A stretch of 64,000 bases of DNA from Deltaproteobacteria bacterium (GTDB lineage Bacteria; Bdellovibrionota; JAJCYS01), in assembly GCA_029262815.1 (NCBI GenBank), contig JAJCYS010000016.1, positions 411 to 64,410 on the forward strand. The letters run 5' to 3'. The notes under the pieces were generated by a model that saw nothing but the letters and a program-made list of their open reading frames with translations, made no database searches and was not told the DNA's origin. This document shows, piece after piece, positions 1 through 64,000 of the stretch; the stretch's first letter is position 1; each line of letters begins with the position of its first letter. A program made the translations under genes and the position numbers.

Positions 1-1881
1 TCGCTTTCCGGCTGTCAATTTAATTAAATCGCCTGACTGAATTTTTAAGCTTTTTGCTGTTTTAGCATTCATGCACAGCGCATTATCCCAAGTTAGCTTT
101 GTCATAGGATCAGGCAGCTCTTGCAACCATCCGTTGTTACCATATCGACCGTCGTAAACCGAGGCATCCAGATGGAAGTTTAACTCCAAACCTTTTAGCT
201 CAGGAATTCTCTGGGTTTTCAAAAATTGTTTAAAAGTTGCGACATTTGACGCTGATGCAGAGGTCTGTATTTTAGATTTAGGTTTTGAAATAATGCCGTC
301 GTGAATCCAACGACGCCATTTTTTTTCGAATCCGAGCGCGCCCATCTTTTGACGCCAATGGGTTTTCGTCCACGTGTAGGTATTTGTATGCTTGCCGAGC
401 ATTTTACTTATCAAATCAATTTTGGACCAACTCTTATATAGCGGCGCAATCAACGGCTGTTGCATACTTACAACACCTTCAGGTGTTTCGAGATCGCCCC
501 AAATTTCAAACTCATGCGTCATAGGAATATGCACCGACGCAAGTTTGGTTGTTTCATTCACCCTTAAACTTAAGTGAATAGAGTTGGGCACCCGTTGTGC
601 CAGTAACGTAGCAAACTCAGACTCAGCCGCAGCATCAAATGCGGGGTTGCCACCCAGCATAATCAACGACTGCACAGCACCCTGACGGATTCGCTTCACA
701 AGCCCATCCAAAGAATTGGGGATTGGATCTGCAGCAACCAATTGAATACCACGATTGACATTGCCCAGTGCTTCGTTCAAAAGAAGGGCTAGGGCGTGAA
801 CCCACGGCGCTTGCCGCTCACCCACAACCAAAGCGCTTTTGCCTTTGTTTTGAGCTAGGTCTTTAGCCAACGTTCGTACCCATTTATCTTGTCCAAAGGA
901 AGACCCTTTTAAATAAGCAGCCCATTCTTGGCCCAACACTTTTTCATCAACTAAGGCACGCGCTAGTGCAATTAGAAAAGGGCCTATTGCTTCACTTTTG
1001 AGTCTTAATCGATGGTCTGCCATCGCGCCTGTTGTAGAAAAATTAGGCTCAACCACATACAACCGATTCATACGGTCTGTTGGGTTCATAACCCGTCGAC
1101 CCTCGCTAAATTCACGTGTCGTTGCCAAGCTGTTTTTGCTGGTACCCAAAATATCGGCATCAATAGAAACTATAGTGTTCACATGGGTCAAGTCAGTTGT
1201 AACTTCATGACGAGGAAGTCCTACAAGGGCCAATCCTTGTCTTTCATGCCACGGATACGCATGGTCATGCACAAAAAGTTCAGCCTTCGGAAATGACATC
1301 TGAAACGTACTCACCAGCGCTTTAAAAGAAGGTGACTGTTGATGCGTCATTAGGAGCGTGAGTCCAGCACCGTCGGTTTTTTTAGCCGTTTCAACTTGCT
1401 TCTTTAAATACGCCTCAGTCACATCCCATGTCGCAGGCTTGCCTTGAACCAAAGGCTGCTGACTGCGATCAGGATCATACAAATCCCAAATTGCACCCTG
1501 CATCCAAGTATTCGAAACACCCTTGCTCTTGGGATGACTCGGGTTGCCATCTACACGGGTAGGTCGACCCTCATGACTCTCAACAAGCACACCGACCACA
1601 TTCGGCCCAGCTTGCATTGAAGTCGCAAAATAGAGGGGTTTGCCAGGAATGGTATCTTCAGGTCTACGCGTATACGGCAAAATCTTTTCTGCAGGTTTTC
1701 GTACACATCCACTCAGTGAGGCCAACCCGCCTGCTGCCATAGATGTCCCTAACAATTCCAAAAAGGTCCGTCGACTTAACTTTACACCCGCCCATTCTTT
1801 TTCTTTTATCTTAGAAACAGGCTCGGTGACGCCACCTAGTCCTTCGTCAATACTACGCCAATGGCGTTTCGTATTTTCCAT
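1..1881 (-). CDS. actB: Alternative complex III subunit ActB (Tat-exported molybdopterin-oxidoreductase-like/Fe-S subunit); runs off the window start
   Basis: Manual minus-strand translation from ATG at 1881: MENTKRHWRSIDE...LSRRTFLELLG (twin-arginine)...GCVRKPAEKILPY..RPEDTIPGKPLYFAT..ESHEGRPTRVDGNPSHP, typical of the ActB N-terminus; lies directly downstream of the ActA-like cytochrome. Confidence 0.85.
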   Translation of the reverse strand, partial: MENTKRHWRSIDEGLGGVTEPVSKIKEKEWAGVKLSRRTFLELLGTSMAAGGLASLSGCVRKPAEKILPYTRRPEDTIPGKPLYFATSMQAGPNVVGVLVESHEGRPTRVDGNPSHPKSKGVSNTWMQGAIWDLYDPDRSQQPLVQGKPATWDVTEAYLKKQVETAKKTDGAGLTLLMTHQQSPSFKALVSTFQMSFPKAELFVHDHAYPWHERQGLALVGLPRHEVTTDLTHVNTIVSIDADILGTSKNSLATTREFSEGRRVMNPTDRMNRLYVVEPNFSTTGAMADHRLRLKSEAIGPFLIALARALVDEKVLGQEWAAYLKGSSFGQDKWVRTLAKDLAQNKGKSALVVGERQAPWVHALALLLNEALGNVNRGIQLVAADPIPNSLDGLVKRIRQGAVQSLIMLGGNPAFDAAAESEFATLLAQRVPNSIHLSLRVNETTKLASVHIPMTHEFEIWGDLETPEGVVSMQQPLIAPLYKSWSKIDLISKMLGKHTNTYTWTKTHWRQKMGALGFEKKWRRWIHDGIISKPKSKIQTSASASNVATFKQFLKTQRIPELKGLELNFHLDASVYDGRYGNNGWLQELPDPMTKLTWDNALCMNAKTAKSLKIQSGDLIKLTAGKR

Positions 1882-1892
1882 CACCCCTTCAC

Positions 1893-2555
1893 TTACCGAT
1901 GACATGTTGAACAATCCACTTTTGGGTTTACTTGTCTCAATCGATGTGGATCTTTGGCCGGATCATACCCAGCTTTTTTGGGATCCCATCCTAAATCTGT
2001 CACTTTATCTAGAGGCCTCAAATTAGGGCCTGGATTTCGATGGCATTCAAGACACCAGCCCATGCTTAAAGGCTGATTTTGTGTCACAACTTCCATTTGA
2101 TCTACACGACCGTGACAAGATACACAACTCACCCCAGCTGAGACATGAATACTATGGTCAAAATAAGCATAATCAGGCAGCATATGTACCCGAACCCATT
2201 CAATGGGGGTATCTTTTGCAAAACTTTCTCTCACAGGAGATAGTTTTGCACTTTCGGGCAACACATAACTATGGCAAGTCATGCAAGTTTCAGTAGGGGG
2301 TATCGAAGCTTGTGCAGCATTCTCAACCGTGTTGTGACAATACCGGCAATCCATCCCTAAGTCACCCGCATGTAATTTATGACTAAAAGGTACTGGCTGA
2401 ACTGGGGCATACCCCACATCAGTGTACTTAGGTGAAAAGTAATACCAAATAAAAGCAATACATAAGACGACACCTACTGAAATACATATGCCCAGCAGTA
2501 TCGGTACCTTATTCGCCCACTTCGGAAAGATGTTAGACACGCAAGTCCCTTTCAA
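1893..2555 (-). CDS. actA: Pentaheme cytochrome c, alternative complex III subunit ActA (probable GTG start at 2540)
   Basis: Five CxxCH motifs (CRYCH, CMTCH, CVSCH, CLECH, CSTCH), GYAPVQPVPFSHKLHAG motif, N-terminal TM helix. Confidence 0.9.
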   Translation of the reverse strand: MKGTCVSNIFPKWANKVPILLGICISVGVVLCIAFIWYYFSPKYTDVGYAPVQPVPFSHKLHAGDLGMDCRYCHNTVENAAQASIPPTETCMTCHSYVLPESAKLSPVRESFAKDTPIEWVRVHMLPDYAYFDHSIHVSAGVSCVSCHGRVDQMEVVTQNQPLSMGWCLECHRNPGPNLRPLDKVTDLGWDPKKAGYDPAKDPHRLRQVNPKVDCSTCHR

Positions 2556-2737
2556 TCAAATTTGCTTGTCAAAAAAAAAGCGACCATTTTTACATTTACT
2601 TATGTTCAGAGCTGACTGAAGCTTTTGGGCTTCCCTTAGCTCAGCAGGTAGGCTTTATTAATGCAAATAAACCCATACCCGTTCGATCATCCCTAACCTA
2701 TCACCGGCCCAAGTTCAGGTAAAGGATTTTTCTGAAC

Positions 2738-3514
2738 TTATCGAGAGCGCTGCGTCGCTTGTGAAATTCTTACTGCAAGGGCGAACATAATCAAAGCAAA
2801 TCCACCCAGTACGCCCACACAAAGTCCCAACGATGGCTCACCCTCAATCACACCACCCCAAAAACTATGCTTAAGACCTCCTACTAAATAGGACATAGGA
2901 TTTAAGCCCATGAGAAATCCTAAATATTTACCCGAAACAGGAAAGAGAGCCCCTGACGCCGCCCACAAAGGCAACAACACAACACTCATTACCCCATGAA
3001 AGGCAGCTGTTGAATTCAACACCCATGCCAAGGCAAAAGTTAAACATGTCGTACCAAAAGCACCCATCACCACGACAGCCGAAAGTAAAGGCCATGATAT
3101 ATGGGCGGTCGAAACATCCGTGACGGGTATTAAACAAACCAGTAGCCCTACCTGAATACATGTAATAGATACAATACCCAACACTTTTCCCAATACCAGC
3201 GACCAACGGGGGCCTGGCACAATCAGCATGGACTGCAAAAACCCGCTTTGTCGATCTTCAATCAAAGTCATGGAACCAAACAAAGAGGTAAAAAGTAAAC
3301 ATAAGGCGATCATACCGGGGAAAAAGTAAGTCAACGCGTTGAGTGACGTCTGCTCAGGTCTCATAACTTGAAACACATCAGCCATACCAAGGCCTAACAA
3401 AGTCCAAAAAATAATGGGTTGAAGAATCACACCCACCCAGCGTGAAAGCTCCTTGCGTGTACGCAAAAGCTCTCGCCACCACAACACACGAACCACAGCG
3501 ATGGCATACATCAT
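2738..3514 (-). CDS. ABC-2 type transporter permease
   Basis: Six hydrophobic segments, FFPGMIA, EDRQSGFL and LNPMSY motifs; coupled to an ABC ATPase. Confidence 0.85.
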   Translation of the reverse strand: MMYAIAVVRVLWWRELLRTRKELSRWVGVILQPIIFWTLLGLGMADVFQVMRPEQTSLNALTYFFPGMIALCLLFTSLFGSMTLIEDRQSGFLQSMLIVPGPRWSLVLGKVLGIVSITCIQVGLLVCLIPVTDVSTAHISWPLLSAVVVMGAFGTTCLTFALAWVLNSTAAFHGVMSVVLLPLWAASGALFPVSGKYLGFLMGLNPMSYLVGGLKHSFWGGVIEGEPSLGLCVGVLGGFALIMFALAVRISQATQRSR

Positions 3515-4440
3515 TTTGCACCGGCCTCTTGTCGTTCACCCAAAGGTTTGCCTGTAATCTTCACAAACACATCAGCTAAGCTGGGAGATTTCAATCGAAT
3601 CGATGATATTGCAACCTCTTTTAGAAGAGGAAGGATCTTCGGCAATAATAGATGACCCGCTTCACACTCTAAATAAACGGACCGCCCGCTGTGAAAGCTC
3701 CTATTTGACAGGGTGTCTTGTAATTGACGTGATAAAGATTCAGGTTGAGTGGTTTCCAACTCCACCAAGTCATGCGAGACCCTTTTTCTGAGTTCATCGG
3801 GCGATCCTTGTGCAACAATACTTCCTTCATCAAGGACAAAAAGATGATCGCACCGCTCGGCTTCATCCGATCGATGGGTTGCCAACAGGATAGTCACATT
3901 TTCCTTATGCTTTTCTAATCCGTCCCAAAAAAATCTAAAATGATGTTCGTCCAACCCTACGGTTGGTTCATCCAAAAAAAGCAGGGTAGGTTCCGGCAAT
4001 AATGCTCTAACTAAGTCCACACGCCTTTTTAATCCAGCTGAAAGATGGCCCACAGGATCATTTCGCCTGTCTTGCAACCCATGTTGAGACAACATCCTAT
4101 CTATTCTCTTTTGCACATTTGGAATTTGATACGCCCATGCCGTCAAGCGCAAATTTTCCTGTACGGTGAGTTTGTCATCTAAGCTGAGGTTCTGAAACAC
4201 CATGCCGATGCAGGCTTTTTGAGATCGCGTGAGCTGAGTGATTGGTTTTCCAAAAACAGTAAGCGTTCCTAGCCGAGGCGTCAACTCTCCAGCTAAAATC
4301 GACATGACAGTCGATTTCCCACATCCATTGCGGCCTAACAAACCACAGATGGAACCTTTATGCACATCTAAAGACAGGCCATTCAACACGGGTCGACGGT
4401 CATAGGCAAACCACAAATCGGTCAAGGTCAGGACAGACAC
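3511..4440 (-). CDS. ABC transporter ATP-binding protein (DrrA-like)
   Basis: Walker A GRNGCGKS, LSAG signature, Walker B LLFLDEPT. Confidence 0.9.
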   Translation of the reverse strand: MSVLTLTDLWFAYDRRPVLNGLSLDVHKGSICGLLGRNGCGKSTVMSILAGELTPRLGTLTVFGKPITQLTRSQKACIGMVFQNLSLDDKLTVQENLRLTAWAYQIPNVQKRIDRMLSQHGLQDRRNDPVGHLSAGLKRRVDLVRALLPEPTLLFLDEPTVGLDEHHFRFFWDGLEKHKENVTILLATHRSDEAERCDHLFVLDEGSIVAQGSPDELRKRVSHDLVELETTQPESLSRQLQDTLSNRSFHSGRSVYLECEAGHLLLPKILPLLKEVAISSIRLKSPSLADVFVKITGKPLGERQEAGAK

Positions 4441-5301
4441 TTAGAAAACCTGATCCAAAATCAGTCCCAATACAATAAGAGGCAAATAAACCAGAGAACT
4501 TCTAAAAAAATGTCGTGCCCACACCACAACCGGTTTATCTGTAGTCCATCCTTTTACAGCATAAACCAAATAAAGTAGCCCAGCACATGCTGCACATATG
4601 CCGTAGGCCCAACTTGCAACATCATAGGTGATCAGTAAAAAACTCGTACCGATCAGAGCGAGCGTGTACATCAAGGCTTGCCATTTGGCGACCTCTATAC
4701 CCCACGAATGAGCAACCGTTTGGATACCTGCTCGTTGATAGTCCTCGAAGCAATAAATTGAAATGGCCAAAAAATGGGGCATTTGCCAAAAAAATACGAT
4801 CAAAAATAATATGTTTCCTGCTGCACTAAACTCGCCGAGCATCGCGACCCACCCGATCAACGGCGGCATCGCGCCGGGCACAGCACCAATCACCAAGGCC
4901 CAAGGCGTTACACGTTTTAAAGGCGTGTAGAGTGCCACGTAGAGTCCCCAACTTATGACTGCGAGGCCCATCACAAGACCATCATCTAACACCCAAAATC
5001 CGAGTAAACTCACAACGCCTAACACAATCCCCAACCCCAACGCACTTCGAGCCGACATACGCCCAGATGGCAAGGGTCTATTTCGCGTACGTGCCATGAG
5101 CCCATCTGTTTCTCGTTCAAGGTACATATTAAAGACATTCGCTGAAGCGACGATTAAAGCGGTTGCAATCATGGTCAAAAGTGCTCGAAATTCATCGAAC
5201 TGTGGTGCTAGCGCCATTGCGCCACCCGTCATGACCAAAACCATAAAAACGATTCTTGGTTTTGTTAGCGCAATTGCATCTTGCAATTTAAACTCTTTCA
5301 T
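4441..5301 (-). CDS. ctaB: Protoheme IX farnesyltransferase (heme o synthase)
   Basis: LTKPRI, D-x-x-MARTRNRPLPSGR, YTPLKR, FFWQMPHFLAI motifs. Confidence 0.93.
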   Translation of the reverse strand: MKEFKLQDAIALTKPRIVFMVLVMTGGAMALAPQFDEFRALLTMIATALIVASANVFNMYLERETDGLMARTRNRPLPSGRMSARSALGLGIVLGVVSLLGFWVLDDGLVMGLAVISWGLYVALYTPLKRVTPWALVIGAVPGAMPPLIGWVAMLGEFSAAGNILFLIVFFWQMPHFLAISIYCFEDYQRAGIQTVAHSWGIEVAKWQALMYTLALIGTSFLLITYDVASWAYGICAACAGLLYLVYAVKGWTTDKPVVVWARHFFRSSLVYLPLIVLGLILDQVF

Positions 5302-6236
5302 ACCTTTGACTCCTCTAACCTATCTTGGTGGCCATGCCCGATTCGCAACAAAACCAACACACATCCTGTCAACAACAGGACTGCACCGGCCAGATGCGCG
5401 ACCACTTGCCACACCCCAATATTACTCATCACTGTTAAAAATCCAAGCATCACTTGTAATACGACCAACCACGGCAGACTTAATAGCAGCGCTCGTACCC
5501 CATTCGAACCGATCGTTCGAACGTAGGGGGTCACTCTGACACACATCACAACAATGAATAATGCCACTGCATAGGCTAAGAAACGGTGGAACATATGTAA
5601 GTGCCCGAGACCATGAGTCGGCATCAACGCACCTTGACACAAAAAAGGATCAAGGCCACATATTCGGCCTGCATTCATATGGCGTACCAATGCGCCGATT
5701 AACATTTGAAGAAATACAAAATGCGTCCCCGCTATCAACCACCTGCGGGCTGAAGCATAAGCAACATCTTTTTTTCGATCCCTTACTGATACTCGATCTC
5801 CTTGCCACAGTTTGAAAGCAATGAGCACGAGTGTTAAAAAGAAAATGATTGAGAGGCCAAAGTGCGCAACTGAGACCATCGTAGGTAATTGATACAACAC
5901 AGTAAGCCCACCGAGCACTCCTTGAACAATAACCATAAATAGTGCACCCAATGTAAGAAATCGTATGGCTCGAGTGACGGCTGGACTTGCCACAAGCACC
6001 CAAACACACAAAATAGTAGTCAGCGCGCCTACTAATGTAGCCATCAGGCGATGTGAATGTTCGAAAAACACCCCTCCGGTCATCTCTGGATAAAATGTGC
6101 CAAAGCAGTTGGGCCAATCAGGACATGCGAGGGATGACCCCGTAGGATTCACCGTTCCACCGATAAGCAATAATAAAAAAGTGGCACCTATTGTTACACA
6201 TGCCAATATAAAGAGACCTGTTCGATTTTGACTCAT
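5298..6236 (-). CDS. ctaA: Heme a synthase (CtaA/Cox15 family)
   Basis: LACPDWPNCFG, EHSHR, HMFHR conserved His motifs; eight TM segments. Confidence 0.9.
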   Translation of the reverse strand: MSQNRTGLFILACVTIGATFLLLLIGGTVNPTGSSLACPDWPNCFGTFYPEMTGGVFFEHSHRLMATLVGALTTILCVWVLVASPAVTRAIRFLTLGALFMVIVQGVLGGLTVLYQLPTMVSVAHFGLSIIFFLTLVLIAFKLWQGDRVSVRDRKKDVAYASARRWLIAGTHFVFLQMLIGALVRHMNAGRICGLDPFLCQGALMPTHGLGHLHMFHRFLAYAVALFIVVMCVRVTPYVRTIGSNGVRALLLSLPWLVVLQVMLGFLTVMSNIGVWQVVAHLAGAVLLLTGCVLVLLRIGHGHQDRLEESKV

Positions 6237-6646
6237 AAATAAGGATCACAATGTTTTGCTAACGCTCGGTATGCAATCGTGCATACTTTCTTCGTATAGC
6301 GGTTTTTCTTTTTTCGTTGGCACACCGAGTACCCAAATCGCGTAGTTCTTATATCTTCTTTCTTTAAGGTTTTGCAATAGCCAGCTCGAGATTTCCCTGA
6401 TAAGCAAGATTGCATCAATACAGGAACTGAGGCAACACATAAACTCTTCATCGCTTTACAGTGAGGGGCCCAGGCTATCAGTTCATCTAAACACTCTTCT
6501 ACGGTCAGGGTATTCCCGATTTGAAGTAAATGGGTTTTTTGTTGAGTAATATCGAGATTTGAGACCTTCAGATTGTAATAAACGAGGGACCCTAGCCCTA
6601 CTGAAATCAGCAGTAAGGTCACAACTATTTTTAGCCCATTTGTCAT
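6233..6646 (-). CDS. Hypothetical membrane-anchored Cys-rich protein (8 Cys)
   Basis: 137-aa ORF with N-terminal TM; stop overlaps the ctaA start. Confidence 0.6.
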   Translation of the reverse strand: MTNGLKIVVTLLLISVGLGSLVYYNLKVSNLDITQQKTHLLQIGNTLTVEECLDELIAWAPHCKAMKSLCVASVPVLMQSCLSGKSRAGYCKTLKKEDIRTTRFGYSVCQRKKKNRYTKKVCTIAYRALAKHCDPYL

Positions 6647-6687
6647 GCTTATTCTCGTCTATCTACACCCATGGTATTTTGCTGAAT

Positions 6688-7017
6688 ATGGAACCAAACA
6701 ACTTATTCACTCACTTACCTGATCCCTCGAAAGCAGAGATATTTGAAGATCTCCTCAAGACATCCCATTTCAGGGTAGAACGTATCACATCTCAAGGCCA
6801 AACGACAGATTCCTGGTTTGATCAGGACACCCATGAGTGGGTTGTTTTACTAAAGGGAAAAGCAACCCTAGAATTTGAGCAACCCCCTAGTTTAGTTACG
6901 TTAAATCCTGGAGATTATATTCAAATTTCCGCCCATGTGAAACACCGCGTCACATGGACAGACCCTAACCAAAAAACAGTATGGCTTGCTATCCACTTCA
7001 ATGAAAAGGAAGATTGA
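6688..7017 (+). CDS. Cupin domain protein
   Basis: ERITSQGQ..WFDQDTHEWVVLLKG..PGDYIQISAHVKHRVTWT cupin pattern; start taken at MEPNNLF (6688). Confidence 0.85.
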   Translation: MEPNNLFTHLPDPSKAEIFEDLLKTSHFRVERITSQGQTTDSWFDQDTHEWVVLLKGKATLEFEQPPSLVTLNPGDYIQISAHVKHRVTWTDPNQKTVWLAIHFNEKED

Positions 7018-7112
7018 GAAAGTCGCGACTTGAATTCGACCCCTTCTTTCTCGTCTATACCCACGCCTTAAGTATTTTCCGTATACGCCGAATAAACCTA
7101 TAGGAGATCAAG

Positions 7113-7388
7113 ATGGGTCGTGTATGGAGTGTATGTGTTATTAGTTTATTGTTTTTTGGATGTACATCAACGAATCGAACCAACCCTCACAACGAGATTG
7201 CGGGCGAAGAAGCACGGGCAATACAATGCCTGAATTCTGACGACCCCAGTCAGTGTGGATCCGCAGGATATACCCCACTTGAACCGGGATACTATAGAGC
7301 GGCTGATGAATTCACAAATTTACCTAAATTTTCAGAAGAGCCACCGCCCGTTTATTTTACGGATTCAGAGCCTTTGCCCCTGTTTTAG
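7113..7388 (+). CDS. Small hypothetical lipoprotein
   Basis: AGGAG RBS upstream; signal peptide with lipobox-like FFGC. Confidence 0.55.
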   Translation: MGRVWSVCVISLLFFGCTSTNRTNPHNEIAGEEARAIQCLNSDDPSQCGSAGYTPLEPGYYRAADEFTNLPKFSEEPPPVYFTDSEPLPLF

Positions 7389-8611
7389 AGGAGTAGTACA
7401 TCGTCAACGCTGACAACTATAGGGCCATCGGAGAAAGTCACATTCAGACGCTCTTTGAGCTTAACCCCTTTGGCTTGTGTCACAATCTGTTGCCCCTTAA
7501 CCCTAGATACTAAGGCGTACCCCCTTTCAAGTACGGCTTTGGGATTCAGGGCCTCTAATGCTTCCAATAATCGCTGGATCTTATTTTTTTCGAGCTGAAT
7601 CAAATCGCCCATTGCGCCATGAAGCTCATGCAGCTTATGTTCAAGCACTTGTTTCTGAAGCTCAATACGATGTCTGGGATGAACCAACTGATGAAATAAA
7701 GATTCTAAATGTTTTTTTTCAGATGCAAGTCGACCCGTGAACAAGTCATCCAATCGATGTCGGCTTTGACGTAAGTCATCTGACAACTCTTCATACACCG
7801 GCACTACGCATTCCGCTGCAGCAGAAGGTGTGGGCGCACGGAGGTCCGCCACAAAATCGCAAATTGTAAAATCAATTTCATGTCCCACGGCTGACACAAC
7901 AGGGATGTCGCACTGGAAGATAGTCTCTGCAAGTGTCTCATCGTTAAAGCACCAGAGATCTTCGATGCTTCCCCCACCACGCGTCATGACAATCACATCC
8001 ACATGTTTGAGACGTTGAGCCGTACTCAAAGCCGAAATTAGGTCCTCAGGTGCATCCTTTCCTTGTACGGAAGCAGGATAAATTTCGATGGGTAGTGTAG
8101 GAAACCTTCGGGAGACAATATTCAAAAAATCAGCTAAGGCTGCAGCTTTGAGCGATGTCACCACGCCCACACACCTTGGCAACTTGGGTAAGGGCGTCTG
8201 CTTATCAAACCACCCTTTCTCAGAAAGTCGTCGCTTGCGAGCCTCGAATTCTGCCTGTAAGGCTCCATGGCCCACTTGCTCGGCAGCAGACGCTATTATC
8301 TGATAGGACCCTTGAGGTCCGTACACAGAAAGCTTTCCTTTGACGATGACTTCAATCCCATCTTGCCACTTAAAATCTGGAGCCAATCGACTGGCTTGAT
8401 GCCGAAACATCACACACTTGATCTGTGTGTCTTGATCCTTCAGTGTGGCATAGATATGGCCTGAGCCTGGTACACGCACGTTGCTCAATTCACCTCTGAC
8501 CCAAAATTCAGGAAACATTCCTTCAAGCATTTCCTTGATTGACAGCGTTAGCTCTGAAACACTTAGCGGTCTGTCTTTTGCATTATTTTCACAAATAGGC
8601 TGTAGAGTCAT
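7385..8611 (-). CDS. xseA: Exodeoxyribonuclease VII large subunit
   Basis: WVRGELSN..SGHIYATLKD, RGGGSIEDLWCFN, VVSAVGHEIDFTICDFVADLRAPTPSAAAE. Confidence 0.96.
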   Translation of the reverse strand: MTLQPICENNAKDRPLSVSELTLSIKEMLEGMFPEFWVRGELSNVRVPGSGHIYATLKDQDTQIKCVMFRHQASRLAPDFKWQDGIEVIVKGKLSVYGPQGSYQIIASAAEQVGHGALQAEFEARKRRLSEKGWFDKQTPLPKLPRCVGVVTSLKAAALADFLNIVSRRFPTLPIEIYPASVQGKDAPEDLISALSTAQRLKHVDVIVMTRGGGSIEDLWCFNDETLAETIFQCDIPVVSAVGHEIDFTICDFVADLRAPTPSAAAECVVPVYEELSDDLRQSRHRLDDLFTGRLASEKKHLESLFHQLVHPRHRIELQKQVLEHKLHELHGAMGDLIQLEKNKIQRLLEALEALNPKAVLERGYALVSRVKGQQIVTQAKGVKLKERLNVTFSDGPIVVSVDDVLLL

Positions 8612-8704
8612 AAGGTAAAAGTCCTCAAAAAATTATATTATGGGTGCTTCTGTCTAGAAAAAGCATATCCCTGTCCCAGTTCCACAAGCTATAGTGAAAC
8701 CATT

Positions 8705-9781
8705 ATGAAGGCCATTATAGTGCTCTTACGCTGGATCGTGGGAACATTTCATAAGCTACTGAATTTATACCCTTCTCCTGAAGGCGCGCACACTCTCTTT
8801 GTCCGATGTGCCACTTGGCCTATACTAAAACCGTCTCTCATATGGCTGTTTAAAAAATGCCAGACACCCAATCCATCACCTAAACCCATCCAGATTGAGG
8901 GCCTTTGCCTGGAACATCCCTTTGGGGTCGCCGCAGGGTTTGACAAGAACGGTGTACTCATTGAAATCTTAGACGCGTTGGGGTTTGGATTTATTGAAGT
9001 AGGCACCGTTACACCCAACCCACAGATAGGGAACCCCAAACCTCGAATCCACAAATGGCGAAAGAAACAGATCATGATTAACGCAATGGGATTTAACAAT
9101 GATGGCATCCTAGCCATGAAAAAGCAGTTATCATCTTTGCCTAAACCGTTACTCAAGAAAATATTGGTCAGCATAAGCAAAAATAAAAACTCACCTGCTT
9201 TATTGGCTGATTTTGGAATCGGATGCCGTGAGGTGTGGCATTTGTGTGGCGGCATCACCGTCAATCTCTCTTCACCAAATACTCAAGGGCTGCGTGGGTT
9301 TCAAAGCAGTGAGGAAATCAGTGCTATTAGCGATTGCTTTAAGAAACTTCAAGATGAGTTTGGGCCTACAGCGCTTTACACCGAACCTCGTACACCTGCT
9401 TTATTTTGCAAATTGTCACCCGATTTGTCCGACGATCAACTTAAAGCCTGTTTAGATGCTCTACGTGATTCCGCATTCTCTGGTGTTATTCTTACAAATA
9501 CGACGATTGATTTAGGTGAATTCAAAACCACACATACGGGGGGCTTAAGTGGCCGTCCCCTAAAAGAAAAAGCTGATCGAATATTAAAATTGGCAACTCA
9601 GCACACCCGTGGCACTTTGTTTACTATTGGCGTGGGTGGCATTTTATCTCAGCAAGATGCGTCAGATAAATTCTCTTCAGGTGCTCGAGCCATCCAACTA
9701 TACTCAGGATTGATTTTCAAAGGCCCCGGATTATTGTGGCAACTCACAGATTCGGCGTTTGAAACTGAAAGGTGTTCATGA
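8705..9781 (+). CDS. pyrD: Dihydroorotate dehydrogenase (quinone-dependent, class 2)
   Basis: GVAAGFDKNG, GTVTPNPQIGNPKPR, NLSSPNTQGLR, GGLSGRPL. Confidence 0.93.
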   Translation: MKAIIVLLRWIVGTFHKLLNLYPSPEGAHTLFVRCATWPILKPSLIWLFKKCQTPNPSPKPIQIEGLCLEHPFGVAAGFDKNGVLIEILDALGFGFIEVGTVTPNPQIGNPKPRIHKWRKKQIMINAMGFNNDGILAMKKQLSSLPKPLLKKILVSISKNKNSPALLADFGIGCREVWHLCGGITVNLSSPNTQGLRGFQSSEEISAISDCFKKLQDEFGPTALYTEPRTPALFCKLSPDLSDDQLKACLDALRDSAFSGVILTNTTIDLGEFKTTHTGGLSGRPLKEKADRILKLATQHTRGTLFTIGVGGILSQQDASDKFSSGARAIQLYSGLIFKGPGLLWQLTDSAFETERCS

Positions 9782-10959
9782 GATTAAATTGGTTTTTGTT
9801 CAAAAAATTTATGCTTAACCGAAAAGGAAATCGGTACCTCTCTTTGATTTCTTTATTTGCCATCATCGGATTATCTTTGGGCGTATGTGCACTCATCGTT
9901 GTGATGAGCGTCATGAAGGGATTTCAACACCAAATCAAGTCGAAGCTCAGAAACATTTCACCTGATTACCTTGTGACCTTAAATCAAAGGCCTTCGGCAC
10001 TTGATTTACATCGATTTCGTGAGGCGTTGTCGCCAAAAGACCAGCTAATGCATACGCTTACGATGAAAGCGTTGCTCATTCATAAGCCACTTGGGCAAAC
10101 GGCTATGGACTTTCGAATCGTTGATGAGGCCTACTACAGCAAGCTTAGGCCATTTATGTCACCAAAAACACGAGACCCTTCAGTTGTCATAGGCGCTGAA
10201 GCAGCTAGACGGCTCCTACTCGCCCCGGGTGATCAGGTTACATTTTTATTGCCTGGAGTATTCGAAGATCCGCTGAAACTGGTCCCCAAAAAAATCACAC
10301 TTAGAATTGGCGCTATTATTCAGACAAAAGTGTATGCCGTCGATGAGCACAGTGTCTTCATTCCAAGCTCTGTTCTGCCGTTTAACACGCTGCCCAGTTA
10401 TTTTGAACACGGACTCAATATATTTGGTAGCCCCCAAATATCTACACTTGATTCTTTCAAATCGCATCCTAAAGTAGTTTCGGTTCAAGCCTGGGAAGAA
10501 CAAAACAAATTACTCTATTTCGCTTTATGGCTCGAAGCACTTGCGATGAATATTTGCTTAACGTTGATTATTCTTGTTGCACTCAGCAGCATCATGTCGT
10601 TGTTGTACATTTTCTTTTCGGATCGAAAATTCGCACTTAGTATTTTGATGTGCCTTGGCTTATCGCCTTATCGGTTATTTAAACTATCCGCATCATTCGG
10701 GGCTATCATCGGCGTCATCGGCGTTGCTTTAGGCTTAGCTATGTCTGCTATACTTCTCACATTCCTCCACTACTCGAAAACTCCTTGGCTCCCAAACATT
10801 TATTACAATCGACAATTTCCTGTCCACATTGATCCAGTCTTTATTCTCATTGTTATCGTCGGAAGCTTCATTGCTTCATTGGGTGTCAGCGCATGGGTAT
10901 CGAGAAGTATTTTAAAGGAACGTTTACTGGACCACCTGACGGATACCCCCGTGATTTAA
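9772..10959 (+). CDS. Lipoprotein-releasing ABC transporter permease (LolC/LolE family)
   Basis: ISLFAIIGLSLGVCALIVVMSVMKGF N-terminal signature; MacB/FtsX-like topology. Confidence 0.8.
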   Translation: MFMRLNWFLFKKFMLNRKGNRYLSLISLFAIIGLSLGVCALIVVMSVMKGFQHQIKSKLRNISPDYLVTLNQRPSALDLHRFREALSPKDQLMHTLTMKALLIHKPLGQTAMDFRIVDEAYYSKLRPFMSPKTRDPSVVIGAEAARRLLLAPGDQVTFLLPGVFEDPLKLVPKKITLRIGAIIQTKVYAVDEHSVFIPSSVLPFNTLPSYFEHGLNIFGSPQISTLDSFKSHPKVVSVQAWEEQNKLLYFALWLEALAMNICLTLIILVALSSIMSLLYIFFSDRKFALSILMCLGLSPYRLFKLSASFGAIIGVIGVALGLAMSAILLTFLHYSKTPWLPNIYYNRQFPVHIDPVFILIVIVGSFIASLGVSAWVSRSILKERLLDHLTDTPVI

Positions 10960-10963
10960 AGCC

Positions 10964-11689
10964 CTATACCAAAAACTGTTTCCAAAATAAGTTAGATAGT
11001 TTTTGGGCTTTAGTTTCAACCAAAAAACAACAACCCCCTTTTGTAAACACCTGCATTTGGACTGTTTGCGCCCGTGCCTGGTTCGACACCCCATGACTCC
11101 ACCCATTTAAAATGTGTTTCTTCAAATTATATTCAAACCCCGAAAGCGTGAGGCACGCGGGTTGATGGCATAATGGATTTGAAAATACGCTGCAGTCAGT
11201 TGACTTGGAGAGCTGACACGTAAATCTATCTCGTATGAAAAATTGTTGATGAATTTTGCCCACTAGCCAAATGAGATCCCAATCATTTTTTTTTAAGAGG
11301 CGAAAGCAATCCATCACGTTTGAAAAATGATGGGTCTGCCGCCCTTCACTCATCCCAAATACAACCAATCGACGCCCCCGATTCTTTTGCTTTGAAGCCA
11401 TTTCAAGCGCAGCGGATCCATCCGAAAAATCTTTCCTCTCAGAAAAAATCGTTTTTTGTTTGTCCGGCATCTGCTCTATTTTTTTTAAGAGCCGCCGAGG
11501 TAAAGAATCTAAGTCGCCCAAAAAATGAAGTTTGTCACAAGATGAGAGCCCCGAATCGGGTAGTACACTCAAACCTCCATCTACACAATAAACATTTTTT
11601 GCTTTTTTGATCAAAGCCATCAAAGGCATAGCTGAAGCCCATTTCAGATCTATGCAACTCCCAATTACAACATCAACCTCTTGCTTCAT
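10964..11689 (-). CDS. Thiamine diphosphokinase-like protein
   Basis: CVDGG, GDLDSL, KDFSDG, GR..HHFSN, LSGFEY and GVSN motifs; start set at MKQEV (11689) because the longer ORF overlaps the divergent gene. Confidence 0.75.
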   Translation of the reverse strand: MKQEVDVVIGSCIDLKWASAMPLMALIKKAKNVYCVDGGLSVLPDSGLSSCDKLHFLGDLDSLPRRLLKKIEQMPDKQKTIFSERKDFSDGSAALEMASKQKNRGRRLVVFGMSEGRQTHHFSNVMDCFRLLKKNDWDLIWLVGKIHQQFFIRDRFTCQLSKSTDCSVFSNPLCHQPACLTLSGFEYNLKKHILNGWSHGVSNQARAQTVQMQVFTKGGCCFLVETKAQKLSNLFWKQFLV

Positions 11690-11726
11690 CTGCCCCTTAT
11701 CATACATAAATGATAAAATATATGTT

Positions 11727-12398
11727 ATGGCTAATGCATTTCGCACCCTACTCCTCTCACTTACATTTGCACTTTTTCTCACCGGTTGTAATGCGCGAAA
11801 CCTCCATTTTATAGGTGAAAACGGCCAATCCCCCCTTACGTACCGCACTTCACAATTGCCCGAATATGAACTTCGTTCAATTCTGGCACGGTACAATATA
11901 GACGTCATCATCAACTTGTGGGGATTACGAAAAAAGGATACCCATCGTTATCTCAAAGAAAAAGCCGTGGCCAAAGAACTTGGTATCGAATACCACGATA
12001 TGCAGTGGAGCTCATTTCGATACCCCTCCAAGGAGATTCTTCTGGCGTTCATCGAAGTGTTAAATCTCATCGTGGAACGCGACATGAATCTACTTATCCA
12101 TTGCAAAGGCGGGATTGATCGAACGGGGTTAGGGTCTGCGATTATCAGACTCGTGATGTATAATGCATCGCTCAAAAACGCCATTACGATGCTCGATCCA
12201 GAATATGGGTTTTCTTGCTTCAACAACTGTGAGCTCAAAGTCGTCATTCTTCCCTATGCAAACTTTGAAGCCATTCAAACGTTTGAAGAATGGGTCAAAA
12301 CAAACTATACCCCTGTATTACCTACGTTCGGATCCTACGAGCCTCCAGAATCCATTGATATTGCAGCAACAACATATATCAAATTATTTCAAAAGTGA
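11727..12398 (+). CDS. Lipoprotein, protein-tyrosine/dual-specificity phosphatase family
   Basis: HCKGGIDRTG (CX5R P-loop), YRTSQL, VIINL; lipobox FLTGC after ATG 11727. Confidence 0.8.
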   Translation: MANAFRTLLLSLTFALFLTGCNARNLHFIGENGQSPLTYRTSQLPEYELRSILARYNIDVIINLWGLRKKDTHRYLKEKAVAKELGIEYHDMQWSSFRYPSKEILLAFIEVLNLIVERDMNLLIHCKGGIDRTGLGSAIIRLVMYNASLKNAITMLDPEYGFSCFNNCELKVVILPYANFEAIQTFEEWVKTNYTPVLPTFGSYEPPESIDIAATTYIKLFQK

Positions 12399-13027
12399 GT
12401 ACGAGAATGAGATGGGGAAGCACCCTCTTTGTTTCAATTCTATTGAGCAGTTGTAACCAAATCAATTTTCATCGTATTGGTGACCCCAAAGACACCCCAG
12501 CCGCATATCGCTCAGCCCAACTGAACCCCTATGATTTGCGATCTTATGTCACCCGCCACCGAATCGACACGATTGTCAATTTTTGGGGTTTTCAGACCGA
12601 CCCCAAAATAGAATATATCCTTGAGAAACAGATAACTTACGAGCTAGGCATCGAGTATCACGAGTTTTTAATTCGAGCTCAAAGCCAATACCCCAGCAAG
12701 AAAATCGTCTTAATATTGATTGATATTATTGAAACCGCAAAGCTGGAAAACCGAGTCATTTTGTTCCACTGCAGAGCAGGGTTTGATAGATCGGGGTTCG
12801 GAGGTGCACTGGCCAAGCTGATTTTACATAACAAATCTGTCGTCAATGCCCTTACGATGCTCTCCCCAAATTATGGATATTCTTGTTTTGAGCGTTGCTT
12901 GTTTAAAGAATTTATCCAGGCATATCAACCGTTTGAACATCACTTAAGTCTCAAAGAGTGGGTCATGCAGCATTATTCACCTGAAGGGGGTGGCGTGGGT
13001 CAATACCAACCTCCCAGCATAAAATGA
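12395..13027 (+). CDS. Second lipoprotein, protein-tyrosine/dual-specificity phosphatase family (paralog)
   Basis: HCRAGFDRSG CX5R, YRSAQL; lipobox LLSSC. Confidence 0.8.
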   Translation: MSTRMRWGSTLFVSILLSSCNQINFHRIGDPKDTPAAYRSAQLNPYDLRSYVTRHRIDTIVNFWGFQTDPKIEYILEKQITYELGIEYHEFLIRAQSQYPSKKIVLILIDIIETAKLENRVILFHCRAGFDRSGFGGALAKLILHNKSVVNALTMLSPNYGYSCFERCLFKEFIQAYQPFEHHLSLKEWVMQHYSPEGGGVGQYQPPSIK

Positions 13028-13079
13028 ACCACGCTTTGGCATTGCCTCTTACAGGTTGATTTTCGTATAGTAGGTAACC

Positions 13080-14891
13080 ATGTCTTCAGACCAGTCTCAT
13101 ATTCGAAACTTCTCCATCATCGCTCATATTGATCACGGAAAGTCCACATTAGCTGATCGCCTCTTAGAACAAACCAAGGCAGTTTCACATCGAGAAATGA
13201 AGGCCCAGCTCTTAGACTCAATGGACATTGAGCGTGAACGCGGCATTACGATCAAAGCCCAAACCGCTCGCATGCATTATAGTTTAGAGGGTCAATCTCA
13301 TATCCTGAATCTCATCGACACGCCCGGACATGTTGATTTCACATATGAAGTTTCAAGGTCTTTGGCAGCGTGCCAAGGCGTCTTATTAATCGTTGACGCT
13401 TCACAAGGCATCGAAGCTCAAACTATTTCTAATACTTATTTAGCCATCGAGCAGGGCTTAGAGATTATCCCTGTAATTAATAAAATTGACTTGCCAGCCG
13501 CTGATCCGGATCGCGTCAAAAAAACGCTCGAAACAGATATCGGTCTCGATATTGAAAACACTATCTTGGTGAGTGCCAAAGAGGGAATCGGCGTCCCGGA
13601 ATTATTACGGACCATTGTAAAACACATCCCTGCTCCGTCTGGCGAAACTCAGGCCCCTCTACAAGCACTCGTTTTTGATGCCTGGTTTGATGTCTATCAA
13701 GGCGTCATTGCACTTGTCAACGTTGCACATGGCACATTGAACAAAGGAGATGCTGTCTACTTTGTACATTCCAAAACAAAGTATGAAGTACTGAAATGTG
13801 GGTATCTGACACCCAAAATGGTTGAATCCAAAGGGTTGAAAACCGGAGAAGTGGGGTTTGTGATTTGTGGGATTAAGGATATCCACGATATTACCGTAGG
13901 TGACACCCTCACCCATCTTCAGACTTCAAAGGTTAGCCCACTTCCCGGATTCAAAGAAATTCGGCCCGTCGTTTTTTCGGGTATTTTCCCAACAGAGGCA
14001 AGTGATTATAACAATCTCCGCCACGCCCTTGAAAAACTCACCCTAAACGACGCAGCCTTGAAGTTCGAACCTGAAAATTCAAATGCCCTGGGCCTTGGAT
14101 TTCGCTTGGGATTTCTTGGGTTACTCCATATGGAAATTGTCCAAGAACGCCTAGAGCGAGAATACAACTTAAACCTCATCACAACGGCACCATCCGTCAT
14201 CTTTGAACTGGTCCTGAACTCAGGCAAAGAGTATCAGATAGAAAACCCATCTCAATTCCCGGATCCCCATGTGATCGAAGCTGTGCGAGAACCCATCGTA
14301 AAAATGAGTATTTATACGCCAAGCGTTCATCTTGGCAACGTATTAACACTGTGTGAGGAAAAACGAGGAAGACAGCTTAAAATGGACTTTCTCAGCCAAT
14401 CCAGAGTATTACTCGAATATGCTATGCCGTACTCCGAAATTATTTTAGATTTTCATGACAAACTTAAAAGTGGCTCCAAAGGCTATGCAAGTATGGATTA
14501 CGAGCCTCAGGGGTATCAAGCCGGCGACATGGTGAAACTCGACATCTTACTCAATGCCGAAGTGGTTGATGCCCTATCTGTCATCGTCCATCGAGAAAAA
14601 GCGACCGCGATGGGTAAAGCCCTTTGTAAGCGATTGAAAGACGTCCTATCTCGCCAAATGTTTGAAATTGCTATACAAGCTGCCATTGGAAAGAAAGTCA
14701 TCTCTCGTGAAACCCTCGGTGCCATGCGAAAAGATGTGACTGCAAAGTGCTACGGGGGTGATATTTCTCGAAAAAGAAAGTTGCTTGAAAAACAAAAAAA
14801 GGGTAAGAAACGTATGAAGCGTGTCGGCAAAGTAGATATCCCCCAAGATGCCTTCTTAGCCGTTTTATCCTTGGGACGAGATGACAAATAA
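13080..14891 (+). CDS. lepA: Elongation factor 4 (LepA)
   Basis: [44 protein letters not shown]. Confidence 0.98.
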
Positions 14892-15795
14892 GGTTATAAC
14901 TCAATTAAACCAAGTCACCGATCTACCGCTACCGCTTTTCCCTTTTTTTAAACTCTGTCAATCGTTGAAAACAAAAGGCCCCCCCGAGCTATGGCGTCCC
15001 TTTCTTAAAGACAAAACAGCAATCTTATACTTTGAAGAAGTAAGTACCCGCACACGCCTCTCATTTGAATTGGCTGCAAAAAAATTAGGTCTCACGGTAC
15101 TAACCCTTGAAGGAGGTCAAAGTAGTCATGTTAAAGGAGAGTCCCTAAAAGACACCCTTGAAAACATGGCATGGCTTTCACCCGACGTGCTCGTCGTTAG
15201 AACAGCAGCACCCACACTCCCGAAAACTCAGGCTTCGATTCCAACCATCAACGCAGGCACAGGTGCTACAGCACACCCCACTCAAGCCTTGGCTGATTTA
15301 TTGACATTATTTGAAGCGCACCACAACGCTTTACCACCACTCGCTATTGGGTATTGTGGAGACGTATCTCGTAGTCGGGTGTTCCAATCTCATATGCGGC
15401 TCAAGAAACTCTGGCCAGATCTCTCTGTTTCATTATGCGCACCCACACCCATAAAAAACATACCCAACTATGATGGCCCGTTCACTTATTTCTCATCTCG
15501 TCAGGCGATGGCCAAGAAAGCGAACGTAATCTACTCCATCAGACCTCAAAAAGAACGATCCCTAAATCCTGATTTTAAGGGGGATGCATTAACTGAGCCC
15601 ACACAATTTTACAAAATTGAGCCTCAAGACCTAACTGATTCGACCTGGCTCATGAGTCCAGGTCCGATTAACTATGAAACAGATATGAACCCAAGCTTGC
15701 TCACTCATCCCCGTTCGCTGATTCCCAGACAAGTAGAGAACGGTCTCTATGTGCGCATGGCCCTTTTGGCGTTAGCATTAGGAGTCCCTCAATGA
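14881..15795 (+). CDS. pyrB: Aspartate carbamoyltransferase catalytic subunit (divergent)
   Basis: [47 protein letters not shown]. Confidence 0.88.
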
Positions 15796-16964
15796 GCATT
15801 CATGCCCCCTTGCAATATCACCCGGATGCCTTTCGCCCTCACATCCATAAAGCTTGGGTAGTGTTGCCGAATAATCTGAGATATCCGGCCTATGCCTTAT
15901 GCAAACGCATGCCCCATACTTATTCAGGGGAGCTTGTCTTTAATACAAGTTTCGCTGGCTACACCGAAATCATCACAGACCCCAGCTACGCAGATCAATT
16001 GGTCCTATTCACCCATCCGCACGTAGGCAGTTATGGTATAGACCCCGCACATTTCCAATCCGGTGGGCCTCAATGCACTGCGGTACTTCTTAATCGGTTG
16101 GACTATGCTTCTGATGGCGCTTTTGCAAAATGGTTGCTTGAGGCTGACATTCCGATTTTATTTGGACTACCCACACGCGAATTGACTCAACACATACGCC
16201 ATCATGGCGCCATGCGGTGCCAAATCATCATCGATGCTGCTGCAACTGAATCACAAATTCAGAAAATCGAAGTTTCTAATACGCCCGCGACGTTCTCAAA
16301 TAAATTACTTGACCGTGTCTCGTGTTCTGAGCCCAGACGGTTTGGGAACAAAGGTCACACGAAGCTGGCTGTATATGATTTTGGAATTAAAAAAAACATT
16401 CTACATCTTTTGGAGCGTAGGGGATGTTACGGCACGTGCTATCCCTGGCACACATCCTTTGAAACAGTTATGTCTGATAACCCTGATGGTCTAGTCCTTT
16501 CAAACGGTCCCGGAGATCCAAGGGAATATACCCAAGCCGTCTTAGAGGTTGCCAAAGCGATCGGAAATATCCCTATTTTAGCTATTTGTTTGGGTCATCA
16601 ACTCTTGTGTTTAGCCCTTGGAGGCCAAGTAACCAAGTTGAAGTTCGGACACAGAGGCGGTAATCACCCCGTCCAAGACCTTAGGCTCCGTCGAACCTAT
16701 ATTGCTGCTCACAATCATGGGTATGCCGTGCTGGAACCCTCTATAAATGGGCTCAACGGTGTTCAGACATGGTTTAAAAATCTAACAGATCAAAGTTTGG
16801 CGGGCGTCATCAGCGAATCTCGCCATTTTCTCAGCGTACAGTTTCATCCAGAAGGGGCACCTGGACCTCATGATACCCACTATGTGTTTGATGAATATCT
16901 CAAGCATTTAGCGACGTTCAAACACCTCAACCTATCACGTGCATTTCAGGAGGTTACACCATGA
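15792..16964 (+). CDS. carA: Carbamoyl-phosphate synthase small subunit
   Basis: GELVFNTS..ITDPSY, LSNGPGDP, ICLGHQ, VQFHPE. Confidence 0.95.
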   Translation: MSIHAPLQYHPDAFRPHIHKAWVVLPNNLRYPAYALCKRMPHTYSGELVFNTSFAGYTEIITDPSYADQLVLFTHPHVGSYGIDPAHFQSGGPQCTAVLLNRLDYASDGAFAKWLLEADIPILFGLPTRELTQHIRHHGAMRCQIIIDAAATESQIQKIEVSNTPATFSNKLLDRVSCSEPRRFGNKGHTKLAVYDFGIKKNILHLLERRGCYGTCYPWHTSFETVMSDNPDGLVLSNGPGDPREYTQAVLEVAKAIGNIPILAICLGHQLLCLALGGQVTKLKFGHRGGNHPVQDLRLRRTYIAAHNHGYAVLEPSINGLNGVQTWFKNLTDQSLAGVISESRHFLSVQFHPEGAPGPHDTHYVFDEYLKHLATFKHLNLSRAFQEVTP

Positions 16965-19900
16965 GAAATCCGCGACCTGGAGATACAATTTTTATCATAG
17001 GTGCAGGTCCGATAGTCATTGGACAAGCATGTGAGTTTGATTATTCAGGATGCCAAGCTTGTAAAGTTTTAAAAGAGAAAGGGTTTCGTACCGTTCTCTT
17101 AAACTCAAACCCCGCCACGATCATGACTGATCCAGATATGGCAGATGCTGTTTACATCGAACCCATGACACCTGAAAGTTGTCTCAGTATCATTGAAAAA
17201 GAGAAGCCCAATTTTCTTCTCCCTACGATGGGAGGTCAAACGGCACTTAACTTGACTCGGGCCTTACACAAGCAGGGCGGACTGAAAACACTTCAAGTAT
17301 TGGGTGCAACTATTGATGCTATCGAAACAGCCGAAAATCGTGAAGCATTTAAGAAACTTGTCGAACGCCTTGGGTACAACTGCCTCAGAAGCGTCTACGT
17401 TAAACATCTGGATGATGCGCTTAAAGCACTGACTCATCTTTCATTCCCATTGATTCTGAGATCTAGCTTTACGTTAGGTGGACAAGGAGGCATCGTTGTT
17501 CACACGCCCGAGGCTTATTTGCTTGAAATCAAAAATGCCCTCGATCTCAGCCCGGTGGGCGAGGCGCTTGTCGAACAGAGTTGTGTCGGGTGGAAAGAAA
17601 TTGAACTCGAAGTGATGAAAGATGGCCACGGCAACAGCCTTGTGGTGTGTGGTATTGAGAACTTGGATCCTATGGGCGTTCACACGGGAGATTCCATTAC
17701 CGTCGCACCTCTTCAAACGGTTAGTGACGGCGAATACCAAATAATGCGCTCACAGGCCTTAGACATTATGGATGGTCTTGGGATTCAAACAGGTGGAGCC
17801 AACATACAGTTTTGCCAAGATCCTAAAACAAAATCGTTTTATGTTATTGAGGTCAATCCCAGAGTTTCTCGGTCATCGGCATTGGCTTCAAAAGCGACCG
17901 GATTCCCCATCGCCAAAATTGCTGCACTTGTTGCGATTGGCGAATCACTGGATGCTATTCAAAATGACATCACACGGGAAACGCCAGCCAGTTTCGAACC
18001 CGCATTAGACTATGTGGTTGTAAAGCTGCCCAAATTCAATTTTGAAAAATTCCCCAGCGAATCTTCAGAGCTCGGCATATCTATGAAAGCCATCGGGGAA
18101 ACAATGGCTGTGGGCAGAACATTCGAAGAGTCTTTAATGAAGGGGCTACGTTCTCTTACGCAGAGCAATGATCCGATTCAACTCTTTGAAGAAAAATATA
18201 AAATGACTGCAAAAAACTTGGACGAGGAAGCATTGCGAGGCATGTTGGGCAAACCTTCTGCTGATCGTTTGCTCTACGTTTGGTTTGCTTTCGAAAAAGG
18301 ATTTACTGTAGATGCCGTTCACAATTTGACGCATATCTCGCCTTGGTTTTTAGAAAAAATTCAGCATCTTTCTTCCTTAAGAAAATCGTTGAAAGAAGAT
18401 CCTACGAACAACGATCGACATACGGCACATCATCATGGGTTTCATCAATTCGACCCAGATGAAGGGCTTACCCCCTATACCTTTTCGACAATTGACACGT
18501 GTGCTGCAGAGTTTGTGTCATATACCCCTTACGGGTATGCATCCGCTTCTGCATCAAAGGATGAATTACCCAAAGGGGATGTCCCTTGGGTCGCCATTAT
18601 TGGCAGTGGACCCAACCAAATTGGGCAGGGGCTTGAGTTTGATAGCATGTGTGTCCACGCCATTCAGGGTGTCAAATCAAAAGGGTTTCGCACACTGATG
18701 ATCAATAACAATCCTGAAACTGTGAGCACGGATTATGATTGTTCAGATGCATTGGTGTTTGAACCTATTGCACCCAAAGATATCGTTCATACCTTAAAAA
18801 GTTTTACGCCTCTTAAAGGCGTTGTCCTGATGATGGGCGGACAAAGTGCTATCAATGTTGCCAAAGCTATCCAAGAGGCTGATATTCCAATCCTCGGCGC
18901 TAGTCAGGATCGTATTGATCTATGTGAGGATCGAGATCGCTTTCGTCAGTTTCTTTCAGAATGTCGATTAAAATCACCTGAAGGGTGCACGTTAAATACA
19001 TTGGACGATCTGAAGCAGGTAGCTGATACCTTAAATTTCCCGATGATTGTCCGACCGTCTTTCATTATTGGTGGTAGTGACATTCATATACTTGCCAACC
19101 CAAAAGAGCTTCAGAATTTTGCCCAACAACTCGAGACACAACGGACTGCCCCTTTCCCAATGGTGGCAGAACATTTTTTATCTCATGCTTTAGAATATGA
19201 CTGCGATGTCATTTGTGATCACGAAGGCAATATTGTGATTGCTGGCATTATTGAACATGTCGAGCAAGCTGGCATTCATAGTGGCGATTCTACCGGAATT
19301 TTTCCGCCGTACTACACGGACCCTTCACTCATTGAGCGTATAGAGCAAGCAGCTTACACGATCACTCGCACCTTACAGGTGAATGGGCTGTTGAATATTC
19401 AATTTGCCATTCAAGATGATGAGTTGTATGTCATTGAGGTGAATCCGAGGGGATCCCGTACGGTTCCATTTTTATCAAAATCAACTGGGCTCCCGATTGC
19501 ACGGATTGCGACTCAAGTCGCACTTGGTGAGACCCTTGCTGATCACTTTCCCTTAATGGATGGCATATACAGTTTGAACAAGGCTTATATTCCTTTTTAC
19601 AGTGTTAAAAAACCTGTGTTCCCGTTTGATCGCTTCAAAGGCGCAGATGTCATCTTAGGTCCTCAAATGAAATCAACGGGCGAGGCCATGGGTATTTCAA
19701 GAAATTTCTATACAGCTTACAAAAAAGCATTGATCGCCTCAGGCCAGTCTATCCCGGCCCCTGGGTCTACCTTTTTTATTACGTTGTGTGATGAGGACAA
19801 ACACTTGCTCGCAAAGATGATTCGCCCGCTTATTGAAAAAGGCTATCACCTAGTTACGACGGAAGGCACACATGCAGCGCTTCAAAAGCTTGGGATTTCC

Positions 19901-20176
19901 TCTCAAAAAGTGTATAAAAATGCTGAGGGACATCCGAATGCACTCGATTTAGTTGCACAAGGGCGAGTCCATTTTATTTTTAATACAACACGTAGCAAAC
20001 GGGCGATGTTGGATGAGATTCACATCAGACGGCTTGCAGTAAGATACAGAGTGCCTTATTGTACAGATATTTCTGAAATGCAGGTCATTTCAAAGCTGAT
20101 TCAGAGTTGGGACTTTAAGGAAAAAGTCTCAAATATCCGCTTGTATCACGATCAGGTGAGATTAGGAGGTTTCTAA
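16961..20176 (+). CDS. carB: Carbamoyl-phosphate synthase large subunit
   Basis: GAGPIVIGQACEFDYSG, duplicated ATP-grasp domains, C-terminal MGS domain. Confidence 0.97.
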   Translation: MRNPRPGDTIFIIGAGPIVIGQACEFDYSGCQACKVLKEKGFRTVLLNSNPATIMTDPDMADAVYIEPMTPESCLSIIEKEKPNFLLPTMGGQTALNLTRALHKQGGLKTLQVLGATIDAIETAENREAFKKLVERLGYNCLRSVYVKHLDDALKALTHLSFPLILRSSFTLGGQGGIVVHTPEAYLLEIKNALDLSPVGEALVEQSCVGWKEIELEVMKDGHGNSLVVCGIENLDPMGVHTGDSITVAPLQTVSDGEYQIMRSQALDIMDGLGIQTGGANIQFCQDPKTKSFYVIEVNPRVSRSSALASKATGFPIAKIAALVAIGESLDAIQNDITRETPASFEPALDYVVVKLPKFNFEKFPSESSELGISMKAIGETMAVGRTFEESLMKGLRSLTQSNDPIQLFEEKYKMTAKNLDEEALRGMLGKPSADRLLYVWFAFEKGFTVDAVHNLTHISPWFLEKIQHLSSLRKSLKEDPTNNDRHTAHHHGFHQFDPDEGLTPYTFSTIDTCAAEFVSYTPYGYASASASKDELPKGDVPWVAIIGSGPNQIGQGLEFDSMCVHAIQGVKSKGFRTLMINNNPETVSTDYDCSDALVFEPIAPKDIVHTLKSFTPLKGVVLMMGGQSAINVAKAIQEADIPILGASQDRIDLCEDRDRFRQFLSECRLKSPEGCTLNTLDDLKQVADTLNFPMIVRPSFIIGGSDIHILANPKELQNFAQQLETQRTAPFPMVAEHFLSHALEYDCDVICDHEGNIVIAGIIEHVEQAGIHSGDSTGIFPPYYTDPSLIERIEQAAYTITRTLQVNGLLNIQFAIQDDELYVIEVNPRGSRTVPFLSKSTGLPIARIATQVALGETLADHFPLMDGIYSLNKAYIPFYSVKKPVFPFDRFKGADVILGPQMKSTGEAMGISRNFYTAYKKALIASGQSIPAPGSTFFITLCDEDKHLLAKMIRPLIEKGYHLVTTEGTHAALQKLGISSQKVYKNAEGHPNALDLVAQGRVHFIFNTTRSKRAMLDEIHIRRLAVRYRVPYCTDISEMQVISKLIQSWDFKEKVSNIRLYHDQVRLGGF

Positions 20177-20178
20177 TC

Positions 20179-20655
20179 ATGGAAAAAACAGTCATGACCT
20201 TAGTGGGCAAACGTGCTCTAGAAAAGGAACTGAAAAAACTACTCCAAGTTGATCGACCCCAAGTTATCAAAGACATTGAAGAGGCTCGCGCACACGGAGA
20301 TTTAAGTGAGAATGCAGAATATCATGCTGCAAAAGAGCAACAAGGGTTTATCACTGGACGGATTTCTGAGATCAAAAGTAAGCTTGGGACAGCTGAAGTT
20401 ATCAACCCGAATCAAATAACAACCACGGAGAGGGCTGCCTTTAGCGCTACGGTTAGTCTAGAAAATCAAGAGACTGGGGAAACTAAAATTTATCAAATCG
20501 TAGGCACCGATGAAGCAGATATCAACAATGGCAAAATCGGTTATCAAAGTCCCTTTGCTCGAAAGATGATCGGCCGTTTCGTTGGAGATGAGATTGAGCA
20601 TGTGACCCCAAAGGGCGAGCAAGTTTGGATTATCACCGACGTTGTTTTTAAATAG
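20179..20655 (+). CDS. greA: Transcription elongation factor GreA
   Basis: EARAHGDLSENAEYHAAKE. Confidence 0.96.
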   Translation: MEKTVMTLVGKRALEKELKKLLQVDRPQVIKDIEEARAHGDLSENAEYHAAKEQQGFITGRISEIKSKLGTAEVINPNQITTTERAAFSATVSLENQETGETKIYQIVGTDEADINNGKIGYQSPFARKMIGRFVGDEIEHVTPKGEQVWIITDVVFK

Positions 20656-20662
20656 GACGGAC

Positions 20663-20698
20663 TGGATTCCCGCTCACACTACGCGCGTCGGGGATGAC
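20663..20698. repeat. REP-like extragenic element (TGGATTCCCGC...GATGAC)
   Basis: 30/36 identical to 33026-33061; lies between convergent genes. Confidence 0.65.
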
Positions 20699-20729
20699 TG
20701 GGTCGTATTAAGTGGCTGTCCCCAATCAT

Positions 20730-21398
20730 TTAAAGTAAAACGATCAGCAAGGCCACAAGTACAAAAACGCCCATCATGATTGCTGTGGCTGCAACAATGC
20801 CGAAATAAAACCGAATCAACGCACGAGCATCTAAAACCAACTGGTCTGACAACGCAACGAGTGCGCCCTCATGAAATGACCTGAACCACAACACCATAAA
20901 CAAAAGCGCAAAACAAATACCCAGAATGGACTGCAATAATGACACATCAAAAACTGCCAAAAGTCCCATGCTGGCAAGGGTGTTGGCCAACGCAAAGGGT
21001 GCTAACGCAGCCAAGAGATTAAATGCAGACCTAAACGTAAACTCGGTCCGTGTAATTGCGCCCATAATCAAAAACAAGACTGATCCAATAACTAATTGAA
21101 ACAAGTATGCAACCGGCACAGTCACAAATGTTAAAAATCCCATCACCCAGACAGAAGACATGAAGGCTGGCAATGCGTTCACCCCAACCGTGGCTTCTAG
21201 ATAGCTCATCTGAACTTGAAACCCCATGAGGCCAATGATGCCCGCCAGGACCATATGCAACAGCCCAAACAAGAAAGCCAACCGTTTGGGTAACGAAAAA
21301 ATCTCATAGGACTTAAAAAAGATTTTTGGAGAGATTATGAGCAGCCAGGAGCTCGTCCAAAAATTAAGAATAGGGTGGAATACACTTTGTTTGTTCAT
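20730..21398 (-). CDS. Multi-pass membrane protein (Yip1-like)
   Basis: ISPKIFF N-terminal motif followed by five hydrophobic helices. Confidence 0.55.
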   Translation of the reverse strand: MNKQSVFHPILNFWTSSWLLIISPKIFFKSYEIFSLPKRLAFLFGLLHMVLAGIIGLMGFQVQMSYLEATVGVNALPAFMSSVWVMGFLTFVTVPVAYLFQLVIGSVLFLIMGAITRTEFTFRSAFNLLAALAPFALANTLASMGLLAVFDVSLLQSILGICFALLFMVLWFRSFHEGALVALSDQLVLDARALIRFYFGIVAATAIMMGVFVLVALLIVLL

Positions 21399-21464
21399 TA
21401 TAAGCTCGTCACCATAGCCTACAATATACCAGAATGCAATTCTGACAAAATAACCCGTTGAAAA

Positions 21465-23912
21465 TCAAAGCTGTTTTTCAGAAATGGGCATTTTTACGTT
21501 GTAGGATTTCAGGTTTAAACTCGCGCCGGCCATCCGGCGATGTATGACGAGCAATTCTGTGATGTCCTTTGGACTTTCCCCCTGCATTAAATGGCTAATT
21601 CGCATCCATTTTCCAGAAATAGCTTTGAGACTCGGAGGGTCAAACGCTAAGGTCACTTTTTTTCCATGTCGTGTACGAAGATACAGAGACACCGGCAATG
21701 CATCATCCGTTGATTCTAGATTCACCTTGATCAGGATATCGCCGTCCACAAACCCGTTACGTGTAATCTGGATAGGAAAGACATGTTGCCCATAGGCTAA
21801 GTTCGAGTTTGGAGCGCGGTAGTACGTCTCTCGACTTTTAACTTTTCGCTCTATCGGCAGATTTTTCTCCGCGAAAACCATATGTCGTTTTCGATCCGTA
21901 TACCCCACTCGAATGCTATACCGGTGGCGACTATCTACACGTTCAGGCAACTTAAATTGTAATAGGCTCTCAAAATCGTTATCCCCTCCAACTAATGCAG
22001 ATACCCGTTTGGTACGTTTCTGAATCTGCTTATCATCCATCCAGAGCGACCCTACAATATATGCACGTCCTACAAACCCTTTAGATGGCAGTTTTACGTT
22101 AACTGAAACAGAAAGATTCTCTCCTGACTCATAGGGTTTTGGCTCGTCATAGCTCAAGCTCACTTGGGGGCTTTGAGCATCACATAAATTTAGTCGCTTA
22201 CCCAGGCCTTGTTTTGAAAAAATAGCATTTACAGAACATTGAAGATGGTTGGGTGATTTTAGTTTTGGATCTCGGGACAAGAGTAAATTGATACTTTGTG
22301 GCATGTCATGCATGTTAGACGCCATCGTCATCGCTTTCAAAAACAAGGTTTTTAAGGTGCGATAGGTCCATTCGGCTGAATAAATACTTTGCCATGCAAG
22401 AATGAGATTCCAAAAAGCAGATCCCAAGATTTCACCCTCAAAGTGAACTTCCCCTCGATGTAAGGGATAAGAACGATCGATTCTTAAGTCACGAATATAG
22501 TGATTATAAAAATGGTCTTTATAATGTGCACCAATGATCGGAGATTTGAGGTGTAACATTGCCATCACATCCCCAAACCCTTCACTGGACGCTGAATCAG
22601 AAATCCCGCCCGTTTTGAAATCTAGGTAATGACCCAATTCATGGTAGATGATGCTTGTGGATAGTCCTGCTGATTGACACTGTCCTGTACTAGGACCATA
22701 AAAGACAAAGTGAGAAGGACGAAGCATGATATTGCCCGCCTTTATCTCATAGCCGTAATAGGCATTACAGCGTTGATTCGTTGGACTGTAATCCACTACC
22801 ACGGGTAACGCATACCCTGAATCGACATTACTCATTTGGCTTCCTGCTGAGAGCAACCCTTGTTGCAAATAATAGAAAGGCATCGTGACATCGAGGGGTA
22901 GCCACGACGTAAAATTATTACCTAAGGGAGAATTTGCTGTGAGGGTAAAAGATTTTTTAAATGGACTAACAGGTAGGGCTTCATTCGCGGTTCCACCTGA
23001 ATATCCGACTTGAATTTGTGAGTTTTCAAAAACGAGCTTCATCTTCGAGAACGACTCTGCATCAAATGAAGCTTCGCCCGACGTATCGGTTCGAAAATGC
23101 TTGAGCATCCCCTCCGCATCCTCAAGCTCTATAGCCAGCTGGGGCAACGGTACCGTTTTTTTCTTGCTGAGAATATGGGTTTTATGGACTTTTGTTTTTA
23201 TCGCATGCGTACCACTATCATGAGCTTTCAAAGGATGAAAGGCGATGATATCGCCTGTTTGCAAGTCCACCTTGAGTTCCACATAGGCAGCCTCCGCTTT
23301 TAAATAAAACAGGAAGGTGTACACTTCATGAAACAAATCAGTTTTGGACGTGTATCGATAAGACAGAGGCTTCTCTTGCTCTAGTGTGTAATCCGTATCT
23401 TGCCCATCATCAAACTCGATAAAAGTTTTGGCTTTTTCTAAAGCCCCTTCGTAATCAAAAACACGTGCTTTCGTCGTTTTAGCGGCCGTTCCCTTATAAA
23501 AGACACGAGGTGGGTAGCTCGGTCGTCGATAGATGGCCGCATAGGCATCTTCAAATGGGGTTCCATCCTCGATGCGGGGGTAGATATAAATATCCTCATT
23601 CCCTACTTCAAATGCTTTGGGCGTTGAGGTATAGCGTTTGGGATCTAAGGAGATGTCACTGTTATCCAAAACAGCAGCCCCTTGCCCCATAGAACTTTTC
23701 TGGACAAGCTGTCTTGCTGTTTGATGCACAAATGGGGTCTTTGTTTTGCACTGGTGGGTCTCTGATCTCGGAAATAGTATCTTTCGATTGTTTTTAGCGG
23801 CCAAATTAAGATAAGTGGTCGCTTCTATAGCAAATAGGGGCTCACTCCCCCACACAAAACACAAACTGATACATCCTATGATACGGCTGACTGTCATCTC
23901 ATCCCCCAACAC
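21465..23912 (-). CDS. Secreted zinc metallopeptidase (gluzincin, M4/M36-like) with C-terminal extensions
   Basis: CNAYY, HELGH zinc motif, SEGFGD third ligand, EVHFEGEI; signal peptide and propeptide-like region. Confidence 0.75.
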   Translation of the reverse strand: MLGDEMTVSRIIGCISLCFVWGSEPLFAIEATTYLNLAAKNNRKILFPRSETHQCKTKTPFVHQTARQLVQKSSMGQGAAVLDNSDISLDPKRYTSTPKAFEVGNEDIYIYPRIEDGTPFEDAYAAIYRRPSYPPRVFYKGTAAKTTKARVFDYEGALEKAKTFIEFDDGQDTDYTLEQEKPLSYRYTSKTDLFHEVYTFLFYLKAEAAYVELKVDLQTGDIIAFHPLKAHDSGTHAIKTKVHKTHILSKKKTVPLPQLAIELEDAEGMLKHFRTDTSGEASFDAESFSKMKLVFENSQIQVGYSGGTANEALPVSPFKKSFTLTANSPLGNNFTSWLPLDVTMPFYYLQQGLLSAGSQMSNVDSGYALPVVVDYSPTNQRCNAYYGYEIKAGNIMLRPSHFVFYGPSTGQCQSAGLSTSIIYHELGHYLDFKTGGISDSASSEGFGDVMAMLHLKSPIIGAHYKDHFYNHYIRDLRIDRSYPLHRGEVHFEGEILGSAFWNLILAWQSIYSAEWTYRTLKTLFLKAMTMASNMHDMPQSINLLLSRDPKLKSPNHLQCSVNAIFSKQGLGKRLNLCDAQSPQVSLSYDEPKPYESGENLSVSVNVKLPSKGFVGRAYIVGSLWMDDKQIQKRTKRVSALVGGDNDFESLLQFKLPERVDSRHRYSIRVGYTDRKRHMVFAEKNLPIERKVKSRETYYRAPNSNLAYGQHVFPIQITRNGFVDGDILIKVNLESTDDALPVSLYLRTRHGKKVTLAFDPPSLKAISGKWMRISHLMQGESPKDITELLVIHRRMAGASLNLKSYNVKMPISEKQL

Positions 23913-24190
23913 TTACAAACAAAGAGTTCCCTGTTAACAGGGCAACCTACATTCAATGGTGTCGACCAAATGAGAACCAGGCGGATGTATCATCGCTGTG
24001 GGTAACACCAGTTGAATCGGAGGGCGGACACAAAAACTTTATGGTAAGGACATGAATAAAAATCCATATTGTGAATTTTGACGAATCGTAAAAATAATGA
24101 GGGTGCAAGCCTTTTCTTACTTGTCTTTTTCGAAGTATAATAATGGTTGGGACATCAATGTACAACATCAATACTCGTGGAGGAAGGGGT

Positions 24191-24973
24191 ATGGATTTTA
24201 TTAAAAAGCTAGTATTAGCTTCTTTTTTATTAGTTTCCTTTTCGGGGGTTTCACAAGCTCAAGCAATTGTTGGGTCGACGGACGAAACCTTATTCGAAAT
24301 AGGATTAAATGGGGGGGTATTGCTTGGCAATATCAACCGTGATGATGACGCAGATACTCTGTTGTCTAATTCCGCATTGGACGTGAAGGTCGATGATGAA
24401 GACATCAGCTTAGGATTCATTGGATTTTTGCGATTTGCAGTCATCTTAGCCAGTGTGTTTTCCATTGACTTTAATATTGGATACGCACAGCGGGGATCGG
24501 ATCTAGAGCATCTAAATATAAGCGGGGGTGCGGCTGATCCACTAGATGGCAAGGATATCGACTTCTGTGTCGACACCATCGCATTTCCATTGATGCTGAA
24601 GTATCTCTTTAGCGGTGGGGACTTCATTCCGTTTATCGGACTCCTCTTGGATCTCTATGTCGTCTTAGAGGCAGAGTTGGATTACGATGACGATGGTACC
24701 CCTAATAGGGCCACCGTTGATTTGGATGAGAATACACCTACTGGTGTAGCTGTAGGCGACAAAAAAGACATCATCGAAAATTTCGGATTTGGGATTGGCC
24801 CCATACTCGGCTTCATGTATTTCGTGAGCGAGTGGGTGGCTATTACCTTTCACGCCATGTTCAGTTACTCTTTGACAGACTTGATGGATGCAAAGATTAG
24901 CTCTGGTGAAGAAGTTGATGCCCATCTATACTCATTCTGGTTCTTACTCGGATTCTCCTACTTCTGGGGATAA
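24191..24973 (+). CDS. Outer-membrane beta-barrel protein with acidic loops
   Basis: Signal peptide (SQA-QA), alternating beta-strand pattern, aromatic C-terminus LGFSYFWG; purine-rich RBS before ATG 24191. Confidence 0.7.
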   Translation: MDFIKKLVLASFLLVSFSGVSQAQAIVGSTDETLFEIGLNGGVLLGNINRDDDADTLLSNSALDVKVDDEDISLGFIGFLRFAVILASVFSIDFNIGYAQRGSDLEHLNISGGAADPLDGKDIDFCVDTIAFPLMLKYLFSGGDFIPFIGLLLDLYVVLEAELDYDDDGTPNRATVDLDENTPTGVAVGDKKDIIENFGFGIGPILGFMYFVSEWVAITFHAMFSYSLTDLMDAKISSGEEVDAHLYSFWFLLGFSYFWG

Positions 24974-25011
24974 TCCATAGTTAGGGCAAGAACCCCTTCG
25001 AATAAAAGATC

Positions 25012-25048
25012 AAACCCTCCCAAGCACGACTGCTTGGGAGGGTTTTTT
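25012..25048 (+). terminator. Rho-independent terminator
   Basis: AAACCCTCCCAAGCA-cgac-TGCTTGGGAGGGTTT followed by a T run, just after the stop at 24973. Confidence 0.85.
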
Positions 25049-25069
25049 AATAAAGGTCTGTTGAAAATT

Positions 25070-25603
25070 ATGAAGATTAAATTTTTTTTATTACTCATTC
25101 TTCTTTCCACACTCCTCATGGCACACCGCACCCAAGGTGCCACAACCTCGTACGAACCATTTTCAATTTATACCTTCAGCCCCGCATTGATTCTTTACAC
25201 CACCACACACCGCACCGTCGCACAAGGCGGCGGGGGGGCTGCTCTAAGCTTCACTTTTTTTAAGCTACCCTGGTTGGGCGCCACCACACAAGCCGCCTTT
25301 CATTATGGATACCCTCGACCCTTCAAACTCATCAAGCTACCCACCTTACTTCTTTTTCGCTGGTTGACGCGGCCCTGGGTGCCTTATATTGGCCTAGGCC
25401 TTGCCCCTCTTATCTTCTTTCATCATCAGGATAAAGGCACAACTACTGGCCTCCACGGCGTTGGAGAGCTTGGTTTTCATTACATCCCGGATACCTTTGG
25501 GTTCTCGATGGCACTCCGTTACAGCCACCCCATTTCAGGACCCAAGAGTCCCGTTTGGTTCCGCCAAGTCGAACTTCTGATCGGAATGAGCATTGCCTTT
25601 TAA
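25070..25603 (+). CDS. Small outer-membrane beta-barrel-like protein
   Basis: Signal peptide, VPYIGLG strand, C-terminal IGMSIAF. Confidence 0.6.
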   Translation: MKIKFFLLLILLSTLLMAHRTQGATTSYEPFSIYTFSPALILYTTTHRTVAQGGGGAALSFTFFKLPWLGATTQAAFHYGYPRPFKLIKLPTLLLFRWLTRPWVPYIGLGLAPLIFFHHQDKGTTTGLHGVGELGFHYIPDTFGFSMALRYSHPISGPKSPVWFRQVELLIGMSIAF

Positions 25604-25733
25604 ATCAAACCAACAGATTAAAAAAGACATCCATTCGGCTTTCCCACCTTGATCTCGAGGCCATTCTGGGCTATACCAGTAGAGGCAAAAAGAAATCATT
25701 TTCCATATTTATTATCTAGATTAGGAGGCACTC

Positions 25734-26351
25734 ATGCGTTTCAAAGGTCACACTCTAATAGCAACTCTCATGCTTACCGCAAGTTTGGCAGGATTCGCCA
25801 ACGAGCAATCTCTCGTCGCTGACGAAGAAGAACAGAGTCACTACGAACTCGGTATCCGTGCTTTTTCATACGGCCATGTTGCTGCACCCCCTAAAGGGCT
25901 AAAGCAAAAAGATGTTGAAAGTTGGGTCAAAAACGAAGGTGCGCGAAGTGGATTCGGTGTCGGCCTTACGTTTGAGTACCACATCTTAGATTGGTTAACC
26001 ATGGAGACAGATTTCGTCTATCACCGCATTGCCTCACTCAATGAAGCAAAAGCAGATGACCACTGGCATTTCATCTCTATGCCAAAGCTGTTGAATTTCA
26101 AACTGCCCAACTCACACTTTGTGCCTTATGCTGGCATCGGATGGGAAACCATCATGATGATTTCTGGCAAAGAGGTTGAAAGCTTCTGGAAACGATTCGG
26201 CATGAACCTACTCGTTCAAGCTGGACTCAATTACTTCTTCACCGATTGGGGGATTGGGCTCAACGTTCGCGGCGGTTACGGCCTTCGTCATAACCCTTCC
26301 AAAGAACAGTGGAAGTTAGAACTTCAAGTCGGCGCCACCTACAAACTTTAG
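25734..26351 (+). CDS. Outer-membrane beta-barrel protein (OmpW/OmpA-TM-like)
   Basis: AGGAGG RBS, signal peptide, FVPYAGIG, C-terminal VGATYKL. Confidence 0.7.
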   Translation: MRFKGHTLIATLMLTASLAGFANEQSLVADEEEQSHYELGIRAFSYGHVAAPPKGLKQKDVESWVKNEGARSGFGVGLTFEYHILDWLTMETDFVYHRIASLNEAKADDHWHFISMPKLLNFKLPNSHFVPYAGIGWETIMMISGKEVESFWKRFGMNLLVQAGLNYFFTDWGIGLNVRGGYGLRHNPSKEQWKLELQVGATYKL

Positions 26352-26358
26352 CACTTCT

Positions 26359-26420
26359 ATAAGCTCTCTAAGCACTTTTTGACACCCCTAGAAATGTCAA
26401 AAAGTGCTTAGAGAGCTTAT
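26359..26420. repeat. Perfect 26-bp inverted repeat with 10-nt loop
   Basis: ATAAGCTCTCTAAGCACTTTTTGACA (26359-26384) / TGTCAAAAAGTGCTTAGAGAGCTTAT (26395-26420). Confidence 0.9.
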
Positions 26421-26444
26421 GAAGCTGTATACTGACAGTGCAGT

Positions 26445-28076
26445 ATGAAACTTTGTGCCGTACAACTTCATCCCAAAATTGGCAACCTTAAGGATAATTT
26501 TGCCCGCATCCACTCTTGGATCGATCACGCCCTGGTTCAAAACGCGGATGCCGTCTGCTTTCCAGAATGCGCTTTACTCGGCTATTTGCCTCAGGACGCT
26601 ATCTTCCATCCTGATTTTCAAGCTGAACACGATGATTGTTTAACCCAAATTCAACACCTCAGCAAAAAAATAGATATCCTAGTAGGTGCACTTGCTCGTG
26701 CGCCTCAAAATCCGCACAACCGATTCTACAACGCCTATTATCATTTTTCTGGCGGCACGCAACAGCACATTGTGTTTAAAACCCGGTTGCCCAACGATGA
26801 CGTCTTCTATGACAGTCGTTTTTTTGTCTCCAACCCCAATCCAGGCCCGAATAACCAACTCACAGTCTGTGGCACAAAAATCGGCGTCGGAATCTGCGAA
26901 GACATGTGGCATGACACCGCTCTTTTTAAAAGCATCGTCCAAAAATCCAAAGTCGATTTATTCTTATGCCCATCTGCATCGCCATTTGAAATCGGAAAAG
27001 CACGCGTCCGTAAGCATCACATGCGTCAAATTATTTCAGAAACCGACACCCCGCTGCTTTTTCTTAATCAAGTGGGGGGGTATGACGGTATTCTATTTGA
27101 CGGTCACTCATACCTAATTGACAAATCTTCTAAAATCAAGGTGCAAGGTTCCATCTTCAAAGAAATGGGCTTTTTGATCCCAGTCGGCTCAACCGCACCT
27201 ACACAAGAACTCACATTAAAATCAATTCCCAAGAACCATACCCCAAAAAACCACCGACATTCAAAGTGTGAAACCTTGCGTCAAGGATTGGAATTTGGGC
27301 TTCGTCATTTTATCAAAGGCGCTGCCTGTCAATCAGCCATCATCTGTGTCAGCGGAGGAATGGACTCTGCATTGGCTTTGCTCCTAACCAAACGCGCGCT
27401 TGGGGCGCATCGATGTCGGGCCTTAATTTTACCGTCCCCATTTAATACCCAATCCGCACTTCTTGATGCTGTCAGCCTATGTCAACATCACACCATCCCT
27501 TTTCAAACTATTTCAATCACGCCGTATCTGAGAACATTCGAGCATATGATGCATCATCATTTCAAAGACGCGGGCCCCACCGTACATCAAAATCTTCAAG
27601 CCAGATTGCGAGGGATAATCGCAATGATGGCCACCAACACACACTCGGGATGTTTGATTGGCACAAGCAACAAGTCTGAACTTGCATTGGGATACGCCAC
27701 TCTCTACGGCGATCTCTGTGCTGGCATTTTCCCCATTGGAGACCTTACAAAAACCCAGGTCTACACTTTGGCTCATCATTATGTCACTGAACATCAAGAA
27801 TTTATCCCTGAGCGTATTTTGAAACGTCCCCCCAGCGCCGAACTAGCTTTCAACCAAAGAGACGATCTGGATTTAATGCCCTATCACGAACTGGACCCCT
27901 ACATCGAATCAATGCTCAACGCAGAGTTGGGTCAAAAAGAGTCCCGATCAGTCCCCCAAGATCTTCAAACACGCTTACGCAACTCACAGTTCAAGCGAAA
28001 ACAAACCGCTCCCATCTTGAAGGTCAGCTCACGAGATTTAGGTCGTGGACGCCAAATGATTATCTCAGGCGGCTAG
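26445..28076 (+). CDS. nadE: Glutamine-dependent NAD+ synthetase
   Basis: Nitrilase domain (FPEC, ICEDMW) plus SGGMDS, NLQARLR, NKSELALGYATLYGD. Confidence 0.93.
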   Translation: MKLCAVQLHPKIGNLKDNFARIHSWIDHALVQNADAVCFPECALLGYLPQDAIFHPDFQAEHDDCLTQIQHLSKKIDILVGALARAPQNPHNRFYNAYYHFSGGTQQHIVFKTRLPNDDVFYDSRFFVSNPNPGPNNQLTVCGTKIGVGICEDMWHDTALFKSIVQKSKVDLFLCPSASPFEIGKARVRKHHMRQIISETDTPLLFLNQVGGYDGILFDGHSYLIDKSSKIKVQGSIFKEMGFLIPVGSTAPTQELTLKSIPKNHTPKNHRHSKCETLRQGLEFGLRHFIKGAACQSAIICVSGGMDSALALLLTKRALGAHRCRALILPSPFNTQSALLDAVSLCQHHTIPFQTISITPYLRTFEHMMHHHFKDAGPTVHQNLQARLRGIIAMMATNTHSGCLIGTSNKSELALGYATLYGDLCAGIFPIGDLTKTQVYTLAHHYVTEHQEFIPERILKRPPSAELAFNQRDDLDLMPYHELDPYIESMLNAELGQKESRSVPQDLQTRLRNSQFKRKQTAPILKVSSRDLGRGRQMIISGG

Positions 28077-28080
28077 AAAA

Positions 28081-28815
28081 ATGCTCAGCACTGCCGTCAT
28101 TCCTGCCGCAGGGCTTGGCTTGCGAGTACGGCCATTCACCAAGCACACCCCCAAAGCGCTTTTGCCCATCCGTCAGGCACCTGCTTTATCCTATCTACTG
28201 CATGAAGTTGCCGATACTGACATCAAGCACATCATCCTCATCATTAACCCCAAGGACAAAGCCCAATTTACAAATGCCCTTCAGCTGTTGCCCATAGCAC
28301 GACGTTTTACGTTTGACCTCGTCCCCCAAGTCTCGCCTGATGGACTCGGCGAAGCCCTATGGTGTGCGCAACCGAAGATCAAAGCTGAATCCTTTGCTCT
28401 ACTGCTACCGGATGAGCTTTATTTTGAACAGACAGGTCTGACTCAGCTCATTTCTCATTTTGACCCTCACCAGGGACATCTGGTCGCTCTGAGATCGATC
28501 CCACTTCACCTGATTTCTCAGTATGGCAACGCGTGTTTGGATGAGCCACATCCGTCTGGAGTCGGCCCTTATCGGCTTTCAGGGTGCGTTGAGAAGCCGG
28601 ACGTGGCTCAATCCCAATGGGCGCTTGTTGGACGTTATCTATTTACCCCTGATATTTGGAAATCCCTGACTCGCAATCCCCATAAGGATAGAATATGCTT
28701 AACAGAGGCTATAAACACCCAGTGCCCCACCACCCGAGGTGTGATACTGGATGGCCTACGATTTGATATTGGAAGGTTAGAAGGATATATATCATGCTGT
28801 ATCGCCTGCTCTTAA
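28081..28815 (+). CDS. Sugar-phosphate nucleotidyltransferase (GalU-like)
   Basis: AVIPAAGLGLR..PKALLP, GLGEA, LLPD, VEKP, GRYLF, RFDIG. Confidence 0.8.
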   Translation: MLSTAVIPAAGLGLRVRPFTKHTPKALLPIRQAPALSYLLHEVADTDIKHIILIINPKDKAQFTNALQLLPIARRFTFDLVPQVSPDGLGEALWCAQPKIKAESFALLLPDELYFEQTGLTQLISHFDPHQGHLVALRSIPLHLISQYGNACLDEPHPSGVGPYRLSGCVEKPDVAQSQWALVGRYLFTPDIWKSLTRNPHKDRICLTEAINTQCPTTRGVILDGLRFDIGRLEGYISCCIACS

Positions 28816-29588
28816 GTTTGGGTTTTTTGAGTGTCTCATTGGGGGCCTTGGCTTATAACCTCAAAGACGAAACCATCCTAAAATACTACCAACGCACGAG
28901 TAGACTTAAGCCCTCGTTATGGCACGTGAAACACAAATTGCCAAATAGAGCTTACCCCATAGAATATGACCTTATTGTCAGATACCCCCAATCTAATAAA
29001 CCCCCTCGACTCACCTTTCTAATTGGATCTGATCGACTAAACGCGACGATCACACAACACTCATCTAAGCATCGAACCTTAACCCTCAAACAAGATGGCA
29101 CAGATACAGCAGAAACCTGGACAACCCCTTTGCCTTTTGGCACGTTTGATTTTTTCTCAACGTTTCCACGTTCTCCCGAAGTACTGAACTATGTTTTTCA
29201 GGGGTTAGAATCTCAAATGTTTTCAGGCAACCTCAAAATCACATCGGGTGAACCCGTGTGGGTTTTTCACTCATCGGACACGTCGTTCCCGTATCAAATC
29301 ACCATGAAACGACATCAGTTTTTTCCTAAGCGGATCCAATATGACGGCGCTCGACATCAACGTATGGTCTGGACATTTCATTTCACACAATTCTATTTAC
29401 CAGCCGGTCCCATTCGAACAGAGTTTCGATCGATCACCTTTCACGAAGAAAAGAATGGCTTAAAAGACACCCATATCACATGGACATTTTTAAAACGATT
29501 GGGTAAGAAAACATCTGAGGAACTTACCACAGCGAAGCGATCTAGAGTTACATCTGATTTATTTGAACCCCTATTGGCTGTTTACTGA
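28794..29588 (+). CDS. Hypothetical exported protein
   Basis: 264-aa ORF in operon with signal peptide (ALA-Y). Confidence 0.55.
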   Translation: MLYRLLLSLGFLSVSLGALAYNLKDETILKYYQRTSRLKPSLWHVKHKLPNRAYPIEYDLIVRYPQSNKPPRLTFLIGSDRLNATITQHSSKHRTLTLKQDGTDTAETWTTPLPFGTFDFFSTFPRSPEVLNYVFQGLESQMFSGNLKITSGEPVWVFHSSDTSFPYQITMKRHQFFPKRIQYDGARHQRMVWTFHFTQFYLPAGPIRTEFRSITFHEEKNGLKDTHITWTFLKRLGKKTSEELTTAKRSRVTSDLFEPLLAVY

Positions 29589-29590
29589 AA

Positions 29591-31585
29591 ATGTCAGACG
29601 TTCTGTTGAATTCAGAGAAAAACATCCAAGTTGCCATCCCAAGACGGATTTGGCATTCCCTCAGTTATAAAACCACTGACACGTTTCAGCCCGGCACATT
29701 TATTAAGGTGCCCTTAAAAAAACAAACAACTTGGGGTCTGGTTATTCGTGAAAGCGGGCCCAAAGATTTGGAGCACACACCTACTGTTAAATCGATCGAA
29801 CATCCCCAACCTCACCCGATTACACTTTCAAAGCCATTTCTTACTTGGTTACATGATGTTTCACGTCACTACCATCATCCCTTTGGGTTGATGGCCAAGA
29901 TGGCATGTCCCACGCCTATCTTGAATTTGTCATTCGAAAAAATTGTGCCTCCTGTTTTAGAGACGCCCCCCGATCGGAAAAAACATGACCTCAATGACTC
30001 CCAAGCCAAACTCGTCTCAGCCATTCAATCTGATATTCAAGCCGATCGGTTGAATCATTTGATTTACGGCGTCACAGGTTCAGGCAAAACGGAAATCTAC
30101 ATTCACTTGGCACACCGTATTTTAGAAGCGGGTAAAACCGTTTTGTTGTTGGTACCCGAAATTGCACTGACACCTCAACTTGTAAGCCGAATTTCAAAGC
30201 AGCTTGCGCACCCGCTCATTACCCTGCATAGCAACTTAACACCCAAGCAACATCGAGAAGCTTGGTTGAGTGCATTTTTTCATTCATCTTGCCTGGTCGT
30301 AGGCACAAGAAGCGCTCTATTTCATCCGTTACCTAACCTGGGCATGATCATCATGGACGAAGAGCATGACGGATCCTACAAACAAAGTGACCATCTGAGA
30401 TACCACGCGCGGGATATTGTAAAGCGTCGGGCCGCTTTTGAAAGCATACCGTGGATCATGGGAAGTGCGACACCTTCCTATGAAGCGTTAACCCTATGCC
30501 AGGCGGACCAAGTAATCAAACACCGCTTACCCCATCGACACAAACATGTGGCGTTGCCTACTCTATCTCTCATTCAGGCCCCCAGAAACCCTTATCAAGC
30601 TGGGTGGCTGTCTCAAGAACTCAAAGAGGCTGTTACTGAAACCCTAGAGAACCAAGAGCAGAGTCTACTGTTCTTAAACCGTAAAGGGTTTGCCCCCTAT
30701 TTAACATGTCAGTCCTGTAACCAGTGGGCACAGTGTTCAAACTGCGATACCACTTTGACTTATTACCGAAAGCAATCCCAATGTGTCTGCCATTTATGCG
30801 GCAAGAAAACGCCGCCGCCGACCCATTGCACTGAGTGCCGCTCACCATTTATGATTTTCAAGGGTGCGGGGACTGAGGCCATCGAGGCAGAGATCCGAAC
30901 GCTTTTTCCCGAAGCCACACTTGCACGGATTGATCGTGATGAAGTGACCTCTTTTAAAGATTTAGAAACTCTATTTGAGGATGCGACGCAAGGACGAATT
31001 GATATTTTAATCGGTACTCAGATGTTGGCCAAGGGCCATGATCTACCGCATTTAACCCTCGTTGGCATATTAAACGGGGATCAAACTTTGCATCATCCTG
31101 ATTTCAGGAGTGTGGAACGCACCGCACAGCTGATTCAGCAAGTTTCTGGGCGATCAGGCCGTACCAAACCGGGTCGGGTGTTTATTCAAACGTTGGGTCA
31201 TCCGTTGTTAGAAAAAATCATCCATACAGATTATATCCAATTGTACGAAGAAGAGCTTAGCAAACGAAAAGAGTATGGGCTGCCTCCGATGGGTTATTTA
31301 GGGCGATTCGTGTTTGATGCACTGGGGCTGCAGCAAGGGCTGAATGGGCTCTCTGGTCTCAGTCCACTGTTAAATTCGTTACGATCCACACACAAGGCAT
31401 TGACCATTGTGCCTCCGTCACCTTGTATTGTAGAAAGAATTGCACGGCGGTTCCGAATTCAAATTTTGATTAAAAGCTCAGATTATCGATCATTTCATAC
31501 CGCGATTCATCATATACAGCGATGGGCAGAAACTCAGTATCCAAGACGAGTGTTATTAGACATTAGCCCTCAAGAGTTTTTATAA
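29591..31585 (+). CDS. priA: Primosomal protein N' (replication restart helicase)
   Basis: GVTGSGKTEIY, DEEHD, four CxxC zinc pairs, IGTQMLAKGHD. Confidence 0.95.
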   Translation: MSDVLLNSEKNIQVAIPRRIWHSLSYKTTDTFQPGTFIKVPLKKQTTWGLVIRESGPKDLEHTPTVKSIEHPQPHPITLSKPFLTWLHDVSRHYHHPFGLMAKMACPTPILNLSFEKIVPPVLETPPDRKKHDLNDSQAKLVSAIQSDIQADRLNHLIYGVTGSGKTEIYIHLAHRILEAGKTVLLLVPEIALTPQLVSRISKQLAHPLITLHSNLTPKQHREAWLSAFFHSSCLVVGTRSALFHPLPNLGMIIMDEEHDGSYKQSDHLRYHARDIVKRRAAFESIPWIMGSATPSYEALTLCQADQVIKHRLPHRHKHVALPTLSLIQAPRNPYQAGWLSQELKEAVTETLENQEQSLLFLNRKGFAPYLTCQSCNQWAQCSNCDTTLTYYRKQSQCVCHLCGKKTPPPTHCTECRSPFMIFKGAGTEAIEAEIRTLFPEATLARIDRDEVTSFKDLETLFEDATQGRIDILIGTQMLAKGHDLPHLTLVGILNGDQTLHHPDFRSVERTAQLIQQVSGRSGRTKPGRVFIQTLGHPLLEKIIHTDYIQLYEEELSKRKEYGLPPMGYLGRFVFDALGLQQGLNGLSGLSPLLNSLRSTHKALTIVPPSPCIVERIARRFRIQILIKSSDYRSFHTAIHHIQRWAETQYPRRVLLDISPQEFL

Positions 31586-31603
31586 TAGGGGCAAGGGGGA
31601 TCT

Positions 31604-32953
31604 TTGAAGAAAAAACAAAAAATATTCGCATTCGACGCCAATGTCATTTTATCTGACGCCCAGTGCTTCACGAAATTTGGACCGAGTCGCATCGTAGTCC
31701 CGATGATCGTGCTTGAGGAAATTGATAAATTCAAACATGAAATGACAGAGACGGGCCGAAATGCTCGGCATTTCAGTCGAGCCATGGATGGCCTACGTAA
31801 AAAAGGCGATCTCGCCAAAGGCGTGATGGTCAGCGATCAGGGGGGGTTACTTTCGATCGAGTTGTTTCCCGACGATATTCCGAGTTCGGTAAATTTTTTA
31901 GATATCTCAAAAGCCGACAATCAAATTTTAACCACATGTTTGGCGCTACAAAAAACAAATCCGAAGCAAGAAGTCATCCTTATCACCAAAGACATTAACC
32001 TACGAGTGAAAGCAGATGCACTGGGCCTACCCTCTGAGGACTATGATCCGTTACACGTCACCATCGAAGAATTATATTCAGGCGTACGGTATTTTGACGT
32101 AAGCGAAGAGATTGTAGATACGTTCTACACCGAAAAAAAAGTTAAAATCCCAGAGGCCACCTTTGGCGCCAATCAGTATATTATTTTGCGTAATATTGAA
32201 AACCCCAGCCATACGGCAATAGGCCGGTACCACGAAGAGCAAGAAGCTATCGTTTCCCTTATTTCGTCTAGTGAGGGAATTTGGGGGATTCATCCCAAAA
32301 ATGTGGAACAGTCTTTTGCCTTTGACATGTTGATGGACGAATCTATCCAACTCGTTACCATGGTTGGCAAAGCAGGAACGGGTAAAACCTTGCTTGCGAT
32401 TGCTGCGGGGTTAGCCCTCACGTTAGATGATGGCATTTATAAAAAGATGTTGGTTTCGAGACCGATTTTTCCTTTGGGTCGAGATATTGGATATTTACCG
32501 GGGGAGATCGAGGAGAAGCTCAATCCTTGGATGCAGCCGATTTTTGATAATTTGGATTTTATTTTAAGTATGGGGACGGAGCGATTTATTCACCGGCCTA
32601 CTAAACGGACGCCGGGTCGGGGATCGCAAGAATTAATTACTCAAGGCCTGATAGCGATTGAGCCGTTGACATATATTCGAGGACGAAGCATTCCTCAGCA
32701 ATATATTATTATTGATGAAGCACAAAACTTAACACCTCATGAGATTAAAACTATTATTACGCGGGCTGGCGAGAACACAAAAATTGTACTCACGGGAGAC
32801 TGTTATCAAATTGACAACCCGTATGTGGACAGTGCCAATAACGGGTTGGCCTATGTGGTGGAACGGTTTAAAAATCAGCGGATCGCAGGTCATGTGACGT
32901 TGCAAAAAGGGGAGCGATCTACACTCTCGGAAATCGCCACCCAACTGTTGTAA
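31604..32953 (+). CDS. PhoH family protein with N-terminal PIN domain (PhoH2/YlaK-like)
   Basis: PIN motifs DANV, EEID, DN.IL, TKDINLR; GKAGTGKT; IIIDEAQN. Confidence 0.9.
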   Translation: MKKKQKIFAFDANVILSDAQCFTKFGPSRIVVPMIVLEEIDKFKHEMTETGRNARHFSRAMDGLRKKGDLAKGVMVSDQGGLLSIELFPDDIPSSVNFLDISKADNQILTTCLALQKTNPKQEVILITKDINLRVKADALGLPSEDYDPLHVTIEELYSGVRYFDVSEEIVDTFYTEKKVKIPEATFGANQYIILRNIENPSHTAIGRYHEEQEAIVSLISSSEGIWGIHPKNVEQSFAFDMLMDESIQLVTMVGKAGTGKTLLAIAAGLALTLDDGIYKKMLVSRPIFPLGRDIGYLPGEIEEKLNPWMQPIFDNLDFILSMGTERFIHRPTKRTPGRGSQELITQGLIAIEPLTYIRGRSIPQQYIIIDEAQNLTPHEIKTIITRAGENTKIVLTGDCYQIDNPYVDSANNGLAYVVERFKNQRIAGHVTLQKGERSTLSEIATQLL

Positions 32954-33025
32954 AATTGGCTGCAAAACATGTGAGCTGCGTTCTCGATCTTTTGTTTTTT
33001 AAAAAGTTCTTGTCATTGACAGGTA

Positions 33026-33061
33026 TGGATTCCCGCTCACGCTGCGCATGTCAGGAATGAC
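33026..33061. repeat. REP-like extragenic element, second copy
   Basis: TGGATTCCCGCTCAC...GGAATGAC, similar to 20663-20698. Confidence 0.65.
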
Positions 33062-33107
33062 AAATTAGGGATGACATCTCTATTGTTAATAGGGAAAATT
33101 GAGTGAA

Positions 33108-33358
33108 AAGCATGTGAGCAAGGCCGTAGATTTAACCCTCCCGGAGGTGACCCAGTGGGTCATCGGCACCGATACATGTGCTACGGGTTCTCATGCTTGT
33201 TTATGGAAATAGAGTCGTATTCATTAATTACTTTGTCATGAGATCAAGCGAAGTCTGCAACATCAAGGCCGCAGATAAAAAATGCACGGAGGTGACCTGT
33301 ACAGGTCATCGAGTACGTTTTTTATTGAGAACGCTGAAGGTGCAGATTGCAGCTGATC
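33108..33358. repeat. Two adjacent related palindromic elements (33108-33198, 33242-33358)
   Basis: Both carry CAAGGCCGYAGAT ... GGAGGTGACC-loop-GGTCATCG with complementary flanks. Confidence 0.65.
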
Positions 33359-33390
33359 GGAATAAAAGTAATTAATGAATACGACTCTAC

Positions 33391-34152
33391 CTAGTGGATG
33401 GTGTCGTCTGAGGATTGATCATCCTTCCAACCCTTCTTCTTACGTTTCGTATTGTCGACGATCACTTTAAGCCGGGATTTTAATTTGTCACGTTCCTTTT
33501 GATATCGCCACAATGCTACTTTGTGCTTTAGGGTGCCCATTCGAAGATAGAGATAGCCTGCGAGCATCCCGCCTAAGTGGGCTAGATGCGCGATTCCGTC
33601 TTGGGTTTGTGAAATGCTGTAGAAAACTTCAATTCCGCCGATGATCAGTACGGCTGTGCGGGCCCGCATGGGAAAGATAAAAAAGAACAGAATCATCCGC
33701 TCCCCAAAGAGTAAAGCATAGGCCATAAGGATGCCGTAAATAGCTCCTGAAGCACCAATCGTGGGGATGTAGGGTTGTGCGCCATCTGCAAAGAAAATAT
33801 AGGTGGTTAGCACATGAAAAAGGCCGGAGCCGACCCCACAGGCGAAGAAAAATTTGAGAAACATAGCTTTGGACCATCGTTGACACAATTCAGAGCCAAA
33901 CATCCAAAAAGCGAGCATATTAAAGAGTAGGTGGGTGAGATTGCCATGAAAGAAAAGGTAGGTGACCAGTTGCCATATAGCGCCGAAGCTAACTACTTTA
34001 TGGGGTACTAATCCGAACCATGGGTGGATGACGCTGGCGTTGCCGGATCCCAAGAGTCTGGAGAGGAAGAATTCAGCCAAAAAACAGCCGACAAAGATCC
34101 AGTTCATTTTTTTGATCAAGGGGGGCGTTACAATTTTCATATTCATTTGCAT
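33391..34152 (-). CDS. Rhomboid family intramembrane serine protease
   Basis: WQLVTYLFFH..HLLFNM, IGASGA catalytic Ser, AHLAHLGG. Confidence 0.92.
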   Translation of the reverse strand: MQMNMKIVTPPLIKKMNWIFVGCFLAEFFLSRLLGSGNASVIHPWFGLVPHKVVSFGAIWQLVTYLFFHGNLTHLLFNMLAFWMFGSELCQRWSKAMFLKFFFACGVGSGLFHVLTTYIFFADGAQPYIPTIGASGAIYGILMAYALLFGERMILFFFIFPMRARTAVLIIGGIEVFYSISQTQDGIAHLAHLGGMLAGYLYLRMGTLKHKVALWRYQKERDKLKSRLKVIVDNTKRKKKGWKDDQSSDDTIH

Positions 34153-34278
34153 AGCTCCATCTTAAGGGAATCAGGCCGATACGTGGCCAAAAAGTTCACG
34201 ATGACCCTTTGGGTCCGGTAAGACAAAGGCTGTTCTTTAGGGCTAGAGGAACTCTTAGAAGTAGGGGATGATAATAGA

Positions 34279-34312
34279 CAAGGTCGGCGAAGGGGGGACT
34301 TCACCGACCTTG
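34279..34312 (-). terminator. Hairpin 3' of the outer-membrane protein gene (terminator or mRNA stabiliser)
   Basis: CAAGGTCGGCGAAG / CTTCACCGACCTTG near-perfect stem; no clear U-tract. Confidence 0.45.
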
Positions 34313-34339
34313 AGAGGGGAATGGAAAGCTTTTTTAAAC

Positions 34340-35200
34340 TTAGATTGTAAAAGCTAACTCTAGCTCGGAGTACATATGTCCGAAAGTAAAAGGCGTTCCG
34401 AATGTCTTCATAGCTTCTGTGTACCATCCGAGAGCAATGCTATCGGTAATACTGTAAGCTACGTATAATTTAGTACCCATACCTAGGCTCAAGTTTCCAA
34501 TTGAGTTTACACCTTGGAAAAATGTAGGCGCAAGATCAACCAAGAAGCCATTTGATGCAAAGTAACCATGTACTTCAAGAGAGTTATGGAAAATTGTTTT
34601 TCCACCACTGATTACTTGAATAGCATTACCATCTTTATCTTTGGCAGCTGCAATCGCAAGCGCGTTATTCGCTTTTGTGTATAGATCCACTTTTGCTTCG
34701 TCACGGAACATGACACCAAATGTTTCACTTAGTGGCAAAGTCACATCAAAACGACCAAAAAATCGTGTTCTTTTGGTTGCACGAGCTTGTGGCTCAAGAC
34801 GTAGGGTCAACTTTGAACCCACGAGATCCGTATCCAAGATACCGGTTCTTTCAGCAAACAAACGAATCTGGTCTAAATCAAATCGGTTTCCTTTGGCAAG
34901 TGCAACTTTAGATTTATTCAGAATGTGAGCACGTACCTTTACACCTAGTTTCCAGGCATCATCTGGTTTCCAAGTAAAAATGGCCATGATTTGCTCTGAA
35001 CTTGCATCCATCAACTTTGCTTTCGAAGCTTTATCAAATGATCCAAATGTAGCATTACCGTTAACGGCAATCGTTACATTCCAACTCTTAGGAGATGCTT
35101 CTACTTCTTCAGCCAATGATGTGCCTTGAGCAAATGCAGTACCTAATGAAAATACAACCGCTAGGGCTGTCGCTAAAACTGTTAATTTTAAATTCTTCAT
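34340..35200 (-). CDS. Putative outer-membrane beta-barrel protein
   Basis: GGAGGG RBS, signal peptide (AFA-Q), amphipathic strands, C-terminal ELAFTI. Confidence 0.6.
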   Translation of the reverse strand: MKNLKLTVLATALAVVFSLGTAFAQGTSLAEEVEASPKSWNVTIAVNGNATFGSFDKASKAKLMDASSEQIMAIFTWKPDDAWKLGVKVRAHILNKSKVALAKGNRFDLDQIRLFAERTGILDTDLVGSKLTLRLEPQARATKRTRFFGRFDVTLPLSETFGVMFRDEAKVDLYTKANNALAIAAAKDKDGNAIQVISGGKTIFHNSLEVHGYFASNGFLVDLAPTFFQGVNSIGNLSLGMGTKLYVAYSITDSIALGWYTEAMKTFGTPFTFGHMYSELELAFTI

Positions 35201-35384
35201 GTAATCCCTCCGAATTTATAAAAATCCACGTGTCCGGCCAATCCGGACGTTACAGCAGAACTGGACTAAACCAACTTTTTGCTGTTGTGTCAATAAAAAA
35301 AATCTAATGATGTGAATCAAATGATGGAAATCTTTTAATGCTTTTAATTGTATACTATACTAGTTTAATAAGTCAACTTAATAT

Positions 35385-36644
35385 TTAATTAAAAATCCTT
35401 AGTAATTCATTGTACTTAGATGTTCTATCCGTCCTACAAGGTGCACCAGATTTGAGCCATCCTGCACCTGAACCAGTCACCAAATGGGCAATAAATGGGT
35501 CCTCTGTTTCACCACTTCGGTGGCTCACGACAGTTTGAAAGTTAGATGCAAATGCTTGATTCATGGTTTCCGCAGTTTCACTAATGGTGCCTATTTGGTT
35601 GATTTTAATCAGAATTGCATTGCAGTTCCCCCCATCTATAGCGCGTTTTAGACGTTTTGGGTGGGTTACAAGCAGATCATCACCCACAACCATAACATGA
35701 GGATGGCTCTCTTTGAGCCCATCCGTAAAGCGTTTCCAGCTGTCCCAATCATCTTCTTGAAGCGCATCTTCAAACGAAATCAAGGCCGGAAATTGCTCTA
35801 ACAGGTCATTATACTTCTCTATCAAGGCATCTGAGGTCATAGGCGGGAACTCTTGATGCAAAAGGTACTTCTCATCCTCAAAAAACTCATTCGAAGCTGA
35901 ATCTAAGGCCAAATACACCTCTGTCCCCAATTGATATCCAGCCTGCGTCGTCGCTTCCGATATAATGCTCAAAGCCTCTTGTTCGTCAGCTAAATTGGGT
36001 GCAAAGCCCCCCTCATCCCCGACATTCGTACTATAGCCCTCTTGCTTCAACAGACGCTTCAAATGATGATAGATCTCAGCACCTGCCCGGATCCGATCCC
36101 CCATAGAGGCTTCATCCGACAACCTGGGACAAACCATAAACTCCTGAATCTGAATCCCATTATCCGCATGCTTGCCACCGTTAATCACATTCATCATCGG
36201 AATAGGTGTTATTAAGGGTCGGTCCTTAAAGTAGGTCTCATGCAAATACTCAAATAAAGGCTTTTGGGCAACACTCGCAGCTGCTCTGTGCATCGCCATC
36301 GATAAAGGAAGGAGCGTATTAGCCCCAAACTTGGACTTGTTCTCTGTCCCATCTTCAGCAATCAGCCACCGATCAAAGGCTTCAGGGGACTCAAATGGCT
36401 CTGCAAACAGTTTCGACGTCAAAGTCTTAAGATGACCCAAACAGGCCCGCACCCCTTTGCCTAAATACCGTTTTTCTTCACCGTCCCGTAACTCTAAAGC
36501 TTCATGTGATCCTGTTGACGCACCAGAAGGGACAGACGCACGTACCCATTGCCCAGAAACCTGTAAATCCACCTCAACCGTCGGATATCCTCTAGAATCC
36601 AAGATCTCTCGCGCTGATAACCCTTCAATTTTTAATGCCATCAT
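35385..36644 (-). CDS. eno: Enolase
   Basis: REILDSRGYPTVEV, VPSGASTG, VGDEGGFAP, SHRSGETED. Confidence 0.97.
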   Translation of the reverse strand: MMALKIEGLSAREILDSRGYPTVEVDLQVSGQWVRASVPSGASTGSHEALELRDGEEKRYLGKGVRACLGHLKTLTSKLFAEPFESPEAFDRWLIAEDGTENKSKFGANTLLPLSMAMHRAAASVAQKPLFEYLHETYFKDRPLITPIPMMNVINGGKHADNGIQIQEFMVCPRLSDEASMGDRIRAGAEIYHHLKRLLKQEGYSTNVGDEGGFAPNLADEQEALSIISEATTQAGYQLGTEVYLALDSASNEFFEDEKYLLHQEFPPMTSDALIEKYNDLLEQFPALISFEDALQEDDWDSWKRFTDGLKESHPHVMVVGDDLLVTHPKRLKRAIDGGNCNAILIKINQIGTISETAETMNQAFASNFQTVVSHRSGETEDPFIAHLVTGSGAGWLKSGAPCRTDRTSKYNELLRIFN

Positions 36645-36784
36645 CTCTCCCAGTTCCAGCCATTGTACCCTATATATTAAAGACCTCAGTCAACTCTCCT
36701 CTCTATAAGTACCTGGTAAACCTTCCTTTTAAATAAATAATTACTGTTTATATCTAACTCAGATTAACCGATAAGATAGCACGT

Positions 36785-37855
36785 ATGAGTAGCAAATCAT
36801 TTCCCATGACTCTACTATTAATAGGCCTGGTGTGTGGCGGATGGGCTTACGGGGCACGTATGACCCCGTGGGGGCTTAAAATCGCCTCTGTGCCTCAAGC
36901 TTGGCAAATCACCCGAGGAACAGAGGACGTGGTGGTAGCAGTCATCGACACAGGCATTGATGTCACGCATCCTGATCTCAAGCACAGCCTTTGGGTGAAT
37001 CCGGGCGAGATCCCCGGCAATCGAAAAGATGACGACCGAAACGGCTATATAGATGATGTCCATGGTTGGAATTTTGTGAACCGAAATGGCAACCTAACGG
37101 ATCATAATGGGCATGGAACCCATGTGGCTGGTATCATCGCCAGCAAAAAGACTGGCGTTGCCCCTAAAGTAAAAATCTTAACCCTCAAATACTACGCAGC
37201 AGATAAAGATAACCTTAAGCGCACCATACAAGCCTTCGAGTATGTGGCCAAAAGCCCCTATAAGATCCACATGGTTAATATTTCAGCAGGCGGCCGGCAT
37301 TACAGCTCAGATGAATATCGTGCCATCCAAAAGCTTGAAGCCAAAGGGGTTTTGATCATCGCAGCTGCCGGAAACGAAGGAATCAAAGACCTGAAGTTTT
37401 ACCCTGCAGCTTACCCTCTCAAGAACATTATCTCTGTTGCATCCATTTCACGAGGTCCTGGCTCTGCGGGTATTGGGGATCTTCTCCCCAGCTCCAACTA
37501 CGGTAAACGAGTCACCATCGCGGCTGGTGGTCACCGAATTCGGAGTACCACCCCACGGGGATATGGCAGCCTCACCGGAACCTCTCAGGCAACACCACAT
37601 GTGAGTGGTACAGCCGCCCTGATGCTCTCGGTTGCACGATCTCTCACCCCCGAACAGGTCCGTTTTATTGTAAGGACTTACGCCAAACCGGTTCGGCATT
37701 TAATTGGCAAAGTAGCAGCTGGCGGGATGCTCAATGCGTATCGAGCCGTCAAGCAAGCCGGGCTCATTCAATATGAAATTCTCAAAACGTTTTACTCCAA
37801 AAGTTTCGGAGGACCCCAAATCGTCACCCAACAAACCGACTTCTTTACTTTCTAA
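36785..37855 (+). CDS. Secreted subtilisin-like serine protease (S8)
   Basis: Catalytic triad motifs VIDTG, HGTHVAG, GTSQATPHV; oxyanion AAGN. Confidence 0.92.
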   Translation: MSSKSFPMTLLLIGLVCGGWAYGARMTPWGLKIASVPQAWQITRGTEDVVVAVIDTGIDVTHPDLKHSLWVNPGEIPGNRKDDDRNGYIDDVHGWNFVNRNGNLTDHNGHGTHVAGIIASKKTGVAPKVKILTLKYYAADKDNLKRTIQAFEYVAKSPYKIHMVNISAGGRHYSSDEYRAIQKLEAKGVLIIAAAGNEGIKDLKFYPAAYPLKNIISVASISRGPGSAGIGDLLPSSNYGKRVTIAAGGHRIRSTTPRGYGSLTGTSQATPHVSGTAALMLSVARSLTPEQVRFIVRTYAKPVRHLIGKVAAGGMLNAYRAVKQAGLIQYEILKTFYSKSFGGPQIVTQQTDFFTF

Positions 37856-37876
37856 CCTTCTCAACTAACAAATACC

Positions 37877-37985
37877 AAATTGGGATGAGCACAATAAGGA
37901 TCGGCGGTTTACGCATCCAGCTGCTGAGCTTAGCCATCCTGGCCGCGCAAGCCACCGCCTCACACTTATTAACTCATTCCAATTT
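37877..37985. other. Long imperfect hairpin (~109 nt)
   Basis: Nested complementary blocks AAATTGGGATGAG/CTCATTCCAATTT, AATAAG/CTTATT, GGCGGT/ACCGCC. Confidence 0.6.
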
Positions 37986-38009
37986 TCAGCTCTTGGATTC
38001 AAAAATTCA

Positions 38010-38116
38010 GGATGATTCAAAAAGGACATGCTCGATGGACCTTGTAGGTGCATGGAAGCACCTACAGCCTCATGGATGAGTTCAGTCCAGAAAAGTGTGT
38101 CCTTTTTGAATCATCC
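38010..38116. mobile_element. MITE-like palindromic element with 19-bp terminal inverted repeats
   Basis: GGATGATTCAAAAAGGACA / TGTCCTTTTTGAATCATCC; internal 9-bp stem TGTAGGTGC/GCACCTACA. Confidence 0.6.
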
Positions 38117-38153
38117 GAAATGAGCAAAATATTAGGGGAAGGGGAGTAGCTCG

Positions 38154-38492
38154 TTAACCTGGGGGCCAGGTCAGACTACGTCCTGCTAAGATGTGCAAAT
38201 GTAAATGATCGACGGTTTGCCCCGCATCCCGTCCATTATTAATCACCACACGGTACCCTTTTAGCCCAGCTTGCTCAGCCATTTGGCCACATTGCCACAT
38301 CAAATGACCCAGTAGCGCTGCATGATTTTCCTTTGCATCGGATAAACTCGCGATAGGCTCTTTGGGAATCACCAACACATGAAAGGGCGCCTGTGGATTA
38401 ATATCCTTAATAACAATGCAGTGCTCATCTTCATGGAGCCGCTCTGCTGGAATTTCTCCCTCGATGATTTTAGAAAATAGTGTTTTTTCCAT
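38154..38492 (-). CDS. Histidine triad nucleotide-binding protein
   Basis: DINPQAPFHVLVIPK, GQTVDHLHLH. Confidence 0.93.
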   Translation of the reverse strand: MEKTLFSKIIEGEIPAERLHEDEHCIVIKDINPQAPFHVLVIPKEPIASLSDAKENHAALLGHLMWQCGQMAEQAGLKGYRVVINNGRDAGQTVDHLHLHILAGRSLTWPPG

Positions 38493-38604
38493 AATTCATA
38501 TCCCCCTGCACTTTCAACTTTACACCATCTCCCCAAAGGTTGCCTCTGTCAATAAAGAGAGACTATTTCACGTAACTTCAAATTGGGAGTACACTAAGAG
38601 ACCC

Positions 38605-39981
38605 ATGGGTAAAAAAACACCATTCATCTGCCAATCTTGTCACGAAAGTTTCCCCAAATGGTTTGGAAAGTGCCCCAACTGCAATGCTTGGCACAGTATC
38701 CACGAGAATAAATCTGAATCTTCAAACTCAAAAACAGGGGCTAATTTTCAACTCACAGCCCTAGGTAACTTGGACTCTGAAGCCAACACCTCCTTCTCTT
38801 CCGGTTTTATCGAACTGGATCGCGCCTTAGGAGGCGGCATTGTCCCGGGTAGCGTTTCTCTCATCGGTGGAGAACCCGGCATTGGCAAATCAACATTGAT
38901 GCTTCAAATGGCCGCTGCTTTAACGAAAAAAAAGCTAACCACGCTCTATTTCACCGCTGAAGAATCTCTCACGCAACTCAAACGCCGCGCAGAACGATGC
39001 GGCATCACCTCAGACAGCTTGCTTGTGTCAAATGGCTCTACCCTCGAATACGTTCGCACCATGGTTGAGACCCATCATCCAAAAGTCCTAATCTGCGATA
39101 GCATCCAAGTCATGAGCTCAACCAATCTTTCGGGCATTGCAGGCTCTATTACTCAGTTACGGGAGGTCAGCGCTGAGTTGATCCAACTGGCAAAAACCAA
39201 ACAAATGGCTCTATTTCTCGTAGGCCATATCACAAAAGATGGTCAAATCGCCGGTCCAAAACTTCTGGAACATGCGGTTGATACCGTCCTCTATTTTGAA
39301 CATACCCACTCTGATCAAATCCGTGTCCTCAGAGCTCACAAAAACCGATTCGGCCCTACTTTCGAAGTAGGTATTTTTGAAATGCAAGGCCAAGGACTCA
39401 AGGATGCCACAGACGCCTCTACTTTGTTTGTTCATCCGTACGAACACCCGCGTATCGGCAGTGTGTTTTACCCTTCTATTCAAGGATCACGCCCCCTAAT
39501 TTCTGAAGTCCAAGCCTTATGCAGCCCCTGCCAGTTTGGCGCACCCAGACGACAAGGCCTGGGCACCGACAACTCTCGGGTAGCGTTATTGGCTGCCATT
39601 ATCGAAAAACACGTTGGACTAAAACTTTCTTCACAAGATATTTTTGTCAATATAGTAGGCGGCGTCGTTGACAAAGACCCAGCTTTGGATTTAGCTGTGG
39701 CTTTGAGCCTTATCTCAAGTTTCATGCAACGAAGCTTACCTAAAGATATTGTCGTCTGCGGTGAATGTGGATTATCAGGAGAAGTTCGACGCGCCGCTCA
39801 ATTGAGCGCTCGTTTGAAAGAAGCGCGTGCACTTGCTCTGAGTCCCATCCTGATCCCTCACGCGCAACTCAAAGAAAATCCCGCTAAAGGCACCTTAGGT
39901 ATCCGACATGTTTCAGAATTATTAGGTTTTCTTGAAGCACCAAAGAAAACCCTTCGATCAGCTGCCTCAAAAAGAATTTAG
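38605..39981 (+). CDS. radA: DNA repair protein RadA/Sms
   Basis: CxxC..KWFGKCPNC zinc finger, GEPGIGKST, KNRFG; true start at MGKK (38605). Confidence 0.96.
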   Translation: MGKKTPFICQSCHESFPKWFGKCPNCNAWHSIHENKSESSNSKTGANFQLTALGNLDSEANTSFSSGFIELDRALGGGIVPGSVSLIGGEPGIGKSTLMLQMAAALTKKKLTTLYFTAEESLTQLKRRAERCGITSDSLLVSNGSTLEYVRTMVETHHPKVLICDSIQVMSSTNLSGIAGSITQLREVSAELIQLAKTKQMALFLVGHITKDGQIAGPKLLEHAVDTVLYFEHTHSDQIRVLRAHKNRFGPTFEVGIFEMQGQGLKDATDASTLFVHPYEHPRIGSVFYPSIQGSRPLISEVQALCSPCQFGAPRRQGLGTDNSRVALLAAIIEKHVGLKLSSQDIFVNIVGGVVDKDPALDLAVALSLISSFMQRSLPKDIVVCGECGLSGEVRRAAQLSARLKEARALALSPILIPHAQLKENPAKGTLGIRHVSELLGFLEAPKKTLRSAASKRI

Positions 39982-39992
39982 GACCGTTATCT

Positions 39993-40214
39993 CTACTGCG
40001 GCGCAAGCGGGCAGGGTTTCTCCTCCGGATCCACAGGACGACAATTAGGACATCCTTTTGCAACATAGGTTGAGAGCACACACCACACATCAAAAATACC
40101 TATATTGGCTTTCTTTCGATCATTGATGATCACAGCCAAAAACCCAACAACAAAAATCGTCAACAGAACAAACTCGACCATACTCTGGGCACGGCTTTTT
40201 TTTTGAGATAGCAC
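39993..40214 (-). CDS. Flp/TadE-like small pilin
   Basis: KSRAQSMVEFVLL prepilin-type motif followed by a hydrophobic helix. Confidence 0.55.
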   Translation of the reverse strand: MLSQKKSRAQSMVEFVLLTIFVVGFLAVIINDRKKANIGIFDVWCVLSTYVAKGCPNCRPVDPEEKPCPLAPQ

Positions 40215-40285
40215 TAATATCTATTATAGACTAGAATGACGGGTTGCAAGAGGAGCCATTTACCTAGGAGGTTTGGATCAGTTCC

Positions 40286-41560
40286 TTGTTTATAACTGAA
40301 GCTATTATCTTATTTTTATGTATTGGACTATCCGGCTTCTTCTCAGGTGCTGAAGCAGCCATTCTCTCGATTCGATCTCATAAAATCAAAGCCCTGTCAG
40401 ATGCTAGCGAGTACAACAGAAAGCTGTTTAAACTTTGGCTCGAAAATCCCAATCAAGTGCTAACCACTATCTTGATCGGAAACAACTTAGCCAATATTTC
40501 CGCAACCGCACTTTCGGTCCGCGTGGCGGATACGTTGATCCCAAACAACGCGCTTGCCGTGTCAATTGGAATTATGACTTGCCTCATTTTATTCTTTGGA
40601 GAAATTGTTCCTAAAACTTTTGCAAAGAACTATGCCGAGCCCTTCAGTATTTTCGCTTTACGCATTCTTGTATGGCTCCATTGGATATTTCGTCCCATCG
40701 TCATCCCTGTGACTCGCATGACCCGGAAGTTAATCGAAGCCTCAGGTGGTCAGGTGGTTCGAGCCGGCCCCATGATTACAGAACAAGATTTCATGCACTA
40801 TTTGGATTTAGCACAACGATCTGGCGCCCTTGACCGCGAAGAAGGGGAGATGATTGTCTCCGCACTCCAATTCAATGAGAAACTTGTCAAAGATGTGATG
40901 GTCCCACGAAATGAGGTAACCATTATTCCTACTGACATCACCTATGCTCAGCTTGTTAGCACATTGAGACGGTACAAACATTCTCGATATCCAGTTTATT
41001 TTCAAAGCATGGACCATATCATCGGCGTCATCCATGTAAAAGACGTCCTCTCAATTGGTGATATTACCAGCTCATTTTCAATCTACAGATATTTAAGGCA
41101 ACCTTATTTTGTGAGCGAGTATCGGCCAATCGACAAAGTTTTTCGTGAGATGAAAATCAAAAAATCTCATCTGGCTATCGTGAAAGATGAAAACAACCAG
41201 TTCACAGGCATCATCACAATGGAAGATATTCTTGAAGAACTCGTTGGAGAAATCAGTGATGAGCATGATGTGGATGCCTCTATAGTCACCGTCAATGAAC
41301 GTTTTATGGAAATCTCCGGCAAAACCACCATACTTGAACTCGAGAAAAGCATGAACGTCCAACTTCCGAAATCCCCTGCCTATTCCAATTTAAACGGCTT
41401 TCTACTCTATTTAACCGCGGGCGAACTCCCAAAAGAAAATACTCGCTTGATTTTTGGGCAGTTGGAGTTTATTGTTCTTAAAACCGACGGACGAAGTTTT
41501 ATAGAGCAAATTCGGGTCAAAAAACACGACTACGATTTTAATCCTTCTGAATCGTCTTAG
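40286..41560 (+). CDS. CNNM/CBS-domain protein (HlyC/CorC, hemolysin family)
   Basis: FFSGAEAA, TILIGNN, FGEIVPKT, CBS pair, MEDILEELVGEISDE. Confidence 0.92.
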   Translation: MFITEAIILFLCIGLSGFFSGAEAAILSIRSHKIKALSDASEYNRKLFKLWLENPNQVLTTILIGNNLANISATALSVRVADTLIPNNALAVSIGIMTCLILFFGEIVPKTFAKNYAEPFSIFALRILVWLHWIFRPIVIPVTRMTRKLIEASGGQVVRAGPMITEQDFMHYLDLAQRSGALDREEGEMIVSALQFNEKLVKDVMVPRNEVTIIPTDITYAQLVSTLRRYKHSRYPVYFQSMDHIIGVIHVKDVLSIGDITSSFSIYRYLRQPYFVSEYRPIDKVFREMKIKKSHLAIVKDENNQFTGIITMEDILEELVGEISDEHDVDASIVTVNERFMEISGKTTILELEKSMNVQLPKSPAYSNLNGFLLYLTAGELPKENTRLIFGQLEFIVLKTDGRSFIEQIRVKKHDYDFNPSESS

Positions 41561-41598
41561 GGTATCACTGATCGTTTGGTAAACTGAGGGACAAGGCC

Positions 41599-42198
41599 AT
41601 GGGTTACATTGATTTATTTTGGGAATCGTTTTTACCGTTCTTTATTGCGTTTGATGTGATTGGCTTACTACCTATTTACCTATCTTTGACTGCAACCATG
41701 GAACGAAATGAGTTAAGACGCGTCTCTGCCATTGCCGTCTGTGCAACATTCGGCATTTGCTTATTTTTTGGTTTATGCGGTCAATTCTTGATGTCGAAAT
41801 TAGGCATCACGCTTCCTGATTTTCAAATTGCAGGGGGTCTTTTGCTGATTGCACTGAGTATCATGGATTCACAAGCGAGCGAAAAAACTCGAAGGCGTCC
41901 CGACTCGTACGTTCAGTTAGCCGTGGTTCCCATCACAATGCCTCTTTTGGTTGGCCCCGCCGTATTGACCACACTTTTACTGAGTTTAAATACTGCTGGC
42001 GCAGTCATTACTTCATTGGCTTTGATTTTAAATCTTGGCATTGTCTTTCTAACATTTCATTATGCAACCTTGATCGCTTCATGGATCGGGCAAGCCGGTG
42101 CCAAAGGTATTGGTAAGTTCTTTTCTATTCTCTTGTGTGCCATTGGTGTGATGTTTATTCGAAAAGGGCTTGTAGCCATTATTACAGCCTTACCATAA
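41599..42198 (+). CDS. MarC family membrane protein
   Basis: DFQIAGGLLL, AVVPITMPLLVGPA. Confidence 0.9.
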   Translation: MGYIDLFWESFLPFFIAFDVIGLLPIYLSLTATMERNELRRVSAIAVCATFGICLFFGLCGQFLMSKLGITLPDFQIAGGLLLIALSIMDSQASEKTRRRPDSYVQLAVVPITMPLLVGPAVLTTLLLSLNTAGAVITSLALILNLGIVFLTFHYATLIASWIGQAGAKGIGKFFSILLCAIGVMFIRKGLVAIITALP

Positions 42199-42209
42199 AG
42201 AAGATTCAT

Positions 42210-43196
42210 ATGCTCGCATTGGCCCCCATGGCATCGATTACCGATGCACCGTATCGCTACTTAATGCAACGTTTATTCAATGTAGATGTTGTTATTTCTG
42301 AGCTTATCTCTTGTCACGGTATTTTCTACAAAGACAAAAAAACAGCTCTTCTAAGTCGTAAAATACCAGGTGAAAAAAACGTGGGTGGGCAAATTTTTGG
42401 AAACGACGCTGAGAAACTTGCCATAGCGGGCCGTTATATTGAGGATCTTGGATACGATTTTGTTGATATCAATCTAGGTTGCCCCGTCTCAAAGGTTGTA
42501 AACAATGGAGCCGGCGCAGCACTCTGTAGGAACGTTGATCATCTATTTGACACACTCACAGCTATCAAACAAGCCATCACCATTCCTCTGACAATCAAAA
42601 TCCGAATTGGATGGGATGAAGATCATATTAATGCTGAAGAAATTGTAGCTCGGGCCAAAAAAGAAGGTATTAAGTGGGTGGCAATTCATGGTCGAACCCG
42701 TGCTCAAGGCTACAAAGGCAAAGCAGATTGGGATCTCATGAAATCAATCGCCCGACGGTTTCCAAACTATATTTTTGGGAATGGAGATATTCGCTCCCTT
42801 TCGGATTATCAACAGGCTATTTTTGATGCGCCCTTTCTAGGCATTATGATCGGAAGGGGTATTCTCAGTCATCCCTGGCTGTTTCAAGAAATACACTCAA
42901 AATCTCAGATAAATGTCACCCCAACACAAGTCCTTGATCTGCTTTCTACCTATTTGGACTTGCTGCAAGCCCACAACGACAACCCAAGATATATTTTACT
43001 TCGTTACAAGAAAATGGCTTCGTGGCTCAGTAACGGGTTACAGAATGCATCACAATTCCGTAGAGATCTCTTTGCCATTCGGACTGATGAGGTACCGCCT
43101 TTGATTGAATGTAGCCATCGTTTTTTTAACACGATCTCGACGGATATGCTTTCAAAACGTCCTGTCGAAGCTATCTATCGTGGAGGCGAGGGTTAA
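42210..43196 (+). CDS. dusB: tRNA-dihydrouridine synthase (DusB-like)
   Basis: LAPMA, DINLGCP, TIKIRIGWD, IHGRTRAQ, GNGDI. Confidence 0.9.
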   Translation: MLALAPMASITDAPYRYLMQRLFNVDVVISELISCHGIFYKDKKTALLSRKIPGEKNVGGQIFGNDAEKLAIAGRYIEDLGYDFVDINLGCPVSKVVNNGAGAALCRNVDHLFDTLTAIKQAITIPLTIKIRIGWDEDHINAEEIVARAKKEGIKWVAIHGRTRAQGYKGKADWDLMKSIARRFPNYIFGNGDIRSLSDYQQAIFDAPFLGIMIGRGILSHPWLFQEIHSKSQINVTPTQVLDLLSTYLDLLQAHNDNPRYILLRYKKMASWLSNGLQNASQFRRDLFAIRTDEVPPLIECSHRFFNTISTDMLSKRPVEAIYRGGEG

Positions 43197-44038
43197 TGAT
43201 CTTTGCTTTTACTCTGAAGAGTTGAATCCTCACTTTGGAGTGAATCAGAAGCTGTTTTCGATTGACGTCTATACAACCCGCATTTAGAATCTTTGCAAAA
43301 ATTAATCAGGTGTGTCGCATAAACTGACTCCATCTGAGCCAACATACTTAATGCTTTGTCGAAGGGATATGGTCGCGTAATTAATATATGAAAAATTGTT
43401 TTTATATCTTTGATTGCTTCAGATGTAAATCCTCGGCGTCGTAACCCGACGAGATTAATTCCTTGCACACGAAATGGGCCGCCTTTCCCCGACACAAAAG
43501 GTGCGATATCTTTTCGGATTTCACTACCGCCTGCAATATATGCGTGCGCTCCGACGCGACAAAACTGTGCGATACCCGTCATGCCACCGATGATTGCATG
43601 TGTTTCGATGGTCACATGGCCACATAATGAAACCGCATTGGCCAACACGCATTCATCCTCTATGATGCAGTCGTGTGCGATATGGCAGTATGCCATAATT
43701 AAGTTTTTGTTACCCAACCGAGTGATATTGCCACCCCCTTGAGTTCCTTTGTTAATCGTCACATATTCACGAATGACGTTATAATCGCCGATGATCACTT
43801 TGGCACATTCACCAGAGTATTTTAAATCTTGGGACATGCCCCCAATAACCGAAAATGGATGGAATACATTGTGGCTTCCGACTTCTAAAGGGCCCTCTAA
43901 CACAACATGTGATCGAACTTCTGTATGGTTACCTAATTGAACATTCTCACCAATAATGCTGTAAGGACCAATTACACAATCTCGACCCACTATTGCCTTG
44001 GGGTGAACTTGAGCCGTAGGATGAATTTTTGATGTCAC
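43193..44038 (-). CDS. lpxA: UDP-N-acetylglucosamine O-acyltransferase
   Basis: IHPTA hexapeptide repeats, QDLKYSGE, IREYVTINKGT, HIAHDC, INLVGLRRRGF. Confidence 0.95.
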   Translation of the reverse strand: MTSKIHPTAQVHPKAIVGRDCVIGPYSIIGENVQLGNHTEVRSHVVLEGPLEVGSHNVFHPFSVIGGMSQDLKYSGECAKVIIGDYNVIREYVTINKGTQGGGNITRLGNKNLIMAYCHIAHDCIIEDECVLANAVSLCGHVTIETHAIIGGMTGIAQFCRVGAHAYIAGGSEIRKDIAPFVSGKGGPFRVQGINLVGLRRRGFTSEAIKDIKTIFHILITRPYPFDKALSMLAQMESVYATHLINFCKDSKCGLYRRQSKTASDSLQSEDSTLQSKSKDH

Positions 44039-44122
44039 GATCCGTCCTTAGATCACCAGATGCCACATATATCCCTTTCAGTATATCAAATCAGAACCTG
44101 TCTCAAAATATACTTCGTGACA

Positions 44123-44305
44123 TAGGGCGTGTCATCATAAGGGATTTGTAGCGAGGAAATTGAGATTTTGAGCCGAAACGAGGAGATTGAGTGAAAAAAC
44201 CGCAGGTGTAGTAGCGCTACATCGAGGATGTTTTCATGAAAATCGACGAAGTTGTAGGCCAAAAGATCTATTCCACAGTAGAATCCCTTATGATGACACG
44301 CCCTA
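44123..44305. mobile_element. MITE with 24-bp perfect terminal inverted repeats (including terminal TA)
   Basis: TAGGGCGTGTCATCATAAGGGATT (44123-44146) / AATCCCTTATGATGACACGCCCTA (44282-44305); no ORF inside. Confidence 0.75.
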
Positions 44306-44322
44306 AATAGCTTTTACGCTGA

Positions 44323-45399
44323 TCAACGATACACTATTTCTAGTTTTGAACCTGGAGGTGGGGGGGCGTTCAACTCCAAAAAGAATCGACCTTCTGGCGT
44401 ACTAGGCGTTTCCAATCGGTAAGCTTGCCGTGGCAATTCGTTACCGTTGATCAGTACGCGAATAATATCTTCTGTCACTATTGTTCTTAAGGCATATCGT
44501 GTGGGTGGTTCTGAGACTCCTTTCCCAAATTGAATCATAATATTTTCAATCTGGGTGTCTGTTTGTGTACTACCATCTCGGTTGATGACAAACAATTCGC
44601 CTTTAGCCACGTTGGCACTTAATAATTCAACCATGCGTTCTGCACCCGAGATTTGAGGCTGCCCATTAATGGGCGGTTGTTTAAGATCTCTAACCAGCTC
44701 ATCCAATCCAACGTTACTGTAATCTTTTCCGGATTTAGGGGAGCGAAGAAATGCCCAGATATTCACAAAATGTCTGGACGTTCGAATTTCTTTGAGTTGG
44801 GGGATGAGCCTTGCCAGGGCCTCCCGCGTAGATCGATCATGGCCATCTGCATCCCCAAAAAATACAATATTTAAAATCGTACGTTTTCTTGCCTCAGCAA
44901 ATTTCTGAAGACTCAACTCCATTGCATTCCAGAGTGACGTCTGGACGGGAAAATTTGGATTAAAAACAATTCCAAATCCAGTCAACAAACTATTTCGAAA
45001 GTTGCCAAGATTCTCTTTCAATGTATTTGTGAATGCTGCATGATTACCATTAAACCCTGCAATCCGAGTGTTAGCGTCACTGCTTACATGGGTAGACGTT
45101 AGATAAACAAGGTAACTGAATGCAATTTCACCTGGATTCTCTTGACTGCTAATGGTTTCCATCGTGTCAACCCAACGATTCAATGCTTTGCGAATCGTGT
45201 TTCCCACACTGCGCATACTGTCGGAAGAGTCTACAAGCAATAGTATATCTGATGTCTGAGGAATATCTTCAACTTGAACGATCTCACGACTGCCTATTCG
45301 TTCAATACGCTTACCTTTACCCCCTTGGGCACACCCTTGCCCCAAGACAGCAAAGATACATACGCATAAAACGGTCCTCAAAGGCATACCAGTGTACAC
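44323..45399 (-). CDS. vWA-domain lipoprotein
   Basis: Lipobox-like GQGC; MIDAS DILLLVDSSDSM; IVFFGDAD. Confidence 0.65.
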   Translation of the reverse strand: MYTGMPLRTVLCVCIFAVLGQGCAQGGKGKRIERIGSREIVQVEDIPQTSDILLLVDSSDSMRSVGNTIRKALNRWVDTMETISSQENPGEIAFSYLVYLTSTHVSSDANTRIAGFNGNHAAFTNTLKENLGNFRNSLLTGFGIVFNPNFPVQTSLWNAMELSLQKFAEARKRTILNIVFFGDADGHDRSTREALARLIPQLKEIRTSRHFVNIWAFLRSPKSGKDYSNVGLDELVRDLKQPPINGQPQISGAERMVELLSANVAKGELFVINRDGSTQTDTQIENIMIQFGKGVSEPPTRYALRTIVTEDIIRVLINGNELPRQAYRLETPSTPEGRFFLELNAPPPPGSKLEIVYR

Positions 45400-45499
45400 T
45401 CCTTATCTTCTGAATCGGTAAATACTGAAAATCATTAAGAGGTTTATACTGTTTCGCTAGTTTTGGTAACTAGCTGGGTAAATTCGGGTGCTTGAACGG

Positions 45500-45524
45500 G
45501 TTATTCTCGCGAAAGCGAGGATTT
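45500..45524. repeat. Degenerate REP-like hairpin
   Basis: GTTATTCTCGC-GAAA-GCGAGGATTT, GNRA-loop palindrome related to the other REP-like copies. Confidence 0.45.
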
Positions 45525-45769
45525 AATAGAATTTAGATTGCTCATATGGATGACCAACCGGCATGGAGAAAATATCCTCTGTTCAGTTCCTGAACAGCAA
45601 CACCTTCAGAAATCACAGCGGCCTTCGCCTCATAGGGCTACCAGACGCTGTGATTCATTCTTTTTCGTCCGATAGCATTTATCTAACGGAACCGGGGATA
45701 ATAACCTGGACAAAGCCAAGGGTACGGCAGCGCAATCCGTAGACGACGCTGATCTGACAAAACCTTGTA

Positions 45770-45881
45770 CTCACCAAACGAAAACCGAGGTTGTTGTTGC
45801 GTTTAGACGGCCTATTGTTGTTACGATTGGCCGATCGGCAGTTCTCAGCGTTATTGTTCCAACTGCCACCGCGTATCGCAC
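45770..45881 (-). repeat. DGR template repeat (TR)
   Basis: 112-nt non-coding copy of the target's 3' end with 11 AAY codons; reads AIRGGSWNNNAENCRSANRNNNRPSKRNNNLGFRLV; differs from VR only at A positions plus one codon indel. Confidence 0.95.
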
Positions 45882-45914
45882 AGCTCTCAACCTGGCTCGG
45901 TCATTATGCCACGA

Positions 45915-46916
45915 TTAGGGTGACACAATTTCCTTTCTTCTTAAAGCCAAAGTGTTGGCATGAGATATGTGGGCGATCATGCTTGATACCGAAGCTGTCA
46001 ACTCCTCTTCTGAGATTTCGCATTTCATGTAATTGGCTTCTTTTGATTTCACTTTCTTCCTGAAACGCACAAGGTTGGACCGTTGCAATCGTATTAAGTT
46101 GGGAAATACCCGAAATCCCAAAAAGGAAACCCCTTCTGTTGTAGGTCCAAGGGTTGTTATTTTTTCCTTCAACCTAAGTTTTAATTTTGCCTCTAAAAAT
46201 TTTTGAATTTCATCTAACACTTCACGTAACACCTTCTTGCTTTCAGAAAAACATATAAAATCATCCATGTAACGTACATATCCCCCAACCCGAAGACGAT
46301 CTTTTAAAAAATGATCAAGCTCCCCTAAATAGGTATTTGCAAAATGCTGACTTGTCAAATTTCCGATGGGCAATCCCTTTCCCAGTTGATTCCCCGGTAC
46401 GGCATGGTTAATAATTATATCCAGTAAGCTCAATAGTTTTTTGTCTTTGATCATTTGACTTAGAAGTCTTTTTAAGACGTTATGATCAATATTTTCAAAG
46501 AACTTTTGGATATCGCATTTCAAAAAATAGGGATACTTTCTTGAGAAGATATGAACACGTTTTAGTGCCTTATGTGTTCCCTTTCTAACTCGACAGGCAT
46601 AGGTGTCAGATATGAACCGCCGCTCAAATAGAGGTTCAAGTAAATTGCAAATGGCGTGATGAACGACACGATCTCGAAACGCTGAGCAACATATATTTCG
46701 TACCTTGGGCTCTCTTATTTCAAACATCCTATAAGGGCTAGGGCGGTAGGCCCCATTTTGTAACTCACCATGTAATGAAACAATTTCATGCTCTAAATTA
46801 TAATTGAAAGATGCTGCGGATATCTTATGTCGTTTTCGACGAAGTGCCTTGAAAGCAGCCAACAGTAGGTTTTCAATGCAGATCACTTTCGCATATAGAT
46901 TCCCGACTCTCTTCAT
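45915..46916 (-). CDS. DGR reverse transcriptase
   Basis: FRDRVVHHA, KGTHKA, CDIQKFF, GLPIGNLTSQHFAN (DGR-type GxxxSQ), YVRYMDD, FLGF; 333 aa with no maturase or endonuclease domain. Confidence 0.95.
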   Translation of the reverse strand: MKRVGNLYAKVICIENLLLAAFKALRRKRHKISAASFNYNLEHEIVSLHGELQNGAYRPSPYRMFEIREPKVRNICCSAFRDRVVHHAICNLLEPLFERRFISDTYACRVRKGTHKALKRVHIFSRKYPYFLKCDIQKFFENIDHNVLKRLLSQMIKDKKLLSLLDIIINHAVPGNQLGKGLPIGNLTSQHFANTYLGELDHFLKDRLRVGGYVRYMDDFICFSESKKVLREVLDEIQKFLEAKLKLRLKEKITTLGPTTEGVSFLGFRVFPNLIRLQRSNLVRFRKKVKSKEANYMKCEISEEELTASVSSMIAHISHANTLALRRKEIVSP

Positions 46917-47296
46917 TTTCTTACATTTTGATGTTTTAGCCAGCCCCCCATCATTTTTCCGATTTCGTTGATTGAAAGCATAGCAAATTTATAGGATTGA
47001 ATGGCCATCAGTTTTTGTTCAAAGCAAATTCTGAGTAGTATACGGATTTTTTCTAACTTTATGTTGGCCCTTTTTAATATTCCAACTTTTGATTTTGAAA
47101 ATCGTGCTTCAATCAAATCTTCTACAATATCTAAGGCCAAATTGTTGAGTCGATCTGAAAATGTAAACCTCACTTTCTTTGGAAATTTTTCAGTTGTTAA
47201 AAGTAACCACTTTAAGAAATCTACCCATTTTGTAAAAATTGGAAGATCGCTATTATCGACTGATTGAAGCTGGTTTTGAATATCCAAAGGTGTCAT
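46913..47296 (-). CDS. avd: DGR accessory variability determinant (Avd, four-helix bundle)
   Basis: KFPKKVRFTFSDRL..LEKIRILLR..EIGKMMGGW; stop overlaps RT start (ATGA). Confidence 0.9.
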   Translation of the reverse strand: MTPLDIQNQLQSVDNSDLPIFTKWVDFLKWLLLTTEKFPKKVRFTFSDRLNNLALDIVEDLIEARFSKSKVGILKRANIKLEKIRILLRICFEQKLMAIQSYKFAMLSINEIGKMMGGWLKHQNVRK

Positions 47297-47320
47297 TTTT
47301 ACGGTTCTGGCTTACGATAT

Positions 47321-47791
47321 TTAACCATCTCCAATATCTATTTTAGAAATAGAAAGAATTTCTTGCCCATATTTTTCGACCTTGGCATTACCAATGCCCT
47401 CTATTTTTGTCAAATCAGCTTTCGTCTGGGGACGTGTTTTAACGATTTGAGCCAGTTGATTGTTGTTGAAAAGGATATAGGGTGGCACTCCTTCATTCTT
47501 ACTTTTTTCAGATCTCCATTCTCGCAAGATATTAAATAACCCCATATCAGATTCAGTCAAAACCTTCATCCAAGATTCGTTTTTTGAATTTCTTCGCGTT
47601 GACTTTAGTTGAATGGCTTGATCTGAAAGATGATATTCCACCAATAAAACCAGATAAGGGGTATTGTTTGTTTGAATCAAGTAATCTCGAATTGAGATGA
47701 CATTTTTGTCTTTTATAAAATTCTGGAATTCTGAGTCATCAAACCCGTCAACCGTATGTTTAAATTTGAATGTAAAAATTTTGACGAGCAT
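47321..47791 (-). CDS. HRDC-domain accessory protein of the DGR
   Basis: LFNILREWR..EGVPPYILFNNNQL..RPQTKADLTKIEGIGNAKVEKYGQEIL is a canonical HRDC; short N-terminal domain. Confidence 0.88.
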   Translation of the reverse strand: MLVKIFTFKFKHTVDGFDDSEFQNFIKDKNVISIRDYLIQTNNTPYLVLLVEYHLSDQAIQLKSTRRNSKNESWMKVLTESDMGLFNILREWRSEKSKNEGVPPYILFNNNQLAQIVKTRPQTKADLTKIEGIGNAKVEKYGQEILSISKIDIGDG

Positions 47792-47919
47792 ATTGTCTTT
47801 TCAAACCTGTTTCGTTGAAGACCTTGGGGCCTCGCGCTCGGGCCTGTAGCCCTTCATAGCTTGGCCCCTTCAGGCTTCAGCTTATCTTACCAAGGGTAAA
47901 AGTGTAAAAGGGCAAAGGA

Positions 47920-48867
47920 TTACTTTTTTGCCCTCACCAAACGAAAACCGAGGGAGCCGTAGTAGCGTTCAGACGGCCCATCGCCGTCACGAATGGCCGA
48001 ACGGCAGACCCCAGCGCTATTGACCCAACTGCCACCGCGTAGCGCACGTTCGGTCCCTTTATCCGGCCCTGTGGGATCTTTCATTGCTTCTTTAGGATAT
48101 TTTTTATACCAATCCTGAACCCACTCCCACACATTGCCATGCATATCATAGAGTCCCCAATCATTGGCTTTCTTCGTCCCAATTGGATAGGTTTGATTCC
48201 CTGAATTATACCCATACCATCCATACTCCTTTAGATTCGAAGCTTCGTCTCCAAATGAGTATGCTGTTTTTGTTCCTGCACGGGCCGCATACTCCCATTC
48301 AGCTTCTGTTGGCAAACGGTAGGTATACCCATCGTCTTTTTCCATCACGTTTAACTTTTTGAGAAACCCTTCTTCTCCGGCAATGTTCTTCCAAGATACC
48401 TTTTCCACCGGGTGATTGGGACATAGACCTATCTCCTTACCGTCTTTCTTCACTTTCTTATGTGTGTCTTCACAATGCCTCTCTTCTGAAAATTCGGATG
48501 GATTCAACCCCATCACATCAAACCACTGTTGTTGCGTCACCTCTGTCGTCATGATCTCAAATGACTTGGTGAGCGTTACTTCATGTTGCGTTTCGTCATC
48601 ATCTCTATCTGCTTCACTAGCTGGAGATCCCATCTGAAAGGTTTTGGGGAATGTGAGTTTCCCCACCGTTTTACCGGGTTGGATATGTACCCATTTCATT
48701 CCATGCGATCCTTCTACAACAGGTGTTGGTGAACCCTCTGTCTTTTCTTCTTTTTTCTCAGGTTGTTTAGTGATTTTTTGTGATGGACTGGAGGGTTGGT
48801 TGCCTCCACTACATGAAACTAAACCCACGACACCTAAACACTGAACTACTGTCATTAAATGACGCAT
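47920..48867 (-). CDS. DGR target: lipoprotein with FGE-sulfatase/C-type-lectin fold domain
   Basis: RBS then MRHLMTVVQCLGVVGLVSC lipobox; FQMGS, TEVT, HPVEKVSW, RLPTEAEWEYAARAG, WGLYDMHGNVWEW, RGGSW..GFRLV. Confidence 0.92.
   Translation of the reverse strand: MRHLMTVVQCLGVVGLVSCSGGNQPSSPSQKITKQPEKKEEKTEGSPTPVVEGSHGMKWVHIQPGKTVGKLTFPKTFQMGSPASEADRDDDETQHEVTLTKSFEIMTTEVTQQQWFDVMGLNPSEFSEERHCEDTHKKVKKDGKEIGLCPNHPVEKVSWKNIAGEEGFLKKLNVMEKDDGYTYRLPTEAEWEYAARAGTKTAYSFGDEASNLKEYGWYGYNSGNQTYPIGTKKANDWGLYDMHGNVWEWVQDWYKKYPKEAMKDPTGPDKGTERALRGGSWVNSAGVCRSAIRDGDGPSERYYGSLGFRLVRAKK
47933..48047 (-). repeat. DGR variable repeat (VR)
   Basis: 115 nt at the target's 3' end; encodes ALRGGSWVNSAGVCRSAIRDGDGPSERYYGSLGFRLV; matches TR except at TR adenines plus 3 extra nt. 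Confidence 0.95.
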
Positions 48868-49019
48868 AAAGACCTCTCCTCCCTCAAAAATACTCCCTAT
48901 GCTACATGAAATCGGTTTATCTTTGAAGAAATAAACTGAATTTTGATACACACTTGATTATAAAAAAGTTTTTTGTATCTACATGCGGTATCTATCCTGA
49001 CATTGGGGGGTATGGAATG

Positions 49020-49076
49020 GATTGCTTCGTCGGACCTATGGCCCTCCTTGCAATTGCGAGCGTAAGCGAAGCAATC
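49020..49076. repeat. REP-like palindrome upstream of the DGR target
   Basis: GATTGCTTCG (49020-49029) / CGAAGCAATC (49067-49076). Confidence 0.6.
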
Positions 49077-49108
49077 TGATGGAATAGCCAAAAATATGGT
49101 GTTGGATT

Positions 49109-49693
49109 TTATCCGGTATAGCGTCGACTTGTATGTTTTTCTAAAGTTTCTACGACTGGATTCTTGATCAAATGTTGCAATCTGAATTTTTGCGCATCAT
49201 CTTCGAGAGAACTAACTTTTCGAATGTAAGATTCTCGCTGGTTCTCGACTTCTTCAACTTTTTTCCACACCATGAGGCGAAATCGATTCAAGGAATCTTC
49301 TAGTTCTTTCAGCTGATCCTTCTTTCTAGACATGAAGGGATCTTTAAAGTCGCCAAAAGACATTCTTCTTAACCGACGCTCATATGCGAAAGCAGGCCCT
49401 GCAATTCGATGGCTCATTAAGATTGCTAACCCAAAAGACAACAATGCGTACACAATAAATACACCAAGCAAAAGTGCAAAATTGATGCCTACGGTTGTCC
49501 AAAAGATAGTTTGCATTTGTGAAGACATCCCCATCTTCTGGATAAACCAATAGTTCAAACCAGCAACCCCAGAAAATAATACAAATCCTGAAATCACAAA
49601 TAACAAACAACTCTTAAATACATAATTGGCATAAGACCCCTGGAAATCACGGTCCACCAAATATGATTTTCTTCTATCTTTTTGCTGACTCAT
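49109..49693 (-). CDS. Two-TM membrane protein with HAMP-like domain
   Basis: RRKSYLVDRDFQ, two TM helices, SHRIAGP..GDF..RKKDQLKEL. Confidence 0.7.
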   Translation of the reverse strand: MSQQKDRRKSYLVDRDFQGSYANYVFKSCLLFVISGFVLFSGVAGLNYWFIQKMGMSSQMQTIFWTTVGINFALLLGVFIVYALLSFGLAILMSHRIAGPAFAYERRLRRMSFGDFKDPFMSRKKDQLKELEDSLNRFRLMVWKKVEEVENQRESYIRKVSSLEDDAQKFRLQHLIKNPVVETLEKHTSRRYTG

Positions 49694-49847
49694 ACACCCT
49701 GCTTTTCGGCTGTCAGGCAGCTTTCTTAAGCTAAATTGATAAGCTTATTAAAACCAACCTAAGTTAGTTGGCAAGGAAACGATTTGGGCTGGTGCTAGTT
49801 CTCGAAAAACGATGCGATCTTATTGTTTTGTTATTTTAGAATAAACT

Positions 49848-52196
49848 TTATAAGTATTTAGAAATTAAGGACTTTTTGTTTTTTCGTATACCGTCCGGTG
49901 TTCCCTGGGAGATCAATTCCCCCCCTTCTGGACCTCCACCCGGCCCTAGCTCCACAATATGTTGAGCCTGAGAGATAACATCTGTTTGATGCTCAATCAC
50001 AAACACGCTATTCCCATGTGCAATCAGCCGAGCGAACAACTTGAGAAGAAATTGAATATCATAAGAAGACAACCCTGTCGTCGGTTCGTCCAAACAATAA
50101 ATGTGACCCTGCGCTTTCCGTTTAGATAGTTCATAGATCAATTTAACCCGTTGTGCCTCACCACCCGATAAGGTTGAAGTCGGCTGCCCTAATGTTAAAT
50201 AACCAAGCCCAAGATCCAAACATAAGCGCAGGGGGGAAAATATTTTGGGATAGGGTTGAAAAAATGTAGCGGCCTCTTCAACCGTCAAATCTAAAACCTC
50301 AGATATGGTTTTATCTTTGTACCGTACACGCAATAAAAAATCTGTAAAGCGCCTGCCATGACAAATCTGACACGGCATTTTGGCTTGAGGTAAAAAATTG
50401 AGTTCAAATCGCTCCATCCCTGTGCCCAAACATTGCGGACATCGGAATGGACTGGTATTAAACGAAAAATCCCTAGCTGTCAGACCGCGGATACGCGAAG
50501 AGGGTGAAGCTGCAAACAAGGCTCGGATTAATTGATATATTTCAAAATAAGTCACCACTGCACTTCGAGAACTTTTCCCGATTGGGTCTTGGGTTACCCA
50601 GTACACGTTGTGATCTCTTTTTTGTAACTCTGGTAGTACAATCTCGAACAGTAGAGTACTCTTCCCGCTTCCGCTTACGCCCGAAAAAACAACCAGTTTT
50701 TCTAACGGTAAAGTCAATTTTGAAATTTGCACATTTCGTTTTGAGATATCGGACAAGGTAACTGATTTTTCACTTGATGATTCAGGGATATCTATTCGAG
50801 GACCTTCCATTTTAAAATAAGCATGCGTCTTCGAATTTTTAACTGATTTTCGCTTAACAAATCGATCCGTTGTCCCAGAATATACAACCGTACCGCCATG
50901 CAACCCACCACCCGGGCCCAATTCAACTAAATAGCTGGTCGTTTTCAGAAAAGATATATCGTGTTCAATCACAATAACCGTATTATTTTGGGCCAACGCT
51001 TTAAGCTGTGCAACAAGAGCATGTGTGTTTTGAGGGTGCAACCCGATGCTAGGTTCATCAAATAGATAGAGCATCCCAGAGGTCGTTTGATTAATTTGAC
51101 TACCAATTCGAAGACGCTGTGTTTCGCCTCCCGATAATGTGTCTGCACTTCGACACATCGGCAAATATCCTAATCCTAGCTTATTCAGGACTGACAGCTT
51201 CCCTACCAATTGAGACAGCATCACCTGCTCAACATCACTCCCGCCAATCTTTTTACCAAACATCTCATAAACATCACTTAAGATAGCAGAACTCGCTTCT
51301 TTGAAGGCAATCCCATGATAGGACACTTGTCCATAAGTTGGATGTATACGACTGCCTTGACAAGTCTGACAGGTTTCATCACCCACACCCTCACAGGTGG
51401 GACATCTGCCAAACGGGTTATTAAAAGAAAAATGATGCGGTTCATAATATCGATCTTGTTTCGCAAATGCTGTCTCAGCATTACCCGTACGACACAATAG
51501 CGCTCGACCTTGAAGTGTCTGAAGATGCGTTTCATAACCTTTCAGTTTTTGATCTGAAATGCCATGGTCAGGATTCACCCGGTCGATCATGACTGCCACT
51601 CGATGCTTTTTTCTGGCATCCAAGCTCAGATCAGACGTCAATGTAAGTTGTTCACCATCAACCCAAACGTACACAAACCCAAGTTTCAACAGCTTTTGAA
51701 AGACAATGTGAAAAGTCCCTTTTTTCTGCTCTTCAAGTAACACACCTATTTCGGTTCGTTTAGACTGGCCGCTCAACTGAGATACAAAAGCGGGTAGATT
51801 ACGAATGGATAGAGCCTGTTGATCAATGCCAGAAGCTCCAAATCGGGCATACAATAGCCTCAAGTAATCGAGCACTTCCGAAACAGTACCCACGGTACTT
51901 CTCTTCGATCCAATACGTGTTTTCTGGTCTATCGAGATGCTGGGCCTCAGATATGAAATACGCTTCACCTTTGCAGGGGATTGAATTCGCATATAACTCT
52001 TTGAGTATAAAGATAAACTCTCAAAGTAAAGTCGCTGACTTTCTGTAAACAAGGTGTCCTGAACTAATGAACTTTTACCCGATCCACTGGGTCCCGTAAT
52101 ACCAATAAGTGTATTGTGAGGAAGTGATAGGTCTACATGCTTTAGATTGTGCTCATGTGCACCCAAAATAACAAGGTGGCTAGCGTCACGTTTCAT
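49848..52196 (-). CDS. uvrA: Excinuclease ABC subunit A, shortened
   Basis: GAHEHNLK, GPSGSGKSSL, LSGGETQR, DEPSIGLH; second NBD GVSGSGKST, LSGGEAQR, DEPTTGL. Confidence 0.9.
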   Translation of the reverse strand: MKRDASHLVILGAHEHNLKHVDLSLPHNTLIGITGPSGSGKSSLVQDTLFTESQRLYFESLSLYSKSYMRIQSPAKVKRISYLRPSISIDQKTRIGSKRSTVGTVSEVLDYLRLLYARFGASGIDQQALSIRNLPAFVSQLSGQSKRTEIGVLLEEQKKGTFHIVFQKLLKLGFVYVWVDGEQLTLTSDLSLDARKKHRVAVMIDRVNPDHGISDQKLKGYETHLQTLQGRALLCRTGNAETAFAKQDRYYEPHHFSFNNPFGRCPTCEGVGDETCQTCQGSRIHPTYGQVSYHGIAFKEASSAILSDVYEMFGKKIGGSDVEQVMLSQLVGKLSVLNKLGLGYLPMCRSADTLSGGETQRLRIGSQINQTTSGMLYLFDEPSIGLHPQNTHALVAQLKALAQNNTVIVIEHDISFLKTTSYLVELGPGGGLHGGTVVYSGTTDRFVKRKSVKNSKTHAYFKMEGPRIDIPESSSEKSVTLSDISKRNVQISKLTLPLEKLVVFSGVSGSGKSTLLFEIVLPELQKRDHNVYWVTQDPIGKSSRSAVVTYFEIYQLIRALFAASPSSRIRGLTARDFSFNTSPFRCPQCLGTGMERFELNFLPQAKMPCQICHGRRFTDFLLRVRYKDKTISEVLDLTVEEAATFFQPYPKIFSPLRLCLDLGLGYLTLGQPTSTLSGGEAQRVKLIYELSKRKAQGHIYCLDEPTTGLSSYDIQFLLKLFARLIAHGNSVFVIEHQTDVISQAQHIVELGPGGGPEGGELISQGTPDGIRKNKKSLISKYL

Positions 52197-53575
52197 GATT
52201 CTATATGTGCTTTGACTAATTCTGTAATTTCTTGTTTTATATCTTCACATGCAGATTGTGTTTCGCCCTCAAATCGCAAGACAAGAACAGGTGTCGTGTT
52301 TGAAACTCGAATCAATGCCCAACGGTCAGGCCATTCTAACCGAATGCCATCTACTGTAATCAAATTTGCTTCAGGATATTTCTCAGAACACACTGTCGTA
52401 AGTTCTGACACAACGCGATGTTTTTGATCGTCAGCACAAGGCACATGAATTTCGGGCGTAAATGAGGTTTGAGGTAATGCATCACACCACCTTTGAAGAT
52501 CTATGTCTAACGATTCTAGCAATTGAATAAGCCGAAGCGTGACATAAATACCATCATCAAATCCAAAAAAATTATCTTTATAAAAAATATGCCCGCTCAT
52601 TTCTCCCGCAAGTGGGCAATTGGGTGTCCTGTTTAATCGAGCTTTGATCAAAGAGTGGCCCGTTTTATACATTTCAGGGCTTGCCCCCATTTGCTTAGCA
52701 CGTTCAAAAAATATTTTTGAAGATTTTACATCCGCAATGATCGTGGGGTTTTTGTATTTTCTAACCATTTCCTCAGTTAGGAGGAGCAAAATTGTATCCC
52801 CATACAACAATTGTCCTTTTGGCGTCACGACACCAATCCGATCTGCATCTCCGTCGTAACCCACGCCAAACTCATAATCATGAGTGCCGCCCTTTAGCGT
52901 TGAAATGACTTCCTTTAAATTTTCCTCTTTGGTTGGATCTGATGGATGATTTGGAAAACGTCCATCCACTTCTTCATACAATATTTTGGTATCAAATCCA
53001 AATGTGTCAAAAACTTCCCGAACCACTTTACCTGCCATACCGTTCCCACAGTCGACAATAAATTTATGCGGATTTTTATAAGACACATTTTCTTTTAAAT
53101 AGGCGATGTAAGTCGGCACTACATCCACGGGACTGATTTTCCCAGATCGATTTGTCTCTGTTTTTGGCAGTCCTTCATCAATTTGCTGCCGAAGTGTTTG
53201 AATCATTTCGCCATATAGAGGTTGAGTTTGAACCACAAATTTGAATCCGTTATAAGATTTTGGGTTATGGCTTGCCGTAACCATAATAGCGTTAGGGGAC
53301 CATTGACTTTGAAAGCAACTGAAATAAGCTATTGGAGTTGTCACTTCACCTAGATCAAACACATCAATCCCTGATTGAGCCAAGCCATCGATCAGTAATT
53401 GATGGTATCTAGGACTGGTGAGTCGTCCGTCTCGCCCGATGCAGCAGGATGTCTCTCCCTTTCCTTTTAAATAAAGGGCATAGGAAATCGCGAGTTCACC
53501 CACAAACACATCGTCAAAACACTCATCGGTTACACCCCGAATATCATAGACTCTAAAAATATGTGATTTATGCAT
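52193..53575 (-). CDS. Phosphomannomutase/phosphoglucomutase
   Basis: FRVYDIRG, TASHNP, DGDADR, GEMSGH. Confidence 0.93.
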   Translation of the reverse strand: MHKSHIFRVYDIRGVTDECFDDVFVGELAISYALYLKGKGETSCCIGRDGRLTSPRYHQLLIDGLAQSGIDVFDLGEVTTPIAYFSCFQSQWSPNAIMVTASHNPKSYNGFKFVVQTQPLYGEMIQTLRQQIDEGLPKTETNRSGKISPVDVVPTYIAYLKENVSYKNPHKFIVDCGNGMAGKVVREVFDTFGFDTKILYEEVDGRFPNHPSDPTKEENLKEVISTLKGGTHDYEFGVGYDGDADRIGVVTPKGQLLYGDTILLLLTEEMVRKYKNPTIIADVKSSKIFFERAKQMGASPEMYKTGHSLIKARLNRTPNCPLAGEMSGHIFYKDNFFGFDDGIYVTLRLIQLLESLDIDLQRWCDALPQTSFTPEIHVPCADDQKHRVVSELTTVCSEKYPEANLITVDGIRLEWPDRWALIRVSNTTPVLVLRFEGETQSACEDIKQEITELVKAHIES

Positions 53576-54464
53576 GCGTAGCTCCTGCGCTCTCACTATT
53601 CAATAAATAAGCCCACTCCAATGCGCGCAAAAAATTAGTTTCATTCACATCCTGTTCTAAAGTACCCACACCGTGATCAACACTGACCCTAATAAAAGGC
53701 AACCCTAATGTCACATTTACTGATTGCCAAAATTTTGTTCCCTTTATGAAGGGTAACGACTGATCATGATACAACGATATAGCACCGTCCCAATTATTTT
53801 TCTCATATTCAAAAAATAACGTATCAGCTGATACTGGACCTACAATAGAAAGCATTGAGTGATCATTCAACTGCTGTATAGCAGGGACAATAATTTGTAC
53901 ATCTTCTGAATCAGCGTAATTATCAACTAAGGGGTGTGGATTAAGACCGCACAACCCTAATGTTATTGTTTCTTTTTGAAGCCTCTTTTTTAAAAATGAT
54001 GCAAATAGACTCACTTTCTGAACAATTAATTCAGTCGTCAATCGATTAGGTACTTCACGAAGTGGAATATGCTGCGTCATGAGCGCAACTCGGTGATGTG
54101 TATTTAAAAAAGCCATACACACATTTGACTGAAAGTAATCTGCCAATATTTCAGTATGACCTAATATAGGTTCATCGATGTCTTTGCCTTGACCATAGGA
54201 TTGGAACTCAGATTTACGAACAGGGCCCGTTACAAAAACCTGATGATGCTTCTCTTTCAATCTACTACAAGCCGACAACAACGCTTTTAATGAATTATTC
54301 GAAGCCACATTTTCCCACAAGACAGCTTCAGGGATTGGGATAGGGGGAGGGCATGTGCCATACACTTGGACGAGATGGGGTGATGAAAAACAATGGAGTG
54401 CCTTTGCTAATGCGAGTGGCCCTACACCATCACCTGATCCAGTTGTAACAGCTACCGGCTTCAT
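53568..54464 (-). CDS. pdxA: 4-hydroxythreonine-4-phosphate dehydrogenase
   Basis: GHTEIL, HIPL, GLNPH, ADTLF, YHDQ, NVTLGLPFIRVSVDHG. Confidence 0.85.
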   Translation of the reverse strand: MKPVAVTTGSGDGVGPLALAKALHCFSSPHLVQVYGTCPPPIPIPEAVLWENVASNNSLKALLSACSRLKEKHHQVFVTGPVRKSEFQSYGQGKDIDEPILGHTEILADYFQSNVCMAFLNTHHRVALMTQHIPLREVPNRLTTELIVQKVSLFASFLKKRLQKETITLGLCGLNPHPLVDNYADSEDVQIIVPAIQQLNDHSMLSIVGPVSADTLFFEYEKNNWDGAISLYHDQSLPFIKGTKFWQSVNVTLGLPFIRVSVDHGVGTLEQDVNETNFLRALEWAYLLNSESAGATHA

Positions 54465-55403
54465 TTAGATTGAGGCATGAGGAATACGCTCAACTTTCAA
54501 GTTAAAGAGTTCACCACGAACCCATTCTTCTAGGTGACGACGTCGAGCTTCTTGGATTAATTTAGCACGCGTTTCTAACAAAGACTTTTCGTACTCCTCA
54601 GTCCCAGAGCGACTCCGAACGGTTTTATCGTCGATTTTGATAACTGCAAATTTTTTATTAATCTGAATAATAGGGGTGACATATCCTCTTGGTTTTTTCT
54701 GAACATATCTCACAACATCTTCAGAAAGCTCAGACATGTACTTTTCATCAATCGCAGGTGTATTCTCAAATTTAAAAGTGCTAAATTGGATTTTTCTTGT
54801 TTTCAAATCAAATTTACGCCAATCAACAACTTCTTCAGGCGATAAAAAAACAAATCTGATTTTATAAAATATTTCAGGCGGTAATCGAGCTTCTACTTCA
54901 CCTTTAACCTGGTTATCGTCGATACTAATATCTCGATAAACCCGTGCCATCAAAAAACGTCCCCTAGCCAAACGTTTAGCCACAGTTTTTTGATACCCTT
55001 CATACGTCATACCTTCTTGTTCAAGCATTTTGAGCAAACGCTCTCGCTTAAGACCTGTACGCGTAATAAAAGACTCCACCTCTCCAGTCCCGACAGAGCT
55101 TGTCGCACCAGCAGCTTTCATGCCAATTGAAATTAATTTTTCTTCAGTCAAAAAATTCATTAGATCATCATCGCTGGGCGTTGCCCCCAAATCAATACCA
55201 TAAAGTGCTTTTAACTTCCCTGGTACTTTTGATTGTTCACGAATTTTTTGAAGATCACGATACGTGATAAAATCTGGACCTACATTCGCAATGATCCCAT
55301 CTACAAGTTCCCCTGTTGGGGGGGCACCCATACTGATAATCGGACTCGTAAAGAGTATTGCGGCCAAGGCACATCCATTCATACACTTTTTTATTGTTTT
55401 CAT
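54465..55403 (-). CDS. SurA-like periplasmic chaperone
   Basis: VDGIIANVG..IT SurA N-domain; upstream of pdxA as in surA-pdxA operons; start at MKTIKK (55403). Confidence 0.65.
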   Translation of the reverse strand: MKTIKKCMNGCALAAILFTSPIISMGAPPTGELVDGIIANVGPDFITYRDLQKIREQSKVPGKLKALYGIDLGATPSDDDLMNFLTEEKLISIGMKAAGATSSVGTGEVESFITRTGLKRERLLKMLEQEGMTYEGYQKTVAKRLARGRFLMARVYRDISIDDNQVKGEVEARLPPEIFYKIRFVFLSPEEVVDWRKFDLKTRKIQFSTFKFENTPAIDEKYMSELSEDVVRYVQKKPRGYVTPIIQINKKFAVIKIDDKTVRSRSGTEEYEKSLLETRAKLIQEARRRHLEEWVRGELFNLKVERIPHASI

Positions 55404-56914
55404 ATTTGCCCCATTCCTAAAACAATTTCTGTCACCCATGATATCCATTTGTGCGGGGTCAGTCCAAGCACTAAGGTCATCACCATACAAAACCATACCA
55501 CAACGTCACCTGCGATCGCCCGTTTGGTAAAGTGGTGGGGCGAAGATGCAGATTTAAAAAATGCATTTAAAGGTATCCGAAAGTAGTAATACAGAGATAA
55601 TAGGCTACCCAAGACAGCTACCAATGTAAGGCCTACTGCACCATTTTCAACCGCAGTTGAAAAGACAAGGTATTTACCCACAAAACCAGCAGATACAGGA
55701 ATACCGGCTAACGAGATCATAAAAACAAGCCATTTAAATGCCAGATCAGGTCGCACGGCGGCAATGCCATTAAAATGGTCAAAGGTGAGCTGATCTTCAC
55801 CACACTCTGCTTCAAATTGACATAACAAAGCAAATGCGCCCAGCGTTGCTAATCCATAGGCACTCAAATAAATAAGAATAGCGCTGGTACTTTGAATCGT
55901 GAGAGATTGATTCGCTTCGAGCAATGTAAACAAACCTAATCCAAGATATCCCGCATGTGCGATGCTGCTGTAGGCAAGCATTCGTTTCACATTTTCTTGT
56001 TTAAGCGCCATAAAGTTCGCACCCACAACTGTGAGCACGATAAAAGGTCCTAAAATTCCATAAATCAGTGACTCATCAAAAGAGGTCAGTACACTTAACA
56101 CTTGCACTGCCGCCATGAAGATAGCCACTTTCACACCTACGGCCATAAATGCCGTTACTTGGCTAGGTGCTCCCTGGTAGGCGTCTGGAATATACATATG
56201 AAATGGAATGAGTCCAAATTTAAAGAATAGTCCGATGCAAAAAAATCCAACGCCCAACGACATGATATAAGGATAGACCACATCTTGAGAAGCAATCGCT
56301 ATGAAAGTATAAGATCCAGTACCCGCAAACATAAGAGCGATGCCCATTAGTAGAAACGCTGAAGCAAGTGCACCCAACAAGAAATACTTCAAAGCACCTT
56401 CTACAAACCTGGCAGCAACTTGCTTACTTGCAATCAACATATAGACACAAAGAGACATCAACTCAAGTGCGATAAACAGGACAATAAAATTGGCAGACAT
56501 GACCAAAGCAGTCATTCCCAATGCAGCAAAAAACAAAAGAGCCAAATACTCAGCTCGCCCAGAGCCAAGGATATGAAAAGGTTGTGTCATCATTACAACA
56601 GCCATACCCATCACCGAAAAAAGCAAAGCCGAAAAATGCCCATACCCGTTAACCAAAATAGATTCAGAGAAAAGATACAGCGAGCCAGAGCTGGAACATA
56701 GTAGAAAAACCGAAGCACACGCAGTGAGCCCAAAAAAAGTGACTGCAAAAACCTGTTTTAATGTAACCCATTGGTCATCCGTATGTTTTGGTAAAAACAA
56801 CTCCAAACAGAGAATGCCAAGTCCACCAAAGAGAAAACCCAAACAGGGAAGTAATCCCAACATGTCTTGCATGTTAAATTGGGTCCATTCTCGAAACAAC
56901 TCTACCGATAGCAT
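55400..56914 (-). CDS. nuoN: NADH-quinone oxidoreductase subunit N
   Basis: ALELMSL, EGALKYFLLG, FKFGLIPFH..PDAYQGAP, KRMLAYSSIAHAGY. Confidence 0.94.
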   Translation of the reverse strand: MLSVELFREWTQFNMQDMLGLLPCLGFLFGGLGILCLELFLPKHTDDQWVTLKQVFAVTFFGLTACASVFLLCSSSGSLYLFSESILVNGYGHFSALLFSVMGMAVVMMTQPFHILGSGRAEYLALLFFAALGMTALVMSANFIVLFIALELMSLCVYMLIASKQVAARFVEGALKYFLLGALASAFLLMGIALMFAGTGSYTFIAIASQDVVYPYIMSLGVGFFCIGLFFKFGLIPFHMYIPDAYQGAPSQVTAFMAVGVKVAIFMAAVQVLSVLTSFDESLIYGILGPFIVLTVVGANFMALKQENVKRMLAYSSIAHAGYLGLGLFTLLEANQSLTIQSTSAILIYLSAYGLATLGAFALLCQFEAECGEDQLTFDHFNGIAAVRPDLAFKWLVFMISLAGIPVSAGFVGKYLVFSTAVENGAVGLTLVAVLGSLLSLYYYFRIPLNAFFKSASSPHHFTKRAIAGDVVVWFCMVMTLVLGLTPHKWISWVTEIVLGMGQI

Positions 56915-56921
56915 GTCATCC

Positions 56922-58424
56922 TCACAACGAGATACGCTCCATCAACACTTTGATCGATGGCTCTATGTACTTAAAGAAAAAAGGAGAAAGCAGGCCCATA
57001 ACGAAAATCATAACCACATAAGGTGTCAAAACAATCCATTCTCGAATAGTCATATCACCATGAACTGTCTCGGACGATGGTTGGCCAAAACACACCCTGC
57101 GAAACATCCATAACATGTAAATGGCGCCTAAAATTACACCTAATCCGGCCAGAAGGCTATACCCCCACCATGAGGTGTACGCACCGAACAGGACAAAGAA
57201 TTCACCTACAAATCCAGCTGTGGTTGGCAACCCAATAGAACTCAATGTCACAATCATAAAAACAACAATTAAATAAGGCATTGTTTGAGCTAATCCGCCA
57301 AATTTTTCAATTTCACGTGTGTGGAACCGTTCATATAAACATCCCACTATCGTAAAGAGAGCGCCCGTACCAACCCCGTGAGTTAGCATTTGATACACAC
57401 TCCCCTCAAGGCCCTGTAGGTTCAATGCAAACATACCCACTATGCAAAACCCCAAGTGGCTCACAGATGAATAAGCCACTAGCTTTTTTAGATCAGGCTG
57501 AACCATCGCCACTAATGCGCCATAAATAATACCTACTATACCCAGTCCAATCATAAACGATGCATAGGTCGCTACGGCTTGCGGGAACAAGGGGAACACA
57601 AAACGAAGCATGGCATACGTCCCCATCTTAAGTAAGATGCCAGCCAATATAACACTGCCACCTGTGGGCGCCTGGACATGGGCATCAGGCAACCATGTAT
57701 GAAGTGGGAACAGAGGCACTTTAACAGCGAACGCAAGCATGAACGCGAAGAATAACAAACTTTGCATATCCCAAATTGAAAATCCGCCTGGAATCGACAA
57801 AGCATACCAATCAATGACACTCAAACTGTAAGCACCCATCTGGACTTTATATAATCCAACTAAAACAAAAATAGCTACAAGCATGACAAGACTGCCGACC
57901 AACGTATATAGGAAAAACTTGATAGCTGCGTAGATCCGATTCTCTCCACCCCAAATACCAATGATGAGCAACATGGGCAAAAGCATGACTTCCCAGAAAA
58001 TATAAAATATGAACACATCTAAAGCTACAAACGTGCCGAGCATAAATGTTTCAAGTGCCAGCACTAAAAAATAATACAAGCGATGTGCACTTTGAATAGA
58101 TTTTACGGAACACAAAATAACCAGCGGTGTCATCCATGTCGTCAAAATAAGCAACCACAAGCTAATACCATCAACACCCACAAAGTATGAAATCCCTAGC
58201 TGAGCAACCCAAGGCATTTTTTCGACGAGCTGCATCTGTCCATTGCTAGAATCAAACTGCATCAACATCACTATGCTTAAGCAGAATTCAATTAAAGCAA
58301 TGCCCAATGCCACCCACCAAGATTTTTGCGCATGTGCTTTTGGCACACAACAAATCACAAGCCCAGCCAGCAAAGGAAAAAACACGAGTATAGTCAGAAG
58401 ATGATCCATCATAACAACCACCAT
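56922..58424 (-). CDS. nuoM: NADH-quinone oxidoreductase subunit M
   Basis: GVDGIS, FYIFWE, VKVPLFPLHTWLPDAHVQAP, KKLVAYSSVSH. Confidence 0.95.
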   Translation of the reverse strand: MVVVMMDHLLTILVFFPLLAGLVICCVPKAHAQKSWWVALGIALIEFCLSIVMLMQFDSSNGQMQLVEKMPWVAQLGISYFVGVDGISLWLLILTTWMTPLVILCSVKSIQSAHRLYYFLVLALETFMLGTFVALDVFIFYIFWEVMLLPMLLIIGIWGGENRIYAAIKFFLYTLVGSLVMLVAIFVLVGLYKVQMGAYSLSVIDWYALSIPGGFSIWDMQSLLFFAFMLAFAVKVPLFPLHTWLPDAHVQAPTGGSVILAGILLKMGTYAMLRFVFPLFPQAVATYASFMIGLGIVGIIYGALVAMVQPDLKKLVAYSSVSHLGFCIVGMFALNLQGLEGSVYQMLTHGVGTGALFTIVGCLYERFHTREIEKFGGLAQTMPYLIVVFMIVTLSSIGLPTTAGFVGEFFVLFGAYTSWWGYSLLAGLGVILGAIYMLWMFRRVCFGQPSSETVHGDMTIREWIVLTPYVVMIFVMGLLSPFFFKYIEPSIKVLMERISL

Positions 58425-60316
58425 CCACGGTTAAAAATCAAAGATAGGATAAGCAAGCCCCCTAAAATCATGAAGGCTGCATAGGTTTGAACATTGCCTG
58501 TTTGGATAATACTAATTTGAGCACTCATAAACCGTATGGCTCGCGCAACCCCATTCACAGCGCCATCAATACACTTCACATCCAATACTCGCCAAAGTAT
58601 TTTCCCGAACCCGACAACGGGGCGGACAATGACTGAATGGTACAGTTCATCTACATAAAATTTATGAAGCACCAATTGATGTAAGGGCTGAAGCGTCACA
58701 GAAATCTTCCAAGGCAATTGGGGCCGCCAAACATATAATGCATATCCTGTTGCGATCCCAGACAATGCAACACACATGGAAACAGCCGCTAACAAGGCAG
58801 CAGTCGAATCATCACCGTGTGCAGCATGAGCTTGAAATCCACTTAGAAAGCCACCGAAAATATTGTGTCCTAAAAAATGTGGAAGTCCTAAAAACCCTGC
58901 CCCAGCACTCAATATTGCCAAAACAACCAAAGGTCCTTTAACGACCCAAGACCCTTCAGAAACATGAGACTCATTACCCCCTCGATAGGAGCCTCCAAAA
59001 GTTAAGGTCATAAGCCGCGTCATATAAAATGCGGTTAAGTAAGCACCCCCTAATAAGAGAATATAAGGTCCCCAATGGTGGGCTGAGAAAACTGAAAAAA
59101 GTATTTCGTCCTTACTAAAAAAGCCTGCAAACGGCAGAATCCCAGCAAGTGCTAATGTACCCACCCACATGGTCCAGTACGTGACCGGCAATCGTTTTTT
59201 GAGACCACCCATTTTTTTCATATCTTGTTCATGATGCAACGCAAGAATGACACTCCCGGAGCCCAAAAAGAGTAAAGCTTTAAAAAAAGCATGGGTAAAC
59301 ACATGGAACATACCGACCGCATAAGCGCCCACGCCCATCGCAGCAAACATATATCCCAACTGACTCACGGTTGAGTAAGCCAACACTTTTTTTATGTCAT
59401 TTTGCGCAATACCGATAATCGCAGCCAGTAGGGCAGTTAACGCACCGACCCACAGTACAACGGTCAGTGTGAGGGGCGCTAAGTCGAAGAACATCCCCAT
59501 TCGAGTCATCATAACCAAACCGGAAGTCACCATCGTTGCAGCATGAATAAGCGCACTCACTGGGGTGGGCCCTGCCATCGCATCAGGCAACCATACATAT
59601 AAAGGAATCTGAGCCGATTTTCCTACAGCGCCAATAAACAAGCATAGTGCTGTTAAGTTAATCAGTCCCCAGTGTGTTTCGGCAACCAGTTGCCCTGTGC
59701 CCACAATCGCCTTAATTTCAGTAAAGCTGACCGATTGAAATAGGGCATATACACCAAAAATACCAAGGATAAAACCGAGATCACCAATCCGATTGACAAC
59801 AAATGCTTTCATCCCAGCAACCGCGTTCGGCATGTGTGTATATCCATACCCAATCAGAAGATAGCTACACAATCCGACCCCTTCCCAGCCAATAAACATC
59901 ATGGGCAGGCTTGCGCCAAAAACTAGAACAAGCATGGCAAAGATGAACAGGTTTAAGTATCCAAAAAATCGATACGGCGTCTTGTCATCGTACATGTACC
60001 CGATGGCAAAAATATGGATGAGTCCACCCACACCCGTTACAACCAGTCCCATCAAAATAGACAGTTCATCAATCAAAAACTCAAACGGCACATGCAACGT
60101 TCCACTCTTAAGCCATGTAAAAGCGGTTACAACGATTGGCTCTTTGCCGAGTTGGCTGAATAAAGCTAATAAGCAGACAAAGGGAATTAGGACGGCCAAT
60201 GAAGCTATCCCACCTGCGTATTTTGGGTTTTTAGGACGCCACACCAGACCTACAACGCCTGATGTGATGAGAGGTAAAAACAATGCCAGAAAAAAAATCA
60301 GATCTTGCCCCATCAT
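58409..60316 (-). CDS. nuoL: NADH-quinone oxidoreductase subunit L
   Basis: GWEGVGLCSYLLIG, GKSAQIPLYVWLPDAMAGPTPVSALIHAATMV. Confidence 0.96.
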   Translation of the reverse strand: MMGQDLIFFLALFLPLITSGVVGLVWRPKNPKYAGGIASLAVLIPFVCLLALFSQLGKEPIVVTAFTWLKSGTLHVPFEFLIDELSILMGLVVTGVGGLIHIFAIGYMYDDKTPYRFFGYLNLFIFAMLVLVFGASLPMMFIGWEGVGLCSYLLIGYGYTHMPNAVAGMKAFVVNRIGDLGFILGIFGVYALFQSVSFTEIKAIVGTGQLVAETHWGLINLTALCLFIGAVGKSAQIPLYVWLPDAMAGPTPVSALIHAATMVTSGLVMMTRMGMFFDLAPLTLTVVLWVGALTALLAAIIGIAQNDIKKVLAYSTVSQLGYMFAAMGVGAYAVGMFHVFTHAFFKALLFLGSGSVILALHHEQDMKKMGGLKKRLPVTYWTMWVGTLALAGILPFAGFFSKDEILFSVFSAHHWGPYILLLGGAYLTAFYMTRLMTLTFGGSYRGGNESHVSEGSWVVKGPLVVLAILSAGAGFLGLPHFLGHNIFGGFLSGFQAHAAHGDDSTAALLAAVSMCVALSGIATGYALYVWRPQLPWKISVTLQPLHQLVLHKFYVDELYHSVIVRPVVGFGKILWRVLDVKCIDGAVNGVARAIRFMSAQISIIQTGNVQTYAAFMILGGLLILSLIFNRGWWLL

Positions 60317-60320
60317 GTTT

Positions 60321-60644
60321 TTATCCTTTTAACTCAAAATGTTGATCCGTAAAAATATTTTCTGTTTTACGGTAAAGCAAAATCAAAATACTGAGTCCTA
60401 CTGCTGCTTCGGCAGCTGCAATAGTCATAGAAAAAACAACAGCAATTTGTGCATCCAAGACTTGATAGACACTCGAAAATGCAACAAAAACCATGTTTGC
60501 AGCATTTAACATCAGCTCGATACACATAAACACAATCAGAAGGTTACGCCTTAACAAGACACCCAGAAACCCGATCACAAATAAACAGAGTGCGGTGCAG
60601 AGGGTAACATGCACTAGCATTGAATCACTCATTTCAAGAGACAC
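60321..60644 (-). CDS. nuoK: NADH-quinone oxidoreductase subunit K
   Basis: RRNLL..MCIELMLNAAN..AAAEAAVGL. Confidence 0.95.
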   Translation of the reverse strand: MSLEMSDSMLVHVTLCTALCLFVIGFLGVLLRRNLLIVFMCIELMLNAANMVFVAFSSVYQVLDAQIAVVFSMTIAAAEAAVGLSILILLYRKTENIFTDQHFELKG

Positions 60645-61155
60645 GTTGTTTCCTCCGAGCTAATAGAATTGCCCCGACTAAGGTTGCTAGTAGTACAACA
60701 GACAGAAGTTCAAACGCAAATACATGTTTTGAAAAAAGCAGCAACGAAAAATCTTTGAGTGATGCCTCACCTGTTACTAGTGTTTGCCCCATCATGATGA
60801 CAGGCTGCTCTTGAAGACCCACAATGACACCTTTTAAACATAATCCCAGAAAGCCGCCACCTAAAAGCAACAACAATGCAAATCGGCCTGGGTGCGTAGA
60901 AATAGAGGTTGGATTGAGCTCCCTAAGTTGAAATAACATCACAACAAAAACAAAGAGCACCATAATAGCGCCTGCGTACACTAGCCATTGAAGGGTTGCG
61001 ACTAAAGGTGCGTTCATCATCAAATACAGCACCCCAATCCCAATTAACGTTAGCACAAGAAACACAGCACTTGAGATAGGACGTCGAGCAGACACCATCA
61101 AGATTGCAAACATGACTAATAACGAACAGAGCGCGATATAGATCCAGCCAAACAA
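60634..61155 (-). CDS. nuoJ: NADH-quinone oxidoreductase subunit J
   Basis: QWLVYAGAIMVLFVFVVML, FELLSVVLL. Confidence 0.93.
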   Translation of the reverse strand: MFGWIYIALCSLLVMFAILMVSARRPISSAVFLVLTLIGIGVLYLMMNAPLVATLQWLVYAGAIMVLFVFVVMLFQLRELNPTSISTHPGRFALLLLLGGGFLGLCLKGVIVGLQEQPVIMMGQTLVTGEASLKDFSLLLFSKHVFAFELLSVVLLATLVGAILLARRKQRVS

Positions 61156-61159
61156 GTCC

Positions 61160-62224
61160 TTATCCTTTCACGTATACACATGCAGCAGTTAAAACAAAGC
61201 TAAGAATGGCGTACGGCAGTACCCCTTGCCAACCAAACCGCATCAACTGATCATATCGAAATCTGGGAAACGACCACCGTACCCAGATAAAAATCCAAAG
61301 AATGACGAACGTCTTAGCAATCACGACTCCGAGTTGGAGAAGTACTGTTAGAACACTCGCAATTTCAAACGAACCCCCTATAAAAGATTGAAGCCAGGAA
61401 GTTAGATTCACATAAGACACACCTGGTAATGCCCAGCCACCAAAAAAGAAAGCCACTAACAATACGGATCCTACAAACATATGCATATATTCAGCCATAA
61501 AGAATAATGCAAACTTCATAGAAGAGTACTCGACATGAAACCCAACAATTTCCGCTTCACCTTCTGCAAGATCGAACGGCAACCGATTAGTTTCTGCAAA
61601 AATAGTGACTAACAGTAAAACAAAAATCCATGGTGCTTGAATGATGCCCCATGAAAGCAACCCGGCTTGTTGAGCAAGCACAATATCTCGAATATCAAAG
61701 GTGCTGTAGAGCAAAACAATTGAAGCCATCCCAATACCAAGCCCCAACTCATAGCTGATCATTTGGGCTGACGCACGCATCGCTCCAAATAGCGCATACT
61801 TGTTACTTGAGGCCCAACCACCCAGCATAATGCCATAAACAGAAAATGAGCCTATAGCTAACAGGTACAACAGCCCGACTGGAACATCGGCAACTTGAAG
61901 AACATATGTCTGTCCCATCAGCGTAAACGTATCGCCAAACGGAATGGTCGCCACAGACATGGCAGCTAACCCAACTACAACTGCTGGTGCAATTAGAAAA
62001 AACAACGTGTGGACTTGGGTGGGCACGACATCTTGTTTAAATAAAAGTTTTAATGCATCAGCCAGTGGCTGAAACAACCCCAAAGGCCCTACGCGATTAG
62101 GTCCCAATCGATCCTGAATAAACCCTGCACCCCGACGTTCAAGCCAAATCAAAACAGGTACAATTTGTGCTTGAACCGCAAATAATAGTACAGCTATTCC
62201 AAAATGGACAATTAATTCATTCAT
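61160..62224 (-). CDS. nuoH: NADH-quinone oxidoreductase subunit H
   Basis: QDRLGPNRVGP.G..QPLADALKL, AETNRLPFDL, PRFRYDQLM. Confidence 0.96.
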   Translation of the reverse strand: MNELIVHFGIAVLLFAVQAQIVPVLIWLERRGAGFIQDRLGPNRVGPLGLFQPLADALKLLFKQDVVPTQVHTLFFLIAPAVVVGLAAMSVATIPFGDTFTLMGQTYVLQVADVPVGLLYLLAIGSFSVYGIMLGGWASSNKYALFGAMRASAQMISYELGLGIGMASIVLLYSTFDIRDIVLAQQAGLLSWGIIQAPWIFVLLLVTIFAETNRLPFDLAEGEAEIVGFHVEYSSMKFALFFMAEYMHMFVGSVLLVAFFFGGWALPGVSYVNLTSWLQSFIGGSFEIASVLTVLLQLGVVIAKTFVILWIFIWVRWSFPRFRYDQLMRFGWQGVLPYAILSFVLTAACVYVKG

Positions 62225-62237
62225 ATTAAATACTTAC

Positions 62238-62603
62238 CTACCAGATAAGGACATCCTTCTTCCAAACATAAAACAAGCCTACAAGAAGGATGGCTATAAA
62301 TACGCCCATTTCAATCATCAAAAAGGGAGAAACGGTCGCCACAGATTTAAAAATATAGGCAAATGGGAAAAGGAAGATGACTTCCAAATCAAATACGAGA
62401 AAAAGGATGGCTACCAAATAAAACCGAATATCGAATCGATTTTTTGAGCTGGGCAAATCAACAACTTCAACGCCACATTCGTATGGCGTTAAATCAGTTT
62501 TCAGGTTTTTTTTGGGTCCTAAAAAATGGCTTAGCGCAATCACAGCAAACGCAAAACCCCAGCCAATCACAAGCGGGAAGATCAAATGTATGTACTGACC
62601 CAT
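62238..62603 (-). CDS. nuoA: NADH-quinone oxidoreductase subunit A
   Basis: PYECG, RFYLVAILFLVFDLEVIFLFP. Confidence 0.95.
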   Translation of the reverse strand: MGQYIHLIFPLVIGWGFAFAVIALSHFLGPKKNLKTDLTPYECGVEVVDLPSSKNRFDIRFYLVAILFLVFDLEVIFLFPFAYIFKSVATVSPFLMIEMGVFIAILLVGLFYVWKKDVLIW

Positions 62604-62772
62604 AGCCGTCCCTTATTTAGTATTCTATTCAATTTGGTTTACTTATACACGCACCTGCATAAGGCACACACATTCTACTAAATTTTAAAGATGTAAACCT
62701 GACATTTGATTAAAATACAACTACCCCAAAAAGTATAGCTCTTTTCCCCCTTGGGGCCTCCCCCATTGGCAC

Positions 62773-63537
62773 CTATTCTGCATATATTTGACGTGCCCAG
62801 CGACCCGCTGGGTGGGCACATAATTTCCTGACATAGGTTTGGAATTCCTGGGGAAACTCCTCATAGGGGGGCATCCAAGCTCCATATCCAGGCGTGGGAC
62901 CTAATAAGGGCGCAGATAAACATGCAAATACTACATCTGCCAAAGAAAGCTTGTCCCCAAGCAAGTAAGGTTGCTTTTTGAGCGTCGCTGCTACTTTGTC
63001 AAAAATTCGAAACATAGTCTCTTTGGCTTCATTTTTTGTATCTTCGGTTGGGTTTATGACGGAATCAATCGGCTTTGCACACACGAGATGAACGGCTCGA
63101 AATAAGCCATACTGGAACCAACCTACATTATTCTTGAACAATTTCCAGAGTATACGAGAGTCTCGAAAGGCAAAAAAGTAAAATGAGGTTCTCACCGCTA
63201 CACCTAGGTGATCGTGAAACAAACGAATCCATGTGTCACTCTGTGGTGTATTTAACAATGGCGTTGGGTGCATCTCGTTAATCGTTTTCAGAATGGGGAT
63301 AGACCCATGGATAGCCTTTCCCCGATTTTGAATCAAAATAGGTGTCGAGTATGGAGAAGATGTCGCATCTTGCTCACCCCTGATACCAAGTATCCATCTG
63401 ATGTAGGCCACATGAAAAAATGGGAGTAACTTTGTCTCACGGTAGGGGATTTGACCCCGACCTAAAGCCCAGCGCGCAAGATCGTTGTAGCTTGAAAAAG
63501 GAATCGTTATGAGTCTGTACTGTTCTGTTGTCCCCAT
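62773..63537 (-). CDS. Glutathione S-transferase family protein
   Basis: LITIPFSSYNDLARWAL N-domain; YLLGDKLSLADVVFA C-domain. Confidence 0.75.
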   Translation of the reverse strand: MGTTEQYRLITIPFSSYNDLARWALGRGQIPYRETKLLPFFHVAYIRWILGIRGEQDATSSPYSTPILIQNRGKAIHGSIPILKTINEMHPTPLLNTPQSDTWIRLFHDHLGVAVRTSFYFFAFRDSRILWKLFKNNVGWFQYGLFRAVHLVCAKPIDSVINPTEDTKNEAKETMFRIFDKVAATLKKQPYLLGDKLSLADVVFACLSAPLLGPTPGYGAWMPPYEEFPQEFQTYVRKLCAHPAGRWARQIYAE

Positions 63538-63648
63538 AGGTCTTATTTTTTTATAGCACTTTTAGCGCCAAAGAAAAAAACTTGTATCTCAAGCTGCCCG
63601 AAGTTAACAATAGATAAATCATGTTCAGTATTTATTAGAGGAGGGGGC

Positions 63649-64000
63649 ATGCGTGCACATTTCTATATATTAGGGCTAACAATATTCAGTTTATTCAATA
63701 GTCATGCCTGGAGCGCTCAATCAAACGCACCTGCTAAAACAAATATTCCTGGCACGGGCTTCTACTTAAACCCACCCTTAGGGTTTGAGCTCTCAACACG
63801 GTTTCCTGGATTTATCATGAACGAATTTCAATCCTCGATCGTCGTGACTGAAATGTCTGCACCTTATCCAGTGATTTCAAAAAAATTCACAAAACCGGCT
63901 CTAAAAGGGACCGGTATGGCGTTGCTTTCGAAAGAGGCCATCACCTTCAATGGCAAAAAAGGAACCTTGATTCATATTCAACAATCAAACTACGGTATCT
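63649..64000 (+). CDS. Exported hypothetical protein, truncated by window end
   Basis: GGAGGGGG RBS; MRAHFYILGLTIFSLFNSHAWSA signal peptide; frame stays open to the window end. Confidence 0.6.
   Translation, partial: MRAHFYILGLTIFSLFNSHAWSAQSNAPAKTNIPGTGFYLNPPLGFELSTRFPGFIMNEFQSSIVVTEMSAPYPVISKKFTKPALKGTGMALLSKEAITFNGKKGTLIHIQQSNYGI

Follow-up and report, generated by a model that had tools for sequence, protein, structure and literature searches.

On the minus strand of the window (the whole 64,000-nt stretch of DNA that was analysed), a target gene ending in a variable repeat (VR) was followed by an HRDC gene, avd, a reverse transcriptase (RT) gene and a template repeat (TR). This was the order proposed in the initial annotation; every part was found in its place, and all open reading frames (ORFs) were intact in the ORF list, as had also been claimed. 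The start of the RT gene overlapped the avd stop by 4 nt, and a structured RNA directly after the TR completed the cassette of target, HRDC, avd, RT, TR and RNA (Table 1). Both avd and HRDC thus accompanied the RT. One RT and one VR were present in the whole assembly.

Table 1. Features of the cassette and its edges, listed in minus-strand order (positions in the window)
Feature	Positions	Strand	Description and basis
REP-like dispersed repeat, target side	49012-49077		Perfect 10-bp inverted arms at 49067-49076 and 49020-49029
Target gene	47920-48867	-	Lipoprotein precursor, 315 aa from ATG; C-terminal FGE-sulfatase / C-type-lectin-fold domain
Putative signal peptide with lipobox L-V-S-C	48811-48867	-	Pattern match only, no predictor
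Variable repeat (VR)	47928-48047	-	120 nt, last ~40 codons of target gene; aligned with TR
Diversified part of VR	47954-48042	-	TR/VR alignment
Inverted repeat at VR end	47910-47933	-	Includes stop codon; 7-bp stem GGGCAAA/TTTGCCC, 10-nt loop; fold
Tandem direct repeat	47892-47910	-	8-nt unit, ~2.4 copies, directly after hairpin; score 8 vs shuffle mean 4.0, p 0.01
HRDC accessory gene	47321-47791	-	156 aa; Pfam HRDC, PDB RecQ HRDC matches, fold search
avd (accessory variability determinant)	46913-47296	-	127 aa; NF033474, Pfam bAvd
DGR-type RT gene	45915-46916	-	333 aa; bRT match, tree, IGNLTSQ and YMDD
Template repeat (TR)	45765-45881	-	117 nt, downstream of RT stop; TR/VR alignment
TR core	45770-45881	-	112 nt; 32 adenines, 11 AAY codons
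Structured non-coding RNA	45593-45776	-	~180 nt, directly after TR; position of BPP-1 Spacer
P1 hairpin of RNA	45727-45753	-	Covariance model
P3 hairpin of RNA	45612-45654	-	Covariance model
Terminator-like hairpin	45569-45597	-	Probable 3' end of cassette transcript; 8-bp stem and T-run; consensus scan, pattern match only
Short dispersed repeat, TR side	45530-45572		40-44 nt, 90-91% identity to ends of contigs C45, C44 and C25

The mechanically called target ORF (47920-48951) started at GTG 48951. However, translation likely starts at ATG 48867, judging by the GGAGGAG Shine-Dalgarno sequence that precedes it; with numbering from this ATG, the lipobox-like match (residues 44-47 in the longer frame) falls at residues 16-19. 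The target matched Pfam FGE-sulfatase (E 7.4e-46), and its closest match by both sequence and fold was the lipoprotein TvpA of the Treponema denticola diversity-generating retroelement (DGR). TvpA (PDB 2y3c) was the best PDB sequence match (E 2.9e-31) and also the best fold match of the AlphaFold model (pLDDT 80; E 8e-18; identity about 30%). The VR formed the 3' end of this ORF for a C-type-lectin-fold protein, and the gene subject to rewriting encodes a predicted surface-tethered lipoprotein. The diversified face would be the ligand-binding side of the C-type-lectin fold, and the 18 variable codons, with 11 AAY, could give approximately 10^18 forms.

Avd passed the NCBIfam model NF033474 (DivGenRetAVD; 107 bits, cut-off 80) and matched Pfam bAvd at E 2.1e-19. 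In the HRDC protein, a linker joined a conserved beta-alpha-beta-beta domain at the N-terminus (residues 1-55) to the HRDC domain (Pfam E 3.6e-22). Its PDB sequence matches were RecQ HRDC domains, and its AlphaFold model (pLDDT 91) matched the folds of RecQ, WRN and BLM HRDC domains with an rmsd of 0.8-1.4 A. No confident fold match was obtained for residues 1-55 when the AlphaFold model was used in the fold search.

The RT translation contained both GLPIGNLTSQ and YMDD, as first annotated. Its best PDB sequence match was bRT of the Bordetella phage (8ub7; E 1.9e-50, 175 bits, residues 2-322), whereas the top group II RT reached E 1e-27 (100 bits) and a retron RT matched only weakly (E 1.3e-06, 31 bits). 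The functional residues of bRT, listed from the available part of the bRT preprint, were kept in the alignment (K29, F66, R74, I76, I181, G182, Q187 and the catalytic aspartates of YMDD). RVT_1 was the sole Pfam family above cut-off, with no maturase (GIIM) or endonuclease domain found by Pfam. The NCBIfam group II RT/maturase model scored 156 bits, below its cut-off of 300, and no DGR-RT model was among the NCBIfam families listed. An RT phylogeny, which the initial annotation had named as a check, with a group II intron or retron grouping as grounds for rejection, placed the window RT with BPP-1 Brt and away from group II RTs: in a 36-row tree without retron RTs, the window RT fell inside a 34-row clade with BPP-1 Brt, split at 100/100 from an outgroup of two RTs carrying the group II maturase domain. 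The clade was a mixture of several phyla, and the nearest relatives by RT sequence were in Bdellovibrionota.

The TR/VR repeat was far beyond chance. Within the 112-nt core, each of the 19 substitutions coincided with one of the 32 TR adenines, and the 80 non-adenine positions were unchanged (Fisher p 2.5e-13); 12 were A>G, 6 A>T and 1 A>C. The differences thus stayed adenine-specific on realignment, where a loss of that specificity had been put forward as grounds for rejecting the DGR assignment. This pattern indicates at least one past rewriting of the VR in the lineage, and the unchanged non-adenine positions indicate that there has been little time for the VR to drift since the last homing. 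The VR carried one extra codon (TCC, residue 333) of the form NNC at an (AAC)3 run; codon slippage of the NNC-at-AAC type is given for 7% of DGRs in the available text of Wu et al. 2018 (PMC5758913). At the candidate IMH / IMH* boundary, an identical stretch of 21 nt closed the repeat, after which the next dinucleotide differed (TA at the TR, GG at the VR), and a dinucleotide difference of like kind was present past the repeat end in the 10 closest TR/VR pairs inspected.

The DGR reading was backed by every family test run, and no evidence against it was obtained among these tests. We are confident that the locus is a complete chromosomal DGR on the minus strand and that it diversifies the tip of a surface lipoprotein by adenine-directed rewriting of the VR; the host is an uncultured bacterium, probably a member of Bdellovibrionota. 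An HRDC-domain gene lies inside the cassette, and the gene order is Architecture C, the HRDC-containing DGR cassettes of Wu et al. 2018 (PMC5758913, as far as its available text describes them); class and architecture are already in print.

The region around the post-TR RNA (45500-45920) had a fold z-score of -3.0. A covariance model of the element (R1) scored 138.9 bits in the window, as high as in relatives. Among 14 sequences, 94.6% of cells were paired, a value that none of 500 shuffles reached (64.5% paired in shuffles), and compensatory changes were found in 17 of 20 pairs. Of 83 sources, 55 (including the model's own 14 training rows) had the element beside the TR or RT, and the model also matched 35 of 80 viral loci. 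No Rfam family was found at 44000-50000 at E <= 1. The BPP-1 Spacer was not detected by R1; the best match in that region had E 0.063 and was located elsewhere, showing that a priming mechanism carried over from BPP-1 is an analogy.

By analogy with phage BPP-1, the cassette would be transcribed, and the TR with the following structured RNA would be bound by an RT-Avd complex. Synthesis of cDNA would begin at the TR 3' end, with random bases inserted by the RT opposite template adenines, and the cDNA would then overwrite the VR in the 3' end of the target while the TR stays unchanged.

The inverted repeat at the VR end was absent after the TR. It was AT-richer and longer-looped than the GC-rich hairpins with 4-nt loops of Guo et al. 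2011; BPP-1 requires such a hairpin, with GC-rich stems of 7-10 bp and 4-nt loops, whereas here an AT-rich stem closed a loop of 10 nt. Inspection of relatives by eye showed that not all of them conserve a hairpin at this place. The available text of Wu et al. 2018 (PMC5758913) gives GC-rich inverted repeats for only 127 of 372 DGRs.

Tandem repeats after the stop codon followed the VRs of many relatives as well, in 2-4 copies of a 7-8-nt unit; their sequence varied by lineage, with position and period kept. The tandem score of 26 of 52 VRs beat their own shuffles (p <= 0.05). A score of at least 8 was reached by 20 of 52 VRs compared with 28 of the 576 remaining ORF ends at these loci (Fisher 1.8e-11), the loci being related and hence not independent. 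Such a repeat also followed some remote second targets (L029b and L046b) and was absent after the TR. Many units were T-rich and may be parts of terminators. No description of post-VR tandem repeats was found in the main texts of the literature searched. From these sequence patterns we tentatively raise the idea, itself doubtful, that in the clade of the window RT the post-stop tandem repeats, and not a GC-rich cruciform of BPP-1 type, mark the VR as the homing target. If functional, they would represent a cis element not recognised so far, acting in target recognition or cDNA integration, to which Avd or the HRDC protein might bind.

The element is probably active today, although our confidence in this is well below that in its identity. 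A true DGR that has fallen silent, with its VR frozen as an ordinary lipoprotein allele, appears unlikely but deserves to be weighed. No VR variants were seen in the Logan contigs (~5x depth) of two runs with the locus, as such a frozen allele would have it; rare variants are dropped in such contigs, and the one long Logan contig across the VR, identical to the window, possibly derives from the source sample itself. Two further points weigh on present-day activity, the departure of the post-VR hairpin from that of BPP-1 and the lack of an R1 match to the BPP-1 Spacer. One relative (L026) had 1-nt TR/VR indels and a stop in the extracted ORF, indicating that elements of this RT clade can decay. 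However, all four ORFs were intact in the window with the RT catalytic motifs kept, TR and VR were the same at all 80 non-adenine core positions, and the RNA element was no weaker than that of relatives.

The neighbours of the cassette were housekeeping genes (LpxA, Dus, enolase, PriA, CarAB and Nuo), and none of the 54 window ORFs scanned had a phage, integrase or transposase domain (Pfam), bearing out the initial annotation on this point. The queried flank genes (orf358, LpxA, orf194, UvrA-like and Dus) were beside no relative's cassette, with one weak exception: in L076, a Dus-like match lay 1.4 kb downstream of the RT. The GC content of HRDC-avd-RT was 0.362, compared with 0.416 +/- 0.030 in the genome (5th percentile of 6754 windows). 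The proposal that the cassette is AT-richer than its flanks therefore held for these three genes but not for the whole cassette, which had a GC content of 0.409 and an ordinary tetranucleotide distance (42% of 1319 genome windows were at least as far). With the genome's composition, the whole cassette bears no compositional sign of recent transfer. REP-like palindromes had been proposed on both sides. The target-side repeat was indeed dispersed and had inverted arms, with approximately 13 more copies of 23-40 nt in both orientations across the assembly (blastn, E <= 0.05); the TR-side repeat was dispersed but only a candidate palindrome, and a scan for palindromes of at least 12 nt found none that was strong. 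Repeats of the REP-like kind are no sign of transfer. The earlier view that the cassette was probably acquired horizontally is thus only weakly supported: indirect signs that this type of cassette is mobile favour it, namely the unshared flank genes, the several phyla in the RT clade and the terminase gene near the cassette of L099, while composition matches the genome and the repeats are not indicative.

It is very improbable that the cassette belongs to a prophage or another mobile element and varies a receptor-binding protein of a phage, as the BPP-1 element does, instead of a host protein. In the IMG/VR contig of a close relative (L099; RT identity 60%), a large terminase gene (GpA domains E 1.6e-84 and 1.1e-78) lay at a distance of 3 kb from the same cassette, and the related RNA element occurs at viral loci as given above. 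However, the lack of phage domains among housekeeping neighbours, a composition matching the genome, and a target with a lipoprotein signal instead of tail-fibre architecture largely refute such an origin for this locus.

An RT of a group II intron, retron or defence system beside a chance duplication is close to inconceivable, since an adenine-only pattern is impossible from a chance repeat: the best NCBIfam match was a group II model and some database sources label relatives 'retron-type' or 'group II intron RT', but that model match was sub-threshold, Pfam found no maturase domain, Rfam gave no intron or retron RNA at 44000-50000, the tree placed the RT with Brt apart from maturase-domain RTs, the retron match was weak, and a curated DGR Avd adjoins the RT.

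Among 82 related genome loci, HRDC-Avd-RT was present in 41; a target gene also lay upstream in 29 of these, and the other 12 were on cut contigs. These loci together with the window supplied the 52 adenine-biased TR/VR pairs. The locus shares with BPP-1 (mtd-avd-TR-brt) a full-length homologous RT with conserved functional residues, an Avd protein, TR-to-VR transfer that is adenine-specific, and a structured RNA immediately past the TR; each also has an inverted repeat that follows the VR only, though of atypical form here. By contrast, BPP-1 is phage-borne with a tail-fibre target, its TR precedes the RT, and it has no HRDC gene, whereas the window has a chromosomal lipoprotein target, a TR after the RT and an extra HRDC gene. 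The Legionella pneumophila DGR is likewise chromosomal and reportedly diversifies a surface-displayed lipoprotein, LdtA. It differs in having a MutS-like accessory gene and no HRDC in the available text of Wu et al. 2018 (PMC5758913). The T. denticola DGR shares a lipoprotein target of FGE-type C-type-lectin fold with a C-terminal VR and, in the available parts of PMC4891356 and PMC5758913, an HRDC accessory gene inside a chromosomal cassette. However, HRDC lies between TR and RT in T. denticola, and the available text mentions no avd, compared with HRDC-avd-RT-TR and both accessories here; T. denticola strains also have several targets, compared with a single VR in this assembly.

No new principle emerges from the locus, as the class, architecture, target fold, accessory genes and AAC codon slip are all in print. 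Its value lies in a clean, intact, single-target HRDC and Avd cassette in a small (2.1 Mb) genome of a deep uncultured lineage; no DGR was discussed in the main text of the Bdellovibrionota literature searched. Three by-products are possibly more useful than the locus itself: the covariation-backed model of the post-TR RNA, for which Rfam has no family, the conserved domain at the N-terminus of the HRDC accessory protein, and the post-VR tandem repeats. A host-serving role of the cassette, as first annotated, is plausible. If the host is a predator, its hypervariable surface lectin would, as a matter of speculation, be a candidate prey-recognition protein.

The locus is almost certainly a diversity-generating retroelement (DGR). 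As the initial annotation had proposed, the cassette was complete: target(VR), HRDC, avd, RT and TR lay head to tail in that order on the minus strand at 45560-48951, all ORFs were intact, and the avd stop overlapped the RT start by 4 nt. The assembly (2.12 Mb, 53 contigs, 94.5% complete) contained one RT of the DGR kind and one VR. The RT matched the RT of Bordetella phage BPP-1 (bRT, 8ub7) over residues 2-322 with an E-value of 1.9e-50, compared with 1e-27 for group II RTs and 1.3e-06 for retron RTs. When aligned to bRT and compared at functional residues named in the consulted part of the bRT structure preprint, it retained K29, F66, R74, I76, I181, G182, Q187 and the YMDD catalytic aspartates. 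A maximum-likelihood tree of 36 rows was built from the window RT, 30 hand-chosen related RTs, BPP-1 Brt, two RTs without a maturase domain and two same-phylum RTs with a group II maturase domain. The window RT grouped with Brt in a 34-row clade, which was separated at 100/100 from the pair of maturase-bearing RTs, in agreement with the initial annotation; other RT classes were thinly sampled in this tree, and retron and defence RTs were absent from it. The nearest rows were Bdellovibrionota MAGs. Avd passed the NCBI curated DGR-Avd model with 107 bits (cut-off 80).

Features of the cassette, its RNA and the repeats after the VR (window coordinates)
Feature	Position	Strand	Remarks
Target ORF	47920-48951	-	343 codons; Pfam FGE-sulfatase, E 7.4e-46
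HRDC ORF	within 45560-48951	-	156 codons; HRDC domain, E 3.6e-22
avd ORF	within 45560-48951	-	127 codons; bAvd match, E 2.1e-19
RT ORF	within 45560-48951	-	333 codons; RVT_1, E 2e-21
TR	45765-45881	-	copy of target 3' end, beyond RT stop
Structured RNA	45593-45776	-	~180 nt; adjoins TR; two covariation-supported hairpins, conserved loops
Hairpin with conserved 12-nt loop	45727-45753	-	from RNA alignment
Long terminal hairpin, conserved interior	45612-45654	-	from RNA alignment
Terminator-like hairpin	45569-45597	-	3' of RNA
Inverted repeat, 7 bp	47910-47933	-	includes stop codon
Tandem repeat	47892-47910	-	8-nt unit, ~2.4 copies; directly after inverted repeat

TR and VR (47928-48047) could be aligned end to end. 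Of the 112 nt in the TR core (45770-45881), 32 were adenines. Every one of the 19 core substitutions fell at one of these (A>G 12, A>T 6, A>C 1; Fisher p 2.5e-13), and the 80 non-adenine bases had none, confirming the adenine specificity that had been claimed for the pair. The TR adenines occupied the first codon position in 18 cases, the second in 13 and the third in 4. The 18 variable codons, 11 of which were AAY, allow about 10^17.8 forms of the protein. A 21-nt stretch was identical in both repeats and was followed by TA in the TR and GG in the VR, at the place that would be expected of an IMH/IMH* boundary; a difference of like kind followed the identical stretch in the ten closest relatives.

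At an (AAC)3 run the VR had one codon more than the TR, and 4/4 VR codons there ended in C. Because three AAY codons were present at the same place in the TRs of relatives, slippage by the RT in cDNA synthesis is the best reading of the extra codon. Decay was rejected as an explanation of this indel since such AAC-repeat indels are a known by-product of homing; in the consulted sections of Wu et al. (2018; PMC5758913), TR/VR lengths differed in 25 of 372 DGRs (7%), and 74% of the indels adjoined AAC. One codon was gained at AAC runs in 3 of the 52 genome pairs (the window and the related loci L081 and L092), and one was lost in a single case among 67 viral TR/VR pairs. Another related locus, L026 (4652-4778, 7027-7153), carried two 1-nt TR/VR indels, and its target ORF, in the form extracted, was interrupted by a stop; its cassette may be a decaying DGR.

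Judged from sequence features, the window DGR is fairly likely to be active at present: the genes were intact, the catalytic residues were kept, the RNA score was high, and the core TR/VR differences included none outside adenines. Three runs of one study were listed for the locus, with no RNA run among the holders; two of them, both labelled biofilm metagenome, contained it, as assembled Logan contigs at ~5x depth. No differing bases were listed in the cassette among these contigs, which at this depth says nothing either way on activity. One 1484-nt X1 contig spanned 47067-48550 and was identical to the window; one X2 contig ended inside the VR at 48002, and contigs broke in many places.

The probable start codon of the target is the ATG at 48867, preceded by GGAGGAG. 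Counted from there, the precursor is 315 aa long, with an L-V-S-C lipobox closing its first 19 residues (pattern match only). The lipobox was followed by a low-complexity linker, disordered in the model (pLDDT < 50, residues 1-45), and then by a lectin-fold domain. The variable protein TvpA of Treponema denticola was the best solved relative by sequence (E 2.9e-31) and also the best fold match of the target model (pLDDT 80; Foldseek E 8e-18, TM 0.72 normalised to TvpA). The targets of the closest RT relatives (L017, L019, L021, L023 and L024) were ~1030-1120 aa long, compared with 315 aa here, and had only the C-terminal lectin-fold domain in common with the window target. An additional Lcl_C match and a weak astacin match were seen in the target of L099, a related locus on an IMG/VR contig.

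The model of the HRDC protein had a pLDDT of 91, and residues 80-149 superposed on the HRDC domains of RecQ, WRN and BLM at 0.8-1.4 A. Residues 1-55 (47627-47791, minus strand) formed a beta-alpha-beta-beta unit conserved across 36 aligned DGR accessory homologues; Foldseek returned no confident structural match to this unit, the only confident matches being to HRDC. Complex prediction for the RT and the HRDC protein (score 0.01, mark 0.32) spoke neither for nor against binding.

Gene orders were counted in 82 related genome loci from many phyla, several of them cut by contig ends. The order target-HRDC-Avd-RT was found in 29 loci, HRDC-Avd-RT in 12, target-HRDC-RT in 10 and HRDC-RT in 4; Avd-RT occurred in 9, target-Avd-RT in 5, target-RT in 2 and RT alone in 11. 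HRDC-containing cassettes correspond to Architecture C of Wu et al. (PMC5758913), where the sections consulted give 14 of 372 DGRs, about half with avd. The arrangement was therefore already published, and the present counts show it to be frequent. The target-HRDC-Avd-RT-TR cassette was also present in L099, with an RT 60% identical to that of the window. On this contig (stretch of interest 8932-10803), a gene for a large terminase lay 3 kb downstream, and an antitoxin-like gene of the HicB/RHH kind was found as well.

A stretch of 421 nt beginning at the RT stop folded better than 100/100 shuffles (z = -3.0). An alignment of the stretch 3' of the TR in the window and 13 relatives revealed a structured RNA in which a conserved single-stranded box and a variable hairpin lay between the first and terminal hairpins. 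Compensatory changes were found at 17 of 20 pairs, and 94.6% of cells were paired, compared with 64.5% in shuffles (0/500 as high) and 35-43% when partners were slid. R1, the covariance model of this RNA, found it in 55 of 83 sources (57 matches; 14 of the 55 were its training rows) and in 35 of 80 viral loci. Matches lay on the RT strand beside the TR, with the second, inverted cassette of the related locus L093 as the sole exception. About 30 of the 35 viral matches were located just upstream of the RT, as is the BPP-1 Spacer. Homology to the Spacer was not supported: no R1 match occurred at the Spacer in BPP-1 1500-5000 with filters off, and the best match (E 0.063) was elsewhere. Rfam returned zero matches for 44000-50000 at E <= 1, and the RNA belongs to no Rfam family. 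A structured RNA was to be expected here: according to the consulted part of the bRT preprint, 207 of 278 DGRs have putative Avd-binding stem-loops 3' of the TR. Pairing of the TR end with the RNA in a 4-bp template:primer duplex (columns 12-15 with 84-87) was considered as a candidate and was unsupported; 88.5% of its cells were paired with 0 compensatory changes, and one pair was open in 5 of 13 sequences. The 3' end of the transcript is predicted near 45612 or 45569. A promoter scan was not above chance (6 found, 9.1 expected).

The inverted repeats described for phage DGRs are GC-rich with 4-nt loops, whereas the one after the window VR is of another kind; the GC-rich kind is given for only 127 of 372 DGRs in the same sections of Wu et al. 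(PMC5758913). Among relatives, the tandem repeat was more general than the inverted repeat. In the 70 nt after the VR in loci L017-L098, many relatives had tandem repeats 3' of the VR stop, with a period of 7-8 nt, 2-4 copies and a lineage-specific unit sequence. The tandem score exceeded that of own shuffles for 26 of 52 VRs (p <= 0.05). It averaged 7.0 downstream of VRs compared with 4.3 downstream of TRs (Wilcoxon 3e-7), tandem repeats being absent after TRs, and scores of at least 8 were found for 20/52 VRs compared with 28/576 ends of other ORFs from these loci (Fisher 1.8e-11). Part of this enrichment could reflect descent, the loci being related, or a terminator function, many of the units being T-rich. 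No description of tandem repeats after VRs was found in the main-text portions of the DGR literature searched.

The Pfam scan detected phage, integrase or transposase domains in 0 of 54 window ORFs, in accord with the initial annotation. The neighbours included LpxA, Dus, MarC, CNNM, a RadA-like ATPase, enolase, PriA, CarAB, LepA, GreA, a UvrA-like ATPase, phosphoglucomutase, PdxA and the Nuo operon. The UvrA-like double ABC ATPase (49848-52196, minus strand; 782 aa), shorter than canonical UvrA, adjoined the cassette. The two ORFs touching the cassette (44323-45399 and 49109-49693) had no Pfam family and were not found beside relatives' cassettes. The former, directly downstream on the minus strand (358 aa), had no NCBIfam family either; by eye, it showed a signal-like hydrophobic N-terminal stretch and a DSSDS motif, which we take to recall a vWA metal site. 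ORFs 1-1914 (638 aa, open at the window edge) and 21465-23912 (815 aa), both on the minus strand, had no Pfam family at E <= 1e-5. The closest genome relationship among 40 genomes compared was 'same phylum'. The nearest RTs (57-65% identity) were from Bdellovibrionota or 'Deltaproteobacteria' MAGs, and the nearest PriA was 48% identical. The named PriA matches with at least 94% query cover were all 37% identical and belonged to MAGs of Bdellovibrionaceae, 'Deltaproteobacteria' and Gammaproteobacteria; a Bdellovibrionota host can therefore only be inferred.

The proposed horizontal acquisition was weakly supported. Over evolutionary time, cassettes of this type have evidently moved: the RT clade mixes phyla, and a close relative, L099, has a phage terminase gene 3 kb away. 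Comparison with relatives showed that the flanking genes were not shared: the five queried were beside 0 relatives' cassettes, the one weak match being Dus-like and lying 1.4 kb beyond the RT, on its downstream side, in the related locus L076. However, no result showed recent arrival at this site, and composition did not support it. The AT-richness that had been noted applied to HRDC-avd-RT (GC 0.362, the 5th percentile of the genome at 0.416 +/- 0.030) but not to the whole cassette, which had a GC of 0.409 and an ordinary tetranucleotide profile. Likewise, REP-like palindromes had been reported on both sides, and one was confirmed: dispersed repeats flanked the cassette on both sides, of which that at 49012-49077 had perfect 10-bp inverted arms and recurred at ~13 other places in the assembly, and that at 45530-45572 was short. 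The latter recurred at three contig ends, suggesting assembly breaks there. Dispersed short repeats generally gather in intergenic DNA.

The initial annotation was right in substance, and the locus adds an instance to a known class. Three by-products are worth noting, though they leave the class unchanged: the covariance model of the RNA, the tandem repeats that follow VRs, and the HRDC protein's N-terminal domain.
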